Assembly (NCBI GenBank): GCA_030650095.1
Contig: JAUSEE010000036.1
Location: forward strand, 6,490-70,489
DNA: 64,000 bases
Source: Candidatus Buchananbacteria bacterium
GTDB lineage: Bacteria > Patescibacteriota > Patescibacteriia > 2-01-FULL-39-33
Reading direction: 5' to 3'
In this document: piece by piece, positions 1-64,000 of the stretch
Layout of the letters: each line of letters begins with the position of its first letter
How positions within the stretch are numbered: the stretch's first letter is position 1
Notes under the pieces: generated by a model
Told to the model about the DNA's origin: nothing
Seen by the model: the letters and a program-made list of their open reading frames with translations, nothing else
Databases searched by the model: none
Program-made: the position numbers and the translations under genes

Positions 1-48
1 CAATCTCCTAGATTGCTTCGTCGCCTTGCGGCTTCCTCGCAATGACAA
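1..48. repeat. Partial copy (3' arm) of the palindromic GTCATTGCGAG/CTCGCAATGAC repeat family, cut by the window edge
   Basis: Sequence gattgcttcgtcgccttgcggcttcctcgcaatgac matches the right arm of the repeats at 34832, 49693 and 51553. It lies inside the tgt reading frame. Confidence 0.6.
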
Positions 49-891
49 CGACACATAAAGCCGGCCATGTCTGGCTTCTCGAGTGGGAATGACGCAGTCA
101 AACATATCCACTCCGCGCCTGACAGCTTCCACGATATTTTCCGGCGTGCCCACACCCATAAGATATCTTGGTTTGTTTTCCGGCATTTGCGGAGCCAAAT
201 AATCCAAAACGGCATACATTTCCTTGTGGCTCTCCCCCACTGCCAAACCGCCAATGGCATAACCGTTGAAATCCAGCTTAATTAATTCTTTCAAACTTTC
301 CTCCCTTAAATCGCGATGCAAGCCGCCTTGGACAATGCCAAACATCAATTGAGAGCTAGTTAAAACTTTTTTATACTTTTTAGCTTCCTGGGCCCAAAGA
401 GTTGTTAAATCAACTGCTTCTTTTATTTTGGCTTTAGTGTCCTTGGAACTGGGGCAAACATCCAAAATCATGGCAATATCGCTGCCGATTATCTTTTGTA
501 TTTCCAAAACTTTCTTAGGCGTCAAAGTATGCTTGCTGCCATCCAAATGAGAATTGAATTCCACGCCCTGGGGCATTATTTTTCTTATCTTAGACAAAGA
601 AAAAACCTGAAAGCCTCCGCTGTCGGTTAAAATCGGGCCGGGCCAATTCATCATCTTATGCAACCCGCCCAATTTTTTTAAAACTTCCAAACCCGGCTGC
701 AAATACAAATGATAGGTGTTGGAAAGTATGATTTCAGCGCCCAGCGATTTGACCTCGAGAGCTGTCAGATTCTTAACTGCCGCTTTGGTGGCAATAGGCA
801 TAAAAAACGGCGTTTGAATATCGCCGTGCGCGGTTTTTAATATTCCCAACCGAGCTTGGGATTTTTTTGATTGTTTGAGAAGTCTATACAT
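1..891 (-). CDS. tgt: Queuine tRNA-ribosyltransferase (tRNA-guanine transglycosylase), C-terminus beyond the window start
   Basis: Minus-strand translation from ATG at 891 gives MYRLLKQSKKSQARLGILKTAHGDIQTPFFMPIATKAAVK...ILSNTYHLYLQPG...GPILTDSGGFQVFSL...GYAIGGLAVGE...RYLMGVGTPE...DMFDCVIPTR. These are classic Tgt motifs. Because the ORF hits the window edge it is not in the supplied ORF track. Confidence 0.85.
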   Translation of the reverse strand, partial: MYRLLKQSKKSQARLGILKTAHGDIQTPFFMPIATKAAVKNLTALEVKSLGAEIILSNTYHLYLQPGLEVLKKLGGLHKMMNWPGPILTDSGGFQVFSLSKIRKIMPQGVEFNSHLDGSKHTLTPKKVLEIQKIIGSDIAMILDVCPSSKDTKAKIKEAVDLTTLWAQEAKKYKKVLTSSQLMFGIVQGGLHRDLREESLKELIKLDFNGYAIGGLAVGESHKEMYAVLDYLAPQMPENKPRYLMGVGTPENIVEAVRRGVDMFDCVIPTREARHGRLYVSLSLRGSRKATKQSRRL

Positions 892-983
892 TATTTGATT
901 TTTTGCTGTTTTTAATCGACCAGCCCATCATAACACTGATAATTAAAATAGCCAAGTATCCCAAGCCTAAGATGTTGTTCATC

Positions 984-1778
984 TCACTCAGCTTGCTTTT
1001 TAAATACCAGGTCCTTGCTGGTGCCAAAACAAATAAAGAAACAAGGTTCCGAATATCGTTCCCGCCAATAAATATAGCCCTTTCTAAGCACCATTGTTCC
1101 AATAGAACATTCCGGACATTTTTTATCAGCGAATTCAGACCATTTGTCATTATTTATATCAAATTTGAATATTTTCGATTTTATTATCTGCGGTTGTTCG
1201 GAAAAATCATTTTCTAAAACATACAAAATGTCGTTATTTATGACAAAATCCGACCTATAAGGTCTTCTGGCAGAATCATAACCCGCGAGTTTAGCGCTGA
1301 AAATAAATTTGTCTTTAGAAAAAGATGTTTGCGTAAGTTTTCCTGTCATTTTATGGTATAAAATAAAATCTACTTGCAAACTATTTTCTGAATTGCATTC
1401 GAAGAACGGTATGTCGTCAAATTGGCTTGCTGACCCATAATCGCAGAAATAATAGACGATTATATAATTATTATCTTCAAATATCTTCGAAAATCTTTCA
1501 TTTATCGATCCCGGCGCGCTAAATAACGCGTATCTGCCATTTTGATCGAAAAAATCTACACCGCCAGAGAAGTTTGGCACGTAATAATAATTATCACTTA
1601 AGCCGAAGATCGGATTTTCATTATCAGCCGTCTGGATATCACTAAAAAAATTATTTCTTTCAATCTCCGTCATATTAACCTGTCCCGGATAACGAATATA
1701 ATCAGCAATCAGATGAAAAATGATAAATAATACAATTAGAATTAATATTAAAATTCCGAACAGACGAATAACTTTCAT
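984..1778 (-). CDS. Hypothetical membrane-anchored protein (N-terminal TM helix)
   Basis: The ORF runs 984-1829. The likely start is MKVIRLFGILILILIVLFIIF at 1778, a single hydrophobic N-terminal helix. I recognise no family. Confidence 0.5.
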   Translation of the reverse strand: MKVIRLFGILILILIVLFIIFHLIADYIRYPGQVNMTEIERNNFFSDIQTADNENPIFGLSDNYYYVPNFSGGVDFFDQNGRYALFSAPGSINERFSKIFEDNNYIIVYYFCDYGSASQFDDIPFFECNSENSLQVDFILYHKMTGKLTQTSFSKDKFIFSAKLAGYDSARRPYRSDFVINNDILYVLENDFSEQPQIIKSKIFKFDINNDKWSEFADKKCPECSIGTMVLRKGYIYWRERYSEPCFFICFGTSKDLVFKKQAE

Positions 1779-1788
1779 ATTTTTAAGA

Positions 1789-3828
1789 TTATTGAACGAT
1801 GCCCTTGGTCTGGCCCAAAATCGGGTCATCGAAAGCGGTGGTAATAGCCTTAACGCTGCTGTTTATCGTCGTACCGGTATTGGAATCTTTGGCTGACATA
1901 TTTATACTGGGAATAAGTATGAGTATCCTGCCCCTGTCACTAGTCGCCGGCTTTATACTGATATTAAAAGAAGCTAAAATCGGCTCGGAAGATTTCTTGA
2001 GCTTAGAAATATTCCAAATAGCTTCGCTCGTAGCGGCATTGTAAGAGAAATCACCGATATCATGGTTTTCTTTATTGGACCAAGAAACATTACTGGGCAA
2101 TTTAGCCACCACTTGTACATTTTCCACATCATGCAAATTGTTGGATAATTCTAAATAAATATTATAGGTTGACGATTCGCCCACTCTAGGCTCTATCGGG
2201 CCAAGACCTAGTGGAATATTGTCTTCATTGTAATATCTGGCGGCGACAGTAAGGCCCAGATCAGAATTGATAGAATTAACTATTGGCTTAGTCGTTACCG
2301 AAGATTCGCCGTTTAGCTCGCCCCCCTGGCTGGCTGTGGCGGAAGTGGAACTTTCAACGCTAAATTTGCCTATACTGGGGTCATTAACAGCCGAGGCGTC
2401 TTTAACTCTTATCTGCCAAGAAATATCACCTTCTTCACCGGCTCCCAATTTTAATAATTTGGATATGTGCCGTCCGGTCCAAATTATGGAATTACTACTG
2501 ATAACGCCATTGTTGTCATCTTGAAGCGTATTCCAGTCTAATATTTTTGAATCTAATTTAGCTTTGATTTGTATATTTTCTAAATTGTCCTCGCCGGTAT
2601 TTTTATAATGAATGGTATAAACCAACAAGTCGCCAAAATTAATGGATTGATCTTCAGCCGAGCCGTTAATGATGAGCTGCAAGCTTAATTGATCTTTGAT
2701 AACTTCGGTGATGAAAGTCTCTTCGCTTTGAGGATAATAATCATCTTTATATTTAAGAAGTATTCTGGCCACAAAATTGCGATTGCCACCTGTTTCAGCG
2801 GTGAGATAATTGCCTTTTATTTTTATCTCGCCTTTTTCACCAGCCTTTAACTCTTTTAAATCCCAAGTGTTATTGGTTTCATTGCTGGCTTTGCCTTCGG
2901 CTGATTCAAAAACAAATGACTCCGGATAATCAACAACCACTTGCAGATCGCTATAATCTTCATCTGATAGATTTTCATAATTCAAGGTATATTCAGCTTC
3001 CTGATTAGCCAAGATTTTTTCCGGGCCATTTACGGTTAAACTTAAGACAGAAGACGCCACCACCACATCAACGATTGTTTCCTGTTTGAAATTGGCATTT
3101 AGGTTTGAGGGCTTAAAATTTAAAACACCCCGAAAAGTTTGAGTGGAATTAATAGCAGCAATCATTTTGCCTTTTAATTCTATTTTTTGCGATTCGCCAA
3201 CCTTAAGCCCGCTAAAGCTCCATTTATTATTTTTATCGCCGCTGGCTTTTGGCAAAGAATCAATATGCTCAAAATTATCAGGGTAAAAAAGCTCCAATTC
3301 TAAATTATAAAGATCCACTTTTTCCTTGTTGGTTATGGTTAAGCTATAAATGCCTTCTTGTCCGGAAACTACAGTAATGGGAGTTTCCAATTTTAAAGTA
3401 ATGCGCTCATTGGTGAAATTATTTGTTTCTAATTTTGAAAAAACAAAAAAGCCCAAAATGGCCACAACCAGAAGAACAGAAAAAACGCCAATCAAAGAAT
3501 AAATAATGGTTTTCCAAAGAGGCCTTTCATTTTTTTCCAGTCTAGTCAAATCGGGAATCTCACCATCGCCATCAGTGTAAACTTCCGTCAGCTTCCTTCT
3601 CATATCCGTATCACTTTTGGAATTACCTGAGCTTTTCTTAAAATCAACCTGTTTGCCAAAACTACGATTCTTTTTGGAAATCAAACCAGCCAAATCATCT
3701 TGCATGGTGACAACCGGCTTTTTGGCTTTAGGCTTATTTTTTAATGAAACAACTTTTCCTTTTGAAGTTTGTGGCGATGAATTTAAAATTTCATCACCAG
3801 TTTCTGCTGGGTAATTTTGGACAGGCAT
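1789..3828 (-). CDS. Large membrane-anchored surface protein with repeated beta-rich extracellular domains
   Basis: 679-aa ORF with a charged N-terminal region, one TM helix (WKTIIYSLIGVFSVLLVVAILGFFVF), then repeated segments (…LELELFYPDNFEHIDSLPKAS / …LQVVVDYPESFVFESAEGKAS…) typical of CPR surface proteins. Confidence 0.55.
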   Translation of the reverse strand: MPVQNYPAETGDEILNSSPQTSKGKVVSLKNKPKAKKPVVTMQDDLAGLISKKNRSFGKQVDFKKSSGNSKSDTDMRRKLTEVYTDGDGEIPDLTRLEKNERPLWKTIIYSLIGVFSVLLVVAILGFFVFSKLETNNFTNERITLKLETPITVVSGQEGIYSLTITNKEKVDLYNLELELFYPDNFEHIDSLPKASGDKNNKWSFSGLKVGESQKIELKGKMIAAINSTQTFRGVLNFKPSNLNANFKQETIVDVVVASSVLSLTVNGPEKILANQEAEYTLNYENLSDEDYSDLQVVVDYPESFVFESAEGKASNETNNTWDLKELKAGEKGEIKIKGNYLTAETGGNRNFVARILLKYKDDYYPQSEETFITEVIKDQLSLQLIINGSAEDQSINFGDLLVYTIHYKNTGEDNLENIQIKAKLDSKILDWNTLQDDNNGVISSNSIIWTGRHISKLLKLGAGEEGDISWQIRVKDASAVNDPSIGKFSVESSTSATASQGGELNGESSVTTKPIVNSINSDLGLTVAARYYNEDNIPLGLGPIEPRVGESSTYNIYLELSNNLHDVENVQVVAKLPSNVSWSNKENHDIGDFSYNAATSEAIWNISKLKKSSEPILASFNISIKPATSDRGRILILIPSINMSAKDSNTGTTINSSVKAITTAFDDPILGQTKGIVQ

Positions 3829-3853
3829 GGTAATTATATATTAATAGTGTAAT

Positions 3854-6646
3854 TTAATTTTTAAGACCGATAAAATAAAATAAATCCTGCAATAAATCAT
3901 CTTTATAAACGCTTTCGCCGTTATTATTTTCAATTTTACTGGGATAAGAAACATTGGGAGAAACGCCATTTGGATATTCAACTTGGCCAAAGAACTTGTC
4001 ATTGTTGCTGCCGGCTTGTTTTTGAACCAGTAGGCTATAAGAGTCATAAGAATATTTAGGATAAAAAACGGCTTTTATCTTGCCTAAAATTCCCTTGGCT
4101 TCCACCTCTTTTTTGGTTAGATCAATTTTAAAAGGCAACTTATAAACCAATAAAATATCCTTATCTTCGCCCGGCTTAAGCGTCAGCCAATTGGCAAAAA
4201 CCGTTTTGTTGTTTTCGGTGTAAATTTTAGTTGAGCTGTCTGGATCAATTGTAGCCAGCTTTTCATTCAATAACCTTTCATCTTCTTCTAAATATTCATC
4301 AGGAGTTGTAAATTCGCTATCTTTGGGCCCCTTAAAACCTTCAGCCGAAATTAGCTGACTGCCTAACGGCACATAAACCCTAATAAAGCTTCTGTTGGGA
4401 GTGTCAGTAAAGATATTATCAATGGGGCCAAAATCACTTCTATGGATAACTAAACTATCCACCACCGAACCATCGGGAGAAATGGAGGCTTGATGATAAA
4501 TCTCCTGGTTGACCACCTCATCAGTTTTACCGCCGCCAATGTTGGTGGCTACCACGCTTAAATAATCCTTTTGAGCATTTTTCATCCGGCCGTCCCAATT
4601 ATTTTGAGCCACGAATGTCTGCTCGTTTTCATCTGTCATATAAATTTGAATGTCTTTTTCTTTCAAACCTTGGCTAAAAACAGAAACCAAGCCCAGCATC
4701 TTATCCGGAGTGACATCAAAAATATTTTCAATCAATTTAGGAGCCAAATCGCTTAATATTTTCTTGGGCTGTGTTTTATCATCCGCTTCCAATTCTATGC
4801 TTTTTTGGAGTTCCATTTCAAAATTGGCCGAGCTTATTGTTTTATTATAATCCGGCATTTCAATCGAGCCGATAACATCCAAGAGATTTCCCAGCCAATC
4901 AGAATTAATGGCAATTACCCCGTCGATAGTAGCGCCATCGCTTTTATTATAAAAATAAGTTATATTCTGCGCCGAGGTCGGCCAATTAGGCCACCAATTC
5001 GCATCTTGGAATTCCCAACGAGGATTGATTAGGGTTAGAGGCTCTGGCGCTTTGAGCAGTTTTGTAAAACCGGCTCTTAAATCGTAAGTTCCGCCGGCCG
5101 GCATGGTTACGCCTTCTAAATTGCCGTTTTTAAAATCAGCTACGGCCAAACTGCCCATAAATCCGCCGGTGGCCCTAAGCTCGTTATCATTTTGAAAAAC
5201 TATAAGATATTTTTTTAAACCATTATCACCCAAAAAATTTATGGCAAATTGCATCACTTCGTCGGACTTCTTTAGACTCTCTGTAAATTTTGGCAGATTC
5301 TCTTTTAACTTCAAGAATTTTTCCTGATTCTCTTGGGGCAAATGCTTGATATTTATTTTATCCAAATTTTCCTGAGCCGAAGTTATTTGAACTAAGGCTT
5401 CATGGCTACTGGCTTTAAAATTCTTGATTCTGGAAGACAGTGAAAAATCAGAATCAGCTGAAAATTCATTTAAGCCGGCAATTAAATATTCTCCGGCCTT
5501 AGTTAATTTTTCGCCTAAATCAAGCAAATTAGTTCCGCTTCTAAAAGTATTGTTTAAAGGGATAGTACCGGCCAAAACTGTTAAAAAAGATTTTATTTCT
5601 CCCAGCTGATCCTGGGCGGAAACAAAATTCTTATTGGCAGCAGCCAGATATTCTTCCGCTTCGCCCAGCTTAAAGTCGCTCAAAGCAGTCTGGGCTGATT
5701 CTAAGCTGGTTAAGGCTTCTTCGGCCGTGCCCAAAACCTGGCCTTTGGTTTCTTTGGCGCTTTCCAGATAAAAATAAGACCTAATCGGTATGGCTATCGC
5801 CAAGGCTATGGCCAAAAAAGCCAAAAGCGGCTTTAAAGACATTTTATCTATAGACCAAGCCGAAAATATTCGTTTAAAATCTAATTTCTTTTTTTCAGCC
5901 TTATATTTTACCGGCATTTCCTTAAGCGAAACTTTTTTTGGCGGAGGCGCAACCGGAATTTCTTTGGAGGTAAAATGAACAATTTCATCGCGCTTGGTGT
6001 ACCGACTTAACAAATTTAAGTAAGCGTAGCTGATCACTTGGCCAACAACCCAAAACATATTGCCCACCTTGGAGGCGAGAAAAACAACCAAATTTATAAC
6101 TGATATTTCTTGCCATAAATCAAGTTGGTTTATTTTATGCCCTTTTTTGGCTAACGGTATTTTAGGGGATAAATCAATTTTGTAAAAAGGCTTCTTAAGC
6201 CAGCGCATGGCTATGAGCCATGATTGTTTAAGAAAATTAAGTATCTCGCTTTCTTCCAAAGACAATAATTCAAAAACATGGATTTTCTCCAAAAACTCAC
6301 CCGCCGGCAAATCTTGATAGCTAAGATTAGAATTATTATCCAAAACCGGCTTAACCCGTTCTATATAACGCCTGGTTGATAGATTGAGCAAATGAGGAGA
6401 GGAATATTGATCCAGCGGGTGGCTGACTATGTTTATGCTGACAGAATTGCCCGAAGATAAGCTTATCGGAACATCAAAAAAATCATTTGATTTGGCATGA
6501 TCAAACATAACAACGCCTAGCGATTCATCGGGGCTGTTAAAAATCTTTTTAACTCGCTTTGATAATACCGCTTTTTTCTTCGCTAGCCTTTTCTTGACCT
6601 TGGTTTTTATGGTCTTTTTGGCTGCACTTTGTCTTTTGTGAGGCAT
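3854..6646 (-). CDS. Large membrane-anchored protein, possibly a DUF4012-like family member associated with polysaccharide loci
   Basis: 930-aa ORF with a Lys-rich N-terminus, a TM helix (LKPLLAFLAIALAIAIPI) and a large extracytoplasmic part containing ATGGFMGSLAVADFKNGNL. The DUF4012 assignment is from memory of the family and is uncertain. Confidence 0.5.
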   Translation of the reverse strand: MPHKRQSAAKKTIKTKVKKRLAKKKAVLSKRVKKIFNSPDESLGVVMFDHAKSNDFFDVPISLSSGNSVSINIVSHPLDQYSSPHLLNLSTRRYIERVKPVLDNNSNLSYQDLPAGEFLEKIHVFELLSLEESEILNFLKQSWLIAMRWLKKPFYKIDLSPKIPLAKKGHKINQLDLWQEISVINLVVFLASKVGNMFWVVGQVISYAYLNLLSRYTKRDEIVHFTSKEIPVAPPPKKVSLKEMPVKYKAEKKKLDFKRIFSAWSIDKMSLKPLLAFLAIALAIAIPIRSYFYLESAKETKGQVLGTAEEALTSLESAQTALSDFKLGEAEEYLAAANKNFVSAQDQLGEIKSFLTVLAGTIPLNNTFRSGTNLLDLGEKLTKAGEYLIAGLNEFSADSDFSLSSRIKNFKASSHEALVQITSAQENLDKINIKHLPQENQEKFLKLKENLPKFTESLKKSDEVMQFAINFLGDNGLKKYLIVFQNDNELRATGGFMGSLAVADFKNGNLEGVTMPAGGTYDLRAGFTKLLKAPEPLTLINPRWEFQDANWWPNWPTSAQNITYFYNKSDGATIDGVIAINSDWLGNLLDVIGSIEMPDYNKTISSANFEMELQKSIELEADDKTQPKKILSDLAPKLIENIFDVTPDKMLGLVSVFSQGLKEKDIQIYMTDENEQTFVAQNNWDGRMKNAQKDYLSVVATNIGGGKTDEVVNQEIYHQASISPDGSVVDSLVIHRSDFGPIDNIFTDTPNRSFIRVYVPLGSQLISAEGFKGPKDSEFTTPDEYLEEDERLLNEKLATIDPDSSTKIYTENNKTVFANWLTLKPGEDKDILLVYKLPFKIDLTKKEVEAKGILGKIKAVFYPKYSYDSYSLLVQKQAGSNNDKFFGQVEYPNGVSPNVSYPSKIENNNGESVYKDDLLQDLFYFIGLKN

Positions 6647-6752
6647 TACAAAATTGTTCTTCTGATTTAAGAAATTTTTCTCTTTAGATAAGTATTATTA
6701 TAACATAAACCGGCAAGTTGGAACAACTTAATTAAATATATCTGGGGATAAA

Positions 6753-6790
6753 AAAATAAACAGGCTTGTACCGCCTGTTTATGCTTTAAT
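6753..6790 (-). terminator. Rho-independent terminator downstream of the glycosyltransferase at 6799-7905
   Basis: Minus-strand hairpin aaacaggcggtacaagcctgttt followed by a T-run. Confidence 0.5.
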
Positions 6791-6798
6791 CTAAAAGG

Positions 6799-7905
6799 TT
6801 AAGATTCGTATTGCCCCAGGGTTTCTAAGGCGCATTTTTCCCAAGAATACTTTTTTAAATTGGCTTGGCCCTTAATTTTCAATGCTTGAAGAAGTTCTTG
6901 ATTATCTAAGGTATTAGAAATAGACTTAGCTATTTCAGTTTCATTTTCCGGATTAAAATAAACAACGCTATCGCCCAATATCTCCGGCAGGCAAGAGGCC
7001 GATGAGCTTAAAACCGGCAAGCCGTAGCTCTGGGCTTCCAACGGCGGCAAGCCAAAGCCTTCAATTAAACTTGGGAAAACATATAAAGCGGCAGTTTTAT
7101 AAAGACATGATAATTTTTCATCATCCAAATAACCGGTAAAGATAACTCGGCCGCTTAAACTTAGCGTTTGGGCGGTTTGTTCCAACCTCTCATAAAAATA
7201 ATTTTTCTGGCCCACCAAAACCAACTGGATGTCCCTATTCAGACTTTTAAACGCCTGGAGCAACTTTTCTAAATTCTTATGCGGATAAGCCGAGCCGACA
7301 TAAAGCAAGAAATCTTTTTTAATGCCCAAATCAGACTTTAGCCGGGCGCAATCAGCCTGGCCATCTTGGGGCAAACCAACCCCTTCATAGGTAACGCTTA
7401 TTTTTGAGGGATTTATTTTTAATAATTTTATAATGTCTTTTTTACTGCAGTCGGAAACAGTAATTATTTTCTTAGCTCTTTTGGCCGTATTGTTTACCAC
7501 TAAGCGATAAAAAAATAATTTTATCTTATACATTATCGGATTCAAGGTGGTGGCTCGGCTATGGGGATAATGGGAAATTATCAGATCATGAATGGTAACA
7601 ATAAACGGGCGCCGATAAAAAACAGGCGCATTAAAATGAGTAAAATGCATTAAATCAAGTTGGTATTTTTTCAACAGCCGCGGAAAAAATATTTGTTCTC
7701 CTAAGCTGTAAGCCCTGAAATCAGCCAAAACCTTTTTAAAATTTTTGCTTTGCGGCTGATAATCATTAAAATTATTTTGGGCCAAAAAAATAAAATACTG
7801 ATTTTTAGAATCAATTTTTTCCAATTGTTTGATTAGGTTTTCGCTGTAGCGTCCCAGACCGCCGTGTCTGGCGCCGTATAAGCGGGCGTCAATTCCTATG
7901 CGCAT
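6799..7905 (-). CDS. Glycosyltransferase family 4 (GT-B fold)
   Basis: 368 aa with the C-terminal GT4 signature EGFGLPPLEAQSYGLPVLSS. Confidence 0.8.
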   Translation of the reverse strand: MRIGIDARLYGARHGGLGRYSENLIKQLEKIDSKNQYFIFLAQNNFNDYQPQSKNFKKVLADFRAYSLGEQIFFPRLLKKYQLDLMHFTHFNAPVFYRRPFIVTIHDLIISHYPHSRATTLNPIMYKIKLFFYRLVVNNTAKRAKKIITVSDCSKKDIIKLLKINPSKISVTYEGVGLPQDGQADCARLKSDLGIKKDFLLYVGSAYPHKNLEKLLQAFKSLNRDIQLVLVGQKNYFYERLEQTAQTLSLSGRVIFTGYLDDEKLSCLYKTAALYVFPSLIEGFGLPPLEAQSYGLPVLSSSASCLPEILGDSVVYFNPENETEIAKSISNTLDNQELLQALKIKGQANLKKYSWEKCALETLGQYES

Positions 7906-8015
7906 ACCTTGATTTTAAACCTTGACAAAAAAGTTATTTTATGATAAGTTACATTATCAGTATATAGTTTAATCAGAACTTTAACAACATTTACAACCAG
8001 AAAGAGGAAAATAAC

Positions 8016-8207
8016 ATGGGTGTCATTAATATGATATTTTCCGTTATTTGTGTATTTTTGGCTTTAATGTCATATTCAAAACTTACTCCAGACGAATCAT
8101 TAGTCCAGAACAAGATGTATTTTTTAATACTAGCATCTATTTTGTTTTCACTTTGGGCTATATCTCATAAAATTGATTATCTTATTAAAGAAATCAGAAA
8201 GAAATAG
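8016..8207 (+). CDS. Small hydrophobic membrane peptide (63 aa)
   Basis: Shine-Dalgarno sequence agaggaaaataac precedes the ATG. One or two predicted TM helices. Confidence 0.4.
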   Translation: MGVINMIFSVICVFLALMSYSKLTPDESLVQNKMYFLILASILFSLWAISHKIDYLIKEIRKK

Positions 8208-8352
8208 AAACAAATAGTCATGACTGTAAAATATACGCCCAAACAACTTGGTGTTATTATAATCACAGTGATAATAGTAGTTTATTTCACCTTTCTCTGC
8301 GGCAATCTGCTGGGAGCAATATTTTAGAAACCAACAAGGAGATCAGTAATTT

Positions 8353-8595
8353 ATGAAAACAGTAAGTCTGCTAGCGATTATTATTTGCATCTGCGGCCTG
8401 TTTATCGGCTCTGCTCTGCTCCTGGATAGGTCGTCAGGAATCGGCCAGATTTTAAACGATCAAGAAGTTAGTTCTACAACAGCCGTTTTCCACTACATCT
8501 TCTGGTTTTTAAGCGGGGGCGTATCTTTCTCGGCAACTATTTGGCTCTTAGCCAGTAGCGAGGGCCGGCAAAAAAAAGAGAGGGAGAGAAAATGA
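8353..8595 (+). CDS. Small membrane protein (80 aa)
   Basis: Shine-Dalgarno sequence aaggagatcagtaattt precedes the ATG. Two hydrophobic helices. Confidence 0.45.
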   Translation: MKTVSLLAIIICICGLFIGSALLLDRSSGIGQILNDQEVSSTTAVFHYIFWFLSGGVSFSATIWLLASSEGRQKKERERK

Positions 8596-8828
8596 TGTTT
8601 AATAACTCAACCTCTTTTTTAATTATGCCGCTGATTTTTTCAGGTGTTTTATCTGTTATAATCCTAATGATCTTTTGCAGTGTTGCCATATCACCAGCAC
8701 GTAAAATGATAATGAACCTCGTTGAACATTACGGAGTGTTAAAAACTGGCCTATACCATGCTTTGATTTCACTCACAGCGATTACTTTTTGGGAATTCTT
8801 AAAGTATCTTATTTCTTCTTTTTTATAA
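8592..8828 (+). CDS. Small membrane protein (78 aa), start overlaps the previous stop
   Basis: Shine-Dalgarno sequence gagggagagaaa, 4-nt overlap with the upstream ORF, hydrophobic helices. Confidence 0.45.
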   Translation: MMFNNSTSFLIMPLIFSGVLSVIILMIFCSVAISPARKMIMNLVEHYGVLKTGLYHALISLTAITFWEFLKYLISSFL

Positions 8829-8877
8829 AAATTATATTCTACACTCTTTAACACAATCTCACTTCGGTGAGATTTTT

Positions 8878-9987
8878 TTATTGTCCCAAAAATAACTCCA
8901 GGGTTTCTTTGGCCGTCTGCTGCCAGTTATATTTTTTGATATTATCCAATCCGCTCCTTACTAACTTTTCTCTTAAAACTTGATCTCCTAAAATAAACTC
9001 CATGGCCTTAACAATATCGTTTATATTGTAGGGATCCACCAATAAGCCGGCGCCGGAAACCACTTCCACTTGCGAAGAATTAGAGCCGCCAATCACCGGC
9101 ACGCCACAAGCCATAGCCTCAACCAGTGGCAAGCCGAAACCTTCGTAATAAGACGGGTAAACAAACAAATCAGCCAAATTGTATAATCCCCTTTTGTCTA
9201 TTTCGTCCACATAACCGATTATCTTAATCTTATTACTGGCTTTGGCTAATTTTATAATCCTCTTTGCTTTCCAACCAACTCCTCCGCCAATCACCAAATA
9301 ATGATCTGTTTTTAATTTACTGAAAGCTTCAATGAGGCTTTCTATATTTTTCCTGGGCTCCAAAGTGCCCAAATACAAAATGAATTTGCCGGGCAATTTA
9401 TATTTTTTTTGCACCCTGTCCAGTTCAACTTGATTTGTAATAATTTGAAATTTTTGATCAACGCCTTCATAAATCACTTTTATTTTTTCTGGATTTATAC
9501 TTAACAGATCAATTAAATCCTGTTTGGTATTTTCCGAAACGGCTATAACGGCATCGGCCTCTTGGATTATTCTTTTAGCCGTAAGCACCTGATGCCAAAA
9601 GCGGGATTTTAAAGTCCAAAACTGGGGGTATCTTAAATAAGACAAATCATGGACAGTGATTATTTTCCGGCAATCATTCGAGAGGGCAGAGAAGTTGATA
9701 TTGGGCATAAAAAAAACATCAACGCCACCGATTATTTTATCTATCTTCGGCTTGTCGGCTAAAAGAAGCGATAAATTAAAAATTTTATTGGAATGGCTAA
9801 AACCAGCCGAGCGCACATTCTGATGATCAAACCGGGGCAGATTAACTTTCCGGGAACTGTTATAAAAAAGAATGTATTCATTTTCCTTATCTAATTCAAA
9901 AATTGATTTAAGCAAATTAAAGGCATACCAGGAAATGCCGGAATAATTATCAACCATTAGACATCTGACGTCAATCCCTATTTTCAT
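8878..9987 (-). CDS. Glycosyltransferase family 4
   Basis: 369 aa with signature EGFGLPLVEAMACGVPVIGG. Confidence 0.8.
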   Translation of the reverse strand: MKIGIDVRCLMVDNYSGISWYAFNLLKSIFELDKENEYILFYNSSRKVNLPRFDHQNVRSAGFSHSNKIFNLSLLLADKPKIDKIIGGVDVFFMPNINFSALSNDCRKIITVHDLSYLRYPQFWTLKSRFWHQVLTAKRIIQEADAVIAVSENTKQDLIDLLSINPEKIKVIYEGVDQKFQIITNQVELDRVQKKYKLPGKFILYLGTLEPRKNIESLIEAFSKLKTDHYLVIGGGVGWKAKRIIKLAKASNKIKIIGYVDEIDKRGLYNLADLFVYPSYYEGFGLPLVEAMACGVPVIGGSNSSQVEVVSGAGLLVDPYNINDIVKAMEFILGDQVLREKLVRSGLDNIKKYNWQQTAKETLELFLGQ

Positions 9988-11074
9988 AATTTTCTGTCAT
10001 TTTTGATAAGAGGCTGTTAACCTTATTTTTAAAATTATCAACGCTGAATTTTTCGGCTTGCGATCTTATAAAATAAGGATCGTATTTTTGGCTGTTGAAT
10101 CTGATGACTTTATCGGCCAATTCCTCCCACCATTGTTCCTCAAAAAATTCGCCTGTCTGGCCTTCGATTATAGTTTCGGTGGCGCCGCCCGATTTATAAG
10201 CTATCACCGGCCGGCCGGCCGCCATAGCCTCTACAGCCGTAATGCCGAAATCCTCTTCTTGCGGATTCAAATAAGCCAGGCAATTGGCATAAAGGCTTTT
10301 TTTCTGCTCGTCTGACACTTTGCCCAAAAATTTTATATTTGATTTGGCCAAGTTTTTTAAATATTTCATTTCCGGACCAACGCCAAAAATCTTCAGCGGT
10401 ATGCCCAGCCGGGAAAAAGCTTTGACGGCCAAATCTATTTTTTTATAAGGCACCAGCCGGCCACCGGCCAAATAATATTTCTTCGGCCTGGACGAAATAT
10501 AAAAACTGCTAACATCAACCGGCGGATAAATAATCTCGCTCTCCCGATTATAATATTTTTTAATCCTGCTTTGAACAGTTTTAGAATTAGCCACAAAAAA
10601 ATCAACCCGATCAGAGGCTAATTTGTCCCACTGCCTCAGCTTTCTTAAAGTAAAAGGCAAAATCATTTTAACCAAAGGATTCACTTTTAAACCCTCAACA
10701 TAAGAATAAGTATCGGTCCAAAGAAACCTGGTGGGAGTATGGCAATAACAAATATGCAAACTGCCCGGCTTGGTTATTACTCCTTTGGAAAAAGACGAGG
10801 CGCTGGAGATGATCAAATCATAATCTTCTAGATTATGGCTCTCGGTTGCTAGCGGCATCAGAGCCAGCCACCATTGGTATCTTTTAACCCCCAACGGAAT
10901 CTTCTGTAAAAAAGAAGTTTTTATTTCCTTGTCCCTAAAGAAAGCATTGGTATTGTTTCTATCAATCAGCAACGTAAAAATAGGCGCTTCCGGGAACATT
11001 TCCTTGAGCGCTATTAAAACCCTCTCTGCTCCGCCATCTTGGGCCAGATGATCGTGGACTAAAGCAATTTTCAT
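9971..11074 (-). CDS. Glycosyltransferase family 4
   Basis: 367 aa with signature EDFGITAVEAMAAGRPVIAYKSGGATETI. Overlaps the downstream glycosyltransferase by 17 bp, which suggests translational coupling. Confidence 0.8.
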   Translation of the reverse strand: MKIALVHDHLAQDGGAERVLIALKEMFPEAPIFTLLIDRNNTNAFFRDKEIKTSFLQKIPLGVKRYQWWLALMPLATESHNLEDYDLIISSASSFSKGVITKPGSLHICYCHTPTRFLWTDTYSYVEGLKVNPLVKMILPFTLRKLRQWDKLASDRVDFFVANSKTVQSRIKKYYNRESEIIYPPVDVSSFYISSRPKKYYLAGGRLVPYKKIDLAVKAFSRLGIPLKIFGVGPEMKYLKNLAKSNIKFLGKVSDEQKKSLYANCLAYLNPQEEDFGITAVEAMAAGRPVIAYKSGGATETIIEGQTGEFFEEQWWEELADKVIRFNSQKYDPYFIRSQAEKFSVDNFKNKVNSLLSKMTENYENRD

Positions 11075-11107
11075 GGCTTAATATTAACAAAATTAAGCCT
11101 TTTTTGG

Positions 11108-11150
11108 CAAATAAAAAGCCGCTCAAATTATTAAGCGGCTTTATTTTTTT
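11108..11150. terminator. Bidirectional intrinsic terminator hairpin
   Basis: aaaagccgctcaaattattaagcggcttt flanked by an A-run and a T-run. Preceded by the conserved motif ttttggcaaataaaaagc. Confidence 0.5.
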
Positions 11151-11409
11151 CAGTCTGCTCTTTTATAATATCTTCCAGATTTTTTTCCAATTTAATCGGA
11201 TTAATGAGATTAAAAAACTGAAGCAAAAAAGCAACTGGAATATAAATAGGCCAAGTGAGGGCGACAATTTTTCCAGAAATCACCAGAGTGGAGTTATTTT
11301 CCATATGGATACTCTGCCTGTACCTCTTAAAATGTGTCAGGAGCGTATTAGATACGGCAATATACAAAATGACAAAATACAAAAGCAGCCAGAAACTCAT
11401 CATTGTCAT
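11131..11409 (-). CDS. Small membrane protein (92 aa)
   Basis: Two hydrophobic helices (FWLLLYFVILYIAVS and LTWPIYIPVAFLLQFF). Confidence 0.45.
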   Translation of the reverse strand: MTMMSFWLLLYFVILYIAVSNTLLTHFKRYRQSIHMENNSTLVISGKIVALTWPIYIPVAFLLQFFNLINPIKLEKNLEDIIKEQTEKNKAA

Positions 11410-11515
11410 CCTTGGATGTTAAGGTGCGATAAATAACTTAGCATACAAAACAATCTTTTGGCAAATAAAAAGCAGGTTTATTAGCCTGCTGTTTTGAATA
11501 ATAAATTATTCATTA

Positions 11516-11938
11516 TTACTTAGTGTCAAATTTGCTTGGTTCTTTTTCACCTTCTTTCCAGCCTTTGACAAATTCCTTAACTTTTTTGGCACTATAGCGG
11601 CCAACCATTTTTGATTTATTCAAATCAATCACGGATTTTTCCAAGTCATCACTGGTGCCACTGATTTCATCTTTGCCTGGAGAAATAGACGTATAAATAA
11701 AAGCCATGCCGTCTTCGGTTGAACCACAACTTATTTTAATTGGCTGTCCCCACCAATCTGTGATATCAGTGAAAACATACCCATCTTCTACTTCCCGAAT
11801 TTTAGCCAAATCAGAAGCTAATTCCAAACTACCGTTGGTAATAAGAGTTGGTATGATTAAATTGAACAAGAAAACGCACAAAAGTAATGCCGCAATAAAT
11901 GCCAGAAATATCAACATAATCTTGGTATTCTTTTTCAT
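11516..11938 (-). CDS. Hypothetical secreted or membrane-anchored protein (140 aa)
   Basis: N-terminal signal or anchor MKKNTKIMLIFLAFIAALLLCVFLF. Followed at 11470-11500 by a terminator hairpin plus T-run. Confidence 0.5.
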   Translation of the reverse strand: MKKNTKIMLIFLAFIAALLLCVFLFNLIIPTLITNGSLELASDLAKIREVEDGYVFTDITDWWGQPIKISCGSTEDGMAFIYTSISPGKDEISGTSDDLEKSVIDLNKSKMVGRYSAKKVKEFVKGWKEGEKEPSKFDTK

Positions 11939-12039
11939 TCTTATCTCCTTTTGTCTTTATGGATCCAAGCGTGATTGGCCTACAAGGTACAACATAACAG
12001 TATACAATGGATTTCTAAAAATGTCAAGGTTTTAACAAG

Positions 12040-13443
12040 TTATTCCGTCTTTCTTCTTTTTAAAACAGCAAAGGGCGTCTTAAGCAGAATTAGAAAATCC
12101 AACTTAGGACTCCAATTTTCCATGTACCAAATATCCAATCTTATTTCTTCATCAAAATCCAAATCAGATCGGCCGGAAACTTGAGCCATGCCGGTCATGC
12201 CCGGTTTAACAGTTAAAACGCGCTTCTGATGGCTATTATATTCGGCCACCTCTTCAACCTCATGCGGACGAGGTCCAACCAAGCTCATCTTGCCGATAAA
12301 AACATTAAACAGCTCCGGCAACTCGTCTACGGAAAATCTTCTGATAATTTTCCCCACCCTGGTTATGCGCGGATCATTTTTAAACTTAATCATGGGCGTG
12401 CCTTGGCGCAAATTTTCATGCTCTTTTACAAAATCATCATCAAATCTCTTTTGGTGCGCGTCTTTTATCATGGAACGGAATTTGAAATATCTAAAAGGCC
12501 GGCCTAATTGGCCGATGCGCTGGTAAGAAAAAAATATCCCTCCCTTAGAATCAACTATTATAAACAAGGCAGTTACAAGCAAGATGGGCGAAGCGATGAT
12601 TATAAAAACAGAAGAAATCAATATATCAAAAAATCTTTTATAGATTTTGCCCCAGCCGTCTAACTTGGTTTTCTTAACTTCTATTATCGGCAGGCTGGCA
12701 ATGGTATTGAATTCAAAATTAGTTATGGGGGTATCAAAAATGCCAGCCACAAATTTTAAGGTAATGTGGTTTAAATAAGAAAAATCATTAAGCTGATTTA
12801 CTTCCTCATCTAAAATATTTGAATCGGCCACCAAAACTTCATCTATCTTGTCGGATTTGATCATTTGCAGTATTTCTTTTTCCGTCAAAGAACTAAAGTC
12901 AGAAAATCGGCCAACAACTTTAAAGCCGGCTTTAACATCGCTTTTAAAACTTTCTGCCACTTCCTGAGCTAACTTACCTTTGCCGATTATAACAACGCGG
13001 TGCACGCCCAAACCGTATTTATAAAGATAATGCTGAATGAAACGAATTATGCCCCGAGCGATAATGACAAAAACAGTAGAAAAAATCCAACCGACAATTA
13101 TGATAAAACGGGAATCGAATAAATTTCGGCTGAAGAAAAATATAAACATCAAAATCGCCACCGCCGTGGAAGATCCAAGTATGATTTTATAAACCTCATC
13201 AATCGGCCGCCTGGTACCGCGCATGGAATAAAGGCCGGCCAGAGTAAAGCCGATTGTCCAGATAAAAGCTATACCCCACAAGAGAGCCAGATAAGATTCA
13301 AAAGACAAAGCAAAAACAGCCGGTCTAATTTCCTGAATCGGCTGCCAAAAACGGATAAAATAAGAAGCAATTCCAGCCAAGACAACAGTTAGATAATCAA
13401 TTGGTACCAAACTGGCTGAAATAGCTATTTCTGATCTTTTCAT
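12040..13443 (-). CDS. Polyprenyl (undecaprenyl)-phosphate glycosylphosphotransferase, WbaP/CpsE-like (bacterial sugar transferase family)
   Basis: N-terminal TM helices, then KRFFDILISSVFIIIASPILLVTALFIIVDSKGGIFFSYQRIG…KFRSM…DELPELFNVFIGKMSLVGPRP…PGMTGMAQVSGR. These are the hallmark motifs of the sugar-transferase family. Confidence 0.85.
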   Translation of the reverse strand: MKRSEIAISASLVPIDYLTVVLAGIASYFIRFWQPIQEIRPAVFALSFESYLALLWGIAFIWTIGFTLAGLYSMRGTRRPIDEVYKIILGSSTAVAILMFIFFFSRNLFDSRFIIIVGWIFSTVFVIIARGIIRFIQHYLYKYGLGVHRVVIIGKGKLAQEVAESFKSDVKAGFKVVGRFSDFSSLTEKEILQMIKSDKIDEVLVADSNILDEEVNQLNDFSYLNHITLKFVAGIFDTPITNFEFNTIASLPIIEVKKTKLDGWGKIYKRFFDILISSVFIIIASPILLVTALFIIVDSKGGIFFSYQRIGQLGRPFRYFKFRSMIKDAHQKRFDDDFVKEHENLRQGTPMIKFKNDPRITRVGKIIRRFSVDELPELFNVFIGKMSLVGPRPHEVEEVAEYNSHQKRVLTVKPGMTGMAQVSGRSDLDFDEEIRLDIWYMENWSPKLDFLILLKTPFAVLKRRKTE

Positions 13444-13462
13444 ATAAATATATTAACATATA

Positions 13463-13491
13463 ATACTACCATATAAAACAAAAATTGTCAA
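13463..13491 (-). promoter_or_regulatory. Sigma70-like promoter (TTGACA-N17-TAGTAT) upstream of the glycosylphosphotransferase gene
   Basis: Minus strand reads ttgacaatttttgttttatatggtagtat, about 20 nt upstream of the ATG at 13443. Confidence 0.4.
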
Positions 13492-13492
13492 T

Positions 13493-13522
13493 AAAAAAAG
13501 AGCCGCCAGCAGCTCTTTTCTT
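13493..13522. terminator. Hairpin plus U-run (gagccgccagcagctc flanked by an A-run and a T-run)
   Basis: Perfect stem gagc…gctc with flanking A7/T4. Lies between rnpB and the sugar-transferase promoter. Confidence 0.4.
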
Positions 13523-13705
13523 CGGTAATACCTACTTGTTTGCCTGAGCAAACTAGCTGGAGAATTTGGCTAGGTTCTATAACCTATTGGCCAAACTCAA
13601 CTGGCGGCTGGGCCTAGACCTACTGGGAAGCGCTTTTAGCCCAATTACGCTTCAGGTAATTTGATTATGGCAACAAAAAAACAACCCGTCAATAGAGTTG
13701 TTCTT

Positions 13706-14197
13706 TTTTGTCCAGATAAGCCTATAAGCCGAATTCTGTTCCCCACATGGGAGATGGCAATCTATCTTGACTGGTCATTGCTGGCCAGTTCTAGCCCCCT
13801 ACTGTATTTGGGGTTGCACCAGGTAGAGTTTACCGCAAACTGCCGGTCGCCGACAGCCGAGTCGTGTAGCTTTAGATTAAGGGGATATCCCATTCTTAGC
13901 CTAAAACACCATGACACTTTTCACCTTTCACCATAGCTTTGCTCTATAAATTCCAAATTGTAAATTACAAATATCAAATAAATTACAAATTAATTTGGAG
14001 CTTGATATTTTGGATTTGTAATTTACAAAGCGAAGCTATGGCTAGTATTGTCTCTGTGGCACTTGTCCTTACTATGCCTTGCGACATAGCAGGTGGGCGT
14101 TACCCACTACCATGACTTTAATCTTAACGATCAAAGAGTGTTCGGACTTTCCTCCCCGATTTAAAAATCGGGGTAGCCATCCAACTTATCTGGACAA
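13706..14197 (-). ncRNA. rnpB: RNase P RNA, bacterial type A, with an AT-rich insertion (about 100 nt, likely a P12 extension)
   Basis: The minus strand contains GGAGGAAAGUCCGAACAC (P4), GGUAACGCC, AAGUGCCACAGAGA, GGUGAAAGGUG, GGUAAACUCUACC and ACAGAAUUCGGCUUAUAGG, all in canonical order. P1 pairs UUGUCCAGAUAAG (5') with CUUAUCUGGACAA (3'). A consensus promoter ends about 5 nt upstream. Confidence 0.85.
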
Positions 14198-14201
14198 AAG
14201 G

Positions 14202-14230
14202 ATTGTATCATAAAAATATGTTAATGTCAA
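14202..14230 (-). promoter_or_regulatory. Consensus sigma70 promoter TTGACA-N17-TACAAT driving rnpB
   Basis: Minus strand reads ttgacattaacatatttttatgatacaat immediately 5' of the RNase P P1 helix. Confidence 0.6.
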
Positions 14231-14310
14231 GTTCTGATAAAAATAAAAGGTTAAATAAATAAAAAACCCCAGCCAAGCAATGCTCAACTGGGGGCTAAAT
14301 TAATGTGCAA

Positions 14311-16173
14311 TTATTTTTCTAATTTTTTTTCAAACTGTTGCAGTTCTTCGGGCGTCATATCTTCCACCTGATCCTTAATTTTTTCTTGAATCGTCGGCGC
14401 AAGATTACGAGCCTTTTCCTGGTCACGGCGCTCATCAGCTTGCTCTTTGACAGCTTGTTCATTTGTTGTGCCATCAAGAAGCGGGATGGCCAGATTGCTG
14501 AATCCGATGACAGGCATGACTTTCTCGCCACTGTTCTCGTACTCCAGATGTACATCATCACCAGGCTGTGTCAATGGCAATTCAGGATGCTCTGTCGCAT
14601 CAAGCGTAAACAGATGCCCGAGGCTTTCTTCCAGCATCAGATAATAGACGCCAGAACCGAAATCATAACCAATACGGACAACTTTGCCATCCAGCGACTC
14701 AACCGCTCGGGAATTGTCCAAAGCGATCTGTTGGCCGTTTTTATCCAACAACCGTTGGTACTGCCGCAGCGCCTGCTCCTGATTATCTCCAACAGCCATC
14801 TTCTGTGGATTCATCATATCCACAATAGCAACGCCTTGAAAAATATGGCTGCCATTAAGGAGCGGGACAACTGAAGCCATAGTACCGTAGCAATTGTATA
14901 ATTGCGGATTAACCCCATGCAATTGCCGAAACTTGATTTTCTCATTATTATTAACAGCACCCAAAATCGCGTCTTCAGTTAATCCGCCGGAAGCTTTGTA
15001 AATCACCGGCTTGCCAGTTCTAGCATCAGTGTAAGCCAGGGCTACCAAGGAATTGTCATTGTTATTGTTTGATGTAATGCCGGTCACCCAATATGGTTCA
15101 CTGTCGGCGCCATAAATCAGTATAGGACTTTGAGCTATAGTCAGTTCATTTTTACCCCACCAGCTGTTGAGCCAGCCTTGGCTATACATGCCATGCCAGG
15201 TAAGATATTTCTGAGCCAGTTCACCAGGAAAAACTCTGTCCATCCACGCCGGTATTTCCTCTAGCGGCACTTCCGTTATTTCTCCGGTCGCTGGATTGAC
15301 TTGAGCCACCATGGTGAGTTTTTCACCCCACCAACCGAACTCCGGCTTGAAAATCGGCACCACCCACCACGGATTGCCTTCCTCGTCAATTTCAAACAGA
15401 TATTCGTACATATCAGAATCCAGAAATCCGTTATAGCGCATGTGGCGTTTGAGGTAGGTGCCAAAATATGAGCTGGGCGCGTATTTCATTTTTTCTTTCA
15501 ATTCCACCAGTTGCGCTTGACGATTAGGATCTTCCGCTGAAACCTGGATATAAGCCGGAATGCCATCATCGACCGAGCAATAGACGGAAAAACTGCGATA
15601 CTCAAGTGGCACAACATAAAACCATTGGTCATGTATCTTTTGCAATGTCACATGTCCAACATCCACTTGAAACTGCGAACCAATAGCACCAGCTTGGCCT
15701 AGTGCCTTATCCGCCTGATACAAAGCATTTTCTCTAGAACCCATCAGCATATGCTTCGGGTCTTTTGGTTGGATATCTTGAGTCCAAATATGTTCTTCCG
15801 GCTGACCGATAAGCGACGCATAGCCACTGGCCTTAAAAACACCACTATTGAAAATAACTGCTCCGATGTAAGTAATAAAAGCAAGCACTACCAAAACCCA
15901 GACCAGAGGCGGAGTACTGCGTCCAGTCCTATAATCGCGAGTATCAGACGATACCAAATCGACTATAGCTGAACATATCCACCAGACAAATATTAATAAT
16001 CCTGGACCGCCAAATAACGGATAAACAGTCGATGGCGCTCCCAGATAAATTATTAGCCAACCAATTATGAAATAAATCACGGCCATAACCGCCGTAATAA
16101 CAAATTCAGCGCCGATCAGTAACGGAGCTGCTCCGACAACGGCGCAAATCAAAGCCACTAATCCACTACTCAT
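14311..16173 (-). CDS. Trp-rich polytopic membrane protein with a large extracytoplasmic domain, unknown family, with higher GC than its neighbours
   Basis: 620 aa with four N-terminal TM helices, a Trp-rich domain (…FGWWGEK…SQGWLNSWWGK…) and a charged C-terminal tail. Terminator hairpin at 14262-14300. Confidence 0.55.
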   Translation of the reverse strand: MSSGLVALICAVVGAAPLLIGAEFVITAVMAVIYFIIGWLIIYLGAPSTVYPLFGGPGLLIFVWWICSAIVDLVSSDTRDYRTGRSTPPLVWVLVVLAFITYIGAVIFNSGVFKASGYASLIGQPEEHIWTQDIQPKDPKHMLMGSRENALYQADKALGQAGAIGSQFQVDVGHVTLQKIHDQWFYVVPLEYRSFSVYCSVDDGIPAYIQVSAEDPNRQAQLVELKEKMKYAPSSYFGTYLKRHMRYNGFLDSDMYEYLFEIDEEGNPWWVVPIFKPEFGWWGEKLTMVAQVNPATGEITEVPLEEIPAWMDRVFPGELAQKYLTWHGMYSQGWLNSWWGKNELTIAQSPILIYGADSEPYWVTGITSNNNNDNSLVALAYTDARTGKPVIYKASGGLTEDAILGAVNNNEKIKFRQLHGVNPQLYNCYGTMASVVPLLNGSHIFQGVAIVDMMNPQKMAVGDNQEQALRQYQRLLDKNGQQIALDNSRAVESLDGKVVRIGYDFGSGVYYLMLEESLGHLFTLDATEHPELPLTQPGDDVHLEYENSGEKVMPVIGFSNLAIPLLDGTTNEQAVKEQADERRDQEKARNLAPTIQEKIKDQVEDMTPEELQQFEKKLEK

Positions 16174-16371
16174 AACTTTCTCCTTGTTGCTTCCGGAATA
16201 ATTCCGGCTAGCAGTTGAAAATGTAACGTGCTCATCAAGCCATTACCTAATGGTAACAGCTTAAATTAGCTAATTGAGCTAACAAATTATATTAGCACTA
16301 AATACCGAATTTGTCAAACTATAAAAACTAAAAAATCTGCCAACCAGGCAGACTTATTAAAAGATAAAAAT

Positions 16372-16770
16372 TTAAACAGCCTTATCGATGGCTTCATTAA
16401 CCAGCTTGTCAGCCTCCTTGTTGTCTTCCCTAAAAACATGGATGAATTTTACTTTTTTAAACTGCTGGGTTAAATTCCAAACCTTTATAAAAAGCGGGGC
16501 TATACCCTCATTTTTAACTTTATATTCGCGATTTAATTGCTTCACCACCAGTTCTGAATCCAGATAACAATCAACTTCTGCCACTCCCCTTTCTTGAGCT
16601 TTGGTTAAACCTAAAATAAGCGCTTGATATTCCGCTTGATTATTAGTAGCTTCGCCAATATATTTTTTAAAAAACAGTTTGTCATCACCCATTTCTAAAA
16701 CCGCGCCTAGGCCGGCCGGGCCGGGATTGCCTCTGGCTCCTCCATCGGTGTGTAAAATCGCTTTGATCAT
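16372..16770 (-). CDS. rnhA: Ribonuclease HI (RNase H type 1)
   Basis: MIKAILHTDGGARGNPGPAGLG…EATNNQAEYQALILGL…DSELVVKQL…FREDNKEAD. The in-frame Met at 16806 is probably not the start, because a plus-strand promoter occupies 16775-16802. Confidence 0.8.
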   Translation of the reverse strand: MIKAILHTDGGARGNPGPAGLGAVLEMGDDKLFFKKYIGEATNNQAEYQALILGLTKAQERGVAEVDCYLDSELVVKQLNREYKVKNEGIAPLFIKVWNLTQQFKKVKFIHVFREDNKEADKLVNEAIDKAV

Positions 16771-16774
16771 GATA

Positions 16775-16802
16775 TTGACATTAATATTATTAAGAGTATA
16801 CT
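16775..16802 (+). promoter_or_regulatory. Sigma70-like promoter TTGACA-N16-TATACT for the small GC-rich gene at 16858
   Basis: ttgacattaatattattaagagtatact, 55 nt upstream of a strong Shine-Dalgarno sequence (aggagatcaatATG). Confidence 0.45.
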
Positions 16803-16857
16803 TCATTTACCGCTCTTTATTATGTTTTCTTGGCCAACAATCAGAAAGGAGATCAAT

Positions 16858-17043
16858 ATGCCACAGGAACAAAAATACGGACCACATTTTTTCGGAAAGG
16901 CAACATTTGTATCAGACTGCGCTATCGCTGAGTGCGCTTGCGGTGCTTCAGAAGGGGCAGTTTCGGGTTGCGGACCGACGCTCAGTCCTGCGCCAGATCC
17001 TTTGCCCGACCCGAGCCAATGCCGACTCAATCCCCTATCTTAA
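16858..17043 (+). CDS. Small Cys/Gly/Ala/Pro-rich peptide (61 aa) in a locally GC-rich segment, function unknown
   Basis: Strong Shine-Dalgarno sequence aggaga 5 nt from the ATG. Product MPQEQKYGPHFFGKATFVSDCAIAECACGASEGAVSGCGPTLSPAPDPLPDPSQCRLNPLS. Intrinsic terminator directly downstream. The supplied ORF starts at an earlier Met (16822) that lacks a Shine-Dalgarno sequence. Confidence 0.5.
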   Translation: MPQEQKYGPHFFGKATFVSDCAIAECACGASEGAVSGCGPTLSPAPDPLPDPSQCRLNPLS

Positions 17044-17057
17044 CCATCGCTCTTTCC

Positions 17058-17090
17058 CGCCTCACTCTCGTAGTGAGGTTTTTATTTTTT
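17058..17090 (+). terminator. Intrinsic terminator (cctcactctcgtagtgagg plus T-run)
   Basis: 8-bp stem followed by tttttatttttt. Confidence 0.6.
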
Positions 17091-17208
17091 TAATTTACCT
17101 TTACTTAAAACAAATAATAATTTATTTAATTATAACAGAAATAACTGGCCTTGTTAAATAAAAAACTCCAGAATAAATATCCCGGAGTTATTAATTGATG
17201 AAGAAAAA

Positions 17209-17676
17209 CTATTTACTTACTACCGCTAAAAAGCCTCTGTAGGCATCCCAAACCATATTGGAATAATCCAATCTCAAACAACGAAAATTTGTTTGAAAAA
17301 CATCCAAGCTGGCTACCGAAGAAAGGCTTCTGGAAAATTGCCAAACAGAACCTAAAGCGGAAATGGGCAGCTGTTTTTGAACTTCCGGATATTTAGCGCC
17401 AAAAAATAAAAGGTGTTCTATTTTGGCTAGCTGGCAATTGGCTTGTTTAATTTCAGCTATGACTTCAGCCGACTCAACAGAATGGTCAAAAGGAAAAACT
17501 CTTAAATCCGCTTCCATTTGCCCGCTGCCGATTATCGGAAAAGTTATTTTAGAAATATCATGATCAATTTCATAGTAACCACCCAAAGAAATCATTTGAT
17601 CGATAGTTAAATCATAATTAATCCTGATGGTAAATAATCTTTGCCTAATCCTATCACTAACAGCGTTGGAAAACAT
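17209..17676 (-). CDS. Hypothetical protein (155 aa)
   Basis: Intact ORF with a terminator hairpin plus T-run downstream at 17160-17205. No recognisable motif. Confidence 0.45.
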   Translation of the reverse strand: MFSNAVSDRIRQRLFTIRINYDLTIDQMISLGGYYEIDHDISKITFPIIGSGQMEADLRVFPFDHSVESAEVIAEIKQANCQLAKIEHLLFFGAKYPEVQKQLPISALGSVWQFSRSLSSVASLDVFQTNFRCLRLDYSNMVWDAYRGFLAVVSK

Positions 17677-17772
17677 GATTATTCCTCCTTGTGCCTATTG
17701 ATCTTTTTATGTAATGTGCTATCTCCTTCTAACTACCAAAGTTATAGCATATCCAAACGGATTGTCAACAAC

Positions 17773-19524
17773 TTATGATTCGCTCATCCTTAAGTCAATC
17801 ACTTTTAATTGCAATTCCTTGTGGCCATTCCACTCGTTTACGCCTATTTCAAAAACCACATCTATTTTGTCGCCGACATTCAATTTGGCGCACCAATCAC
17901 CAAAGGAAAAGCCGATTATCTTATGAATGACGGGATGATTAACTTGGCTAACCATGGCTCGCAAATGCTGGCCGTCGCCGCCCACTGTTTGGACCTGCTC
18001 GATATTCAAATTTTTAACCAAAAAAAGAGGGTTATTATTGCCTTCGCCAAAGGGTTCAAATTTTTCTAATTTATGGTAAAAATACCAATTGATGTCGGCT
18101 AACTCTATTTCTGCCTCGATTTTTAAAACCTTTCTTAAATCCAAATCTTTCAGGGCGCGGCTAGCAATCGCGCTTATTTTTTCCTTAAAGCCAAGCAAAT
18201 TGTCTTGGCCCAAAATAGTAAAACCGCAAGCTTGAGGATGTCCGCCGAATTTGTCCAAATATTCTTCACACTCATTAAGCGCGCTAGTGATGTCAAAACC
18301 TTCCACGCTTCGGCCCGAACCGATATATTTTATCGCCCCAGCTGAAACATCTTGATCACTGCTTTGGGAAATCACTATGGCCGGCAAATTGTATTTATCA
18401 CTTATTCGCCCGGCTACCAAGCCCACAACTCCGGGATGCCAATTCTGGCCGATCGCCATTAACAATTTCTTTTCCTTTACCTCGCCTATTTCATTTTCCA
18501 CTTCCTTAAGCATGCTGGCGGTTATGGATTGGCGTTTGGTATTCTCATCTTCTAATTGTTTCACTAGTCGATCTGATTCTTCAGCGTTTTCGGAAATTAA
18601 AAGTTCAAAAGCCAAGGAAGCGTGATTAATACGGCCAGCCGCATTGATCCTGGGCACTAAGCGCCAACCGATATATTGGGTATCCAGCTTGCCGCTGTAA
18701 TGATTAACTTTCTCAACTATTTTCATAATGCCGGCTCTTCTGGTTTTATCTAAAACTATCAAGCCGTATTTAACAAAAATCCTGTTTTCTCCAATAAGGG
18801 GCATAATATCGCCCACTGTGGCAATAGCCAAGAGATCTAAGAGCCATTTGTCAAAGCCAATGGGAATTTTATTAGCTAAGGCAAATTCAGCCTGTTTTTT
18901 AATCAGCCCTTGGACAACTTTAAAAGCTACGCCCGCCCCGCACAGCTTCTTAAAAGGATAATTAGAATCTTTAAGAGAAGGATTTATTATGGCCAGAGCG
19001 CCAAGGGGCAATTCGTCCGGCTCCTTATGGTGATCGGTCACAATCACCTCAACCTTATTGTCTTTAAAAAAGGCCACTTCATCTTTGTTGGATATGCCGC
19101 AATCAACCGTTATCACTAATTTATAACCGCCATCAATTATTTCCTTGGCCGCCGTCATATTAAGGCCGTAGCCCTCACCTTCCCTGAAGGGTATCCTGAT
19201 ACTGACTTGCGCTCCTAATTTTTTAAGCGCGCTGTATAAAATGGCGGTGGAACAAACGCCATCGGCGTCATAATCGCCATAAATCATTATCAGCTCATTA
19301 TTTTTAACCGCTTGCAAAATCCTCTCTACCGCCTTGGCCATATCATTAAATAAGAAAGGATCCAAAATCTGACTGTCATAATCGGGGTTTAAAAAATCAT
19401 TGATTGATTTGGCATCGTCAAATCCCCGGTTATGCAGCAATTGTAAAATTATCCTATTTTCTTCCGGCACACCTTTGATGGCACCGCTCTCTATAGGACT
19501 GGTAACCTGCCATTTTTTAGGCAT
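17773..19524 (-). CDS. recJ: Single-stranded-DNA-specific exonuclease RecJ (DHH/DHHA1)
   Basis: DHH motifs (…IMIYGDYDADGVCSTAIL…, ITVDCGISN, VIVTDHH) and DHHA1 (GGHPQACGF). Confidence 0.85.
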   Translation of the reverse strand: MPKKWQVTSPIESGAIKGVPEENRIILQLLHNRGFDDAKSINDFLNPDYDSQILDPFLFNDMAKAVERILQAVKNNELIMIYGDYDADGVCSTAILYSALKKLGAQVSIRIPFREGEGYGLNMTAAKEIIDGGYKLVITVDCGISNKDEVAFFKDNKVEVIVTDHHKEPDELPLGALAIINPSLKDSNYPFKKLCGAGVAFKVVQGLIKKQAEFALANKIPIGFDKWLLDLLAIATVGDIMPLIGENRIFVKYGLIVLDKTRRAGIMKIVEKVNHYSGKLDTQYIGWRLVPRINAAGRINHASLAFELLISENAEESDRLVKQLEDENTKRQSITASMLKEVENEIGEVKEKKLLMAIGQNWHPGVVGLVAGRISDKYNLPAIVISQSSDQDVSAGAIKYIGSGRSVEGFDITSALNECEEYLDKFGGHPQACGFTILGQDNLLGFKEKISAIASRALKDLDLRKVLKIEAEIELADINWYFYHKLEKFEPFGEGNNNPLFLVKNLNIEQVQTVGGDGQHLRAMVSQVNHPVIHKIIGFSFGDWCAKLNVGDKIDVVFEIGVNEWNGHKELQLKVIDLRMSES

Positions 19525-19589
19525 TTATATAAACTAAATAATTAATAATGCGTTAAATACAGATTGTATTTTACCAAAAACCGGCTTGA

Positions 19590-19618
19590 TTGACAATTGC
19601 CGATATTTTTATTACTAT
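19590..19618 (+). promoter_or_regulatory. Sigma70-like promoter TTGACA-N17-TACTAT
   Basis: ttgacaattgccgatatttttattactat. The predicted transcription start is a few nt before the ATG at 19630, so the small ORF would be nearly leaderless. Confidence 0.35.
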
Positions 19619-19629
19619 TGATAGTGTTA

Positions 19630-19725
19630 TGAAGAAACAAAAATTGCAAAAACTTATTTGGACAATCATAGTTATTATCATGATTTTATCAATGGTAATA
19701 TTCACTTTCGTTCCTTTATTTTAAA
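19630..19725 (+). CDS. Possible 31-aa hydrophobic peptide (MKKQKLQKLIWTIIVIIMILSMVIFTFVPLF)
   Basis: Immediately downstream of the predicted promoter. No Shine-Dalgarno sequence, so it may be leaderless. Single TM helix. Confidence 0.25.
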
Positions 19726-19749
19726 CGCCATCATAAAAGGAGCTAGGCC

Positions 19750-20082
19750 ATGGAAAATGACAAAAGGCAAAAACTGGAAATTGCCACGCTTAAAAGGCAA
19801 CTAAAGCGCGCCCAGCGGCACATTAAGAAATTAGAAAACATAGCCCGAATCAGGAAACAGGCTTATATAGATATCCGCGATGATGTTTCTCATGTTTGTG
19901 GGGAGTGGCTGGAATGTTTGTCTATTTTAGGCAAAAATTGGCGATCAAGATTCTTGGCTCAAAAGGCCTGGTTTGATTACAGTATGGATATTTTTCCAGT
20001 ATCACCAGAAGATCTAATGGACAAAATGAAGCAAAGCCGGCTCTTTGAAAACGGCGAAATACCCAAAATAAAAAACCTCTAG
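19750..20082 (+). CDS. Hypothetical basic protein (110 aa)
   Basis: Shine-Dalgarno sequence aaaggagctaggccATG. Product has no known motif (MENDKRQKLEIATLKRQLKRAQRHIKK…). Confidence 0.5.
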   Translation: MENDKRQKLEIATLKRQLKRAQRHIKKLENIARIRKQAYIDIRDDVSHVCGEWLECLSILGKNWRSRFLAQKAWFDYSMDIFPVSPEDLMDKMKQSRLFENGEIPKIKNL

Positions 20083-20115
20083 ATGATATCTGGGGGTTTT
20101 ATATTTTACTTATAT

Positions 20116-21903
20116 TTATTTTTTTAAGACCGCCAAGAAAGCATCTGAGGGTATATCCACTTTGCCAATATTCATCATTTTCTTTTTGCCTTTTTTCTGT
20201 TTCTCCAACAGTTTTTGCCTTCGGCTCCAATCTCCGCCATAAAGCTTGGCTGTAACATCTTTCTTTAAAGCCGATATCCTCTCGGCCGCAATTATCTTGC
20301 CATTTATGGCTGCCTGTATTTTAATCACAAACTGCTGTTTGTTTAATTCGTTCTTTAAAATATTCACTATCCTCTTGCCCACTTCGTTAGCGGAGTCCCT
20401 GTAGGTTATAAGGGAAAGCGCTTCTATTTTTTCTTCGGCTACCAGTATGTCCATTTTTACCACCTCGGCTTTTTGATAGCCGTAAAAATCATAATTCAAG
20501 CTGGCATAACCGGAAGAAACCGATTTTAACTTATCATAGAAGTCAACTATCAATTGGGTTAGGGGCACGTAGTAATGCAAAATGGCCACCTCCTGATCCA
20601 AGTATTCGGTATTGATGTAGGTCCCTCTTTTTTCCGTGGTCATTTGCATAATGCCGCCTAAATAATTTTTGGGCGTAAAAATATCAACCTGCATAATCGG
20701 CTCTTCCACATAATCTATGAAAGTCGGATCCGGAAATTCAACCGGATTATAAATAATTTTATGACTGCCGTCCTTATAAAAAACATTATAAGCCACACTG
20801 GGCGTGGTCACGATTAAATCCAGGTCGAACTCGCGGTTTAATCTTTCTTGGAAAATTTCCAAATGGAGCAGACCCAAGAAACCGCATCTAAAACCAAAAC
20901 CCAAGGCCTGGGAATTTTCCGGCTCGTACATGAGGGAGGCGTCGTTGAGTTTTAATTTTTCTATCGCCTCACGCAACTTGGAATAATCGCTGCCATCCTT
21001 ACAAAAAACCCCCGCAAAAACCATCGGCTTCACTTCTTGAAAACCAGGCAAAAGCTCTACCTGAGAACCTGATAAAGTAATGGTGTCGCCCACCTTCACT
21101 TGAGATACATCCCTTAGGCCTGTCACCACATAGCCTATTTCCCCTGTTTCCAATTTACCGCTCTTAACATACTGGGGCGAAAAATAACCGACTTCAATCA
21201 CATTGGCTAATTTTTTATTGGAAACAAATTTTATCTCCTGGCCGGTTTTAATCTCGCCTTCGAAAACCCGGATATAAGCGATCACACCTTTGTACTCATC
21301 ATAAGTGGAATCAAAAATAAGCGCCCGCAGATCTTTCCTCTCGGGCCACAAGTGCGGAGCCGGAACCTTTAAAATAACCGCCTTCAAAACTTCGGCCACG
21401 CCTTCGCCGGTTTTGGCTGAAACTTTATAAATTTCATCCTCCTTGCAACCCAAGATGCCCACGATTTCCCGGGCTACTTTTTCCACCTGCGAATTGGGCA
21501 AGTCTATCTTGTTGATTACCGGTATGATTTCTAAATTTTGATCCAAAGCCAAATACAAGTTAGCCAAGGTTTGCGCTTGTATGCCTTGAGTGGCATCAAC
21601 GAGTAGTATGGCCCCTTCCACCGACATCAAACTGCGCGAAACTTCATAGGTAAAATCAACATGGCCGGGAGTGTCGATTAAGTTTAATTCATAACCTTCA
21701 TAATTCATCTTAACCGGCTGCAATTTTATAGTGATGCCTCTTTCCTGCTCGATATCCATTTGATCCAAAATCTGGGCTTTCATATGCCTCTTATCAACTG
21801 TTCCGGTTATTTCCAACATGCGATCGGCTAAAGTGGATTTGCCATGATCAATGTGGGCAATAATGCAGAAATTTCTTATTTTTTCCTTATTTAATGCTGG
21901 CAT
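20116..21903 (-). CDS. lepA: Elongation factor 4 (LepA)
   Basis: N-terminus IRNFCIIAHIDHGKSTLADRMLE, GTPase motifs (DTPGHVDF, NKID) and the LepA-specific C-terminal domain. Confidence 0.9.
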   Translation of the reverse strand: MPALNKEKIRNFCIIAHIDHGKSTLADRMLEITGTVDKRHMKAQILDQMDIEQERGITIKLQPVKMNYEGYELNLIDTPGHVDFTYEVSRSLMSVEGAILLVDATQGIQAQTLANLYLALDQNLEIIPVINKIDLPNSQVEKVAREIVGILGCKEDEIYKVSAKTGEGVAEVLKAVILKVPAPHLWPERKDLRALIFDSTYDEYKGVIAYIRVFEGEIKTGQEIKFVSNKKLANVIEVGYFSPQYVKSGKLETGEIGYVVTGLRDVSQVKVGDTITLSGSQVELLPGFQEVKPMVFAGVFCKDGSDYSKLREAIEKLKLNDASLMYEPENSQALGFGFRCGFLGLLHLEIFQERLNREFDLDLIVTTPSVAYNVFYKDGSHKIIYNPVEFPDPTFIDYVEEPIMQVDIFTPKNYLGGIMQMTTEKRGTYINTEYLDQEVAILHYYVPLTQLIVDFYDKLKSVSSGYASLNYDFYGYQKAEVVKMDILVAEEKIEALSLITYRDSANEVGKRIVNILKNELNKQQFVIKIQAAINGKIIAAERISALKKDVTAKLYGGDWSRRQKLLEKQKKGKKKMMNIGKVDIPSDAFLAVLKK

Positions 21904-22014
21904 AAAATTAAATCGTTAGGCTACATCATAACAGGAAAAACTTTTAAAATCAAGGAGTTAGGCTATGCTTTTTAAGCTGATAAATAAACACTTCCTTTAA
22001 TCAGAAACATTTAA

Positions 22015-23715
22015 TTAAGCTCCAGTTCCCTCTTGACTGGTGTCCTCGATAACTTTGACATTCTTAAATAATTTACGTTGCAAAGAAGCCATAAATATAG
22101 CCATCTCTTCCATATGAAGCAGATAACCCAAAAGCCAATAACCCAAGAGGCCGACGCTGCCAGCCACAAATCCTTGCAAGAAAATGCCTAAAAAAGTTTC
22201 TGTCATCACAAATAGATCCAGGAGTTGCAAACAGTAGTAGGCGAAAAGCCCGGCGCCCAGAGACGAAAAGATTATCCTAATAGATGAATCCAGCATTTTA
22301 CGCCCGTCCAACCGGCCGATTTTTTTTCTAAGAGCCAGCATTAAAATAAACAAATTGAAAACAGCCGAAACAGAAATAGCCAGTGGCATAGCCAGCACTC
22401 GCAAATCAGTGGCATGCCAGAGATCGGGCACTTTTAAAATGGCGACCGTAAAAAAAGAAAACCAATTATCAAAACTAAAAACCCAGGCAAAGAAAAACAG
22501 GCAGCCCAAATTAACCAGCAAATCAATCAAACCGATGAAAAATGGCGTTTTGGTATTATGCAAAGCATAAAAGCCTCTGATAATAAGAGGCAAGGCGCCT
22601 TGAGCGAACAGGCTCAAAGCGAAGATAGCCAAAACAGCCGCTGTTAACCTGGTATCAATCCAACTAAACTCGCCGCTGCCCAAAATAACACGCACCACTT
22701 GGGCCCGCAAAACATAAAGCAGAATAGAAATCGGCACGGTAAAAAATAATATCTGCCTGAAGGTGGAAGAAAGAGTGGCCACAAAATCATCAATTTTTTT
22801 GCCGGCCGCCAAAGACGACAAAACCGGTAGAGCAGCTACGGCAAAAGAAACGCCAAAAATTCCCAAAGGAAAACTTTGCAAATTATTAGCCAAATTGTAG
22901 ATGGCCAAAGAACCGGCCATCAAGGTGGAAGCGAAAATAGTGGTAATCAAAAAATTAACCTGATTGATAACCAAGGTTAGGGTTCTAGGGATCATTAACT
23001 TTCCCACCTTTCTGACATTTTTATTTCTAAAGCCGAAAACTAATTTATATCTGTAACCGGTAAAGAAAGTGGCTGGCAACTGGATAATCATATGCATAAA
23101 AGAACCCAAAACCACGCCCCAGGCCAAACCGTAAATGCCAAAATAAGGCACCAGATACAAAGCGCCAACGATTATGCCAACATTGTAGAATACCGGCGCC
23201 AATGAATAAATAAAAAATCTTTTATACGATTGCAGAATTGAACTTAAAATAGCCGATAGTCCCAAGAAAATCGGAGACAAAAACATTATTTTGGACAATT
23301 TTATCACCACGGCCATTTTTTCCGGAGAAAAGCCGGGAGTTATCAGGGGCATCAGATAAGGAGCGCTAAAAAATAAAATAACGCAAACTGTTATGATAGC
23401 TACAAAAGCAATGTTTAAAATGCTATTGATAAAATGCCAGGCTTCTTTTTTATGGTCGAATTTTTTATCCAAAAGAGCCGTAAAAACCGGAATGACGCCG
23501 GCCGAAATCGCTCCTAAAATCAAAAGGTTGTAAACCAAATCAGGCAAACGAAAAGCGGCATAGTAAGCGTCCAGCACATCGCCGGCGCCGAATTGGGAAG
23601 CTAAAACCCTGTCCCTGAACACTCCCAAAAACCGGCTAACCAAAGACAAGGCACCGATAATAATGGCCGCTGAAGTGATTGTTTTAGCTTGTGAATTTAT
23701 TAATTTTTTAAACAC
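22015..23715 (-). CDS. murJ: Lipid II flippase MurJ (MviN)
   Basis: 566 aa, polytopic. N-terminus …RFLGVFRDRVLASQFGAGDVLDAYYAAFRLPDLVYNLL… is the canonical MurJ motif. Confidence 0.85.
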   Translation of the reverse strand: MFKKLINSQAKTITSAAIIIGALSLVSRFLGVFRDRVLASQFGAGDVLDAYYAAFRLPDLVYNLLILGAISAGVIPVFTALLDKKFDHKKEAWHFINSILNIAFVAIITVCVILFFSAPYLMPLITPGFSPEKMAVVIKLSKIMFLSPIFLGLSAILSSILQSYKRFFIYSLAPVFYNVGIIVGALYLVPYFGIYGLAWGVVLGSFMHMIIQLPATFFTGYRYKLVFGFRNKNVRKVGKLMIPRTLTLVINQVNFLITTIFASTLMAGSLAIYNLANNLQSFPLGIFGVSFAVAALPVLSSLAAGKKIDDFVATLSSTFRQILFFTVPISILLYVLRAQVVRVILGSGEFSWIDTRLTAAVLAIFALSLFAQGALPLIIRGFYALHNTKTPFFIGLIDLLVNLGCLFFFAWVFSFDNWFSFFTVAILKVPDLWHATDLRVLAMPLAISVSAVFNLFILMLALRKKIGRLDGRKMLDSSIRIIFSSLGAGLFAYYCLQLLDLFVMTETFLGIFLQGFVAGSVGLLGYWLLGYLLHMEEMAIFMASLQRKLFKNVKVIEDTSQEGTGA

Positions 23716-23784
23716 TTGACAAATTAGTTTATTTATTGTAGCATCTTGATATCAGCATTGAACATTCAACAAGAGGAGAAAATA

Positions 23785-24003
23785 ATGAAACGCGATTACT
23801 TTACTGATATCATATTATTATTTTTTATATCTACAACATCTTTGATATTATGCGGCATATCTGGCTCACCATTTTGGGGTGTGATAAGTATTGGTTTTTT
23901 GATTATCGGCATTAAATATGATGAGCTATATAAAAATAAAGAGTTACTTAAAAAGCTGGAAGAACTCAAAGCTATATTAGAAAAGAATCAGACACCACAA
24001 TAA
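23785..24003 (+). CDS. Small membrane protein (72 aa) with a C-terminal coiled tail
   Basis: Shine-Dalgarno sequence agaggagaaaataATG. Two TM helices. The supplied ORF begins at the earlier Met at 23746. Confidence 0.45.
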   Translation: MKRDYFTDIILLFFISTTSLILCGISGSPFWGVISIGFLIIGIKYDELYKNKELLKKLEELKAILEKNQTPQ

Positions 24004-24021
24004 CTCCAGTTGGAGTTATTT

Positions 24022-25164
24022 TTATTTTCCGCTGATTTCACTGGCGATCATCAGCTCTTCATTAGCTTCCACCACCACTGATTTAAAAGAACCTAAAAAT
24101 TTAATTTGCTTTAGAATCATTTCCCTGACAACCGGGCTCCTCTCCCCTATGCCGCCACTGAAAGTAATCAAATCAACTCCGCCCAAAGAAGCAGACAATC
24201 GGCCGATCTGGCCAACGATGCTATAAATAAACATAGCCAGCGCCAATTTAGAATCGGCTTTTTGCTTAGCAGTAAAATTTTTAGGCGCCTTGTAGCCTAA
24301 AACCTTTTTACCGCTGGCTGATAAAATCTCGCGCATATCGGTGGTGCCGGCCAGTCCCAAAAGGCCTGATTTTTTATTGAGCAAATCGTTTATTTCACTG
24401 CTTTTCATTTTGAGTTCATCAATCATATAAAGCGGTATGTAGGCATCCAAATCACCGGCCCTGGTGGACATGATCAAACCGCTTAGCGGCGTAAAGCCCA
24501 TAGTGGTATCAATGGCCTCTCCATTTTTGGTAGCCGTCAGGCTGGAGCCGCTGCCTAAATGGCAAGTGATTATTTTAGCTTGGCTTATTTTTAGCTTGGC
24601 TTTTTTAGCGCCAAGAATAGCTGAATATTTGTGCGACAAGCCGTGGAAGCCGTATCTTCTGATGCCTAAATTATAAAATTTTTCCGGCAGGGCGTAACGC
24701 TTGGCATAATCAGGCAAGGTGTAGTAATAAGCCGTATCAAAAACGGCCCAGTGTTTGGCTTGGGGCAAAAGCTTTAAAGCAGCCGAAGCGCAAGACAGGT
24801 TGATCGGATTGTGCAGGGGCGCCAATTTATTATACTGCTCTAATTTATTAATGGTATTTTTATCCAACTTAAGCGGCTTTTGAAAAACACCACCGCCATG
24901 CACCACCCGATGACCGACTAATTTTATCTCCGGCAAAATAGCGCTAAGATTATCAGTAACCTCTTTGAGAGCCAAGCTGTGATTTTTAATACCTCTTGGA
25001 TATTTTTTAATAGCTTCTCCTTGGACTGATTTAACCACTAAGAAAGAATCCCTCAAACCGATGCGTTCCACAATGCCGTTTATTTCTTGAGATAAATCCA
25101 AAGCCGAAAAAACCTTGAACTTCAAGGTGGCGCTGCCGGAGTTGATAATCAATATTTTGTCCAT
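24022..25164 (-). CDS. ackA: Acetate (short-chain acyl) kinase
   Basis: Acetokinase family motifs: LIINSGSATLKFKVF, VVHGGGVF, and the C-terminal sugar-kinase/Hsp70/actin-type fold motifs. Confidence 0.85.
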   Translation of the reverse strand: MDKILIINSGSATLKFKVFSALDLSQEINGIVERIGLRDSFLVVKSVQGEAIKKYPRGIKNHSLALKEVTDNLSAILPEIKLVGHRVVHGGGVFQKPLKLDKNTINKLEQYNKLAPLHNPINLSCASAALKLLPQAKHWAVFDTAYYYTLPDYAKRYALPEKFYNLGIRRYGFHGLSHKYSAILGAKKAKLKISQAKIITCHLGSGSSLTATKNGEAIDTTMGFTPLSGLIMSTRAGDLDAYIPLYMIDELKMKSSEINDLLNKKSGLLGLAGTTDMREILSASGKKVLGYKAPKNFTAKQKADSKLALAMFIYSIVGQIGRLSASLGGVDLITFSGGIGERSPVVREMILKQIKFLGSFKSVVVEANEELMIASEISGK

Positions 25165-25252
25165 TTTTTCAGTTTAGCTTAATTTAGACTGAACGATTAA
25201 AACTATAATAACAGCTACGACGATTACCGCCACGAAAAAATAAAGCATATTT

Positions 25253-25828
25253 TTATTTATTAATTAAATCGCCAAAGCCGCAAACTCCGCCCAAGAGTGA
25301 AGCGTTGCCTTCATCTGTGTCCAAATGAAGCGACAAATCAAAATTATCATCTATCCTCACGGCGATATTATGGAAAGTCAGGCTTCTTTCGCCAATAGTT
25401 TTAACTGATAGCAATTGGCCGTTTTTTAGATTTAACTTCTTGGCCTGCTTGGGGTTGCAATGCAGATGGCGCTGGGCGATAATTATGCCTTCTTTGATTT
25501 TTATTTCGCCTTTCGGACCGATAAGCGTTCCAGAGATAGAACCAGCCACATTACCGGAGAGCCGGACCGGCGGATTTATTTTTAATTTTCTGGCATCGGT
25601 TACAGAAATTTCCACCTGGGTTTTTTCCCTTAACGGACCGATTACCCTAATTTTATCTATCTGCCCGCCTTTAGTTTTAACGGTAACCGTGTCGCTGGAA
25701 GCGAATTCGCCGTGCTGGGACAGATTTTTTAAGGGTTTAAGTTTGTAACCCAATCCAAAAAGGCTCTCTAAATCTTTTAAAGAGAGATGAAGATGGCGAG
25801 CTGAAACTTCTATTCTTACTTTGGACAT
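25253..25828 (-). CDS. pduL: PduL-type phosphotransacylase (phosphate acyltransferase)
   Basis: Two repeated PduL half-domains with a SARHLHLS-type motif and a second His-containing repeat (IAQRHLHCN). Adjacent to ackA. Confidence 0.7.
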   Translation of the reverse strand: MSKVRIEVSARHLHLSLKDLESLFGLGYKLKPLKNLSQHGEFASSDTVTVKTKGGQIDKIRVIGPLREKTQVEISVTDARKLKINPPVRLSGNVAGSISGTLIGPKGEIKIKEGIIIAQRHLHCNPKQAKKLNLKNGQLLSVKTIGERSLTFHNIAVRIDDNFDLSLHLDTDEGNASLLGGVCGFGDLINK

Positions 25829-25835
25829 AAATAAA

Positions 25836-25872
25836 GGGATCCCTCCAGGCGCTCTCGCTTAGTCGGGATGAC
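25836..25872. repeat. Half-copy of the GTCATCCCGAG/CTCGGGATGAC palindromic repeat
   Basis: gggatccctccaggcgctctcgcttagtcgggatgac. Compare the copies at 44181, 44664 and 55928. Confidence 0.55.
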
Positions 25873-25959
25873 AATATAAAATTATGTTGTCATTTTATCA
25901 TTTTTAAAGAAATAAAAAAAGCCCTACTTGCGCAGGGCTGGTTGTTTTTGGTTTAATGT

Positions 25960-26730
25960 TTAATATTCAAAACCAATGTTTATATCGACGACGCCGCCGG
26001 CAAACGGTATGGGAAACAAGCCGTCGACAGCATCGAAAATATCAAAGTTCAAATCAGTGGAATAAGTTACTCCATCCAGATCGGTTAGATCCATATAGGA
26101 GGTAAAGCCGTCAAAATTTATAGGCAGCCAAGCGGAGAAATTAAGCGCTACCCCGGATTTCACATAGGAAATAAAATAGTTTGATCCATCACCAGTTACG
26201 ATAACCGCATCGCCGGTGTTTCCCCAATTGCCGGGAAAATCGGAAATTTGGAATTCAAACAGGTAGAGATCAACCAACCCAAACAGGATGTTCAAATCGG
26301 TTGTCTGGCCGGATAAAACTACCAACAGAAGCTGGTCCACAAACAATCTCTTATCCCCGCTGTCATAAGCTTCTGTATAGATGCTGTAGTGGGCCGGAAT
26401 AATAGAGAGCTGGCTATAGTAGTTGCCGGCGCTATCAATCTCTACCACAAACGGATCGGGGTAACTATTGGTCTGACTGGGCGGCACGGATGTGTCTTCG
26501 CCAAACCAGATCTTGATGTAATCAATTTTGGTCTTAAGCAAATCACCGATTTGCGTCTGAGTGAGAAGTTTGGAAGAATCAAAAATGTTTCCAGAGATAA
26601 CAACTTGGCCGAGTGTCTGCGGATTTGGTGGTTCGCCTTCCGGCGGACTACTTATATCCGCCGGAGGACAACCCACTGTAATTAAAGCCACGAAAATAGC
26701 CAAAATTAAGTAAGTCATCCTCTTTTTCAT
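25960..26730 (-). CDS. Lipoprotein (signal peptide plus lipobox VGC), paralog of 28009-28890
   Basis: MKKRMTYLILAIFVALITVGCPP… Shares blocks (FSAWLPINFDGF / FSAYLPIDFSGS; C-terminal …DINIGFEY / …DVDIDFQVY) with the ORF at 28009. Confidence 0.6.
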   Translation of the reverse strand: MKKRMTYLILAIFVALITVGCPPADISSPPEGEPPNPQTLGQVVISGNIFDSSKLLTQTQIGDLLKTKIDYIKIWFGEDTSVPPSQTNSYPDPFVVEIDSAGNYYSQLSIIPAHYSIYTEAYDSGDKRLFVDQLLLVVLSGQTTDLNILFGLVDLYLFEFQISDFPGNWGNTGDAVIVTGDGSNYFISYVKSGVALNFSAWLPINFDGFTSYMDLTDLDGVTYSTDLNFDIFDAVDGLFPIPFAGGVVDINIGFEY

Positions 26731-26748
26731 CTGTCTTCTCCTTTTTCT

Positions 26749-26964
26749 TTAAGGTTTCTGAACTGGTTTCTTGCTTTTTGATTTACTTCTAATAGCCAAG
26801 TAAGCGATGATAGCGCCAAAAGCGATATAACTAGTCTTATGAACCAATTGAGCTAAAAAGCTAGTACCATTATAAATATTAATGCCAATGGCCACATCGA
26901 TAATCTCCAAGAATAGTGAGCCAGCTAATACTCCAAATATACAGACAAAATAGCTTTTCATCAT
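26749..26964 (-). CDS. Small membrane protein (71 aa), paralog of 29173-29370
   Basis: …SLFLEIIDVAIGINIYNGTSFLAQLVHKTSYIAFGAIIAYL… aligns with …SLVTIDLLLGVDFNGTSGFAQCFHNLGFFLWGALASSLLL…. Confidence 0.55.
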   Translation of the reverse strand: MMKSYFVCIFGVLAGSLFLEIIDVAIGINIYNGTSFLAQLVHKTSYIAFGAIIAYLAIRSKSKSKKPVQKP

Positions 26965-27112
26965 TTCCTCCTTATTCTTTCTCCTCTGATTTTAAGTTGT
27001 AAACGAACAACTCAACACTTGATAATATCACACTTTACTAGTATTGTCAATAGGTAAATTTTAAGTAAACTAAGGAATAAAAAAGCCTGAATTTTTTAGA
27101 TTCAAGCCGAGT

Positions 27113-27658
27113 TTAATGAGCTAAACCAAGAAATGCCCTAACTAGTGTTTTCATTTTATCCGGCGGTGGCAAAACTGCCCTTTCGATTTCCATACAATAG
27201 CCGTATTCTATAATCTGGAAAAAAACAGCCACGATTTTGCCAGCCAGTTCATCAATATTTGAGCCGTAGTATTCAATGATGGAATTGCAAATCCTAAGCA
27301 TGGCATTAACCTTGCCATCCTCGCAAGACCGAAAATCGGTGCGCACGCCCACGACAATCTTGCGCCTATTTTTTCCCTTGCGATAACCTATTTCTATGCA
27401 AGTTCCAGAATCAACATCAGCGCCGTCTAAAATAGCCAGGGCTAAATCATGTTTTTCGGCATTAACCAAATTGTGGCGATACAAAGCTTCAAAATCAAGC
27501 CCAGTCTTAGCTTTAAACTTTTCACCCTCTTCTTGGGGTAAAATAACTCTTAGAAATCCCTGGCTTTTTTTCCTGATGGCCTCGGCTAAATTTAAATTAA
27601 ATTGCCTTTCCGCCAAAGAAAAAAGCGGGCCAAATATTATCACCGACAAAGAATACAT
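27113..27658 (-). CDS. Nucleoside 2-deoxyribosyltransferase-like protein
   Basis: The motif LAILDGADVDSGTCIEIGY matches the NDT family (DxxDsGTafEiGY). Confidence 0.55.
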   Translation of the reverse strand: MYSLSVIIFGPLFSLAERQFNLNLAEAIRKKSQGFLRVILPQEEGEKFKAKTGLDFEALYRHNLVNAEKHDLALAILDGADVDSGTCIEIGYRKGKNRRKIVVGVRTDFRSCEDGKVNAMLRICNSIIEYYGSNIDELAGKIVAVFFQIIEYGYCMEIERAVLPPPDKMKTLVRAFLGLAH

Positions 27659-27755
27659 AAGTCTTCTCCTTTTGGTTGTTTTCTAAAGTGCTAGCTTATA
27701 TTTATACCAGTGGAGCAAATTTGTCAATTGGATTAAATAAACCATTATACCATTA

Positions 27756-27990
27756 TGTCATTGCAATCCGCCCTGGGCCGCAATGACAAATTACTCCTCC
27801 CCTTGGAAAGGGGAGGCCGGGGAGGGGTTTTTGAGGCATCAGTATAAACCTCCCCCTAACCCCTCCCTGCCTACCGGTAGCACGCCGCCAGAGGCTATGG
27901 CCGACGGAGCGCAGGCAGGCTTGACCAGGAGGGGAAAATAAAAAATAAAAAAACCCGCAAGTGCATCTCTGCAATTGCGGGGGGTAATTT
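27756..27990. other. GC-rich structured non-coding segment (hairpins gtcattgcaatccgccctgggccgcaatgac, ctcctccccttggaaaggggagg and cccgcaagtgcatctctgcaattgcggg)
   Basis: No convincing ORF. The local GC is much higher than the flanks. Begins with a GTCATTGC…GCAATGAC hairpin related to the repeat family. Confidence 0.35.
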
Positions 27991-28008
27991 AATCAAAAAG
28001 AACTAATT

Positions 28009-28890
28009 TTAATAAACCTGGAAATCGATATCAACATCGATTTCCCCCAGCCAGTTAACTGGCGCGTAGGGAATGTGCATCGGCCCATCGCCTGTGACGT
28101 CAAAGACGCTGAAGGCGAGACCGGAAGCGTAGTACTTGTCATTTGCGTCTTGCGCGATGACAGCCGATTCATCCAGCGAGCCGGAGAAATCAATCGGCAA
28201 ATAAGCCGAGAAGACGATAGACGAGTTACCGTACCAGTCATACCAGCGATAATAGTCGGCGTAATAATCGTTATCGCCGTCGATAATCGAGGCTTGGCCG
28301 AAATCGCCATACTCGCCGGGCAGGCCGTCGACAACAAACCGAAACTGCAAGTAATTAGTCAACTGAAAAACCACCTGCAAAGTCGATGACATGCCAAGTC
28401 CCACTTCTATGTAAGAGTTGGCGTAAAAGTACAGGATCCCGTCCTGACCGTAGGCGCTGACATAAACATCATACGCTCCCGGCCTAATCAGGAAACTGCC
28501 CTGGAAGACGCCGTCAACCACATCGATAACAAAATCCTGTCCTCCCATGCCGCCTCCGCCGCCTCCGCCGCCGCTGTCGCCACCTTTGTTGGTGCTATCT
28601 TCGGTGGGAATGGGAACAGGAACATTCGCCGGCCAAAACGAGAACTGCATGGTGGTGATCTGAGGTTTCAGATGATCCACTATGGAGTTCCAGTTGATTG
28701 CCGTACCGGTATCCGCCTTGTCAGCCGAAACCTGGATCAACGACTTTGTCGCATTGAGATCGCCCTGGACAGTCACCTGTCCAAAGCCGGCCGGGATACT
28801 GCTATCCGGAACTTGGTTAACTGGCGCCGTCGGGCAACCAGCCAAAGCCAAGACCGCTATCAACACCAGACATACAATCTGCTTTCTCAT
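28009..28890 (-). CDS. Lipoprotein paralog with a poly-Gly tract, GC-richer than the copy at 25960
   Basis: Shine-Dalgarno sequence aaggagaaagacgATG at 28890. MRKQIVCLVLIAVLALAGCP… lipobox. GGDSGGGGGGGGMGGQD tract. C-terminal blocks shared with 25960-26730. Confidence 0.6.
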   Translation of the reverse strand: MRKQIVCLVLIAVLALAGCPTAPVNQVPDSSIPAGFGQVTVQGDLNATKSLIQVSADKADTGTAINWNSIVDHLKPQITTMQFSFWPANVPVPIPTEDSTNKGGDSGGGGGGGGMGGQDFVIDVVDGVFQGSFLIRPGAYDVYVSAYGQDGILYFYANSYIEVGLGMSSTLQVVFQLTNYLQFRFVVDGLPGEYGDFGQASIIDGDNDYYADYYRWYDWYGNSSIVFSAYLPIDFSGSLDESAVIAQDANDKYYASGLAFSVFDVTGDGPMHIPYAPVNWLGEIDVDIDFQVY

Positions 28891-28943
28891 CGTCTTTCTC
28901 CTTGTTTCTTTGTTTTTCTTTTCTCTCTTCCGCTTCAACAACT

Positions 28944-29042
28944 AGAAAATCCATGATTTGATCATGGACATCAAACCCATCCAAGCAAACACCCCCACCG
29001 CCAAAAAAACACGATTAATCAACCATATTTTGTTTTTCATAA
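28944..29042 (-). CDS. Possible 32-aa TM peptide (MKNKIWLINRVFLAVGVFAWMGLMSMIKSWIF)
   Basis: Short hydrophobic ORF directly downstream of the lipoprotein gene. Speculative. Confidence 0.25.
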
Positions 29043-29062
29043 TCCTTTCCTTTTTTAAACTA

Positions 29063-29172
29063 GAACCAAAATACCGCCACTAAAAGACATGCACCGACAA
29101 TGGTACCAACCGCCACGATTAATGTGGCCGTCCCAATGCCGACAAAATCACATTGATCACGGTAACTCATTT
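29063..29172 (-). CDS. Possible 36-aa TM peptide (MSYRDQCDFVGIGTATLIVAVGTIVGACLLVAVFWF)
   Basis: Short hydrophobic ORF inside a small-peptide cluster. Speculative. Confidence 0.25.
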
Positions 29173-29370
29173 TTAATTCTCCTTCTTTTCCCGTTTAAAC
29201 GACAATAATAGACTGGATGCCAAAGCACCCCATAAGAAAAAACCTAAATTGTGAAAACATTGAGCAAACCCGCTCGTGCCATTGAAATCAACTCCCAAGA
29301 GTAGATCTATGGTTACAAGTGAGATTACACCCAAAACAACCAATAGCAATAAACAAACTATCTTTTTCAT
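29173..29370 (-). CDS. Small membrane protein (65 aa), paralog of 26749-26964
   Basis: Start MKKIVCLLLLVVLG at 29370. Aligns with the ORF at 26749. Confidence 0.5.
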   Translation of the reverse strand: MKKIVCLLLLVVLGVISLVTIDLLLGVDFNGTSGFAQCFHNLGFFLWGALASSLLLSFKREKKEN

Positions 29371-29444
29371 GGTTACACTCCGGTTTGTTGCTGTTTTGTT
29401 ATTCGTTAAACTACGGGCTGGAACAATTATCATCTCTCTTCTCC

Positions 29445-29579
29445 TTAAAGTTTTCCGGAAACTGCTAAAAAGACAAACATTAGAACAAGCATGATGCCAG
29501 CTAACATTAAGCCGCACCCGCACCTCTCCCTTCGTTTATCGATTTTGTCAATTTCCTCCGGTGTTAGATGTTTGACCAT
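29445..29579 (-). CDS. Possible 44-aa membrane peptide (MVKHLTPEEIDKIDKRRERCGCGLMLAGIMLVLMFVFLAVSGKL)
   Basis: Shine-Dalgarno-like aaaggaaaaaag upstream. C-terminal TM helix. Confidence 0.3.
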   Translation of the reverse strand: MVKHLTPEEIDKIDKRRERCGCGLMLAGIMLVLMFVFLAVSGKL

Positions 29580-29693
29580 CTTTTTTCCTTTTCTATTGTC
29601 AACGTTCGACTAACCTATAATAATAGCATACTTTAGCTATTTTGTCAATCTATTTACCCACTTATCAACATAATTTTACCTAAAATAAGACAA

Positions 29694-29728
29694 AAAAGAG
29701 TTGGCATTTAAGCCAACTCTTTTAACAT
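29694..29728. terminator. Bidirectional intrinsic terminator downstream of ppdK
   Basis: agagttggcatttaagccaactct flanked by A6 and T4. Confidence 0.55.
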
Positions 29729-29741
29729 ATCCAATATATAG

Positions 29742-32402
29742 CTATTTTTTCTTTCTGTCTTTAATCACCGCTTGAGCAGCTGCTAATTTAGCAATTGGCA
29801 CTCTAAATGGCGAGCAAGACACATAGTTAAAATCCTGCCTATGGCAAAATTCCACACTGCTTGGTTCGCCGCCATGTTCACCGCAAATGCCAATCTTCAA
29901 ATCGCTTCTGACGCTTCGGCCCTTTTCTACCGCAATCTTAATCAGTTCGCCCACGCCTTCCTGATCCAAAACTTCAAAAGGATCTTGTTCGTAAATGCCT
30001 TTGGCCACATACTCTTTCAAGAATTTGCCGGCATCATCACGGCTGAAACCGCAACCCATCTGGGTAAGATCGTTGGTGCCGAAAGAAAAGAATTCGGCTT
30101 CCTGCGCAATCTTGTCGGCGGTCACAGCCGCTCTGGGGACTTCAATCATGGTACCAACTTTATAATTCATCTCCAGGCCAGCGCTTTTTATAATAGCGTC
30201 GGCAACTTCAACTGTTCTTTTCTTCAAGAGAGAAAATTCTTTGCTGTTGCCCACCAGTGGAATCATTATTTCCGGAATGACCTGATTAGACCGGCCGCAG
30301 GTCGGACACTCTCTAGAAACTTCCAAAGCCGCTTCAATAATAGCTTGGACTTGCATATCATAAATTTCCGGATAAGTTATAGCCAAACGGCAACCGCGAT
30401 GGCCCAGCATGGGATTGAATTCATGCAAATCAGAAATCTTGGCTTTCAAAGTGCCGGCATCAACTTCCATTTCCCTGGCCAACTCGTAAATATCTTTTTC
30501 GGTTGTCGGCAAAAATTCGTGAAGTGGCGGATCCAGCAATCTAACAGTGACCGGATAGCCTTCCATGGCCTGGAACAAACCGATGAAATCCTGCTTTTGA
30601 TAAGGCAATAATTTAGCCAAGGCTTTCTTTCGTCCTTCTTCATCAGCTGCTAAAATCATTTCTCTCACCGCTTTAATCCTATCGCCTTCAAAAAACATGT
30701 GTTCGGTTCGGCATAAGCCGATGCCTTCCGCGCCGAATTTTCTGGCGACTTTGGCATCATGAGGAGTATCGGCATTGGTTCTGATTTTTAACCGCCTAAC
30801 TTCATCCGACCAAGCCATGATAATTCCAAAATCACCGCTTAACTCCGGATCCTGAGTATTTAATTTTCCTAAATAAACCTGGCCGTCACCGCCATCTAAA
30901 GTTATAAAATCACCTTCTTTAACCACTACGCCAGTGGCTTTGATTATAAAATTCCTGGCCTTTTCATCAATTTGTATATCGGCGCAACCGGCCACGCAAC
31001 AAGTGCCCATGCCTCTGGCGACAACAGCAGCGTGTGAAGTCATACCGCCTCTGGCGGTTAAGATGCCTTTGGCGCTGTGCATGCCGTCGATATCTTCGGG
31101 AGAAGTTTCAATTCTAACCAAAACAACATCCAAGCCCTGCCCCGCTTTCTCATATGCTTCGGCCGCAGTAAAGACGACTTGTCCGACAGCCGCTCCCGGT
31201 GAAGCCGGCAAACCGCTGGCAATTGGCTCGGCGGCGGCTTTGGCTAAAGGATCAAGTTGCTTGTGCAGCAGTTGATCCAATTGTTCCGGCTGAACTTTCA
31301 TCAAAGCTTCTTCTTTGCTTAAAACTCCTTCGCTGACAAGTTCTACCGCAATCCTCACAGCCGCGGCAGCGGTTCTTTTGCCGTTTCTGGCTTGCAAGAT
31401 GAAAAGCTTGCCTTCTTGAATGGTAAATTCCATATCCTGCATATCGCGGTAATGCTTTTCCACTTGATCGCAAGTGGCAACCAGCTCGTCATAAATAGCC
31501 TTGTTCTGATCTTCTAAAGCCGAAACTGGCTTGGGCGTTCTAATGCCGGCGACCACGTCTTCGCCCTGGGCATTCATTAAATATTCGCCGTAGAATTTAT
31601 TTTCACCGGTGCTGGGGTTTCTGGTAAAGCAAACACCGGTGCCGGAGTTCTCGCTTAAGTTGCCGAAAACCATAGCTTGGATATTAACCGCTGTGCCGAT
31701 TAATCCTCTGATGTTGTTTATTTCTCGATATCTGATAGCCCGATAATTATTCCAAGAATTAAAAACAGCATCAATGGATAATTGCAATTGCTCCCTGGGG
31801 TCCTGCGGAAAATCACGGCCTTTTAATTCAACTATTTTAGCTCGGTATCTTTTAACTATTTCTTCCAAGTGGCCGGCGGTCAAATCGGTATCATATTCGG
31901 CGCCCACCGTATCTTTGACATTTTCTAAAATCTCTTCAAATTCGCTGCTATCCACTTCCATCACCACATCGCCGAACATCTGGATAAATCGTCTGTAAGA
32001 ATCCCAGGCAAATCTGGGATTGTTTGATTTCTGAGCCAAACCTTCCACTGATTGATCATTAAGCCCTAAGTTTAAAATAGTATCCATCATGCCGGGCATG
32101 GAAGCGGCTGCTCCCGATCTGACAGAAACTAAAAGTGGGTCATTGGCATCGCCTAATTTCTTACCCATTTTATTTTCCAGTTCCTGCAATTTTTGGCTGA
32201 TCTGATCCCTTACCTCCTGTGGATAATTCTTGTTATTTTTGTGATAAGTATCACAAACCTCCGTGGTAACAGTAAACCCCGGCGGAACTTTGATGCCCAA
32301 ACCGCTCATTTCGGCCAAGTTGGCGCCCTTGCCTCCTAAGATTTCTTTTAAATCCCTGTTTCCTTCTTCAAAGGAATAAACATACTTTTTCGCATCTGGC
32401 AT
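29742..32402 (-). CDS. ppdK: Pyruvate phosphate dikinase
   Basis: 886 aa. N-terminus MPDAKKYVYSFEEGNRDLKEILGGKGANLAEM…, a central phospho-His domain (GGMTSHAAVVARGMG) and a C-terminal PEP-utilising TIM barrel. Confidence 0.9.
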   Translation of the reverse strand: MPDAKKYVYSFEEGNRDLKEILGGKGANLAEMSGLGIKVPPGFTVTTEVCDTYHKNNKNYPQEVRDQISQKLQELENKMGKKLGDANDPLLVSVRSGAAASMPGMMDTILNLGLNDQSVEGLAQKSNNPRFAWDSYRRFIQMFGDVVMEVDSSEFEEILENVKDTVGAEYDTDLTAGHLEEIVKRYRAKIVELKGRDFPQDPREQLQLSIDAVFNSWNNYRAIRYREINNIRGLIGTAVNIQAMVFGNLSENSGTGVCFTRNPSTGENKFYGEYLMNAQGEDVVAGIRTPKPVSALEDQNKAIYDELVATCDQVEKHYRDMQDMEFTIQEGKLFILQARNGKRTAAAAVRIAVELVSEGVLSKEEALMKVQPEQLDQLLHKQLDPLAKAAAEPIASGLPASPGAAVGQVVFTAAEAYEKAGQGLDVVLVRIETSPEDIDGMHSAKGILTARGGMTSHAAVVARGMGTCCVAGCADIQIDEKARNFIIKATGVVVKEGDFITLDGGDGQVYLGKLNTQDPELSGDFGIIMAWSDEVRRLKIRTNADTPHDAKVARKFGAEGIGLCRTEHMFFEGDRIKAVREMILAADEEGRKKALAKLLPYQKQDFIGLFQAMEGYPVTVRLLDPPLHEFLPTTEKDIYELAREMEVDAGTLKAKISDLHEFNPMLGHRGCRLAITYPEIYDMQVQAIIEAALEVSRECPTCGRSNQVIPEIMIPLVGNSKEFSLLKKRTVEVADAIIKSAGLEMNYKVGTMIEVPRAAVTADKIAQEAEFFSFGTNDLTQMGCGFSRDDAGKFLKEYVAKGIYEQDPFEVLDQEGVGELIKIAVEKGRSVRSDLKIGICGEHGGEPSSVEFCHRQDFNYVSCSPFRVPIAKLAAAQAVIKDRKKK

Positions 32403-32508
32403 AGTTTATGTTGATTATTTATTTTATTTTAATAAATTTAATAGTTTTAAAAAGGGAGGGTTGATTCTCCCGAAATCAAATCAAACAACAAATATTAAAA
32501 TGTAATTT

Positions 32509-33024
32509 TTATTGGTCATATCGGCCGTCGTCAGCGATCATAATCGCTTCCTCAGAAAGCAAGTTGACGAATATCAGCAAGTCCAACTCATCCGAAACAG
32601 ACAACCGCTTTGACAAGTATTCGATTACTTCCCGATATTCAAAACGCGATATGGGATTTTCCGCCGTATCGAGTTCTTCTTCCGCCGCATCAAAATCAAT
32701 CCGCGCCTTGAAGCAAATAATGCAGCTTCTAGAAACGCCGACCGGCTCAACCCCCAATATACTTATATACCTGCTCCAAAATTCATTCGGGCTATAAAGC
32801 AAATGGATAGTCAGATACCTAGGACTGGAATTAATTGCTGAAAGATCAAATGGAAAACAATGATAATTCCGATTCGTGCACATGAGTCCATGCCTCGACT
32901 TCTTCAATTTTATCCACGACGCCTTTATCAGTTTCATGAACCTGCTCCTTTTCTTTTCTTCTTTATTGTTTGTTTTGATTGTAATGTGCAATAAAAAAAG
33001 ACAGGCCAAACCTTGGTCTATCAC
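32509..33024 (-). CDS. Hypothetical protein (171 aa or less, start uncertain)
   Basis: Intact ORF between ppdK and the PfkB kinase. No recognised motif. Confidence 0.35.
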   Translation of the reverse strand: MIDQGLACLFLLHITIKTNNKEEKKRSRFMKLIKASWIKLKKSRHGLMCTNRNYHCFPFDLSAINSSPRYLTIHLLYSPNEFWSRYISILGVEPVGVSRSCIICFKARIDFDAAEEELDTAENPISRFEYREVIEYLSKRLSVSDELDLLIFVNLLSEEAIMIADDGRYDQ

Positions 33025-33050
33025 CTTCCCAATTGAAGCGGCTCCTGTTA

Positions 33051-34043
33051 TCAGCCAATTTGCCTTTTGGAAAGCAAACCGTTTTGAGCTCCAATTTTTC
33101 CGACCACCGAAGCGGAATTATTTACCCCCCACTTCAAGGCTGTCTTAATATTATTACCATAAATCAAAGCGGCTGTAAAGGCTGAAGAAAAAGCATCGCC
33201 CACGCCCACCGTGTCTGCGCTTTTAACCTTTAAAGCCTTCATAAAATAATACTTTTTGCCGTCATAAGCATAAGCGCCAACCGAGCCATCGGTAATCACG
33301 ATTATTTCCGGTCCCAGGCTGTGGATATATTTCATTAGTCCTCTGATGTCTTTTAATTTTTTGAATTCCCAAGCCTCATCTTTGTTTAAAAACAGAACTT
33401 TCACTTTAGGCAGATACTTTTGCATTCGAACTATCCTCTTGAGTTGGGCGCTACCTGGGTTCCAAGCCACTTTGGCCTTGGTTGTTAAAACCGCTTCAAT
33501 AATCCCCTCCCAGCCTATCTTGGGCAGAGAGGAAACATAAAACCAATCGCTTTTTATTTTAGATAAGGATAAATCTTTGGCCGACAAGGTGTCGCTGGCT
33601 CCGCGGTAAGCAAAAACTATATGTTCATTTTCCACCCCTCTGACTGTTAAAATCATGGAGAAGGCGGTGGCATTATGCTTGTCCGATTTTATTAAGCCGG
33701 TATCAACGCCTTGGCGCTTTAAATTATCAATTACTCTTTTGCCCTCCTCATCCAAACCGACTTTGGATATTACAGCCGTCTTCAAGCCCAAGTGGGCAAA
33801 GGCCACAGCAGTGTTGGCTGATCCCCCGCCATAAGTCCGATAGACTTTGTCGGCTATTATTTTGGAACCGTATTCAAAAGCCAAGAGTTTTTGTTTGGTT
33901 AGATTGCTGGTGGAAATAAGTTCTCCTTCCCTGGAATAAAACATAAAATCAGTGGTAGCGCCACCAACGGAGATCACGTCGAATTTTTTGTTTTTGGTTA
34001 TTATCATGCTTAAATTATAGCAAATAAATATTATATTTGACAA
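33051..34043 (-). CDS. PfkB-family carbohydrate/nucleoside kinase (ribokinase-like)
   Basis: …FDVISVGGATTDF… N-terminal GG motif and C-terminal DTVGVGDAFSSAF (the DTxGAGD anion-hole motif). Confidence 0.75.
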   Translation of the reverse strand: MSNIIFICYNLSMIITKNKKFDVISVGGATTDFMFYSREGELISTSNLTKQKLLAFEYGSKIIADKVYRTYGGGSANTAVAFAHLGLKTAVISKVGLDEEGKRVIDNLKRQGVDTGLIKSDKHNATAFSMILTVRGVENEHIVFAYRGASDTLSAKDLSLSKIKSDWFYVSSLPKIGWEGIIEAVLTTKAKVAWNPGSAQLKRIVRMQKYLPKVKVLFLNKDEAWEFKKLKDIRGLMKYIHSLGPEIIVITDGSVGAYAYDGKKYYFMKALKVKSADTVGVGDAFSSAFTAALIYGNNIKTALKWGVNNSASVVGKIGAQNGLLSKRQIG

Positions 34044-34097
34044 TTGACTTTTAAAAACTGTAAGATTGATAACAGCACTTTAAAAGGAGACCAAACC

Positions 34098-34772
34098 ATG
34101 AGATTTCTAACTCTTATTTTTGGCACCGTCGGTTCTGGTAAGACCGCTGAACTGCTCAAGATTATAAGTAAAATCCAAGAACACAACAGCCGCTCTCATG
34201 CCAATGGTAAATTAAAATTTAAAGTCTTCAAGCCGGAAATGGAAACCAGAAGCGAATCAGAGATAATTGCTTCCAGAAACGGCCAAACTTTCAAAGAGGC
34301 CACTCCTGTCAAAACCGTAAGGGATTTATCCCGGCAGTTAGTTGAAAATCCGGATATTGTTATTATAGATGAATGCCAATTTTTTGAAACCGGCCCAGGC
34401 AACAGCCCTCGCGCTTTTACTGCTTTGGTAAGTGAATTACTGGTGACTGACAAAAAAGTTATTATATGCGGTTTGATTCAAAATTGCTATGGTGGAAAAT
34501 TTGAGATCTTAAGCTCTCTCTGCCCTTTGGCCGATGAGATTATCAACCCCCACACTACCTGCGCTTGCGGACAAGTTGCTTCCCGCAGCCAAAGATTGCA
34601 AATCGGCTACCCCACGCCCTTGTCTGATCCGATCTTTGTGGTTGATAATTCAGCCAACCATGATTTGGGTTACAGTTATGAGCCCAGATGCAATGATTGT
34701 TTTGAATTGCCAGAACAAGCCCATCCTAATTTACTACTCTTTAGAAAAGCCATTGGCCAAATTAAGGAGTGA
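34098..34772 (+). CDS. tdk: Thymidine kinase
   Basis: Shine-Dalgarno sequence aaaggagaccaaaccATG. P-loop LIFGTVGSGKTAELL. C-terminal zinc ribbon CACG…CNDC. The supplied ORF begins at the earlier Met at 34044. Confidence 0.85.
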   Translation: MRFLTLIFGTVGSGKTAELLKIISKIQEHNSRSHANGKLKFKVFKPEMETRSESEIIASRNGQTFKEATPVKTVRDLSRQLVENPDIVIIDECQFFETGPGNSPRAFTALVSELLVTDKKVIICGLIQNCYGGKFEILSSLCPLADEIINPHTTCACGQVASRSQRLQIGYPTPLSDPIFVVDNSANHDLGYSYEPRCNDCFELPEQAHPNLLLFRKAIGQIKE

Positions 34773-34781
34773 GCACAAAAA

Positions 34782-34815
34782 CAAAACCGCCTACCATAAT
34801 AGGCGGTTATTTTAT
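34782..34815 (+). terminator. Intrinsic terminator after tdk (aaccgcctaccataataggcggtt plus T-run)
   Basis: 9-bp stem followed by attttatttc. Confidence 0.6.
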
Positions 34816-34831
34816 TTCACTGTCTTCATTT

Positions 34832-34900
34832 GTCATTGCGAACGAAGTGAAGCAATCTCATGTTTATATCAACTGGGATTGCTTCGTACCTCGCAATGAC
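34832..34900. repeat. Palindromic repeat element (GTCATTGCGAAcgaagtgaagcaatc … gattgcttcgtacCTCGCAATGAC)
   Basis: Near-perfect 69-bp inverted repeat. Same family as 49693 and 51553. The flanking modules (tttatttcac / aatgacataaaagacaatgg) are also shared with the copy at 55874. Confidence 0.65.
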
Positions 34901-34923
34901 ATAAAAGACAATGGTGTAGTAGT

Positions 34924-36129
34924 TTATTTCATATTTAAAGCTCCGGGGCGCAAAACAGTTATCCGGCCTGATACCACTTTAATCAAAGCTGATAGCTGGC
35001 TTACTACTTTCCCCTGGTCAATATAAAAATCAACATTATTGCTAAAATATCTTTTGGCTTGCTTGATGGTTAGGGCTGGCTCCTGGCCTTCAGGATTAGC
35101 GCTGGGCGCTACCAAGGGACCGGTTTTTTTAAGCAGCGCCATAAGCCAACTATTATTGGGCCATCTGAAAGCCAGCGAATCGGTGCCCCGATGAAGATAG
35201 GATAATTTTTTGTCGCAATTTAAAATAATGCTCACCGGCCCCGGCCAGTATTTTTTTATGATTTTTTCGGTCGGCTGATCGATTTTTACGCCGAATTTTT
35301 TTAAGTCAGCCAAAGAACTGATTAAAATTATAAAAGGCTTATCCGGATTTCTCTTTCTAATCTTATAAATCCTTCCTACCGCCTTTTTATCCCAAGCTCG
35401 CCCGACTAAGCCGTAAATGGTATCGGTGGGAATAATGCCAACACCGCCTTTTTTTAGAATATCAATTCTTTGAGCCAAATATTTTTTAGCCAAGGCTTCC
35501 AAACTTATAGCTTGGTTAATCTTAAAATTTCCAACTCTGGTTCTTTTTAAACTGGACATATAAGCACCCGTTGATAAGCTTGTACCTATATCCCTAGCCA
35601 ATGATCTGATGTAAACTCCCGGGCCGGTAACAACTTTTATTTTAAGATCGGGCCATTTGTATTTTAAAATTTTAAGGCTCTTAATTTCCACCGGCCGAGA
35701 TTTTAATTCCACCGGCCGGCCGGACCGGGCTAATTTGTAAGCCCGCTCCCCGCCAAGCCTAATGGCGCTGTAAGCCGGCGGAACCTGGCTAATTGTACCG
35801 ATAAAATTTTTAACAACACTATTAATCTCCTTAAGAGTTATAGGCCGTACATTAGGCGTTTTATTCTTTCGGCCTTCGCTGTCATCAGTGCTGCTGGATA
35901 AGCCCAGTTTGATGCCCGCAATATATTCTTTTTCTTTTTCAACTATTTGGCTTAATTTTTTAGTGGCTTCCCGGCCCAAACCGACCACTAAAACGCCCTC
36001 GGCCAAAGGATCCAAAGTGCCGGCATGGCCCACACTCGGCTCGCCGGTGGATTTTTTTATTTTATTTATAATACCAAAAGAACTTATTCTTTTAGGCTTA
36101 CTGATGGTAAAAATATTGACTGCTTTCAT
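34924..36129 (-). CDS. Fusion protein: TruB-like tRNA pseudouridine(55) synthase catalytic domain (N-terminal) joined to a TsaC/YrdC/Sua5-like L-threonylcarbamoyladenylate synthase domain (C-terminal)
   Basis: N-terminal half: GHAGTLDPLAEGVLVVGLG, YIAGIKLGLSSSTDDSEG and ISQVPPAYSAIRLGGERAY, which are TruB motifs. C-terminal half: KKGGVGIIPTDTIYGLVGRAWDKKAVGRIYKIRKRNPDKPFIILISS, the YrdC signature. No PUA domain. Confidence 0.7.
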   Translation of the reverse strand: MKAVNIFTISKPKRISSFGIINKIKKSTGEPSVGHAGTLDPLAEGVLVVGLGREATKKLSQIVEKEKEYIAGIKLGLSSSTDDSEGRKNKTPNVRPITLKEINSVVKNFIGTISQVPPAYSAIRLGGERAYKLARSGRPVELKSRPVEIKSLKILKYKWPDLKIKVVTGPGVYIRSLARDIGTSLSTGAYMSSLKRTRVGNFKINQAISLEALAKKYLAQRIDILKKGGVGIIPTDTIYGLVGRAWDKKAVGRIYKIRKRNPDKPFIILISSLADLKKFGVKIDQPTEKIIKKYWPGPVSIILNCDKKLSYLHRGTDSLAFRWPNNSWLMALLKKTGPLVAPSANPEGQEPALTIKQAKRYFSNNVDFYIDQGKVVSQLSALIKVVSGRITVLRPGALNMK

Positions 36130-36178
36130 AGGCTAATTATTATTATGTCTGCTAATTGTGTCCTAATCTAATATAATC

Positions 36179-36207
36179 TTGACTTTAGTGTTTAATTGTG
36201 GTATTCT
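36179..36207 (+). promoter_or_regulatory. Sigma70-like promoter TTGACT-N17-TATTCT upstream of the Cys-rich small-protein pair
   Basis: ttgactttagtgtttaattgtggtattct, about 65 nt upstream of the GTG at 36275. Confidence 0.35.
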
Positions 36208-36274
36208 ACTGTCAGTATTTATTTAAAATAAATTAAATTCATCCGACGACATTACTAGGGAGGAGGAACTACAG

Positions 36275-36453
36275 TGGCAGAGCCAAACAACATCATTAGA
36301 ATTGATATTTGCCCCTGCCAATACAAGCCTTCTCGCCAAGAGGAAAAGAAAGAACCTTGTTGCGGCACATGTCCATTTTGCAATGAACATATCAGGTTAA
36401 GATTTTTTGTCCGCCATGTTAAAATATGCCACGATAAAAAATCCCAGAAATGA
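36275..36453 (+). CDS. Cys-rich small protein (59 aa, GTG start) with one copy of a CxC…PCCxxCPxC…H…C module
   Basis: Strong Shine-Dalgarno sequence gggaggagg 7 nt before the GTG. Product VAEPNNIIRIDICPCQYKPSRQEEKKEPCCGTCPFCNEHIRLRFFVRHVKICHDKKSQK. Not in the supplied ORF track because of the non-ATG start. Confidence 0.5.
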
Positions 36454-36518
36454 TTTAAATTATTTTATAAAATCATAGTAGCACATTGGTTTAATTTAAA
36501 ACAGAAAAGAGGTCTAAG

Positions 36519-36953
36519 ATGAGAGACGACTGCTGTCCCGATTTGGATGTTTGCGATTGCGATTGCCATAGATTTCCAGGTATGATGCATTGCATGCCTT
36601 GTTGCAATACTTGCCCCAAGTGCGGCAAGAATATCAGGGTTTTCTCCTATGATGAGCATGTTAAAAAATGCGAAGCCGTAGCCAATGATTTTAGTCTAGA
36701 ATTATTTAAGAAGTTTGAAAAGGAGTTGGAAATTTGCCATTGCCCTTGCCACTCCGGGCCAAGTGTTAAGCACATTATGCCTTGTTGCCTTAAATGCCCC
36801 CATTGCGGTAAAAATATCAAGACTTTGTATTACAGCGAACACATTGAACAATGCCGGCCGGATGATTGTTTGACTGGACTAAAAGAAGAAGAACTGGAAG
36901 CCAGAGAAAAACAATTAGAAGCCTGGGGAAAAATTATATCAGACGAAAAATAA
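36519..36953 (+). CDS. Cys-rich protein (144 aa) with two copies of the same module (MPCCNTCPKCGKNIRVFSYDEHVKKC and MPCCLKCPHCGKNIKTLYYSEHIEQC)
   Basis: Shine-Dalgarno sequence aaaagagg. 22 Cys/His residues in the N-terminal 100 aa. Acidic coiled C-terminal tail. Terminator hairpin at 36955-36990. Confidence 0.6.
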   Translation: MRDDCCPDLDVCDCDCHRFPGMMHCMPCCNTCPKCGKNIRVFSYDEHVKKCEAVANDFSLELFKKFEKELEICHCPCHSGPSVKHIMPCCLKCPHCGKNIKTLYYSEHIEQCRPDDCLTGLKEEELEAREKQLEAWGKIISDEK

Positions 36954-36980
36954 AAAGCTTTGAATAATTCAGAGCTTTTT

Positions 36981-38234
36981 TTAATTTGTTTTAGCCGAGT
37001 TAATTCCGCCGACATAAAATCTTTTTCTTCTTTGGCGCCGGCTAGCCGCATTGCCAAAGCGGTGAGCTTCATCACGCGCCTTGGTTAATACTCCCCTCTG
37101 TGACTCGGCTAATTCCCTTATGGCGCGACTGGCCTTAGCCGGGAACACCATTCTGTCTCCGGCTAATTTGGATAAGCCGATAATGGGGATGTTGATATTT
37201 ATCTTTTTTAAAATATTATTAATGTAATCAATTTGAGGGCGTCCGCCATCAATCAAAATAAGATTGGGGAAGGGCCATTCCACATGCTTGAATCTTCTGA
37301 TAACCATTTCAGCCAAGGCTCTTAAATCATCGCTGGCCGGCGCCTCTTTGATATTAAACAAACGGTATTGATCTTTGGCCAACTGGCCATCTAAGACAAC
37401 CGACATAGCTCCGACAGTTTCTTTGCCGGTAAAGTGCGATATGTCATAACCCTCAACTCTGTTTTTAAAGGCGGTATCATTAAATTCGTCTTTGGTGATT
37501 AAAGTCACGTCCTGAATATTTTTTAAAACGCTGGCCAGCGGCGGATTTTCTTTTTTTAATTTATTCAATAGTCTTTTCTTTTCACCTTTAAAGAGTAAAA
37601 TTATGTTTTTGATATTTTTGCTGTAATCGTTTTTGGCTATCTTGCCCACGCAAGTTCCCGGGCACAAGCCCACCTGATAATCAAAGCAAGGCTGGCCGGA
37701 ATTGGGAGTACAAGTGCTGTAAGGAAAAATTCGCCTGATAAGCCTTAGGGCGTTTTTAAGCAAAGTCGCGTTTTGATAGGGCCCGAAAACATGGGCCGAG
37801 GAAGTGGGAAATTTTTTAAGTTCCCTTTCACGCGCGATAATCGGATAAGCGTAATCCTTTTTGGGAATAACCACAAAAACAAAAGACCGGTGGTCTTTAT
37901 CTTTGACATTATACTTGGGCCAATGTTTTTTAATCAGGTTGGCTTCCAAAATTATGGCTTCCAAAACCGTATCGGTTTTTTGGTGTTTGATGTTCTTGGC
38001 CAAAGAAACCATTTCCGCAATGCGCGGATCAATATCTTGACGGAAATATTGGGCAACGCGCCGGCGCAGGCTGGTAGCACGGCCAATATAAAGAATCTCG
38101 CCCTTTGGGCCGATAAACATGTAAACTCCGGAAGAGAGCGGTAAATTACTTGCCCTATTAAATAAATTTGTCTTCGACAAATTTCCCGCCAAGCGGGTTT
38201 TAATAGGGTGAACTTTTTCTTTTAAGCTTTTCAT
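36981..38234 (-). CDS. uvrC: Excinuclease ABC subunit C homolog (short form lacking the C-terminal HhH domain)
   Basis: N-terminal GIY-YIG (SGVYMFIGPKGEILYIGRATSLRRRVAQYF), the UvrC Cys motif (CFDYQVGLCPGTC), the UvrBC-interaction region and an RNase H-like endonuclease domain. Only 417 aa. Confidence 0.75.
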   Translation of the reverse strand: MKSLKEKVHPIKTRLAGNLSKTNLFNRASNLPLSSGVYMFIGPKGEILYIGRATSLRRRVAQYFRQDIDPRIAEMVSLAKNIKHQKTDTVLEAIILEANLIKKHWPKYNVKDKDHRSFVFVVIPKKDYAYPIIARERELKKFPTSSAHVFGPYQNATLLKNALRLIRRIFPYSTCTPNSGQPCFDYQVGLCPGTCVGKIAKNDYSKNIKNIILLFKGEKKRLLNKLKKENPPLASVLKNIQDVTLITKDEFNDTAFKNRVEGYDISHFTGKETVGAMSVVLDGQLAKDQYRLFNIKEAPASDDLRALAEMVIRRFKHVEWPFPNLILIDGGRPQIDYINNILKKININIPIIGLSKLAGDRMVFPAKASRAIRELAESQRGVLTKARDEAHRFGNAASRRQRRKRFYVGGINSAKTN

Positions 38235-38249
38235 TAGTTCTTCTTACTA

Positions 38250-38278
38250 TTGACAAAAGATGTTAAATGTGATATAAT
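38250..38278 (+). promoter_or_regulatory. Perfect consensus sigma70 promoter TTGACA-N17-TATAAT
   Basis: ttgacaaaagatgttaaatgtgatataat, about 55 nt upstream of the ATG at 38336. Confidence 0.6.
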
Positions 38279-38335
38279 TAAAAGTTGAGTGAAGCACCTT
38301 GTGGTAATTTAACTTAAAAAATGGAGGGAAGAAAA

Positions 38336-38536
38336 ATGTTTCTCTGGGTTATTTTGACCGAACTGCACAGTGGCCTTGTCAGCGAAATGAAAGCGGCTGT
38401 GGACATTATGCAAGAGACCTATCAGGCCCATGGCCGCGGTCTGGCGCCTCGTCCCCTCCGCGGGCTGGTCTTTGCCACCGACTCCCCCATCCCAGAAGAC
38501 TATCACCAGCTTCTGGGAATCCTGCCCTTTAACTAG
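38336..38536 (+). CDS. Small GC-rich gene encoding a 66-aa hypothetical protein
   Basis: Shine-Dalgarno sequence ggaggg. Consensus promoter upstream and an intrinsic terminator downstream. Product MFLWVILTELHSGLVSEMKAAVDIMQETYQAHGRGLAPRPLRGLVFATDSPIPEDYHQLLGILPFN. GC is far above the flanks. Confidence 0.5.
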   Translation: MFLWVILTELHSGLVSEMKAAVDIMQETYQAHGRGLAPRPLRGLVFATDSPIPEDYHQLLGILPFN

Positions 38537-38555
38537 GCAGACAAAGTATTTTTTG

Positions 38556-38590
38556 GCTCTTGTGGATAATACCACAGGAGCCTCTTTTAT
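38556..38590 (+). terminator. Intrinsic terminator (ggctcttgtggataataccacaggagcc plus T-run)
   Basis: 9-bp stem followed by tcttttattt. Confidence 0.6.
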
Positions 38591-38633
38591 TTATTGCAAA
38601 ATTGTTATACTCTAAGGAGATGGAGGACTAATC

Positions 38634-38825
38634 ATGAATATAGCGCACGACTTGTTTTGGTGCCTGGGTTTGGCCCTGATTATAATGGGCATCACCTATA
38701 CCGTCAGATTGTACCGGGAAAGTTTTGAGAATAATTTGTTTAGAATTCCCTGGGATGCAATCGTAGTTTTGACTATAGGAATTATTATGTACATTATCAG
38801 TTTCTTTATCCCTATTATACATTAA
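38634..38825 (+). CDS. Small membrane protein (63 aa)
   Basis: Strong Shine-Dalgarno sequence aaggagatggagg. Two TM helices. Confidence 0.5.
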   Translation: MNIAHDLFWCLGLALIIMGITYTVRLYRESFENNLFRIPWDAIVVLTIGIIMYIISFFIPIIH

Positions 38826-38838
38826 AATAGGGATTTTT

Positions 38839-41451
38839 TTATCTCAAATATTCTTTCAAATATTTTCCGGTAATGCTTTTTTCATTTTTCATTATTTCTT
38901 CCGGCGTGCCCTTGGCTACCACATACCCCCCTTTGTCTCCGCCTTCCGGCCCCAGATCAATCACATAATCGGCAGCATGGATAATGTGCATATTATGTTC
39001 TATAACCGCAATGCTGTTTTGCCTGTCTATTAATTTATTCAAAACCTGAAGCAATAGTTCTATATCGTGATAATGTAGCCCAACCGTCGGCTCATCCAAC
39101 AGATACAAAGTTTTACGTCCCAAAGTATGGGTTAATTCCCGGGCTAATTTTATCCTCTGGGCTTCACCGCCGGAAAGAGTGGTAGCGCTTTGTCCCAGTT
39201 TCAAATAACCCAGTCCCACTTCTTGCAAAACTTTTAATTTATCAGTTATCTGATAATGGCTGTCAAAATAGCCAATGGCTTCATCAATGGTCAAAGCCAG
39301 AACTTCGGCAATATTTTTACCTTTATACTTAACTTGCAGAGTTTCTCGATTGAATCTTTTGCCATGACAAACTTCGCATTCAACCGTAACAGCCGGCAAG
39401 AAATGCATTTCAATAAGATTAGAACCGGCGCCATCACAAGCCTCGCAACGTCCGCCCGGACGATTAAAAGAAAACCTGGATAAGGTATAGCCTTTCTCCC
39501 GCGACTCTGGCAAGAGGGCAAAAAATTCCCTGACAGGAGTAAAAATACCGGTGTAAGTGGCCGGATTGGAACGAGGCGTTCGGCCAATGGGCGATTGATC
39601 AACTATAACCACCCTACTTATATAATCCGTGCCCATAATTTTGGACACATTTTCCAATTCATTTTTTTTAACGCTGCTGGCCAAGCGCGGATTAGCTTTT
39701 ATTTTCTGGACATTGCGGTACAGCACATCATAAAGCAAAGATGATTTGCCACTGCCGGAAACGCCAGTTAGACAGACCATTTTCCTTAATGGAATATCCA
39801 CCTGGATATTTTTTAAATTATTAGCTCGGGCGCCGATTATTTTAATCGCTTCGCTGGTAGAAGTCCGCCTGTTTGAAGCTGTCTCGATAAATCTGTCACC
39901 GCGCAAATAATCCAAAGTCATGGATTTTTGAGAGTTGCCTTTCTTAAGCAGTTCTTTGGTTTCGCCTATGGCTACCACCTCTCCCCCGTGGCTGCCGGCC
40001 AGCGGCCCCAAATCCACTAGAAAATCAGAAGCCCTGATGGTTTTTTCATCATGTTCAACTATAATAACCGAATTGCCTTGGTCTTTTAACGATTTTAAAG
40101 TTTTAATCAATTTGTCGGTGTCTCTTTCATGCAAGCCGATTGTCGGCTCATCCAAAACATACAATGTCTTTGACAGATGCGAGCCGATTTGCGAACCCAG
40201 CCTTATTCTTTGCGCTTCACCGCCCGAAAGAGTTTCAGCTTCCCGGCTAAGCGACAAATAATTCAAGCCGACTTGCAAAAGAAAATCCAAGCGATCGGCA
40301 ATTTCAATTACCACATTCTCGGCGATTTCCTTCTGCCGAGCACTCATCTTACTATGATAGGCCACAAAAAAATCATAAGCTTGTAAAATAGACATGGCGC
40401 TAACCTCGGCTATATTCTTGCCGCCTATTCTAACCGACAAAGACTCGGCTCTCAACCTCTGGCCATGACAAACAGGGCAGGGCTCAACCTCTTTTTCATA
40501 CTGGTTTTGGTATTCGCCCACCTCTTTGCCTTCTTCGTCTAATTTCTTTTTATTTTCCCATAATTCCAATTTGCCCAGACCGTGGCATTTTTCACAAGCG
40601 CCGTGCGGACTGTTGAAAGAAAACAATCTAGGCTCCACTTCCGGAAAAGCAAAGCTGTCATTGGGACAAGTCCAATTAGCAGATAATAAAAATTCTGGGC
40701 TGTCTCCTACCTTGGCAGACAAGTTTTTCTTCTCCCTAAATAAAGCCACAGCCAAACCGCTGGCATAATTGACAGCATTTTCTACCGCTTCCGACAAACG
40801 GCCTTCATCGTTAATCATCACTTTATCAATAATAATATCAATGCTGTGCTTACTGTGCCTGGCCAATTTTATTTTCTCATGCAGAGAATGGAACCGGCCG
40901 TCTATCCTGGCTTCGCCAAAACCTAAACTAAGATAATCATAAAGCAGTTGGTAGTATTCGCCTTTTCTATCTATAACCACCGGGGCTAAAATGGTAACGT
41001 ACTCTTCGTCCAGTTCCTTGGCTCGAGATTTTATGATATCAATCATTTCATCCAAAGCCAGCTTGTCGATTTTATGATCGCATTTTGGGCAATAGACTTC
41101 GCCTAACCTGGCATACAAAACGCGCAAATAATCGTAGATCTCGGTGAGAGTGCCTACAGTAGAACGAGGATTATGCGACAAGGCTTTTTGATCTATGGAA
41201 ATCGACGGCGCCAAGCCGATTATTTCATCAACATCAGCCGGTTTCATCTGGCCCAAAAATTGCCGAGCATAGGGAGACAATGATTCAATATAACGCCTCT
41301 GGCCTTCGGCAAAAATAGTATCAAAAGCCAAGGAAGATTTGCCGCTTCCCGACACACCCGTAAAAACCACCAGCTTATTATGCGGTATTTCCAGACTTAT
41401 ATTTTTTAAATTGTGCACCCGCGCCCCGCGGATGATTATGCTATCTTTCAT
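38839..41451 (-). CDS. uvrA: Excinuclease ABC subunit A
   Basis: [54 protein letters not shown]…. Two ABC ATPase modules with Zn-finger insertions. Confidence 0.9.
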
Positions 41452-41454
41452 AGA

Positions 41455-41483
41455 TTGACATTTTATGATAATTGAAGTACGAT
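41455..41483 (+). promoter_or_regulatory. Sigma70-like promoter TTGACA-N17-TACGAT
   Basis: ttgacattttatgataattgaagtacgat, about 100 nt upstream of the ATG at 41587. Confidence 0.4.
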
Positions 41484-41586
41484 TTAACTTAATTTGGAAC
41501 TTTATAACTTAATATTTATATTGCCAAGCGAACAAGTATTGTATCACCAAGTCCACCAACGGTCAACATTAAGGAGGAAACTGACA

Positions 41587-42033
41587 ATGAACTCGAAAAT
41601 ATTCAAAAGGCCTTATTCCAAAGTGGAAATAACCGATCACAGCATCTCCGGTAATATGCTTTTCCGCAAAATAGAATCATGGCTGGAAGCGGAACCATCG
41701 GTGCTGATCTGGGAGACCAGTTACTACGAACCCCCGGCAATGCAGGGATTCGACAGCCAGAAACGGGAGATCGCTGTGCCAAGATACGGCTGGACGATTG
41801 AATTCCAATTTGATCGAGCCAATGCCGCTGCCAAAGACGGATACTATGATGGCGTCGCCATTATCGCCGGAACCATCACGCACAGTCTGGAAATAGCCGG
41901 TGAAAAATCCCGGGAAGCTTACAAATTATCCTGTAGCTCGCGTAACTTTCGGGGAGAAGCGACTTTCACATCAGCCGTTGAACTCTGGAAAACATTCACC
42001 AATTTGGGACTAAGAAAAACCACCACACCCTAA
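41587..42033 (+). CDS. GC-rich (about 50%) gene encoding a 148-aa hypothetical protein
   Basis: Shine-Dalgarno sequence aaggaggaaactgacaATG. Intrinsic terminator (accgcggtaaattatcgcggt plus T-run) at 42034-42060. No recognised motif. The supplied ORF begins at the earlier Met at 41494. Confidence 0.55.
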   Translation: MNSKIFKRPYSKVEITDHSISGNMLFRKIESWLEAEPSVLIWETSYYEPPAMQGFDSQKREIAVPRYGWTIEFQFDRANAAAKDGYYDGVAIIAGTITHSLEIAGEKSREAYKLSCSSRNFRGEATFTSAVELWKTFTNLGLRKTTTP

Positions 42034-42056
42034 CCGCGGTAAATTATCGCGGTTTT

Positions 42057-43895
42057 TTATTTCTCCACCACATCCAGCATGTTTTCAATGTCTTTTATAA
42101 TCGTCTGAGGAGTAATTTTATGTTTCTTATTATAAGCCAACTGTAATTTTCTTCTTCTGGCCACCTCTTCAATCGCCCGTTTCATGGAGCCGGTTTTCTT
42201 ATCGGCATACAAAATAACCTGGCCCAAAACATTTCTGGCCGCCCGCCCCATGGTTTGAATAAGTGCTTCCTCGCTGCGCAAAAATCCTTCCCGGTCGGCA
42301 TCCATAATCGCCACGAGCGTTACTTCCGGCAAATCCAAACCTTCACGCAAAAGATTGACACCCACCAAAATATCAAACTGGCCTTCCCTGAATTCTTTAA
42401 GTATTTCTGTTCGGCGGAATGTTTTAATATCCGAATGAAGATAACTGGCCTTGAAGCCGTTTTTTTGCAAATAAGAATCAAGGTCTTCGGCCATTTTTTT
42501 GGTGAGGGTGTTAACAATCGCTCTTTCGCCTTTTTTCACAACCCTTTTCAACTCCTCGATTAAATCATCCACCTGGCTCTTATTCTTCTGCCTATCATAA
42601 ACCGATCTGATTTCAATGGGCGGATCCACTAAGCCGGTTGGACGGATAACTTGCTCAACTGTCTTTTTGGAATTGCTTATTTCCCATTTGCCCGGCGTAG
42701 CCGAGGTAAAAATAGTCGGGCCGATACGCTGTAAAAATTCATTGAATTTCAGCGGCCGGTTATCCAAAGCGCTGGGCAGGCGCCAGCCGTATTTAATCAG
42801 GTTTTCTTTTCGAGCGTGATCGCCTTCATACATGCCTCTCACCTGCGGCAAGCCGATGTGTGATTCGTCCATAATCAAAGTAAAATCGGGCCGGCCGTTT
42901 TTATCTTTGGGAAAATAAGACAAAAGAGAATCAGGCGCTTCTCCGGCCAGCTTGCCGGTTAGGTGGCGCGAATAATTTTCAATGCCATGGCAGTAGCCCA
43001 AGCTTCTTAACATTTCCATGTCATATTTTGTCCGCCTCTCCAATCTTTCGGCTTCCAAATATAAATTATTCTTTTGAAAATATTTCAATCTGTCTTTTAA
43101 TTCGTTCTTAATGTCTCCGATAGCCCTGGCAATTTCCGGTTTGGTGGAAATAAAATGCTTAGGCGGAAAAATAATTATATCCTGCAAGCCTTCTATAATA
43201 TGCCTGGAAACTTTATCAACGATGCCGATGTCAACAACTTTTTGCTCGGCCAACTCTATCCGATAAATCACATCTTCGGCCGCCGGCCTGATTTCAAAAA
43301 CATCGCCCCGCACCCTGAAAGATCCCCTTTTTAATTCTCCCATCGTCCTGGCAAATTGGATTTTAATCAATTGGGCGATTAAATCCCGCCTCACAATATT
43401 ATGCCCGACTTCCAAATGAAGCGATGACTGGGTATAACTCACCGGCAAACCTAAATTATAAATACAAGAAACAGACGCCACAATAATGACATCGCGCCTG
43501 GTGGCAAGAGCCGCAGTAGCTTGGTGCCTTAAGCGGTCGATTTCTTCGTTGATCATGGCTTCTTTTTCTATATAGGTATCACTGGAGGGCATATAGGCTT
43601 CCGGCTGATAATAATCATAATAAGAAACGAAATAATTAACGCTATTTTTGGGAAAGAAATTTTTATATTCGCGATAAAGCTGAGCCGCCAAAGATTTGTT
43701 AGGCGCCATTACCAAAACAGGCCGATTGAAATTGGCTATAACACTGGCTGAAGTGAAAGTCTTGCCTGATCCAGTTACTCCCAAAAGAGTTTGAAAATCA
43801 TGGCCGCTTTTTAAGCCGCTGATCAATTCTTTTATAGCCTTGGGCTGATCGCCGGCCGGCTTATACTTAGATTTTAACTTGAATATTTTTTCCAT
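42057..43895 (-). CDS. uvrB: Excinuclease ABC subunit B
   Basis: MEKIFKLKSKYKPAGDQPKAIKELISGLKSGHDFQTLLGVTGSGKTF… aligns from residue 1 with UvrB. Helicase motifs are present. The start codon lies 2 nt after the tRNA-Val 3' end. Confidence 0.9.
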   Translation of the reverse strand: MEKIFKLKSKYKPAGDQPKAIKELISGLKSGHDFQTLLGVTGSGKTFTSASVIANFNRPVLVMAPNKSLAAQLYREYKNFFPKNSVNYFVSYYDYYQPEAYMPSSDTYIEKEAMINEEIDRLRHQATAALATRRDVIIVASVSCIYNLGLPVSYTQSSLHLEVGHNIVRRDLIAQLIKIQFARTMGELKRGSFRVRGDVFEIRPAAEDVIYRIELAEQKVVDIGIVDKVSRHIIEGLQDIIIFPPKHFISTKPEIARAIGDIKNELKDRLKYFQKNNLYLEAERLERRTKYDMEMLRSLGYCHGIENYSRHLTGKLAGEAPDSLLSYFPKDKNGRPDFTLIMDESHIGLPQVRGMYEGDHARKENLIKYGWRLPSALDNRPLKFNEFLQRIGPTIFTSATPGKWEISNSKKTVEQVIRPTGLVDPPIEIRSVYDRQKNKSQVDDLIEELKRVVKKGERAIVNTLTKKMAEDLDSYLQKNGFKASYLHSDIKTFRRTEILKEFREGQFDILVGVNLLREGLDLPEVTLVAIMDADREGFLRSEEALIQTMGRAARNVLGQVILYADKKTGSMKRAIEEVARRRKLQLAYNKKHKITPQTIIKDIENMLDVVEK

Positions 43896-43897
43896 AG

Positions 43898-43971
43898 TGG
43901 ATGATACTGGATTCGAACCAGTGACCTTTCGGACGTGAACCGAACGCTCTAACCAACTGAGCTAAACATCC
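43898..43971 (-). tRNA. tRNA-Val (anticodon CAC)
   Basis: Minus strand reads GGATGTTTAGCTCAGTTGGTTAGAGCGTTCGGTTCACGTCCGAAAGGTCACTGGTTCGAATCCAGTATCATCCA. The cloverleaf folds with one T:T mismatch in the acceptor stem. Anticodon loop is TTCACGT. Confidence 0.8.
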
Positions 43972-43989
43972 TTGATGTGCTTAAAAAAC

Positions 43990-44170
43990 AATCCTCTTTT
44001 TATTATCAATACACATCAGACCTTACGGTCTGAACGCTCTATCCTGGGTTGGCGTAAAATCCTGCGCCAGCTCGGATTTTTCGACGCTCAACTGCACCTC
44101 GCTTTAGCTCGGCTTGTTTTGCTTCCAACCCGTCGCTAAAAAGCGACCCAACTGAGCTAAACATCCTTGA
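43990..44170 (-). pseudogene. Degenerate partial duplication of tRNA-Val (5' 20 nt identical, D and anticodon region diverged, about 90-nt insertion, no T-arm)
   Basis: The 23-mer ccaactgagctaaacatccttga is directly repeated at 43953-43975 and 44148-44170. The upstream copy continues as …CGCCAACCCAGGATAGAGCGTTCAGACCGTAAGGTCTGA but cannot form a full cloverleaf. Confidence 0.5.
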
Positions 44171-44180
44171 TTTATATATT

Positions 44181-44216
44181 GTCATCCCGACCAAGCAAAG
44201 CGCGTGGAGGGATCCC
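44181..44216. repeat. Half-copy of the GTCATCCCGA… palindromic repeat abutting the GIY-YIG stop codon
   Basis: gtcatcccgaccaagcaaagcgcgtggagggatccc. Confidence 0.55.
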
Positions 44217-44217
44217 T

Positions 44218-44651
44218 TAAAAATTAAACATTTCATCACTCAAATCCCTCCACGTAGGATTTAAAGTTTTAATTAAATTTTGCTTCTTTTCTCTTCGCCA
44301 TTTTTTGAGTTGTTTCTCCCTAGCCAGTGCTTCACCAATATCCGTATTGTATTCATAAATGAACCCGACCTCGCTCTAAAGAGCGAGGTATCTGGGCGGT
44401 TTCAAATGGAAGGTGTCGGCTCCGCCGACATATTTCTCCTCACACTGCCCTTCATCCCCTGGCTTAAAAGCCAGGGGTATTCGGGCAGCAACATTATAAA
44501 CTAATTTTTTACAATCATATTTTTTAGTAAAACCATCAATCAATTTTTGTTTATGCTCCCAAATCCTCTTTTCTAAATTATTAGTAATACCTATGTACAA
44601 AGTGCCACTCTCACTAGCCATGATGTAAATATAATAATATTTATTATTCAT
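44218..44651 (-). pseudogene. Small GIY-YIG nuclease-family gene interrupted by an in-frame insertion of about 141 bp carrying a TAG stop
   Basis: N-terminal GIY-YIG (YYYIYIMASESGTLYIGITNNLEKRIWEHKQ…GFTKKYDCKKLVY). Then an insert containing the hairpins cccctggcttttaagccagggg and acctcgctctttagagcgaggt and an in-frame TAG. Then the frame resumes with the canonical C-terminus EYNTDIGEALAREKQLKKWRREKKQNLIKTLNPTWRDLSDEMFNF. The supplied ORF (44376-44651) stops inside the insert. Confidence 0.6.
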
Positions 44652-44663
44652 AAATTAGTTTTT

Positions 44664-44745
44664 AAGGGATCCCTCGACTTCGCTCGGGATGACAATAAGT
44701 GTGACTCGGGATGACAATCAATAGAACTCGGGATAGCCTAATTTA
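44664..44745. repeat. Tandem partial copies of the GGGATCCCTCGAC…CTCGGGATGAC repeat
   Basis: gggatccctcgacttcgctcgggatgacaataagtgtgactcgggatgacaatcaatagaactcgggatagcc. Confidence 0.55.
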
Positions 44746-44821
44746 AAAAATCTTCCATGCGCAAAAACGGCCGAGTTTCACGGCTTATAGGGGTATACTA
44801 TAATAAAACATGCCTTTTGGC

Positions 44822-44862
44822 AAATAAAAAAGCGGGCACTTGGTGTACCCGCAAAAATCTAA
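44822..44862 (-). terminator. Intrinsic terminator downstream of the Ubl gene, preceded by the conserved ttttggcaaataaaaaagc motif
   Basis: Minus-strand hairpin gcgggtacaccaagtgcccgc plus ttttttatttgcc. Confidence 0.5.
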
Positions 44863-44891
44863 ATGTTGTTTTTAAAAAGGTGCTGTTTGAA

Positions 44892-45461
44892 TTAAAGTGC
44901 CAAAATTTCAGCGATGGCAGCGAGCTTGCCGGCTTCATCAACTGGGAAAGCGATGCCATTAACCAAAATCGCCAGCAATTCATCCTGATCGGTAGAAAGC
45001 TCTACATCAATTTCGTCTCCGTTGCCGACCAAATCCTGCAAATTGGCGTCCTCTTCGTCAACCGTGACAGAAATTACGCTATCCGGATCAATGCCGACAA
45101 CATCGCGAAGAATGTTGGCAATGGTATCTGGAGTTTCCAAAGCATAATCTTGGCCATTGACCGTGCAAGTAAGCACACCGGAGCCATCATTACCCTTGAT
45201 CTTGGTGATAATCAAAATGACATCTCCATTACAAAGTGGCGTGGTCTTGATGCTGCCGACATAGCCCTTGTCCGGATCAATTTCTGCAACATTGGAAAAC
45301 ATCTTTTTATTCACGCGGACTTCTCGGCCGCCAGTCAATGCAACCCACTCAACTTCTGGCTTAATTTCTTCGGCCTTGACAGCCACATCCATAACCGTGC
45401 CACCATCAGGAACGGTAACGTCAAGAATTGGACCTGGAACAACCATAATCTGCACGTTCAT
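44892..45461 (-). CDS. Ubiquitin-like protein with two ThiS/MoaD-type beta-grasp domains and a C-terminal tail of about 20 aa after a conserved Gly (candidate BilA-like Ubl)
   Basis: Shine-Dalgarno sequence acaggagaagcagaaATG. Domain 2 (LTCTVNGQDYALETPDTIANILRDVVGIDPDSVISVTV…LVGNGDEIDVE…LLAILVNG) fits the ThiS/MoaD/Ub beta-grasp pattern. Domain 1 (VQIMVVPG…TVMDVAV…LCNGDVILIITKIKG) is similar. The tail IAFPVDEAGKLAAIAEILAL follows the putative terminal Gly. Confidence 0.55.
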   Translation of the reverse strand: MNVQIMVVPGPILDVTVPDGGTVMDVAVKAEEIKPEVEWVALTGGREVRVNKKMFSNVAEIDPDKGYVGSIKTTPLCNGDVILIITKIKGNDGSGVLTCTVNGQDYALETPDTIANILRDVVGIDPDSVISVTVDEEDANLQDLVGNGDEIDVELSTDQDELLAILVNGIAFPVDEAGKLAAIAEILAL

Positions 45462-45517
45462 TTCTGCTTCTCCTGTTTGTTTAAAAATGTTCTAAATAGA
45501 AAGTTAAAAATCGGTAG

Positions 45518-46213
45518 CTAATCTGAGGCAACTCCGTCACCGATAATCACCATCGGACGAGCGCAGACAATCAACTCCTTTTGATAATCCTCGCCATTAA
45601 ACCATTTAATCAGCTTCCAAACTGCTACGGAAGCAATATAGGAAACAGTGGGTGAAATAGACCTGTTAGTGCAAGGCGATTCCTCCGCTTCTTCGTCGCT
45701 ATAAAGTGTACTTTCCCACATCCGAATATCGGAGAGGTTCGATGGTAGAATAGCATAAACCCGGCCGTTGTCAATGGCCATTCTGGTTTCTACCATAAAT
45801 TTAACCGGCAACTTGAATTTTAGAGCGCCGTCCCAAATATCACGGCGTATATCCATGGAATCAACCATTAAGAAAATTACGCCTTTTAATTTGGAATTGG
45901 CGGTTACCGCTTCATTATGAGCGGTAATTCCTATGCCGGTAGCTTCCAAGATTATTTCCTGCAAAGCCTCAACCTTGGGCCGGCCGACATCTTTCAGGCG
46001 ATAAACCTGGTTAGGCAAATTATGATCTTCAACTTCGTCAAAGTCATAAACATGGATATCTTGGACGCCCATCTTAGCCAGGAGATAAGCCACATAACTG
46101 CCGGTGGCTCCGACTCCGATAACATGGACTTCATCTTGGAATTTACCTGGGTCAAACAAATCCAATTGCCGCCAATAATCAACCCTGACAATTTCTTGTT
46201 CTTGATTTGCCAT
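45518..46213 (-). CDS. E1-like adenylyltransferase (ThiF/MoeB/UBA family)
   Basis: Nucleotide-binding motif VHVIGVGATGSYVAYLLAKMGVQDIHVYDFDEVEDHNLPNQ, the E1/ThiF Rossmann signature. Cys-containing catalytic region (…EESPCTN…). Start at MANQEQE (46213) or at an upstream Met (46246) that overlaps the JAB gene. Confidence 0.7.
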   Translation of the reverse strand: MANQEQEIVRVDYWRQLDLFDPGKFQDEVHVIGVGATGSYVAYLLAKMGVQDIHVYDFDEVEDHNLPNQVYRLKDVGRPKVEALQEIILEATGIGITAHNEAVTANSKLKGVIFLMVDSMDIRRDIWDGALKFKLPVKFMVETRMAIDNGRVYAILPSNLSDIRMWESTLYSDEEAEESPCTNRSISPTVSYIASVAVWKLIKWFNGEDYQKELIVCARPMVIIGDGVASD

Positions 46214-46220
46214 ATCTTCA

Positions 46221-47126
46221 TTATTCCAAGGAAGCCCAGATGCCATCCCATTCTCGAACAATATCAAATTCAGCTGGCGGAGAGAAATTGCCATTACTGT
46301 CCTCTGCCGGAACAAGATCGCCTTCGGTTAAGGCCTCTTCTTGTCCCTCTGAATTACCTTCATGAAAAACATGTCTGCCCTTCCGGCGAGTGTAGACTGG
46401 AGACTCTTGTCCCTTTCTATGCCAACGATACATCGGTTGTCCGGGAGCTGGCCCAGAAGACAGACTCTTAATAACTGCCTGTTGATATTGATAATTAGGA
46501 ACTGTCTGAATAAAAACCTCTCTGGAAACTTTTTCCGCCACTTGAGCTTGCCAATATTCCTGCCTTTGAGCGTCAACAGGAGTGTAAATCTGCCAAGGAA
46601 TATCATGCCAAACAACCCCGCGCTTATAATCAAACAAGGAAAATTCAGCCCGGCCACCGCGTCCGAAAATGCCGCGCAGAAACCACTCATTGTGGCTGAA
46701 GAGCTTCATTTGATCATTATCTTGCGATGACGCATCAGTGGAATTGCTCGGATGGACATGGCCCCAAAACAAAATACTGGAGCAAAGTTCCGGATTTTCC
46801 CTGGCTAAATCAGTAAACAAATCAGCCAAGCCGTCTTCGGTCATTTCCGTGGTAGCACCGTGGACTGTCTGATTGATCAAGAAAATCTGTTCTATTAAAA
46901 ACTCATACTCGGCCAAAATCCTGACACTGCCCAGCCAGCCGATTTCATCACTGCCGCTTAATTGGGCGATAGCGAGCATATCGCTGTAGGCTTCGGGTTT
47001 GATAAGAACTTTGGGAATTGATTTTTGGGAAATAGTTGTTTGTCTGGGCTCGAATGGATGGGGAGAGAATGCCTCCGCTCCCGAAGATTTATATTGAGTT
47101 GACGCAACATAAGGATGTTGATGCAT
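46221..47126 (-). CDS. JAB/JAMM (MPN+) metalloprotease, candidate deubiquitinase-like peptidase
   Basis: Exact JAMM motif E-x(n)-HVHPSNSTDASSQD, that is H-x-H-x7-S-x2-D. The start codon overlaps the upstream stop (TGATG). Shine-Dalgarno sequence aaggag 9 nt upstream. Confidence 0.75.
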   Translation of the reverse strand: MHQHPYVASTQYKSSGAEAFSPHPFEPRQTTISQKSIPKVLIKPEAYSDMLAIAQLSGSDEIGWLGSVRILAEYEFLIEQIFLINQTVHGATTEMTEDGLADLFTDLARENPELCSSILFWGHVHPSNSTDASSQDNDQMKLFSHNEWFLRGIFGRGGRAEFSLFDYKRGVVWHDIPWQIYTPVDAQRQEYWQAQVAEKVSREVFIQTVPNYQYQQAVIKSLSSGPAPGQPMYRWHRKGQESPVYTRRKGRHVFHEGNSEGQEEALTEGDLVPAEDSNGNFSPPAEFDIVREWDGIWASLE

Positions 47127-49483
47127 CACTGGGCTAACTCCTTTTTGGTTTTTTCTACCGCCGTCCAATACTTAAATATTTCACTGCCAGCCAGATCATC
47201 CAAATTGACAGTTTCCAAATATTGAATCGCTAGTGAAGTTATGGCCGCAAACTGATATTCGGCGATAAGCTGGGCAATCATTTCTTGAATATTGCCCAAA
47301 CACGGCTCGCCCCTAGAATTAACATGGGGATGGTTAATGTTATAACCATTATAACCGCCGGCGGCCTGCCTGGTGGTATTGAAAAAAAGAAGGCCGCCAT
47401 TAGCACCATCCAAAAATATTTCTATGCGGAATTTGCCGATATCAAAAGTGAATTCTTTACCGGCTTTGTCCTTGCAAGTAATGTAAATATTGTAAGTGTG
47501 CACAATCAGCTTGCCATCCTTGGCCGTAACATTTTCCACTCCTTCAATATCAAAAAGACGATTATACTCGGTCTCAAAACCGGTTTTATCACTGGCTGTA
47601 ATATTTTTCAAAATCTTCAATTTCTGCTGCGCCTCTTTTTCTTGGCGTATTTTATTGACTAATTCTTTCTGTAAAGCGGCAACCGCCTTAGTCCATTCAG
47701 TAATAGACCTACTTAGATCGAGGCTGGCCCTTTCCTGCCTATCTTGGCAGAGGTTAACATAGCCGTCCATCGCCCTTCGGCGACGAATTTCTTTAATCGC
47801 CTTATCGCGCTCAATTTTTTCTGCCGGTGTCTTATTCAGCTCTATTACCGTTAATTCCAAAATACGACGATAAATATCAATCCCACCACTCATTTCCCTA
47901 TAGCCCAAGGGGATATAAATATACAAATTATGGTCCAATAACTCCGCTACGGTAAAAAGCGATTCGCTATCTATAATTTCCACACCCATGTCGATTGGTT
48001 TAAAATACTGCCAACCATAACGACTATTATTAGTACTAAAGCCGAAAATTTTGTCCGGCATATCAACTTTGTCCGATAAAGTATTATTAGCTGGTGCGGC
48101 ATGTAGCCAAATATGGAATAAATTATCATTAATAGGCTGAAACATTTTTCTAAGTCCTTGACAATTATGACAAATAATTTTCTTATTTAAAACCGGCAAA
48201 AGAATGTTCTCGGTCTCGGTTTTCATTTTAGCCATATTACCGACACGGTTAGAATTATTGAAAATAACCACCTGAGGAGCATTAATCAAAGCCAATCTTT
48301 CCTCGGAGCTCAATTTAAATATATTAGCTGTTTCCTCTAGTACCTTTTCCAAAATGGCATAATCATCTGATCTGTCCTTATGGACAGCATCATGGAAAAT
48401 ATAAAGATTATTGCCAATAACCTCGGCTACCGCATAACCCTCTGTTTCTGCTATAACTATGCCCAAACCAGAGGGCAAATAAGACCCATCGGCACAACCA
48501 ATCCTATGACCCCACATTATTGGCGGAGTTTCAACTTCACAATTGCCAGAGGGAGCCGACCAGATATTAATATGCAGAAATCTGCCAGCTTTGTCATCGG
48601 GGATAGGCTCAAAAAGATGTTGGTGAGGCACCCTAACTATGGCGCCATGAAAAATTTCTCTCGGCAATATTCGCTCAATAATGTCTTTCAATTTATCTTG
48701 CACCATTTCGCCATCCCAACTTTTAAAGATAATATCCATCGGCAAAAGCTTTCGCGCTTCTTCAACACTAGCAGCCAAAAGAACAGGCAAATATTTTTTG
48801 ATCTGCTGACTTATTGCCCGGCCATAAACTTCATCCGGACAATTAGGAATTTTTCTAAAACAAATCAGGCGTTTGGTTGGGTAATATTCAATATCAAGCA
48901 ACAAATCACAATCAGTTGTTAATTCGGCTTCAGCCATATTCAAAAATCTGCCCAAAACTATATTGAGCTGATCTGTAACTGGGCTAATACTTAATGTATC
49001 GTCTACAAGACCTTCATGGAAAACAATTTTTTTAACACCGCTGGCCTCAGTTAAAATATCCCTGTATAAATCAGGATAATACTGGGGCGAGAAATGTCTC
49101 ATAACATTGTTTAATAATTGCGCCCAATGATCGCATCTGGTGCCCTTGGGTTTGGAAACTGTCAGATCGGGGTATTGTATTTTTACTTCCTCCACGGGAG
49201 TTTCTTCTGCTATTTCATCAGCCACTTCTTCATCTTCAAATACTGAGAAATCAAAATTAACAGTATTGGAAGGTGCCACTGCCAATTTTACTATACCGGG
49301 AATACTGGTTTCGCTATGTTCAAAAACATCAAAGCCCAAAATACCCAAAGCGTTAACAATATTATTTTGCTCAAAAACCAAACCATTCCAGCCATCAATT
49401 TCCATTTTTACAAAAGATATTTGAGCCACTATGAGTTTTTTTTGCTTTTTATTAGAGACATCTGCAATAAAGAAATTACGCAT
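47126..49483 (-). CDS. Large protein (785 aa) with a C-terminal E2/UBC-like domain, plus about 600 aa of unassigned N-terminal sequence and a coiled-coil
   Basis: Shine-Dalgarno sequence aaaggagaaaactATG. The C-terminus …GYNGYNINHPHVNSRGEPCLGNIQEMIAQL… matches the E2 catalytic signature HPN-x3/4-G-x-[IP]-C-L. First gene of a four-gene operon with translational coupling. Confidence 0.65.
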   Translation of the reverse strand: MRNFFIADVSNKKQKKLIVAQISFVKMEIDGWNGLVFEQNNIVNALGILGFDVFEHSETSIPGIVKLAVAPSNTVNFDFSVFEDEEVADEIAEETPVEEVKIQYPDLTVSKPKGTRCDHWAQLLNNVMRHFSPQYYPDLYRDILTEASGVKKIVFHEGLVDDTLSISPVTDQLNIVLGRFLNMAEAELTTDCDLLLDIEYYPTKRLICFRKIPNCPDEVYGRAISQQIKKYLPVLLAASVEEARKLLPMDIIFKSWDGEMVQDKLKDIIERILPREIFHGAIVRVPHQHLFEPIPDDKAGRFLHINIWSAPSGNCEVETPPIMWGHRIGCADGSYLPSGLGIVIAETEGYAVAEVIGNNLYIFHDAVHKDRSDDYAILEKVLEETANIFKLSSEERLALINAPQVVIFNNSNRVGNMAKMKTETENILLPVLNKKIICHNCQGLRKMFQPINDNLFHIWLHAAPANNTLSDKVDMPDKIFGFSTNNSRYGWQYFKPIDMGVEIIDSESLFTVAELLDHNLYIYIPLGYREMSGGIDIYRRILELTVIELNKTPAEKIERDKAIKEIRRRRAMDGYVNLCQDRQERASLDLSRSITEWTKAVAALQKELVNKIRQEKEAQQKLKILKNITASDKTGFETEYNRLFDIEGVENVTAKDGKLIVHTYNIYITCKDKAGKEFTFDIGKFRIEIFLDGANGGLLFFNTTRQAAGGYNGYNINHPHVNSRGEPCLGNIQEMIAQLIAEYQFAAITSLAIQYLETVNLDDLAGSEIFKYWTAVEKTKKELAQ

Positions 49484-49692
49484 GAGTTTTCTCCTTTTGG
49501 CTGTTTTTATGCCCTAGAACCATTGTTCTAAAACTTTTTTGGTTGTCAATGATCTATCTCCTCTTAAACAAAAAGAGGAAAGGCTAAAAAGACAAAATTT
49601 GCCTGTTTAGCTTTTCCTCCTGATTTGAAATTATGTAACTCTTTACTCTAACAAAATAGGTGATTTATGTCAACCAAAAAATATGTTTTTCT

Positions 49693-49771
49693 GTCATTGC
49701 GAGCATAGCGAAGCAATCCCATTTAATCAAATACGGGATTGCTTCAGTCGCTTAAGCTCCTTCGCAATGAC
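49693..49771. repeat. Palindromic repeat element (GTCATTGCGAGcatagcgaagcaatccc …spacer… gggattgcttcag…CTTCGCAATGAC)
   Basis: 79-bp composite inverted repeat at the upstream boundary of the Ubl/E1/JAB/E2 island. Confidence 0.65.
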
Positions 49772-49802
49772 AATTATTGTTATATTTTATCTAATTTAAA
49801 AC

Positions 49803-49832
49803 AAAATACCCGCTACTGCGGGTATTTTTTAA
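49803..49832 (-). terminator. Intrinsic terminator downstream of the cupredoxin gene
   Basis: acccgcagtagcgggt hairpin followed by attttgtttt on the minus strand. Confidence 0.5.
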
Positions 49833-49856
49833 AACTGTCAATTTTGGCTAAAATGG

Positions 49857-50330
49857 CTATTCTACAATCAGCTGGCCAAACATGCCATTGGCTCGATGCT
49901 GGCCGACACTGCAATAATACTCAAATGTTCCGGCCTGGTCGGCTATAAACTCCACCGTCTTAGATTCTCCGGCTTTTATTTGTCCGGTATTAACGCTAAA
50001 CTCATCTATTAAAAAGTCGTGAAAACCTTCTTGATTGATGAAAACAATTTTCACCTTGTCGCCCTTTTTAACTTTCATTTCTTTCAAAGAGAAAGAATAA
50101 TTGGCGCCCGAAACCGTAAACTCCTTAACCGCCGGTGCTGTCTGGCTGCTATTTAAATTGGTGTCCGGAGTTTCATTATTTGTATTATTATTTTCATTAA
50201 TTATGTTTTGGGACATTGCTTGAGAACCACCTTCAATCGGGCCATTATATGGTCGTTTGTAGAAATAAAAAGCACCAGCCAAGATTATAATAATTACAAT
50301 GATCATTAACAATATTTTGTTTTTTGACAT
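49857..50330 (-). CDS. Membrane-anchored cupredoxin (type-1 copper protein, plastocyanin/azurin-like)
   Basis: N-terminal TM helix. Copper ligands are in the typical arrangement: H (GFHDF), C (YYCSVGQH), H and M (NGMFG). Confidence 0.75.
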   Translation of the reverse strand: MSKNKILLMIIVIIIILAGAFYFYKRPYNGPIEGGSQAMSQNIINENNNTNNETPDTNLNSSQTAPAVKEFTVSGANYSFSLKEMKVKKGDKVKIVFINQEGFHDFLIDEFSVNTGQIKAGESKTVEFIADQAGTFEYYCSVGQHRANGMFGQLIVE

Positions 50331-50348
50331 ATTTTTGAATTTTAAAAA

Positions 50349-50951
50349 CTATTTTATATTTTTATAATACTCATTAACCTGCTCCCAATTGATAACCTTA
50401 AAAAAGGCTTCAATGTATTCCGGTCGGCGGTTTTGATATTTTAAATAATAAGCGTGTTCCCAAATATCCAAACATAAAATAGGACTCTGGCCGCTACTTA
50501 TGGGAGTGTCTTGATTGGGGGTGGTTATTATTTCCAAATCGCCGCCACTTTTAACCAGCCAAGACCAGCCGCTGCCGAATAATTTTAAAGAGGCATCCGT
50601 AAATTGTTTTTTAAATTCTTCAAAACTGCCGAACTTGTCATTGATGCCTTGGGCTATTTCTCCCGCGCAAGGAACATCTTTTTTTAGCACTTGCCAAAAC
50701 ATAGCGTGATTTAGAGCTCCGCCGCCACTGTTTCTAACAGCGGTTCTTATTTCTTCTGGAATGTCACTAAGATTTTTTAGCAGATCTTCCAACGGCTTGT
50801 TTTGCAGATCTTCATATTTTTCCAAAGCCGTATTCAATTTGTCTACGTAGCCGACATAATGTTTGCCGTGGTGTATTTCCATGGTTTTTTGATCAATAAA
50901 CGGCTCCAAGGCATCATAAGAATAGGGCAATTCTTCCGGTGTGTATTTCAT
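50349..50951 (-). CDS. sodA: Fe/Mn superoxide dismutase
   Basis: …YSYDALEPFIDQKTMEIHHGKHY… plus the C-terminal DxWEHAYY motif. Confidence 0.9.
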   Translation of the reverse strand: MKYTPEELPYSYDALEPFIDQKTMEIHHGKHYVGYVDKLNTALEKYEDLQNKPLEDLLKNLSDIPEEIRTAVRNSGGGALNHAMFWQVLKKDVPCAGEIAQGINDKFGSFEEFKKQFTDASLKLFGSGWSWLVKSGGDLEIITTPNQDTPISSGQSPILCLDIWEHAYYLKYQNRRPEYIEAFFKVINWEQVNEYYKNIK

Positions 50952-51038
50952 ATTTTAGAGTTATTAATTATTTTATATTATTTAATCCAAGCGCTGGGTA
51001 GAGATTAAATATTAATTTTTAAAGTTATAATAAAAAGA

Positions 51039-51392
51039 TTAAGAAGCTTTTCTAAACCTTACGCTGAAAACCGGCTCGTAATTATTATCATATTCATCAG
51101 TGATTTTAACCGTCTCCCCTTTCATCAGCTGGCTTAAAGCCATATCGCCCAAAAGTTCGTTATCGGTTTTGATAGCCAATTTTAAGCCATCCAATTGATC
51201 AAGTTCGCTTTTAAATTGTGATTTTATGTCCTGCTCTATTTTCTTTTTCTTTTCTTTTAAAACATTCAGTTCGCCTGTAACATCCTGGTATTCTTTAGAT
51301 GTGGCCAAGGCATCTTTGTAGACCAACTTTATTTCGCGCTGTTCTTTTTTAGCTTCCCTGATACGATTGAAAACTTCTTCTAAATCAGCCAT
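51039..51392 (-). CDS. Hypothetical coiled-coil protein (117 aa)
   Basis: Intact ORF whose product is charged and helical. No motif recognised. Confidence 0.45.
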   Translation of the reverse strand: MADLEEVFNRIREAKKEQREIKLVYKDALATSKEYQDVTGELNVLKEKKKKIEQDIKSQFKSELDQLDGLKLAIKTDNELLGDMALSQLMKGETVKITDEYDNNYEPVFSVRFRKAS

Positions 51393-51514
51393 AAAAATGG
51401 ATTTAATTTAATTTATTAGTAATTTAAGCGACTGGCAGTAAAATACATTTTATCATAAATCAAGGAAGTAAACTACTACGCCCTTACGGACGTAATAGTT
51501 TACAATTCAAGCTT

Positions 51515-51675
51515 CGCTTGTCCGCTGTCTTCTTGGTTAATATTTTGTTTCTGTCATTGCGAGGCACGAAGCAATCCCAGTTGATATAAACATGAGATTG
51601 CTTCACTTCGTTCGCAATGACAAATGAAGACAGCGGAAAAGACTTCATCTATGGGCTAACGCCCATAGTATTTCG
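51515..51675. repeat. Composite repeat: outer inverted repeat (ccgctgtcttc…gaagacagcgg) enclosing a GTCATTGCGAG…CTCGCAATGAC palindrome (51553-51631), followed by the module cttcatctatgggctaacgcccatagtatttcg
   Basis: Nested palindromes. The 3' module is about 90% identical to the reverse complement of 55874-55906. Confidence 0.65.
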
Positions 51676-51706
51676 TGGATAAAATAAAAAAATCCCCAAT
51701 AATCTA

Positions 51707-52162
51707 TTAGGGATTGCGGCCGTTTCTGGCCTTAATGCTTTTCTCTAACTCTTCAATAACATTCTCTATAGCCTTTTTATCGGTCATTTTCCAGCTATCT
51801 TCAATACGCTGTTTCTCTCTTAAAACCGACAATTTTTCACTGCGATTTGAAACCATGGATTTAAGCGATTGATTTAAAATATTACGGGTAAAAGGAGAAA
51901 ACATTTCAAATCTGGCTGCCAAAACAGCCACGATAGCCACTAGTAGGAGCAGGCAGCCCAAAATTTTTATTTCGGGCATGGTATTCTTAACGGTCAAACG
52001 GTAAGTTTCCAGAGGAGTCATATCCAAAAGATCCGGCTGGCCGTTATTTGAACTAATAGTTGCCAAATCAGTTTTGGCTGAAGAAGAATTATAATAACTG
52101 ACAGCCAAAATAAAAAAAACTAAAATCAAAAAGAATAAGCCGGCTAATGTTTTAAAACTCAT
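51707..52162 (-). CDS. Hypothetical membrane protein (151 aa)
   Basis: Two hydrophobic helices. No motif recognised. Confidence 0.45.
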   Translation of the reverse strand: MSFKTLAGLFFLILVFFILAVSYYNSSSAKTDLATISSNNGQPDLLDMTPLETYRLTVKNTMPEIKILGCLLLLVAIVAVLAARFEMFSPFTRNILNQSLKSMVSNRSEKLSVLREKQRIEDSWKMTDKKAIENVIEELEKSIKARNGRNP

Positions 52163-52166
52163 GGGT

Positions 52167-52424
52167 TTAACCGCCCATTATGGTTCTGCTTTTATAAAAC
52201 CACTTGTAAATGCCAAGCAGCCAAACACCGGTATAGACTATGCTCATGACAAATAAAGTCCACTGATGATGATAAAGAGTGGTAAAATACCAGAAAGGCT
52301 GGTGCGCTAAGCCAATAACATTGCCCCACTTGTTCTTAAGGCAAGAGAGCATAAAAACAGCGCCTAGCCCAAAGATAAAAATGCCAACCTGGGAAATTAA
52401 ATCAACTATCTGCCAAATGTCCAT
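52167..52424 (-). CDS. Small polytopic membrane protein (85 aa)
   Basis: Three hydrophobic segments. No confident family call. Confidence 0.45.
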   Translation of the reverse strand: MDIWQIVDLISQVGIFIFGLGAVFMLSCLKNKWGNVIGLAHQPFWYFTTLYHHQWTLFVMSIVYTGVWLLGIYKWFYKSRTIMGG

Positions 52425-52450
52425 AATTCTTCTCCTGGTGGTAGATTATT

Positions 52451-53110
52451 TTAATCATTGTTAAGTATCACCAGATCGGCTTGTTCCATCTGCGGAGCAA
52501 CATATTTTTCATAATAAGGCTCAACCCTTTCAACAATAAACAACAGAGTATCTTCCGGGGAATCATGAAGAACACCAGTATCTCTTTTTATCCGACGGGC
52601 AATTCTAACCTCATCATCGGCGGTGATAAATATCTTAATCGCCTCACTGATATCACCCATAGCACTGATAACAAAAAGCCCCTCGGTTATTACTACCGGC
52701 CGAGCTATCACCGGGCGCGTGGCGCCCGACAGCCGCTTATTGGTTTTTTTATCGTAAACCGGGCTGGCTATTGATTCGCCGGAAAGCAAGCGCTTAACAT
52801 CGCGGTTAAACTCATCCAAGAGATAAGACTGGGGCAGATCAAAAATGGCTCTGCTATGATCATCAAAAGGGAAAGCGGGATAATCAATGTCTTTATAATA
52901 ATCATCAAAATTAAGCACCGATGTCTCAATGCTAAGCCTGGCCATAATTTCCGCCAGTTTTTGAGCCAACAAGCTTTTTCCAGAACAACTGCCGCCGGCT
53001 ATAGCCAAAAGAACCGGGCTTGTTCTGTTTAATTGATGCAAATGAACGTCAATTACATCAACAACCACATGCAAACCTTGATCAAAACCGTCAATAGACG
53101 AGCGTCCCAT
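52451..53110 (-). CDS. P-loop kinase of the uridine kinase / phosphoribulokinase family
   Basis: Walker A motif LLAIAGGSCSGKSLLA, followed by DDYY and other family blocks. Confidence 0.65.
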   Translation of the reverse strand: MGRSSIDGFDQGLHVVVDVIDVHLHQLNRTSPVLLAIAGGSCSGKSLLAQKLAEIMARLSIETSVLNFDDYYKDIDYPAFPFDDHSRAIFDLPQSYLLDEFNRDVKRLLSGESIASPVYDKKTNKRLSGATRPVIARPVVITEGLFVISAMGDISEAIKIFITADDEVRIARRIKRDTGVLHDSPEDTLLFIVERVEPYYEKYVAPQMEQADLVILNND

Positions 53111-53277
53111 ATCTTTAAGCCTCCTTGGTTTTTTATAATTTTTTCAATGTGCGAATATTGAATAATAACACTTTTTACAGAAAAGTCAAAATAAGACAAC
53201 TCTTAACGCCCAATTTATTTTTATTTTGTTAAGGCATATGTGTTATAATTAACTTTATCATAAGGTTTGATAAAAAT

Positions 53278-55815
53278 ATGGAGACATTTAAATACACTGC
53301 CAAAAGTTCAAAAGAAATTGTCAAAGAATTTAACTCTGACTCTTCTAGAGGACTATCATCAAAAAAAGCCAAAGAACTGCTCCTTAAATACGGCCATAAT
53401 ATTTTAAGCAAATCGGAGCTCCAATGGTGGAAAATACTGGCCAGGCAATTCAAATCGGCTTTTATTTATCTTCTTATTATAGCTTCTGTCATAAGCATTG
53501 GTTTGAGGGAATTTATAGAAGGGGCCATGATTATAATTTTCTTGCTCATCAACGCCGGTTTGGGGTTTTTTCAAGAATACAGATCGGAAAAAACAGTTAA
53601 ACTCCTAAAAAAATATATCATCTCCTACGTACGGGTCTGGCGTGATAATAAAAAAATTATCATAAAATCAGAGGAACTAGTACCTGGAGATATTATTTTT
53701 TTAGAGACGGGCGATAAAATACCGGCCGATGTGCGTTTTCTGGAAACAGAAAATTTAATAGTTGATGAATCAGTTCTCACTGGTGAATCAATGCCAGTTA
53801 ATAAAATAAGCGATACTCTAAAAAACGAGGCCGGCGCCCATTATCAGGCTCTTAATTTGGGGTTTTCCGGCACAGCCGTCTTAAAAGGCGAGGCCAAGGC
53901 GATTGTCATAGCCAGCGGTTTTAAAACAGCCATGGGGAAAATTGCCAAATTATCAACTGAAACCAAAAGAACCAGCGATTTTGAAAAAGGCATTGCCAAG
54001 TTTTCCAGCTTTATCCTTAAACTGATAATTGTCACTCTTATAATAGTTTTTTTGGCTAATATCCTAATCAAAGGCCACGGTCTAAACATTATTGAACTGA
54101 TAATTTTTTCCATCGCCTTAACCGTTAGTGTTATACCGGAAGCTCTGCCGGTGGTAACCACTTTCGCTCTCTCCAGCGGAGCCATGGCCTTAGCTAAGAA
54201 AAAAATAATCGTTAAAAGATTATCAGCGGTCGAGGATTTGGGCGGAATTGAAGTCTTATGCACCGATAAAACCGGCACATTAACCCAAAATAAATTAGCC
54301 GTTACGGATATTTATGCTCCAAATGGAAAATCTGATGATGTTTTATTTTTTGCCAATCTGGCCTCATCTTTTGACCAAACTAAAAAATTAGAACCATTTG
54401 ATATAGCTTTGTGTGATAAACTGGATAAAGCCAGCCAAAAGGAAGTTTGCAGCTATACTATTTCTAAGGAATGCCCTTTTGATCCTAATATCAGAAGGAA
54501 TATAACTTTGGTTTCCAAAAAGAGCAATCAAACCTTAATCACTCGAGGCGCCACAGAATCAATCTTGCCGCTTTGTAAAAACATCCCAGCCCAAGAAATA
54601 AAAAACATTAAAAATTGGCTGATAAAAGAGGGTGAATTAGGGCACAGAACCATGGCCGTGGCCTATAAAACAGGCGCCAAAATAAAAAATAATTTAGAAC
54701 AAGAAAATGATTTTGATTTCTTAGGCATAGTATCATTTTCCGACAGCATTAAACAAAGCGCCTACCAAATAGCCAAGCAAGCCAAACTGCTGGGAGTTAA
54801 GATAAAAATAATAACCGGCGACAGCCCGGAAGTGGCCGGAGCAGTGGCTTACAAGATAGGCTTGATTAGTTCCCCGCAGGAAGTCATAACAGCCGAGCAA
54901 TGGGAAAAGTTAAAACCGCAGAAAAAAAGAGAGGCCTTGGAAAAATATTCAGTTTTTGCCCGAGTTTCGCCGGAACAAAAATATGCCGTCATAGAAGCAT
55001 TGCAAGTTGATCATACTGTGGGATTTTTAGGTGAAGGCATAAACGACGCTCCGGTTTTAAAAATTGCCGGCGTTTCGCTGGTAGTGGATAGCGCTTCTGA
55101 TATTGCCAAAGAATCAGCCGATATCTTGCTCCTGCAGAAGGACTTGAAAGTCATATTGGACGGCATAGAAGAGGGCCGGAAAATATTTGCCAATACCGCC
55201 AAATATATCAAAGCGACTTTAATATCAAATTTTGGCAATTTTTTTGCCATATCCGTCGCTTCACTCTTGATAGATTTTTTACCTATGTTCCCCTTACAAA
55301 TACTTTTGGTAAATCTTTTATCCGATTTTCCGATGATTGCCATAGCTACCGATTCTGTTGATAAAAACGAATTAAAGTCGCCTAAAAAATATGAAATCAA
55401 AGACATTGTCATCTTATCAATTACTCTGGGTTTTTTAAGCACGGTTTTTGATTTTATATTTTTTGCCCTATTTTATAAAATATCGCCTGGGGTTTTGCAA
55501 ACCAATTGGTTTATCGGCAGCATCCTGACAGAACTGGTTTTAATTTTTTCCATACGCACAAAATTTTCCTTCCTCAAAGCCAAGAGGCCTTCGGCTGTTC
55601 TTTCCATCCTATCAATAGTAGCCATTTTGGCCACGGTGATTATTCCTTTCACTTATTTAGGACAGCACCTGTTTATGTTTATTAGACCGTCACTTAACCA
55701 TTTAGTGATAATATTCGGACTGGTGATTGCTTATTTCATCAGTACAGAAGCTTTAAAATTAATCTTCTTTAAAAAATTAAACGGCAATCTCCTGGAAAAA
55801 ACATCACCGGCTTAA
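53278..55815 (+). CDS. Cation-transporting P-type ATPase (P2/P3-type, Mg2+/Ca2+-like)
   Basis: Phosphorylation motif CTDKTGTLTQN, TGES loop (LTGESMPV), hinge GEGINDAPVLK, and ten predicted TM helices. Confidence 0.85.
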   Translation: METFKYTAKSSKEIVKEFNSDSSRGLSSKKAKELLLKYGHNILSKSELQWWKILARQFKSAFIYLLIIASVISIGLREFIEGAMIIIFLLINAGLGFFQEYRSEKTVKLLKKYIISYVRVWRDNKKIIIKSEELVPGDIIFLETGDKIPADVRFLETENLIVDESVLTGESMPVNKISDTLKNEAGAHYQALNLGFSGTAVLKGEAKAIVIASGFKTAMGKIAKLSTETKRTSDFEKGIAKFSSFILKLIIVTLIIVFLANILIKGHGLNIIELIIFSIALTVSVIPEALPVVTTFALSSGAMALAKKKIIVKRLSAVEDLGGIEVLCTDKTGTLTQNKLAVTDIYAPNGKSDDVLFFANLASSFDQTKKLEPFDIALCDKLDKASQKEVCSYTISKECPFDPNIRRNITLVSKKSNQTLITRGATESILPLCKNIPAQEIKNIKNWLIKEGELGHRTMAVAYKTGAKIKNNLEQENDFDFLGIVSFSDSIKQSAYQIAKQAKLLGVKIKIITGDSPEVAGAVAYKIGLISSPQEVITAEQWEKLKPQKKREALEKYSVFARVSPEQKYAVIEALQVDHTVGFLGEGINDAPVLKIAGVSLVVDSASDIAKESADILLLQKDLKVILDGIEEGRKIFANTAKYIKATLISNFGNFFAISVASLLIDFLPMFPLQILLVNLLSDFPMIAIATDSVDKNELKSPKKYEIKDIVILSITLGFLSTVFDFIFFALFYKISPGVLQTNWFIGSILTELVLIFSIRTKFSFLKAKRPSAVLSILSIVAILATVIIPFTYLGQHLFMFIRPSLNHLVIIFGLVIAYFISTEALKLIFFKKLNGNLLEKTSPA

Positions 55816-55829
55816 TAATATTTTAACTG

Positions 55830-55865
55830 TAAAAAAATAACACCCTTTTGGGGTGTTATTTTTAT
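55830..55865 (+). terminator. Intrinsic terminator after the P-type ATPase (aacacccttttggggtgtt plus T-run)
   Basis: 8-bp stem followed by atttttatttc. Confidence 0.6.
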
Positions 55866-55873
55866 TTCACCTA

Positions 55874-55984
55874 CGAAATATTATGGGTGTTAGCCCATAG
55901 ATGAAGCATTTTCCATTGTCTTTATGTGTCATCCCGAGCGCAGTCGAGGGATCCCTCCATTTCGCTACGCTTCAGTCGGGATGA
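55874..55984. repeat. Composite repeat: the tatgggtgttagcccata module plus a GTCATCCCGAGcgcagtcgagGGATCCC…CTTCAGTCGGGATGAC palindrome
   Basis: Shares a block of about 75 bp (in reverse complement) with 51621-51690, and the aatgacataaaagacaatgg module with 34896-34915. Confidence 0.6.
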
Positions 55985-56034
55985 CAAAAACAAAATATTA
56001 ATCAAGATGGTTAGTAGCTTCGCCAATATATTTT

Positions 56035-58587
56035 TTAACAGACAAACATTTTAAGCAAAGAAAACATTAAGAGTAAGTATAAAGTTATGATAATGCTTAA
56101 GCGCCAATAATTGCTGGAATATAAATCAGCAATATAAGCTATCAAAACTATAATATAAGCAACGGCGATCAAGGGCCAAGCCCACCAAGCAAAACCGGAG
56201 CTGGATAAATAAACTACTGCTGGCAATATAATAAGTAATAATGCAAATAATCTGCTGGAACGCTTTTTAAAATTAGTTAATTCTTTATTAAACCTGTCCA
56301 CATAATTCAAAGCCATTAAAATCAAATAAATAATTAGCATAATAGCCGTGATCCACCAAGGCCAATAATTGCAGGCCTCCTGTTCACCAGCCACCTGGCC
56401 GCCGGCTACTTGGCCAGTTTGTTCTTGATTGTTACTTGGTTGATCTTCTAATTGGCTGCCTTCTCCGCTACTGTTGTTATTACTGTTTAAATTATTTTGT
56501 ATTGATCCGCCAGGAATATTTCCATTATTGTTTAAAGTTAAAACTTGATCCGGATTTGGTTCTGTTTTATTTTCCGTCTCATTTTCCTTGGGTTCTTCCG
56601 GCTTGACTGCTGGAGTAACAAAAGTATAACTCAAACCGACCGTATCGGGAGAAGCGTGCGAAATAACCCTGTAATAATATAAAGTGCTGGGAATTAAATC
56701 GGTTAATTCCACTTGATGCGCTGTAACCATATTTAAATCGTCAATCGTAGAATGAGCATAGCCGTAATTAGGCGGATTGCTATAATCAAAACTGTGTGGC
56801 TCGTTTTCTGTTGCATAAATCACCCGGCTGGTTGAATAATAGTTTGTTTGCCAGGTAATTATAGCCGAGGTTCCGCTAACTTCAACATTTGATGATTCAT
56901 TATAAATAGTCAAACCTGGCGGTATGCCACCCCCGCCACCGCCGCCAGAAAGAATAATCGTCTGCCCGTCACAGGTCAAATTACAATGACCCCCTGTGCC
57001 ATTTAAGTCTCCGTCATCACAAACTTCATCTTCTTCAATTTCCCCGTTGCCACAAACTGCCGGCTCTTCACTGTTGTAATAATTAACAAAATTATTATTA
57101 GACGAAACAGTGGAAGTGCCGATTAAATTAACCGCGCTGGGAGCAGAAAGTTGAACCCAATCAGCTACCAAATCTTCTGTCAGCTGATAATCACCCGCAG
57201 TTAAATTGTTAAATTCAAAGTAGCCCAAACTATCGGTAGTGGTAGAATATAGCGAAGTGCTAGTGTTTTGACTGATAAAAAGATTAATAATCCAACCACT
57301 TACTCCAAGCCAATCATCAGTCGTGCTGGCCACACCGTCATTATCTTGGTATTTGTAGCCGGAAATAATATTATTAGCTGCTGGTTCTTCAAGAGGCAAA
57401 TAATTAGCAAAATCAAAATTAGTTAAATTTTCCCCTTCGGCTAAACTGACTTGATGCAGATTGCCCACAGGCCAAACTTGTGTATATGGTTGTTTTTCTA
57501 TATTGGCACCTTCGGCTAACGTATAATTGCCAACCGACAAACCGGCAAAAGAATAACAACCGTTTTCATCGGTAATTTGAGTGTCGCTGAAATCGCCAGC
57601 CAAAACTATGCCCCAACCGCTAAGTTTGGGCTCGTCTTCATCAATTAAACCATTGTTATTTACATCGCTGTATTTACAGCCGGAAATTGAACCATATTGA
57701 TTACAGACGGTAAAAGCTATTTGATCGTAAATACCAGAAAGGTCATCGCCGTTATCAGTGTGGTAATATTGGGCGCCGGTAGTGTTGGCGATATTTTGCA
57801 ACATAGTTTCATTAATCTCGCCGGCCGTACCTAAACCGATAGTAAATATTTTATAACCCAAGGCGGCCGCTTCAACAGCTTTAGCTTCGGCATAAGCCAC
57901 ATCAGCTGGATTCTCACCCGTGCCATCGCCATTAGGCTTATTGGCTTTGCCGTCGGTCAAAAGGATCATGGCTTTAACCGCTTGAGGGTTGGTTCTGTCA
58001 GAACCAAGTTCAGCGCTGGAAAATTCAATCGCCTCACCGATATTGGTCGCGCCACCCGTAGTCAAGCCATCAATAGCCGATTTGGTGTCAAGATGATTGC
58101 TGGAAAGTTGTTTGACCAAGCTGGCTGAGTCATTGAAAGCAAGCAAGGCTGACTGGTCGTTTGGCCCTGTATAATTGAGAAAATCTTTAGCCGCAACTTT
58201 GGCGGATTCTATTTTACTAAGAGTGGCTGGCGTATAAACCGGAGGAGCTTGGCAAAATTCATCAGAACTTAGGCACCGGCTATTGCACGCGCTTTGAGTC
58301 AAACCCAACTCAGTGTGATCCACCCATTGATAGGAATCACCCACGAAGTCCAGATAAGTCCACTCACAAATACTCCCATTGCCACCGTCAGTCATACTGC
58401 CAGAAGTATCAAGCACCATAACCACATCAACTGGCACTTGGCATAAATCTTGGGCGCTGACTAGAGGCACATTTTCTAAAAAAGAAAAATTAGTAAAGAA
58501 AATATTAAAAACCAAGCCGACAATACTAATTACCGAAAAGAACTTATTTATTTTTTTTAAATCCTTCTTGCTTAATAAATTTCTCAT
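56035..58587 (-). CDS. Large surface protein with a von Willebrand factor A domain, Ig-like/fibronectin-III-like repeats and a C-terminal membrane anchor
   Basis: MIDAS motif VDVVMVLDTSGSMTD. Repeated beta-rich segments. A Gly run. C-terminal TM helices. Confidence 0.65.
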   Translation of the reverse strand: MRNLLSKKDLKKINKFFSVISIVGLVFNIFFTNFSFLENVPLVSAQDLCQVPVDVVMVLDTSGSMTDGGNGSICEWTYLDFVGDSYQWVDHTELGLTQSACNSRCLSSDEFCQAPPVYTPATLSKIESAKVAAKDFLNYTGPNDQSALLAFNDSASLVKQLSSNHLDTKSAIDGLTTGGATNIGEAIEFSSAELGSDRTNPQAVKAMILLTDGKANKPNGDGTGENPADVAYAEAKAVEAAALGYKIFTIGLGTAGEINETMLQNIANTTGAQYYHTDNGDDLSGIYDQIAFTVCNQYGSISGCKYSDVNNNGLIDEDEPKLSGWGIVLAGDFSDTQITDENGCYSFAGLSVGNYTLAEGANIEKQPYTQVWPVGNLHQVSLAEGENLTNFDFANYLPLEEPAANNIISGYKYQDNDGVASTTDDWLGVSGWIINLFISQNTSTSLYSTTTDSLGYFEFNNLTAGDYQLTEDLVADWVQLSAPSAVNLIGTSTVSSNNNFVNYYNSEEPAVCGNGEIEEDEVCDDGDLNGTGGHCNLTCDGQTIILSGGGGGGGIPPGLTIYNESSNVEVSGTSAIITWQTNYYSTSRVIYATENEPHSFDYSNPPNYGYAHSTIDDLNMVTAHQVELTDLIPSTLYYYRVISHASPDTVGLSYTFVTPAVKPEEPKENETENKTEPNPDQVLTLNNNGNIPGGSIQNNLNSNNNSSGEGSQLEDQPSNNQEQTGQVAGGQVAGEQEACNYWPWWITAIMLIIYLILMALNYVDRFNKELTNFKKRSSRLFALLLIILPAVVYLSSSGFAWWAWPLIAVAYIIVLIAYIADLYSSNYWRLSIIITLYLLLMFSLLKMFVC

Positions 58588-58601
58588 ATTTTTTCTAAAA
58601 A

Positions 58602-59564
58602 TTATACCGCTTGGCCACCTATTTTATTTTTTCTTTTATGGCCAATAATTAAAAAGATTACTACTAGAATAGCAACTATAACCAAACCTAAAGGCACAGA
58701 AACCCAATAATTGGTTAAATTAATGTCATAGGCGCCCAAAACCGAGCCGGAAACAATTGAGAATTTGAAATTTTGGGAAAGAATGGCTTGGCCATTATGC
58801 AAGAATTCTATTTCCGCCAAATATTTGCCATCAGCTAAACCAGTGGTAGGAATTTTTAAGGCCGAAATTTCGTGTTGAGCCAAAGACCGAACCGGATCGT
58901 CACCATCTGGATAAGGGAAGATGGCATTATAGACCGTCTGATCAGCTTTTCTGATACGGAATTGGATTTGGGGCTTCAGAGCCACATTGCTTTGATTGTC
59001 ATAGATAAAACGCACGGACAGATTTTCCCCGCTCTTGACATCAAAAGTTTCCGGAATAACCGAGACGAGCAATTTGATTGTTTCTTTGTCCGTCACTTTA
59101 ATCTTCACTTCACGGTTTATTTTCTGCTCCACTGAAACAGAAGATTCATTTTTATTTTCACTTGGCGTACCAACTTTTTTTCCCGCGCCAACAAAGCCAA
59201 TGTAGTCGCCGTTAGCCGTATCTTGAGGCACGCTAAAAACCACCACGATATTGGCTTGACCATCTTTTTCCAATGAAAAACTTTCTATCGGATTTTTCAA
59301 ATCGCCGGGCAGATAAAATTTCGTCCAGCTGGCAGTCTGACCTTCAACTGAAAGCTTTACTTCCACATTCTCGCCATCATTGTTGATAATAATCAAAGTC
59401 TCTTGAAACTCACCACCCCTAAGAGCATTATCAATGATAATCGGATTGGTAGTTTGGCCGATAGCCAACACAATCATAGGCAAAGCCAAAAAAAGTCCGA
59501 TAACTCCAAAAATAAGAGTTCTTTTCATAAATTTTAAAGTTATTTTTATATTAAGTGAATACAA
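58602..59564 (-). CDS. Secreted protein with a C-terminal TM anchor (320 aa)
   Basis: Signal peptide. C-terminal YWVSVPLGLVIVAILVVIFLIIGHKRKNK. Confidence 0.5.
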   Translation of the reverse strand: MYSLNIKITLKFMKRTLIFGVIGLFLALPMIVLAIGQTTNPIIIDNALRGGEFQETLIIINNDGENVEVKLSVEGQTASWTKFYLPGDLKNPIESFSLEKDGQANIVVVFSVPQDTANGDYIGFVGAGKKVGTPSENKNESSVSVEQKINREVKIKVTDKETIKLLVSVIPETFDVKSGENLSVRFIYDNQSNVALKPQIQFRIRKADQTVYNAIFPYPDGDDPVRSLAQHEISALKIPTTGLADGKYLAEIEFLHNGQAILSQNFKFSIVSGSVLGAYDINLTNYWVSVPLGLVIVAILVVIFLIIGHKRKNKIGGQAV

Positions 59565-59671
59565 TAATTATCACCACTCTAATCCTGTTGATTGGTTTTG
59601 TCAAGAATAATTGAAGATTTTTGTCAAGAGCATAAAAAAGACCGCAATTTATACTATTTAAATTTTCTTTT

Positions 59672-61096
59672 TCACTGATTACAAGTTAAATGCGGAGCTT
59701 TTTCCGCGCTAAGAATCACAGAGCCAAAATAACCACTGCCTTCGTGAATAGATGGGAACTTGAAAATATTAATAGAAAAATCAATTTTATTAGTCTCGGA
59801 CAAATTCAATGGATTATCTAAAATCGTTGCGATTTCCGGCCAATAATTTTTATAACCAACCAAATCGCCTAAACGAGCCCCATAACTGACATTCCAAACG
59901 GAGTCAGTCTGGCCTAGCCCCATATCGTCTTGTTTTATTTTTATAAACAAGCGGGTATTGCCAATATTTCTAATTGAAGCCAAACTATTGCCCCAAACAA
60001 GATCGCCGTTGATAATCTTAGTATTATTTAATCTGACACTGCCATATAAAATATTGGCGAAATCTGTTTCGAAAGCAGTCAGAGTCAAATATTCAAATTT
60101 ATTTTCCAAAATGCCGACCAGACCGCTGGTGTCTTGAGTTGTTATCAGAGCGCGATAATCACCTGACGGGTCTTCATAAGATAAGGTTTTTTCACCGCAA
60201 TAAACATCAGCGGTTTCTTGTTTGAGCTCGCCATCTTGCGCGCAAATTTCTTCATAGGTATAAGGCACTAGTACGGAATTGAAAGTGACCAAATTATTGT
60301 TGCTATTTTTTATAGTATTACAAAAAAGTTCATAGCCAGCATTTTGAGACAGCTTTTGCAAGTTAAACTTATCACCCGCCAATTGACCACAACCCTGTCG
60401 ATCAGCTTCATGATTTAGGCCTAGAGCAATATCTGGGGGATAAAAAACCTCACCATAAACACTGTTTATATCATTAGCGCCGTCTGGATCACTGACAATA
60501 GCGCAGACTTTAATGGTTTTACCGACCTGATATTGTCCGGAAGGCAAAAATTGAGCGCCAGCATCTAGCGCCTCATCAAGACCGTCATCAATCATCTCCC
60601 ATTTAGCTTTAACTATCGGTTTAGAGCTGTCACTATCTTGTCCGCCGCTTAGAAAGCCGATATTTAAGGTAAAATTCATGGTCTTGCCTTGATACTGATT
60701 ACCAGCGGCATTATCAAAAGAGATAGTAAAATCATATTGCTTGGTGGCGCCAAACGCCAAATCAGACAAATAAGTTTCTTCAGCGTTAAAAAATTTGGCT
60801 AAAGTGCCGGCATACAGCGTAGCGCCATTTTCTTTGACCGTTAAATTTATGACATTAGCCAAATGGTTTAAATCAATTTCAGCCGAGGCGCCGATAATTA
60901 CTTTTTGAGTCATAACACTGTTATTGGTCACTTTTATCCAGCGTGTCTCTAAATTCCCCGGCACAAAATTAAGATTGGAAAAAAGCGGAGTCATTTGAAA
61001 CTCAACTGCTAAATCACCAGTAGCCTTCGCCGGAAAAACCGCAACCGAAGATACGGCTAGAACTACAACTAAAATGACTAATAATTTTTTCAACAT
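59672..61096 (-). CDS. Secreted protein (474 aa), paralog of 62776-63867
   Basis: Signal peptide MLKKLLVILVVVLAVSSVAVFPAKA. Shares long blocks (PIVKAKWE…DAGAQFLPSG…ELFCN…NSNNNL…EICA…YCGEK.LSYEDP.GDY…PLTAFETDF…YGSVRLN…RN.GNTRL…SAEKAPHLTC) with the ORF at 62776. Confidence 0.6.
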   Translation of the reverse strand: MLKKLLVILVVVLAVSSVAVFPAKATGDLAVEFQMTPLFSNLNFVPGNLETRWIKVTNNSVMTQKVIIGASAEIDLNHLANVINLTVKENGATLYAGTLAKFFNAEETYLSDLAFGATKQYDFTISFDNAAGNQYQGKTMNFTLNIGFLSGGQDSDSSKPIVKAKWEMIDDGLDEALDAGAQFLPSGQYQVGKTIKVCAIVSDPDGANDINSVYGEVFYPPDIALGLNHEADRQGCGQLAGDKFNLQKLSQNAGYELFCNTIKNSNNNLVTFNSVLVPYTYEEICAQDGELKQETADVYCGEKTLSYEDPSGDYRALITTQDTSGLVGILENKFEYLTLTAFETDFANILYGSVRLNNTKIINGDLVWGNSLASIRNIGNTRLFIKIKQDDMGLGQTDSVWNVSYGARLGDLVGYKNYWPEIATILDNPLNLSETNKIDFSINIFKFPSIHEGSGYFGSVILSAEKAPHLTCNQ

Positions 61097-61126
61097 ATTT
61101 TTGGCTTTTGTTTATTTAACACTGCC

Positions 61127-62680
61127 TCAATCACTGCCATCACCATCAGGCACAGGCGTAACCGGTGCCACTTCCGCTGATTTATTGGTAATAGCCAGTA
61201 GCGATTCGTCAACTAGCTCTGCCGGCGCTTGATCATCTGAAGATTCTGAAACTGACGGATTTTCTGCTTCGTTTTCGGACAAGTCGGATTCTTCGCTAGT
61301 AGGCGAATCAGGATTATCAATAACCACCTCTGTATCCAGCGGATTATTTTCGTCAGCAGTTTCTTCTACTGGCTCATTCTCCTGAATTATTTCTTCGGTG
61401 GTAGTTGCAGTTTCATCTATTAATGGTTCTTCAATTATTATGGGCTCTTCAATTATAAGTCCATCTTCCTCGGCAAAATTGGAAGCGCCCGGAGTGCCTC
61501 TTTCTGTTCTTCCTACATCCCAATACAAAACAGTTGATGAAGCTTCAATATAAGTATGCCAATTAGCGGCTAAAACACCGTCACGGGGAAAATTATTTCT
61601 GGCCATAGAATAGAAATTCGTTGAACTGCCGTTAAGCGTCGCGCCACTGCCGTCACCAGCCGTGTCTATCAAATTAGCGCTAGCCAGCCAACTATCTTTA
61701 TAAAGCCTTATCTTTAAATCGGTATCTCTTAAAACTAAATCGCTATTTACCAAATCCGGAATCACGCTGATACTGGAGGACGCTTCAGAATAATTGCTGA
61801 TTAGAAAAAAGCTATTAGCCGGAATGACTTTTCCGTTGGGTATGGTAATCATTAAATTTTCGGTATTACTAGCGCCAATAAGATTAGTTAATTGCCAGCC
61901 GCTGATATCAATATTATAGTTGGTCGTATTGCGAAGCTCAAGCCATTCGTCAGCCAAATCGCCATTTGAGCCCATCCACATCAATTCATTGATAATCACA
62001 TCGTCAGCGACCACGGTGGGAGAAAAAGACGGGTCTTCCAGCCACTCACCAGCCGTAATAATTACCGAAACGGTTTTAGTGTCAGAAAAACCCAAAGTAG
62101 CATCAACAAAATCAGTTTGCCAGCCAGTAAAAACCAAGTCAAATTGGCAAGACTTACCAATTAATAATTGATCGCTGTAAACAAGACGAACTTCCAAAGA
62201 AACAGCCGGTAAAATAGAAAAAGAACTGGTGGCAGACACATAAGAAGAGAGGGGCATAAAAACGCCTGAAATATTGTCTTTTAATTCAAGAGCACCGCAA
62301 AAAGTACTAGTTGCCACATTAGCTATTTGGACTTGGTAGATAAAATCCAAAGTACCGGTATTTTGCATAGTAACAGTTGAGATGGAATTTTCGATTGGGG
62401 TGATGTTGGCAGAAAAATCACTGCCGGTTGCTACAAAAGAAAGAGTACCGGCCGTAAAGGCAATGCTAGCAGGTTCAAATCCATCATTAAAATAAGCTTG
62501 AGCTACTCCAGCTTTTAAAAGAGTCAAATTAGCAACGAGGACAACCAAAACAAAAGAAAGAAATTTTAATCCGTAATTGACCGCCACGCCAGCCAAAGAA
62601 AAATGTTTATTTTTCTTTTTTTTGCTCTTTGATTTATTTTTCTTGGCGCAATATTTTTCTGATTTCATTAAAAATGTCAA
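61127..62680 (-). CDS. Membrane-anchored protein with a lamin-tail-like domain (LTD) and an acidic C-terminal tail
   Basis: …DDVIINELMWMGSNGDLADEWLELRNTTNYNIDISGWQLTN… matches the LTD pattern (INE.M…DEWIEL.N…L.GW.L). Confidence 0.5.
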   Translation of the reverse strand: MTFLMKSEKYCAKKNKSKSKKKKNKHFSLAGVAVNYGLKFLSFVLVVLVANLTLLKAGVAQAYFNDGFEPASIAFTAGTLSFVATGSDFSANITPIENSISTVTMQNTGTLDFIYQVQIANVATSTFCGALELKDNISGVFMPLSSYVSATSSFSILPAVSLEVRLVYSDQLLIGKSCQFDLVFTGWQTDFVDATLGFSDTKTVSVIITAGEWLEDPSFSPTVVADDVIINELMWMGSNGDLADEWLELRNTTNYNIDISGWQLTNLIGASNTENLMITIPNGKVIPANSFFLISNYSEASSSISVIPDLVNSDLVLRDTDLKIRLYKDSWLASANLIDTAGDGSGATLNGSSTNFYSMARNNFPRDGVLAANWHTYIEASSTVLYWDVGRTERGTPGASNFAEEDGLIIEEPIIIEEPLIDETATTTEEIIQENEPVEETADENNPLDTEVVIDNPDSPTSEESDLSENEAENPSVSESSDDQAPAELVDESLLAITNKSAEVAPVTPVPDGDGSD

Positions 62681-62775
62681 CTTTATTTAGAGAGGTTTTG
62701 AGCCAAAACATTATTAGCTTCAAGCTTCTCCGAGGCGGAAAAAATCCGCCTCTGACTGTTGCTATATCATTACTA

Positions 62776-63867
62776 CTATTCTACGCAAGTCAAATGAGGT
62801 GCAGAAACTGCGCTCAAAGTCATCGTGCCAGTGTAACCGACATCTGGGTGAGTCGGTGGGAATTTGGAGATATCAATGGAAAAATCCATTTCATCTAATT
62901 CTGACAAATTCAATTCATCACCCAAGGCGGTGGTTACTTCCGGAAAATAAACGGCATAGGTAGAAAAACTGCCAACTCTGGCATCATACTTCACATTCCA
63001 TAAGCCGTCAGTTTTGCCTAGTCCCATATCATTTTGCCAAACCTGCATGGTCAATCTGGTATTACCCACATTTCTGACTGTGGCTCTGCCCTGATTTAAA
63101 GCATCCCAAGTCAAATCACCAGCAATAATCTTATGGGTGTTCAATCTGACACTGCCATAAGAAACTTGAGTGAAGTCGGTCTCAAAAGCGGTTAATGGCA
63201 AATAGGTAAGATTGTTTATTAATTTACCCTGCTTACCATTTTGATCTTGAGCAATGGCCCAGATTTCATAATCACCGGCTGGGTCTTCATAAGACAGATT
63301 TTTCTGTCCGCAATAAACAGCAGCTGTGTCTTTTTGTAATTCGCCGGTTTCGCCGCAAATCTCATCATAGTTATAACCGGTATTAAAGGTTGGTAAATTA
63401 TTGTTTGAATTCCTGACCTTATTACAAAAGAGTTCTATGCCGGCAGTCTTAGTTAATTTAGCTAAGCTGTCTTCTTGCATAAATAGGCCGCAACCTTGGC
63501 CTGATTGATCGGGCAGAGGTGTATGATCAGGTCCTAAAGCGATATTTTTTGGATAAAAGACATCAGCATAGACATTTAAAACATCAGCCAAACCATCTGG
63601 ATCTGTTACCACGGCGCAGATAGAAACAACTTTGCTTACATCCTTTACGCCTGAAGGCAAGAGCTGGGCGCCAGCGTCAGAGGAAGCATCGGTGTATCTG
63701 TTAGTACTACTAATATAATTGGCTTCCCATTTGGCTTTGACAATTGGGTTGGCGCCTCCGCTGGTGTCGGCAGTAAGACCAGTGTTAACATTAACAGCAG
63801 CCAAAACTGGGGCAATTGAAAGCGTGAAAAGAGCTATAATTGCTACAATATAAATTGTTTTTCTCAT
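62776..63867 (-). CDS. Secreted protein (363 aa), paralog of 59672-61096
   Basis: Signal peptide MRKTIYIVAIIALFTLSIAPVLAA. Conserved blocks as listed for the ORF at 59672. Confidence 0.6.
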   Translation of the reverse strand: MRKTIYIVAIIALFTLSIAPVLAAVNVNTGLTADTSGGANPIVKAKWEANYISSTNRYTDASSDAGAQLLPSGVKDVSKVVSICAVVTDPDGLADVLNVYADVFYPKNIALGPDHTPLPDQSGQGCGLFMQEDSLAKLTKTAGIELFCNKVRNSNNNLPTFNTGYNYDEICGETGELQKDTAAVYCGQKNLSYEDPAGDYEIWAIAQDQNGKQGKLINNLTYLPLTAFETDFTQVSYGSVRLNTHKIIAGDLTWDALNQGRATVRNVGNTRLTMQVWQNDMGLGKTDGLWNVKYDARVGSFSTYAVYFPEVTTALGDELNLSELDEMDFSIDISKFPPTHPDVGYTGTMTLSAVSAPHLTCVE

Positions 63868-64000
63868 ATTCTTTTTAATTTTAATTAATAATAAAAAATT
63901 TTCAAGTAATTGGACTTTTCGGTCCAGCTACCACCGACCTTTGTTGTAAAATGGTTACAAAACCATCTTTTTCTATAAAAAACACCCCAAAAAACAAAAT

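Follow-up and report, generated by a model that had tools for sequence, protein, structure and literature searches.

The window analysed (the whole stretch of DNA, 64,000 nucleotides) was found to carry an operon of four genes in the order E2-like protein, JAB peptidase, E1 and ubiquitin-like protein (Ubl), all of which are encoded on the minus strand. The arrangement is syntenic and conserved in Buchananbacteria. The coordinates of the genes and of the features discussed below are collected in Table 1.

Table 1. Genes and protein features of the Ubl operon, in window coordinates.
Feature	Position	Strand	Description
Ubl precursor gene	44892..45461	-	189 aa plus stop codon
Ubl domain 1, residues 1–91	45189..45461	-	ThiS/MoaD-like beta-grasp; homologue of the 68-aa 'KGN unit' of phage and metagenome relatives
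Gly90-Asn91 codons (GGT AAT), end of T-K-I-K-G-N	45189..45194	-	Proposed site of JAB processing and E1 activation
Ubl domain 2, residues 97–155	44997..45173	-	Second beta-grasp, ThiS-like; tail without Gly
Acidic linker STDQDELLA, residues 156–164	44970..44996	-	No regular secondary structure except short turns; pLDDT ~78–80
C-terminal mini-module, residues 165–189	44895..44969	-	Beta-hairpin plus helix
Gly169 codon	44955–44957	-	Hairpin turn
E1 gene	45518..46213	-	Minimal single-domain ThiF-type, 231 aa from ATG at 46213; Pfam ThiF
E1 GxGxxG motif	46097–46117	-	
E1 conserved crossover-loop Cys codon	45671–45673	-	
JAB/JAMM metallopeptidase gene	46221..47168	-	Longest ORF, 315 aa; likely start ATG at 47126
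JAB catalytic Glu codon	46944–46946	-	
JAB HxHx7Sx2D motif	46719–46760	-	
E2-like large protein gene	47126..49483	-	785 aa; variable N-terminal region, coiled coil, C-terminal E2/UBC-like domain
E2/UBC-like domain	47129–47560	-	~140 aa
E2-like HPHVNSRGEPC motif	47300–47332	-	

The Ubl shares 100% identity with a hypothetical protein recorded at NCBI for Candidatus Buchananbacteria, and 40 homologues were obtained by sequence search. Its AlphaFold2 model (mean pLDDT 89.6) has two beta-grasp domains of b-b-a-b-b topology, spanning residues 2–89 and 97–155, and the best Foldseek matches in the PDB were linear di-ubiquitin and ISG15 (E 2e-6 to 1e-5). The tandem beta-grasp Ubl claimed in the first-pass annotation of this DNA is thus borne out. 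Domain 1 is modelled with strands at residues 2–8, 12–16, 46–50, 53–56 and 81–89 and helices at 23–33 and 39–45, and domain 2 with strands at 97–101, 104–108, 129–134 and 149–155 (...GDEIDVELS) and a helix at 114–122. Domain 2 gave weak matches to Pfam ThiS over residues 101–153 (E 0.011) and to TIGR01683 thiS over residues 99–136 (E 3e-4). In the alignment of the 40 homologues D149 is invariant, no Gly is conserved past residue 148, and conservation within domain 2 and the tail further includes A107, L108, P111, G146, G178 and I183. The linker that follows domain 2 is rich in Asp and Glu in the homologues and varies in length. It leads to a mini-module with strands at 165–167 and 170–172 and a helix at 176–188 (pLDDT 91–95), whose b1-b2-a1 arrangement is like that of a ThiS-like domain over its first half; a profile of the tail aligned with positions 3–23 of domain 2 at an hhalign E of 0.002 and a probability of 14%. 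Among homologues this mini-module can be missing or doubled, or its place can be taken by a coiled coil or by a complete third beta-grasp. The protein ends in ...AEILAL, with no Gly-Gly, or Gly within a few residues of the C-terminus.

The first-pass annotation had read the residues ...DELLAILVNG-IAFPVDEAGKLAAIAEILAL, which are present in the Ubl, as the end of the second beta-grasp followed by a disposable pro-peptide of about 20 residues. According to this reading, JAB would cut after Gly169 to take off the final 20 residues, leaving the tandem protein of residues 1–169 to be activated at that Gly. The AlphaFold2 model puts this Gly beyond the end of domain 2: the last strand of domain 2 ends at residue 155, the acidic linker intervenes, and Gly169 lies in the turn of a separate C-terminal hairpin, with confidently modelled paired strands on either side rather than a flexible tail. 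The two residues before it are V-N, and Gly is found at this position in 27 of the 40 homologues, without exception in the two closest tail subtypes. However, the column is without Gly in the other 13; it is Ala in six, and in five it is absent along with the whole module. Removal of a C-terminal extension by a JAB does have a precedent in BilA, where a universally conserved Gly is followed by at most nine non-conserved residues, whereas the 20 residues after Gly169 are helical and conserved (G178, I183, I/V186). Further, the module aligns with b1-b2-a1 of domain 2, in which the equivalent 'VNG' is a turn; it is doubled in tandem in two homologues (P0055 and P0027), and relatives from phages are entirely without such a tail. 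Processing and activation at Gly169 are considered very improbable, and the Gly169 tail would instead be part of an appended module. The broader idea of a precursor trimmed by JAB is a reasonable one, since the Ubl is encoded with an intact JAB/JAMM peptidase, a ThiF-type E1 and an E2-like protein; it is the Gly169 site that is wrong. The JAB gene, which had been described as adjacent, is in the same operon but lies two genes off, with the E1 gene in between.

A better candidate for a processing site is found at the end of domain 1. The motif T-K-I-K-G-N directly follows the last strand of this domain and precedes a linker (residues 92–96; pLDDT 67–78) with indels and variable length; it is the counterpart in position of L-R-L-R-G-G in ubiquitin. 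G90 and N91 are present in 40 of 40 homologues and are the only residues invariant to this extent that are positioned like the ubiquitin tail, while conservation at T86, K87 and I88 is 90% or higher.

The same motif terminates a unit of 68 residues found in phage and metagenome relatives. The profile of this unit aligned end to end with domain 1 (unit positions 1–68 to residues 1–91; hhalign probability 98.8%, E 5e-17). Its last residues are KIKGN, and it occurs either singly or as two to at least four copies arranged head to tail, with every copy ending in K-G-N or, rarely, G-A or G-G. True repeats were identified in P0063, P0064, P0066-68, P0071-72, L017, L018, L071 and L073, of which L017 and L018 are three-unit precursors. 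Within one multi-unit protein the units are 40–99% identical; KGN is the very C-terminus of six of these proteins, and in four others it is followed by one to three further residues. The Buchananbacteria Ubl itself comprises one KGN unit and one non-KGN beta-grasp, so that it is not a head-to-tail repeat. Forty-three unique Ubl ORFs were found beside the same E1 in viral contigs, of which 22 end exactly at ...GN, nine have one residue after GN and one has two; the other ends include ...GA (five ORFs) and GG followed by two residues (one ORF). The Ubl of locus L014, of 71 aa, ends in IKGA, and a lower-scoring Ubl (L078) ends in VVGG.

Processing of the Ubl by JAB is plausible, and its most likely site, judged from the sequence, is G90-N91, where a cut would release a modifier of ~90 aa and a C-terminal fragment of 99 aa. 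The 'extension' would accordingly most likely amount to ~99 residues, made up of domain 2 and the tail, and not to 20, since G90-N91 is invariant and tail-like and the units of the relatives end there. Some points do weigh against cleavage. A near-invariant Asn is not accounted for by a simple cap, and the KGN motif could have another role, for instance in docking to E1 or E2 without being cut. Domain 2 and the tail also show good conservation, for which reason the function may reside in them and domain 1 may be an accessory. No natural split gene encoding domain 1 alone was found in the cellular subfamily.

The E1 is a small enzyme. Its longest ORF (265 aa) extends back to a TTG at 46315 and contains a single ThiF domain over residues 62–243 of that ORF, with a Pfam ThiF score of 82.8 bits against a gathering cut-off of 28.1. 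Matches in the PDB comprised UBA3, MccB (E 1.6e-5), ThiF, MoeB, UBA5, BubCD and PaaA (E 4e-6), and phrog_15670 was also matched (5e-25). Four motifs are invariant in seven orthologues: GxGATGS (GVGATGS in this protein), DFD.VE.HN, ETRM and AExSxC. The conserved Cys of the crossover loop is residue 215 of the 265-aa ORF.

JAB is predicted from its sequence to be catalytically intact. Residue E75 and the stretch H137-V-H-PSNSTDA-S-SQ-D150 (numbered on the 315-aa ORF) match the catalytic and zinc site of JAMM enzymes, and E(IGWLG) and W.H.H-x7-S.QD are invariant in seven orthologues. All seven PDB matches of the family profile were to Rpn11 and were aligned on the motif, with E-values of only ~0.8–1.2. 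No Pfam match was obtained for JAB, and the PADLOC JAB model matched 24 residues (E 0.006).

The putative assignment of the 785-aa protein as E2-like is drawn from a motif, a profile alignment and structural matches. The motif HPHVNSRGEPC has the same spacing as HPNINSNGSIC of UBC proteins (the HPN-x7-Cys active-site loop). The pattern P-H-[VI]-x4-G-x2-C-x-G, mostly followed by N, is invariant, with P, H, G and C present in all eight to nine relatives; the Cys is residue 728 of the 785-aa protein. A profile of the domain aligned with four human E2s over 85 columns at an hhalign probability of 43.9% (E 2.4e-4), and with UBE2D2 alone over the 21-residue active-site loop at 19.6%. Its AlphaFold2 model (pLDDT 78, pTM 0.75) had UbcH5b (E 0.1) and Ube2W (E 0.4) as the top two Foldseek matches in the PDB, neither of which is significant. 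The alignment behind this model was shallow (nine sequences), as the word-indexed homologue search returned only two and then six proteins. Single-sequence searches of the PDB were uninformative for JAB and for the 785-aa protein, and the profile of the E2-like domain matched only cyanovirin and ankyrin entries there, which were dismissed as spurious.

The four genes occur together in all eight metagenome and genome loci with enough flanking sequence, and in 49 of the 66 IMG/VR viral loci gathered by scanning with the E1 alignment. A scan of viral contigs with the full family alignment of the cellular Ubl subfamily did not find that subfamily. The phage cassettes, some of them on contigs of more than 200 kb, have replication and recombination genes as neighbours. 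GenBank labels the phage homologues of the E1 'thiamine biosynthesis protein', likely in error. Three of the four proteins have no Pfam, NCBIfam, PHROG or PADLOC family match, and comparison with curated defence models gave no sequence match beyond the generic Rossmann region of the E1; the cassette as a whole matches no curated family. A description of it was not found in the literature searched, which does not prove that none exists. A related ThiF (31% identity) with a JAMM-motif neighbour is present in Flavobacterium FpV4 and crAss-like phages; these were left out, as profiles detected no E2-like protein or KGN-type Ubl.

It could be argued that the Ubl is instead a ThiS/MoaD-type thiocarboxylate carrier which serves, with the ThiF-like enzyme, in the synthesis of a cofactor or metabolite, with JAB acting in the manner of Mec+ or QbsD. 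The weak ThiS matches of the Ubl, the E1 being closest to ThiF among NCBIfam models and the GenBank name of its phage homologues all point in that direction. A sulfur carrier of this kind is, however, scarcely credible here: the Ubl has no C-terminal Gly-Gly, no rhodanese, ThiG/ThiH, MoaE or cysteine-synthase partner is present in the operon, the cassette is accompanied by an E2-like protein with an invariant Cys, and in phages it is placed amid replication and recombination genes.

The Ubl is probably the modifier component of a four-gene conjugation cassette, with domain 1 (residues 1–90 or 1–91) as the functional modifier, freed by JAB at G90-N91. From the observed folds, motifs, conservation, operon and distribution we infer the following steps of processing, activation and conjugation. 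The Ubl would be made as a precursor, and JAB would cut at the invariant Gly90-Asn91 dipeptide to free domain 1. The cut may fall after Gly90, by analogy with BilC and BubC, which cut after a conserved Gly; alternatively it may fall after Asn91, since most stand-alone relatives end exactly in ...G-N. The E1 would then adenylate the new C-terminus of domain 1, and the modifier would be handed to the conserved Cys of the E1 and on to that of the E2-like protein. The N-terminal part of the E2-like protein, which is large and variable, would choose the target to which the modifier is attached, and JAB would also reverse the conjugation. Domain 2 and the hairpin-helix tail (~99 aa) would be a lineage-specific C-terminal fusion partner, which may be either a separate released product or a cap that holds the modifier inert.

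It is less likely, if conceivable, that no internal cleavage takes place and that the full-length Ubl serves, without being conjugated, as an adaptor or regulator, such as a scaffold for one of the enzymes (E1 or E2-like) or for a target, with the KGN motif kept in the cellular subfamily as a binding or structural element. This would accommodate the conserved residues of domain 2 and the tail, and a divergence in function is conceivable for the cellular subfamily, given that viral contigs yielded no member of it. Bacterial Ubls with several domains, Ubl3 for example, are also reported to remain intact and to polymerise. An invariant dipeptide within a disordered, indel-rich linker is, however, hard to account for structurally, and many relatives have the KGN motif as their literal C-terminus. 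The operon retains the E1, the E2-like Cys and the JAB active site in intact form, implying production and use of a free C-terminus. Release of domain 1 at G90-N91 is thus the preferred reading.

Among known systems, BilABCD shares the four components with the cassette (Ubl, E2, JAB peptidase and E1), and Type I BilA likewise has two beta-grasp domains. BilC pre-processes BilA at the conserved Gly, as at Gly97 before a single capping Ala98. The first-pass annotation had likened the tandem domains to BilA; nevertheless the operon is not a Bil system, being set apart by gene order, E1 architecture and the Ubl C-terminus. The Bil order is bilA(Ubl)-bilB(E2)-bilC(JAB)-bilD(E1), whereas the cassette begins with the E2-like gene and ends with the Ubl. 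Its E1 is a single adenylation domain in place of a tandem IAD-AAD with a CYS domain, and its E2-like domain is the C-terminus of the 785-aa protein. Unlike in BilA, the conserved Gly of this Ubl is followed directly by an invariant Asn and then by 98 more residues.

Bub operons (6E/DUF6527), especially Type I BubAB, are similar in having the Ubl as a fusion precursor. In Type I BubAB a JAB cleaves after an internal conserved Gly to give a modifier and a functional C-terminal partner, as BubCD does with a Ubl-E2 fusion, and a similar course can be pictured for the present Ubl. The Bub E1 is also of the minimal homodimeric ThiF/UBA5-like type, in keeping with BubCD being among the PDB matches of the E1. 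However, the fusion partner here is a beta-grasp with a mini-module and not an E2, JAB and E1 are separate proteins, and a Pfam search found no DUF6527/BubE gene in the operon. Bub systems use Ser and oxyester intermediates, while the crossover loop of the E1 and the loop of the E2-like protein keep an invariant Cys. Membership of the Bub group was ruled out on the separate genes, the lack of DUF6527 and the retained Cys.

Eukaryotic polyubiquitin ends with a capping residue, which is Asn in yeast UBI4. The multi-unit relatives resemble it in having two to at least four units head to tail, a tail motif on each and a last unit often capped by zero to three residues, and the Buchananbacteria Ubl, in which a single modifier precedes an unrelated C-terminal partner, is comparable to a ubiquitin-fusion precursor. 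They differ in that the tail is K-G-N rather than R-G-G, with the residue after Gly almost always Asn, that the peptidase is a JAMM enzyme of the same operon, that the units are ThiS/MoaD-like by sequence, and that cleavage is putative.

A further comparison is with MccB/MccA of microcin C7, in which MccB adenylates its substrate peptide on the C-terminal Asn, and with other ThiF-like enzymes that act on C-termini other than Gly. The best PDB matches of the E1 include MccB and PaaA, and Asn is the last residue in most of the stand-alone relatives of domain 1. The MccB match is limited to the nucleotide-binding region of the E1 (residues 28–91), though, and this enzyme is without the N-terminal peptide-clamp domain; its substrate would be a folded beta-grasp protein, and E2-like and JAB partners are present.

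In the tail-assembly genes of phages lambda and T1, the phage-borne Ubl TAPI is ThiS/MoaD-like and carries an appended domain at its C-terminus. The adjacent JAB of TAPK (JAB plus NlpC/P60) is predicted to cut it at the last Gly of the Ubl part (Iyer et al., 2006). These features liken it to the cassette, but TAPI and TAPK have no E1 or E2, and the cassette neighbours replication and recombination genes in place of tail genes.

Recent work has established bacterial E1/E2/JAB/Ubl operons (CBASS Cap2/Cap3, Bil and Bub) as functional ubiquitination-like pathways that act in defence against phages. The cassette follows the same logic, is abundant in phage genomes and is also present in CPR bacteria. 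Its head-to-tail KGN repeats are, among those found, the closest prokaryotic parallel to polyubiquitin genes. Tentatively, and by analogy with MccB, the cassette might be a largely phage-borne, uncurated Ubl conjugation system with polyubiquitin-style precursors, built of one to at least four units head to tail or of a unit fused to cargo as in the Buchananbacteria gene, in which the mature modifier would end in Asn (K-G-N-COOH) instead of Gly and be activated by the minimal ThiF-type E1, perhaps through a succinimide route before transfer to the E2-like Cys. In the Buchananbacteria version, cleavage by JAB at G90-N91 would be the licensing step. If true, activation of a C-terminal Asn would represent new chemistry for protein-protein conjugation. 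Two likely annotation errors are corrected here, namely the naming of the phage E1 as a thiamine biosynthesis protein and the placing of the Ubl processing site at the last Gly. If the site is G90-N91, the Buchananbacteria gene is a natural modifier-cargo fusion and, with its three partners, a simple four-gene test system for asking how a JAMM peptidase licenses a Ubl, whether an E1 uses a C-terminal Asn and how phages use Ubl conjugation of their own.

The Ubl protein was found to be identical to a hypothetical protein from a Candidatus Buchananbacteria MAG and to have 40 homologues at E <= 1e-25. The AlphaFold2 model made from the alignment of these homologues was confident (mean pLDDT 89.6), and its top Foldseek matches in the PDB were linear di-ubiquitin and ISG15 (E 2e-6 to 1e-5). 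The two beta-grasp domains of the model and these matches therefore confirm the tandem beta-grasp proposed in the first-pass annotation. That annotation also ended the second beta-grasp at ...DELLAILVNG, with the adjacent JAB removing the last ~20 residues after Gly169, a boundary which the model contradicts, as domain 2 stops near residue 155 and Gly169 forms the turn of an extra hairpin.

Positions of the features discussed (window numbering unless another contig or residues of the Ubl protein are named)
Feature	Position	Strand	Remark
TruB-Sua5/YciO/YrdC ORF	34924-36129	-	401 aa
Candidate ORF between uvrA and uvrB	41494-42033	+	179 aa; no Pfam match
tRNA-Val(CAC)	43897-43971	-	between uvrB and cassette
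24-nt exact direct repeat	43953-43976 / 44148-44171		second copy 195 nt away
GIY-YIG nuclease-domain ORF	44376-44651	-	91 aa; Pfam 1.5e-9
22-nt motif, two tandem copies	44683-44726		CTCGGGATGACAAT...
Ubl ORF	44892-45461	-	189 aa
E2-like ORF	47126-49483	-	785 aa
22-nt motif, third copy	49761-49782		73% identity
Ubl domain 1, beta-grasp (AlphaFold2)	strands 2-8, 12-16, 46-50, 53-56, 81-89; helices 23-33, 39-45
Ubl linker after domain 1 (AlphaFold2)	residues 90-96		low confidence, block pLDDT 67-78
Ubl domain 2, second beta-grasp (AlphaFold2)	strands 97-101, 104-108, 129-134, 149-155; helix 114-122
Ubl acidic linker (AlphaFold2)	residues 156-164
Ubl C-terminal module (AlphaFold2)	hairpin 165-167 + 170-172; helix 176-188		pLDDT 91-95
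E2-like paralogues, L007	2561-4042, 4039-5196		tandem
Four-unit poly-Ubl gene P0063, L012	3400-4266
E1, L014	7872-8126, 8078-8545		overlapping ORFs within 7872-8545
Flavobacterium phage FpV4 locus, L081 (NC_041872.1)	58995-69510		includes gp51

Across the 40-sequence alignment the invariant residues (P9, G10, V23, R46-E-V-R-V50, N57, G69, T74, L76, G90, N91, and D149) all lie within domain 1, except D149. The T-K-I-K-G-N motif ends with G90-N91 immediately after the last strand of domain 1 and is directly followed by a linker variable in both length and sequence. The column of Gly169, which a conserved processing site would occupy in the first-pass reading, holds Gly in only 27 of the 40 homologues (Ala in six, missing in five). 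Beyond about residue 155 the family splits into at least five C-terminal designs, namely the hairpin-helix module of the window (VxVDGxxF...GKLAAIxAIL), a shorter version of it (TVTVNGHTVTGRPEDIRRIL), the module twice in tandem, a full third ThiS-like beta-grasp ending in ...PTTKNG plus 5-9 residues, and coiled-coil or Lys-rich tails without any module. A profile of the module aligned by hhalign with the first 21 positions (b1-b2-a1) of domain 2, placing its VNG on the VNG of the b1-b2 turn, a match which is weak (E 0.002, probability 14%) because the alignment is short. Together with the model, this alignment suggests that the tail is a truncated third ThiS-like repeat and not a pro-peptide.

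When 1.84 billion representative proteins were searched exhaustively with a profile, only 62 matches to the Ubl were obtained, the more distant of which were the most informative. These are made of a 67-74-aa unit (xIKVGxxPGRIxExxLxxGxTVxDAL..AGL...GYEIRVNG......L.DGDxVLLVKKIKGN) present in two, three or four copies head to tail, with [IV]-K-G-N closing every copy, even though copies inside one protein range from 40 to 99% identity. The protein itself ends exactly at ...KGN in six multi-unit relatives, 1-3 residues past it in four and 20 past it in one, and in further relatives a single unit precedes a second beta-grasp and a coiled coil. The unit profile matched the window family with 98.8% probability (hhalign, E 5e-17), unit residues 1-68 aligning with residues 1-91 and KIKGN with KIKGN; this makes domain 1 the conserved, modifier-like unit, and by the alignment G90-N91 matches the literal C-terminus of many relatives. 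With the unit tail located there and Gly169 a poorly kept turn residue, cleavage by JAB at Gly169 is very improbable; the kind of process first proposed, JAB processing of the Ubl, is plausible, but its probable site moves to the KGN motif.

The three genes upstream of the Ubl gene, on the same strand, encode a ThiF-type E1, a protein with a JAMM site and the E2-like protein. When the four products were compared with Pfam, NCBIfam, PHROGs, and PADLOC, none of Ubl, JAB and E2-like protein was clearly matched and E1 alone was (231 aa; Pfam ThiF, 82.8 bits against a cut-off of 28.1; phrog_15670, 5e-25). PDB matches of E1 were UBA3, PaaA, MccB, ThiF, MoeB, UBA5, and BubCD, that to MccB being confined to the Rossmann region, and the invariant Cys of its AExSxC segment would sit at the crossover-loop Cys position of ThiF/MoeB-type enzymes. 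The JAMM site of the JAB is intact, with Glu75 and H137-x-H-x7-S-x2-D150 invariant in seven orthologues, and in the PDB its family profile matched Rpn11 proteins only, with the alignments falling on the motif (E about 0.8-1.2). Support for an E2 fold in the last ~140 residues of the E2-like protein is moderate. This region contains HPHVNSRGEPC, with the spacing of the UBC loop HPNINSNGSIC and with its P, H, G, and C invariant; hhalign against four human E2s gave a probability of 43.9% over 85 columns spanning the GG.F strand, the HPN-Cys loop and the PNPDDP loop. The AlphaFold2 model (pLDDT 78, pTM 0.75) consists of a beta-meander, a long loop and then helices, and its two top Foldseek PDB matches were UbcH5b (E 0.1) and Ube2W (E 0.4). 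The protein is longer in the window than at other loci (~455 aa), and it is the window version whose N-terminal region appears internally duplicated; two tandem paralogues occur at L007 and at many phage loci (L028, L030, L032, L036, L038, L040, L043, and L050). No family was matched by the N-terminal domains of the E2-like proteins.

Scanning IMG/VR with the E1 alignment gave 66 viral loci on contigs of 4.6-223 kb, with recognizable E2-like, JAB, E1 and Ubl genes together in 49 of them, in three gene orders. The 43 unique viral Ubl ORFs end exactly in ...GN (22), in GN plus one (9) or two (1) residues, in ...GA (5), in ...GG plus two (1) or otherwise (5); three of the last group still end in Asn (KSN, KAN, GRN), one ends in KGN plus nine residues and the fifth is a long, multi-unit protein extended at its C-terminus. 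The Ubl of L078, which is not among the 43, ends in VVGG. Multi-unit precursors were found at L017, L018, L035, L043/L044, L047, L071, and L073. L014, an IMG/VR contig found with the unit itself, encodes a 71-aa Ubl ending in IKGA beside E1, JAB and an E2-like gene; its E1 lies in two overlapping ORFs, which could reflect a frameshift, a sequencing error or a pseudogene. On the 8.6-kb contig L012, the neighbours of P0063 are UDG, Rad52-like, radical-SAM and AAA genes, and the contig has neither an E1 nor a JAB nor an E2-like gene; the poly-Ubl may act on its own or rely on enzymes encoded elsewhere in the phage. A ThiF-like protein that shares 31% identity with the E1 of the window and is annotated as a 'thiamine biosynthesis protein' is encoded by cultured phages (the FpV4 group and Bacteroides crAss-like phages); upstream of it FpV4 gp51 has a JAMM-like H-S-H-x7-S-x2-D motif. 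Profiles for KGN-Ubl and E2-like genes detected none at this locus, so it may be a more distant sister cassette.

Because the cassette holds all the parts of a Ubl conjugation pathway, we propose that JAB would cut the precursor at the G90-N91 dipeptide, and that domain 1 would be adenylated by E1, passed as a thioester from the E1 Cys to the E2-like Cys, and joined to targets that the E2-like protein would recognize through its large and variable N-terminal part. JAB would also reverse the modification, and domain 2, together with the tail, would either be released as a partner or serve as an inhibitory cap. As precedents, BilC trims from BilA the one Ala that follows Gly97, and BubCD cuts a fusion of Ubl and E2 after an internal Gly. 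The conservation of domain 2 and the tail would also fit a Ubl acting uncleaved as an adaptor, which is nevertheless rather unlikely, as it explains neither the invariant dipeptide in a disordered linker nor why E1, the E2-like protein and JAB are all intact. A sulfur-carrier role is barely credible for a Ubl that has no Gly-Gly terminus and no sulfur-transfer or biosynthetic partner.

Under the proposed cleavage we cannot decide between Gly90 and Asn91 as the mature end. For Gly90, Gly is the better conserved residue where the next one differs (GA, GG) and, to our knowledge, every characterized JAB-processed Ubl ends in Gly. For Asn91, N is the exact end of about 60% of the stand-alone phage Ubls and no family member was seen to end at the Gly itself; the KSN, KAN and GRN variants lose Gly and keep the terminal Asn, whose conservation is far too high for a mere cap. 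Also in favour of Asn91, [KR]-G-[N/A/G] may be taken as the counterpart of R-G-G in ubiquitin. The ThiF-like enzyme MccB adenylates a C-terminal Asn.

The order E2-like, JAB, E1, Ubl was found at all metagenome or genome loci whose flanks were long enough (L001/L002/L009, L004, L006, L007, L008, L010). L007 (Buchananbacteria) and L008 come from related genomes, and in both uvrB comes after the cassette just as it does in the window; L007 also shares the SOD gene on the other side. Ubl identity to these two is only 55-58%, compared with 83-88% for uvrB, and the cassette is therefore a stable, fast-evolving chromosomal resident of the lineage. Its G+C content is unremarkable, and the extended Ubl was present in only 4 of 185,579 GTDB species representatives. 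Contigs L008 (CAYIBK010000017.1) and L010 (CAZXUK010000004.1) are labelled as 'uncultured Gammaproteobacteria' MAG; L008 is probably a mis-binned CPR contig, because its uvrB is ~88% identical to that of the window and in the same position.

Beside the cassette, the 5' part of the tRNA-Val plus 5 nt upstream recurs as an exact direct repeat, which may be a remnant of an integration or duplication event. Copies of a 22-nt motif lie just downstream of the Ubl gene and just upstream of the E2-like gene and thus bracket the four genes, though the similarity is weak and may be due to chance. Between the cassette and the tRNA-Val region lies the GIY-YIG ORF, which the syntenic loci L007 and L008 lack; in both of them uvrB is nearer to the Ubl gene. 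Elsewhere in the window are a candidate ORF on the opposite strand between the uvr genes, and an ORF with TruB (tRNA pseudouridine synthase) N- and C-terminal domains and a Sua5/YciO/YrdC domain, an unusual fusion that would unite two tRNA-modification activities.

In its logic the cassette is similar to Bil and Bub but lacks their defining features: for Bil, the gene order, the E1 with tandem domains and a Gly with no more than 9 variable residues after it; for Bub, the fusions, DUF6527 and Ser-based catalysis. In the Ubl3 proteins described for Bil and Bub, the beta-grasp domains remain together and form filaments. Iyer et al. (2006) noted bacterial Ubls of 2-3 repeats 'reminiscent of poly-ubiquitin' and predicted that JAB cuts phage TAPI at the last Gly of the Ubl domain, so the idea is old; the cassette and the KGN signature were not found in the literature searched. 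The multi-unit relatives are the closest prokaryotic analogue of polyubiquitin genes found. The cassette is a compact E2-like/JAB/E1/Ubl set common to phages and CPR bacteria, and in this genome the K-G-N-tailed modifier is fused to a second beta-grasp and a mini-module. Its interest lies mainly in how widely phages carry it, in the poly-Ubl precursors and in the possible Asn terminus, all of them open to direct tests that need only four small genes.

Follow-up and report, generated by a model that had tools for sequence, protein, structure and literature searches.

The conjugation of ubiquitin-like proteins (Ubls) in bacteria, represented by type II CBASS, Bil and Bub operons, has become an active field only lately, and the choice of targets without an E3 is an open question. 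Bil operons of types I and II combine a Ubl (BilA), a cysteine E2 (BilB), a JAB peptidase (BilC) and an E1 (BilD) in the order Ubl-E2-JAB-E1, and their E1 is built as IAD-AAD-CYS (N-terminal PF14459). They encode no E3, and their E2s have been proposed to recognise targets directly (PMC11601596, PMC10557695). Bub operons (6E/DUF6527) work through Ser/Tyr oxyesters, without catalytic cysteines and with a DUF6527 protease (PMC11601596). In the type II CBASS Cap2/Cap3 and 6A-MBL systems, E2 and E1 occur as E2-E1(-JAB) fusions.

Gene content of the operon and comparison with described systems

The window is the whole analysed stretch of 64,000 nucleotides of a Candidatus Buchananbacteria contig. 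It contains a four-gene operon on the minus strand, with the following features in the direction of reading:

49522..49673, minus strand: two promoter-like sites upstream of the first gene, TTGACA-17-TAGAGT with TG and TTGACA-16-AACAAT (consensus matches only)
47126..49483, minus strand: multidomain E2-like protein, 785-aa ORF with ATG start and stop codon at 47126-47128
46221..47126, minus strand: JAMM/JAB peptidase, 301 aa from the ATG at 47126; E...HVHPSNSTDASSQD fits the HxHx7Sx2D motif
45518..46213, minus strand: short ThiF-type E1, 231 aa from the ATG at 46213, with a GxGxxG loop and a conserved Cys in an S-(P/A/V)-C loop
44892..45461, minus strand: Ubl precursor, 189 aa, a beta-grasp ending in conserved KIKGN (aa 87-91)
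44832..44852, minus strand: terminator-like hairpin (8 pairs, 6 G-C) and T-run directly after the Ubl gene

The peptidase start overlaps the E2 stop by one base in a TGATG junction, and the terminator-like hairpin is the predicted end of the operon. The gene order, with the E2-like gene first, is kept in ten further loci (L001-L003, L006-L009 and L011-L013); in L010 the first three genes are present before the available stretch ends. The E1 consists of a single ThiF domain (Pfam E = 2.7e-23) of 230-265 aa across the family, with neither a second adenylation domain nor a Cys domain. The Ubl precursor continues for about 100 residues beyond KIKGN, including a ThiS-like segment at aa 99-153.

The Bil operons share with this locus the same four components, including a cysteine E2 and a JAMM/JAB peptidase, as well as the lack of an E3 gene and a Ubl with residues past the conserved Gly, which in both systems implies maturation by a peptidase. 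Beyond the component set, however, the two differ. Here the E2-like gene comes first and the Ubl gene last (E2-JAB-E1-Ubl), the E1 has one ThiF domain of about 230 aa where that of Bil is multidomain, the E2 retains P-H at the HPN position and bears a modular arm of 630 aa, and defence-system HMMs (PADLOC) do not recognise the E2-like protein. The hosts are Patescibacteria/CPR rather than the Proteobacteria of Bil, and the genomic contexts are of a housekeeping type, not defence islands. The genes repeatedly found next to the operon encode SOD, peroxiredoxin, Fe-S assembly and DNA repair proteins.

The E1 resembles the adenylation domain of the CBASS and 6A-MBL fusions: it matched the NCBIfam 6A-MBL model cap2_3 (E = 8e-12), and the 25 of 31 PADLOC matches listed for it were to CBASS-type 'E1-E2' models only (best E = 5.6e-13). 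A JAB partner is also common to these systems, but the window has separate E1 and E2 genes, a dedicated Ubl and no CD-NTase or metallo-beta-lactamase gene. PADLOC returned no match for the E2-like protein and a weak generic JAB match for the peptidase (E = 0.006). With Bub operons the locus has in common a bacterial cassette of Ubl, E1 and E2, the Ubls being structurally diverse; in contrast to Bub, its E2 cysteine is 96% conserved, its E1 cysteine is conserved and its peptidase belongs to the JAMM type.

The E2-like protein and its family

The first gene is a continuous, uninterrupted ORF of 785 codons, and NCBI lists the identical product as a 'hypothetical protein' from a Candidatus Buchananbacteria MAG. 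An earlier note, made from the sequence without database searches, had given the coordinates of this ORF correctly but without a strand, which is the minus strand. Its start codon is supported by an AGGAG located 8 nt upstream of the ATG and by homologs that begin with M-x-N-(F/Y)-F. The protein is the E2-like component of the operon and has a modular arm, its first 630 residues, ahead of the catalytic domain:

49238..49483, minus strand: N-domain, aa 1-82, predicted beta-alpha-beta-beta-alpha-beta-beta (pLDDT 94-98)
49172..49237, minus strand: acidic linker, aa 83-104, with pLDDT below 50 at aa 85-99
48743..49171, minus strand: 'ins' module, aa 105-247, alpha/beta and subfamily-specific
48278..48742, minus strand: repeat R1 ('type A'), aa 248-402, compact alpha/beta (pLDDT 95, pTM 0.90 when modelled alone)
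47828..48277, minus strand: repeat R2 ('type B'), aa 403-552, the same module as R1
47594..47827, minus strand: long helix, aa 553-630, predicted as continuous over 553-627 (K+R 19, D+E 12)
47129..47593, minus strand: E2/UBC-like catalytic domain, aa 631-785, with H720 and C728

The C-terminal domain contains the E2 motif HPHVNSRGEPC at residues 718-728, that is, H718-P719-H720 as an HPN-type loop followed about 8 residues on by C728, the predicted E2 catalytic cysteine. The UBC-like motif had been placed at residues of about 690-720, whereas it lies at 718-730 (HPHVNSRGEPCLG); consequently the N-terminal extension, put at about 600 aa, is real but measures about 630 aa. Conservation among 89 homologs reaches 100% for P719, 97% for H720 and G725 and 96% for C728, while the classical first His of the loop is Ala in most family members. 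When the domain was compared by HHalign with four canonical E2s, whose sequences may be approximate, the alignment reached 73% probability (E = 3e-5, 118 columns), placing the conserved Cys on UBE2D2 Cys85 and PH on the PN of HPN. Profile searches against PDB sequences gave only sub-significant values (E ~1); almost all matches were E2s in the same register, and E2s also occurred among weak Foldseek matches. As distinct from Bil, the Pfam Prok-E2 models fail here: UQ_con and Prok-E2_A-E matched none of 39 family members.

A word-indexed homolog search gave 3 relatives only, whereas an exhaustive profile search gave 3,046 representatives (clusters at 50% identity) at E <= 1e-3 and 713 at E <= 1e-30. 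With the repeat alignment as query, the word-indexed search missed even the proteins already known to carry the repeat, and its empty outcome carries no information. The usual form is about 445 aa long and comprises the N-domain, one repeat, the long helix and the E2-like domain; the window's 785-aa protein is an expanded member. The statement that E2s of such operons are typically short (150-250 aa) holds relative to other systems but not within this family. Among 177 sampled proteins the repeat is present once in 105, twice in 33, three times in six, four times in one and five times in one, and is lacking in P0007. Other variants also occur, including a stand-alone C-terminal domain with a complete ORF (P0028) and a member without the N-domain (L011).

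Scans with the single 785-aa sequence against Pfam (to E = 10), NCBIfam, PADLOC, PHROGs and, by phmmer, the PDB gave nothing meaningful, and no arm module was matched in any of these five collections. A literature search on CPR/Patescibacteria and ubiquitin-like conjugation yielded no description of this operon family. The E2-like protein with its modular arm appears to typify a large, apparently undescribed protein family that escapes the models of Pfam, NCBIfam, PADLOC and PHROGs and resides in ordinary chromosomal contexts of small-genome CPR bacteria. A phage or plasmid origin was also considered, and no match was found in an IMG/VR pattern scan or by tblastn against INPHARED phages and PLSDB plasmids.

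The modular arm as a candidate adaptor

The E2 domain is the most conserved part of the protein, with 73 to 41% identity to orthologs, compared with 51 to 24% for R1 and 38 to 22% for ins, the fastest-diverging folded part. The N-domain is family-wide, with conservation of at least 83% for F5, G34 and G63; it has no Pfam or PDB relative, and its profile found zero PDB matches even at E <= 10. The ins module is carried by 11 of the 177 sampled proteins, with C117 and C215 occurring together in six of nine copies, and in a Saccharibacteria member it stands directly before the helix and E2 domain. Its secondary-structure elements are ordered as in the repeat, to which a sequence relation is undetectable. 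That ins is a degenerate repeat, or the repeat a copy of the E2 domain, was rejected, as HHalign among the modules gave at most 11% and the likeness is limited to secondary-structure order. R1 and R2 form an internal repeat of a module of about 150 aa (26% identical, E = 3e-9), and a profile built from these two alone found four copies in P0003 and two in P0004 (E 1e-10 to 1e-29). The surface residues G341, E354 and Y361 are conserved in 95%, 86% and 84% of repeats, respectively. The repeat, N-domain and ins modules are candidate new folds or families.

The long helix had been described as a basic coiled-coil. A single basic helix of 75 residues is indeed predicted, but the heptad signal is weak, with 0.55 hydrophobic a/d positions in the best register against 0.37 expected from composition (register count on a single-chain model). 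Y575 (91%), C579 (91%) and R582 (81%) are conserved with spacing i, i+4, i+7, as are Q605 and R613, and this Y-C-R face argues that the helix is more than a spacer.

In eukaryotes, UBE2O and BIRC6 are large E2/E3 hybrids that combine a UBC domain with substrate-binding regions. The window protein likewise has its UBC domain on a large folded non-catalytic body, so that, by analogy, it may need no separate E3; the arm has no sequence or detectable fold relation to these proteins, and the comparison is one of analogy only. Our preferred, if tentative, interpretation is that the arm serves as a built-in adaptor analogous to such hybrids. In this scheme the JAMM peptidase would trim the Ubl after the conserved Gly of '...GN', and the E1 would adenylate it and hand it over to Cys728. 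Because the operon encodes no E3, the arm would perform the E3 job in cis, holding a target, or a target-defining partner, near the charged E2 domain, and the helix may oligomerise the protein or dock it onto a dimeric E1. The behaviour of the repeat array resembles that of a specificity module, with a copy number of 0 to 5 across the family and faster divergence than the E2 domain. Paralogs that differ in their arms can also share one E1/Ubl set, and L004 has six paralogs around a single such set. The earlier proposal of a substrate-recognition (E3-like) module or an effector domain agrees with this interpretation, on indirect evidence. With a variable set of orphan domains built into the E2 itself, target choice becomes directly testable.

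Alternative roles and origins of the arm

The type-A repeat could instead be an enzyme, either a catalytic E3-like relay passing the Ubl from Cys728 through Cys579 and/or Cys330 to the target, or a further peptidase, isopeptidase or amidase with the Ubl as its substrate; its active site would be metal-dependent or of the Cys330/His/Asp type, and type-B copies such as R2 would be inactivated paralogs. R1 has the complete constellation P286-H287, W308-S309, C330-x-D332, E354 and H364-D365-x-x-H368, whereas R2 has Q/N/I/Y at the four His/Cys/His/His columns and retains the near-invariant G500, E514, L520 and Y521. H287, C330, H364 and H368 vary as a set: all four are present in 55 of 193 repeats compared with 8.3 expected, a count reached by 0 of 10,000 shuffles. 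In the subclass that has the set, P286, W308, S309, D332, E354 and D365, none of them a selection criterion, are invariant or nearly so, and the predicted models place H287, W308/S309 and H364/D365 just after beta-strands, the usual position of alpha/beta active sites. A third conserved cysteine, C579 on the helix, would also fit a relay. The only recurring Foldseek neighbours, class-I glutamine amidotransferases (HisH, Pdx2, GMP synthase and a viral CTP synthase; Cys-His-Glu triad) and caspases, similarly have a conserved Cys and His after beta-strands, but these matches are all insignificant (E at least 0.11, TM at most 0.42). The repeat is also about 50 residues smaller than such domains, a sequence profile finds nothing, and most copies lack the Cys/His set. 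An amidotransferase identity, for which TM > 0.5 is needed, was rejected with a best E of 0.17, TM of 0.31-0.42 and rmsd of 8-10 A for isolated R1.

Several further observations make an enzyme unlikely. Of 193 repeats, 70 lack the four residues, as do all four copies in P0003 and 40 of 41 helix-proximal copies, so the set cannot be essential to the cascade; four protein ligands (His3Cys) are more in keeping with a structural than with a catalytic metal site; and binding modules are typically arranged in tandem, as these repeats are with up to five copies. The common descent of a subclass accounts for part of the co-occurrence. Within the adaptor interpretation, the cluster in R1 is most simply read as a putative metal-binding site that would stabilise or tune the module. 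An HExxH-like reading of H364-D-x-x-H368 was dismissed because the model puts the motif in a loop, not a helix, and no zincin matches were found; the type-A-only profile found zero PDB matches even at E <= 10. Of the multiple Cys/His-containing segments described earlier, only one in three holds up: within VRVPH...GCAD, H287 and C330 are members of the co-varying set, but the ICHNC cysteines of R2 occur in 2% of homologs and the CDHW Cys/His of ins in 32-40% of a small subfamily.

The arm might otherwise be an assembly or regulatory scaffold rather than a target selector, in which the N-domain and helix dock the E2 on an E1 homodimer that has no ubiquitin-fold domain, and/or bind the Ubl non-covalently, and the repeats are spacers or an auto-inhibitory or self-modified region. 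The E1 is indeed a bare ThiF domain that lacks any domain for recruiting an E2, conservation within the arm is widest for the N-domain and the Y-C-R helix face, and the full model, with a pTM of 0.63, suggests that the domains pack in a partly defined way. The type II BilB E2 is also a homodimer (PMC10557695). However, forms such as P0028 and L011 indicate that docking does not strictly need the arm, and a spacer role leaves both the conservation of G341, E354 and Y361 and the diversification of the L004 paralogs unexplained; we consider this role about as doubtful as an enzymatic one. A combined proposal, in which a self-contained E2/E3 hybrid defines a new, chromosomally stable Ubl system, found mainly in Patescibacteria (CPR) so far, for housekeeping or stress rather than phage defence, with a catalytic or metal-dependent ligase/isopeptidase fold in the type-A repeat and a thioester relay of C330, C579 and C728 to targets, is distinctly improbable.

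The suggestion that the N-terminal modules are inactive E2/UEV/RWD copies fared poorly. Bacterial 6e/Bub operons are known to encode RWD-like inactive E2 domains (PMC1779556), and the order of helix, beta-strands, loop, beta-strands and helix loosely recalls the alpha+beta UBC/RWD layout. Some relatives do have a degenerate E2 copy, but as a second C-terminal domain, which is absent from the window protein. Against the same four canonical E2s, HHalign gave 0.4% for the repeat, 0.3% for ins and 0.6% for the N-domain compared with 73% for the C-terminal domain, and the arm modules reached only about 1% against the family's own E2 domain. No E2, UEV or RWD was among the 50 Foldseek matches listed for isolated R1, although the PDB holds many E2s; such an origin is very improbable. 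A related lead, the resemblance of the C-E-H-H order in the repeat to the CEHH motif of type II BilB, was discarded because the spacing is 39 residues here as opposed to 14 in BilB (PMC10557695) and no structural match was found.

The N-terminal part is a real, conserved and structured region followed by an E2-like C-terminal domain. All four segments that the earlier note quoted are present (CDHW... at aa 117-131, VRVPHQH... at 283-335, ICHNCQG... at 437-448 and the basic helix at 561-626). The chance that two genes were joined here by an assembly or gene-calling error, or that the ORF begins with a disordered, low-complexity leader, is practically negligible, as the ORF is uninterrupted, independent assemblies from different samples (L001, L007, P0032, P0034 and P0051) share its architecture, and the full-length AlphaFold2 model has a mean pLDDT of 88.9. 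In this model 729 of 785 residues have a pLDDT of at least 70 and only aa 85-99 and 624-630 fall below 50, the acidic linker being the only clearly low-confidence stretch within the extension. A true disruption has a different appearance, as in the L008 ortholog, which is split into two overlapping ORFs.

The E2-like gene and its operon

The 785-aa E2-like protein is encoded by a single unbroken ORF of 785 codons (47126-49483, minus strand), and its sequence is identical to that of a 'hypothetical protein' from a Candidatus Buchananbacteria MAG. Both its start and its N-terminal extension are real, since AGGAG occurs 8 nt upstream of the ATG and the homologs share a common beginning, M-x-N-(F/Y)-F. 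This ORF opens a compact operon on the minus strand, with the following features.

49673-49645 and 49549-49522, minus strand: promoter-like sites upstream of the E2-like ORF
Directly after the E2-like ORF, minus strand: JAMM peptidase gene, ~300 aa, intact E...HxHx7Sx2D motif, weak PADLOC JAB match
Third gene, minus strand: ThiF-type E1, 231 aa, Pfam E = 2.7e-23, GxGxxG loop, conserved loop cysteine
44892-45461, minus strand: Ubl-like protein, 189 aa, weak ThiS matches
44852-44832, minus strand: strong terminator-like hairpin at the end of the operon

The stop codon of the E2-like gene overlaps the ATG of the next gene (TGATG). Among loci with a related cassette, the same order of all four genes was found in L001-L003, L006-L009 and L011-L013; in L010 the first three are visible, at which point the stored stretch stops. 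The Ubl homologs share a (K/R)(I/V)xGN motif in which the Asn after Gly is invariant, and the homolog from L002 has ...SGN as its very end. The conserved beta-grasp of the window's Ubl closes with KIKGN (aa 87-91) and is followed by ~100 residues, which comprise another ThiS-like segment and, at the C-terminus, a helix shared with L001 and L006. These additional residues imply maturation of a Ubl precursor by the peptidase of the operon.

When compared with known systems, the operon resembles Bil in its content of Ubl, Cys-E2, JAB and E1 and in having no E3, but, of the features that define Bil and can be tested, it lacks the multidomain E1, the gene order and recognition by HMMs. Bub differs by its oxyester chemistry and DUF6527 (PMC11601596), whereas type II CBASS and 6A-MBL have E1-E2 fusions. 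The 2006 census of types 6a-6e does not include this operon type (PMC1779556), and no paper on this family was found in a literature search. We regard it as a new family of operons for ubiquitin-like conjugation in bacteria, in which the E2 bears a variable array of orphan domains.

A nested inverted repeat (49685-49780, minus strand) separates the cupredoxin terminator from the promoter-like sites of the operon. The hairpin into which it folds is very stable (-39.2 kcal/mol, z = -6.4; none of 200 shuffles was equally stable), and no Rfam family reached its gathering score, the best being Leu_leader on the opposite strand with 30 bits against a threshold of 50. Just 3' of the operon terminator is an ORF for a 91-aa GIY-YIG protein (44376-44651, minus strand; Pfam E = 1.5e-9), and conservation of this gene next to the cassette was not found in the other loci.

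Module anatomy and family-wide architecture

A folded modular arm of orphan domains, typical of the family, precedes the E2-like domain in this complete Ubl/E1/E2/JAMM operon. A recurring module first surfaced in the alignment with the first three homologs. Direct comparison aligns residues 267-398 with residues 422-558 (26% identity, E = 3e-9), and a profile built from these two copies alone detected four copies in the homolog P0003 and a pair in each of P0002 and P0004, at E-values from 1e-10 to 1e-42. The AlphaFold2 model of the full-length protein, built from an 89-sequence alignment, has a mean pLDDT of 88.9 and a pTM of 0.63, with pLDDT under 50 limited to residues 85-99 and 624-630; the extension is thus confidently folded and not a disordered region. 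The model and the profiles together gave the following boundaries.

aa 1-82: N-domain, beta-alpha-beta-beta-alpha-beta-beta
aa 83-104: acidic linker
aa 105-247: 'ins' module
aa 248-402: repeat R1
aa 403-552: repeat R2
aa 553-627: continuous long helix
aa 575-582 (window 47738-47761, minus strand): Y575-x3-C579-x2-R582, 81-91% conserved family-wide
aa 631-785: C-terminal domain

Modelled by itself, R1 is a compact alpha/beta domain (pLDDT 95, pTM 0.90). In the full-length model the order of secondary-structure elements is equal in 'ins' and the repeats, while no sequence relation between them is detectable (HHalign 11%).

The C-terminal domain is probably an E2. The UBC-like motif reported earlier, HPHVNSRGEPCLG, is present, with its location corrected to residues 718-730 and the extension preceding it to ~630 residues; its P719, H720, G725 and C728 are 96-100% conserved. 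No Pfam E2 family matched any of 39 members. Searched against PDB, the C-domain profile reached E of about 1 at best, and its matches were nearly all E2s (UBE2L3, Ubc4), with GkFRIEI...PHV..G.pC aligned on GAFRIEI...HPNI..G.vC. HHalign comparison of a 182-sequence C-domain alignment with four canonical E2s gave 73% probability (E = 3e-5, 118 columns) and placed the conserved Cys of the family on Cys85 of UBE2D2; the UBE2L3 segment among the four sequences agrees with the PDB match. As controls, the repeat, 'ins' and the N-domain each scored under 1%. The predicted secondary structure of the C-domain in the AlphaFold2 model is compatible with the UBC fold, and the weak Foldseek list for the full model includes E2s.

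The whole protein had no match in Pfam, NCBIfam, PADLOC, PHROGs or PDB, and neither did 51 repeats, 32 type-A repeats (defined below) or 27 N-domains in curated families and PDB. Foldseek with R1 returned no significant match (best E = 0.17 in PDB and 0.11 in BFVD); the sole recurring weak fold neighbours were class-I glutamine amidotransferases (TM <= 0.42).

A word-indexed search had yielded three relatives, pointing to a rare protein. This was overturned when an HMM search exhaustively covered 1.84 billion cluster representatives: 3,046 proteins scored E <= 1e-3, and 713 of them reached E <= 1e-30. When architectures were tallied for the 150 best matches together with 27 C-terminal-domain matches, the commonest form was N-domain, one repeat, helix and C-domain (~445 aa). 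One repeat occurs in 105 proteins, two in 33, three in 6, and four and five in one protein each; 'ins' was found in 11. Many 'short' family matches are fragments starting within a repeat, and the homologs also include a repeat-less form (P0007, 244 aa) and a C-domain standing alone (P0028, 159 aa). The five named host genomes are four MAGs of Buchananbacteria, Moranbacteria, Parcubacteria and Saccharibacteria and one labelled Gammaproteobacteria. No relatives were found in IMG/VR, INPHARED phages or PLSDB plasmids.

Several individual loci show unusual arrangements. At L004 (JGI 3300013136, Ga0172370_10002165; 2-8160), six E2-like paralogs occur in tandem on one strand, three with the C-domain only and three with N-domain and repeat (plus C-domain), flanking one JAB-like gene, one ThiF E1 and one Ubl. 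The HxH histidines have been lost from the JAB-like protein there (FWGCATS), which is probably inactive. At L011 (Candidatus Saccharibacteria MAG, 5431-6474), an 'ins'-type module directly precedes helix and C-domain, with neither N-domain nor repeat, and therefore 'ins' can stand in for a repeat. The ortholog at L008 (Candidatus Buchananbacteria RIFCSPLOWO2_01_FULL_39_33, 3821-6510) consists of two overlapping ORFs (N-domain-ins-ins-repeat and repeat-C-domain); the gene may truly be split, or the break may stem from a frameshift or an error in sequencing. Two C-terminal UBC-like domains occur in P0046, P0065, P0066, P0071, P0073, P0078 and P0081. In P0065, P0066, P0071, P0078 and P0081 the internal domain retains PH...C, and the His, frequently together with the Cys, is gone from the final one (APQV..GRAF, APLV..GRAL), a predicted pair of active and UEV-like domains.

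Conserved sites and the role of the arm

Divergence was measured against five increasingly distant orthologs of equal architecture. Identity ranges from 73 to 41% in the E2 domain, 51 to 28% in the N-domain, 51 to 24% in R1, 54 to 30% in R2, 42 to 21% in the long helix and 38 to 22% in 'ins'. The constrained part is the catalytic end and the variable part is the arm. Because the operon contains no E3, the arm could provide target or partner recognition in cis, an E2/E3-hybrid design that we favour tentatively, at somewhat less than even confidence. Variable copy number, faster divergence of the arm and expansion of paralogs fit such a specificity module, and the design agrees with what has been proposed for Bil E2s, namely direct recognition of their targets (PMC11601596, PMC10557695).

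The Cys/His-containing segments highlighted in the earlier note proved to be of unequal value: VRVPH...GCAD holds a real conserved site, whereas the 'ICHNC' cysteines are 2% conserved. The repeat has two flavours, in which H287, C330, H364 and H368 occur (type A) or vanish (type B) as a set. Of 193 repeats, 55 have all four residues and 70 have none, where independence would predict 8.3 and 16.5, respectively; the four-residue count was reached by none of 10,000 shuffles, although common descent accounts for part of the co-occurrence. Set carriers also have invariant P286, W308 and D365, and S309, D332 and E354 in at least 90%, none of which was selected on. In the window, R1 has the complete set (HCHH) and R2 has Q/N/I/Y at these positions. 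Since the set co-varies, yet is nearly absent from helix-proximal copies (1 of 41) and absent from P0003 (0 of 4 repeats), the site is conserved but dispensable for the cascade, and would either bind a metal or form an active site. A catalytic role of R1-type repeats, in a relay or as a peptidase, is unlikely in our estimate. A likeness to 'CEHH', the motif found in type II BilB, was rejected as the spacing differs.

Across 89 full-length homologs, family-wide conserved Cys/His are limited to C579, H720 and C728. The basic coiled-coil described earlier is a single basic helix (553-627; K+R 19, D+E 12) with a weak heptad signal. On it, Y575, C579 and R582 are conserved at 91%, 91% and 81%, and their i, i+4, i+7 spacing places them on one helix face; Q605 and R613 are also conserved. 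C579 is an unexpected second conserved cysteine, 149 residues ahead of the E2 cysteine C728, and may be part of a face that contacts the E1 or E2 domain, or act as a redox switch or in a relay. That the arm serves the UFD-less E1 as scaffolding, for docking or regulation, is judged as unlikely as catalytic R1-type repeats. That the modules are UEV-like copies, among the inactive E2/UEV/RWD copies suggested earlier, is very improbable given the HHalign scores under 1% and the Foldseek results with R1. A gene-fusion artefact can be practically discounted by comparison with independent loci and homologs.

Genomic neighbours and other loci in the window

The cassette neighbours are housekeeping genes: SOD/cupredoxin and uvrB in the window and L001, infC-rpmI-rplT in L012, and Suf/ferredoxin/SOD/peroxiredoxin in L013. 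Superoxide dismutase lies beside or near the cassette in the window (50349-50951 and 49857-50330), L001 (4596-5607) and L013 (12428-14871). L001 is syntenic with the window, and L013 is distantly related. This proximity possibly reflects a redox or stress link, or chance in small genomes.

Elsewhere in the window, a 144-aa ORF (36519-36953, plus strand), read by eye, has a Cys/His-rich segment that occurs twice, once as ...HCMPCCNTCPKCGKNI... and once as ...HIMPCCLKCPHCGKNI..., and these look like a duplicated, putative zinc-binding motif. A 401-aa ORF (34924-36129, minus strand), also read by eye, resembles tRNA pseudouridine synthase TruB in its N-terminal half and a YrdC/Sua5-type domain (...IPTDTIYGLVG...) in its C-terminal half, and may be a fusion of the two.
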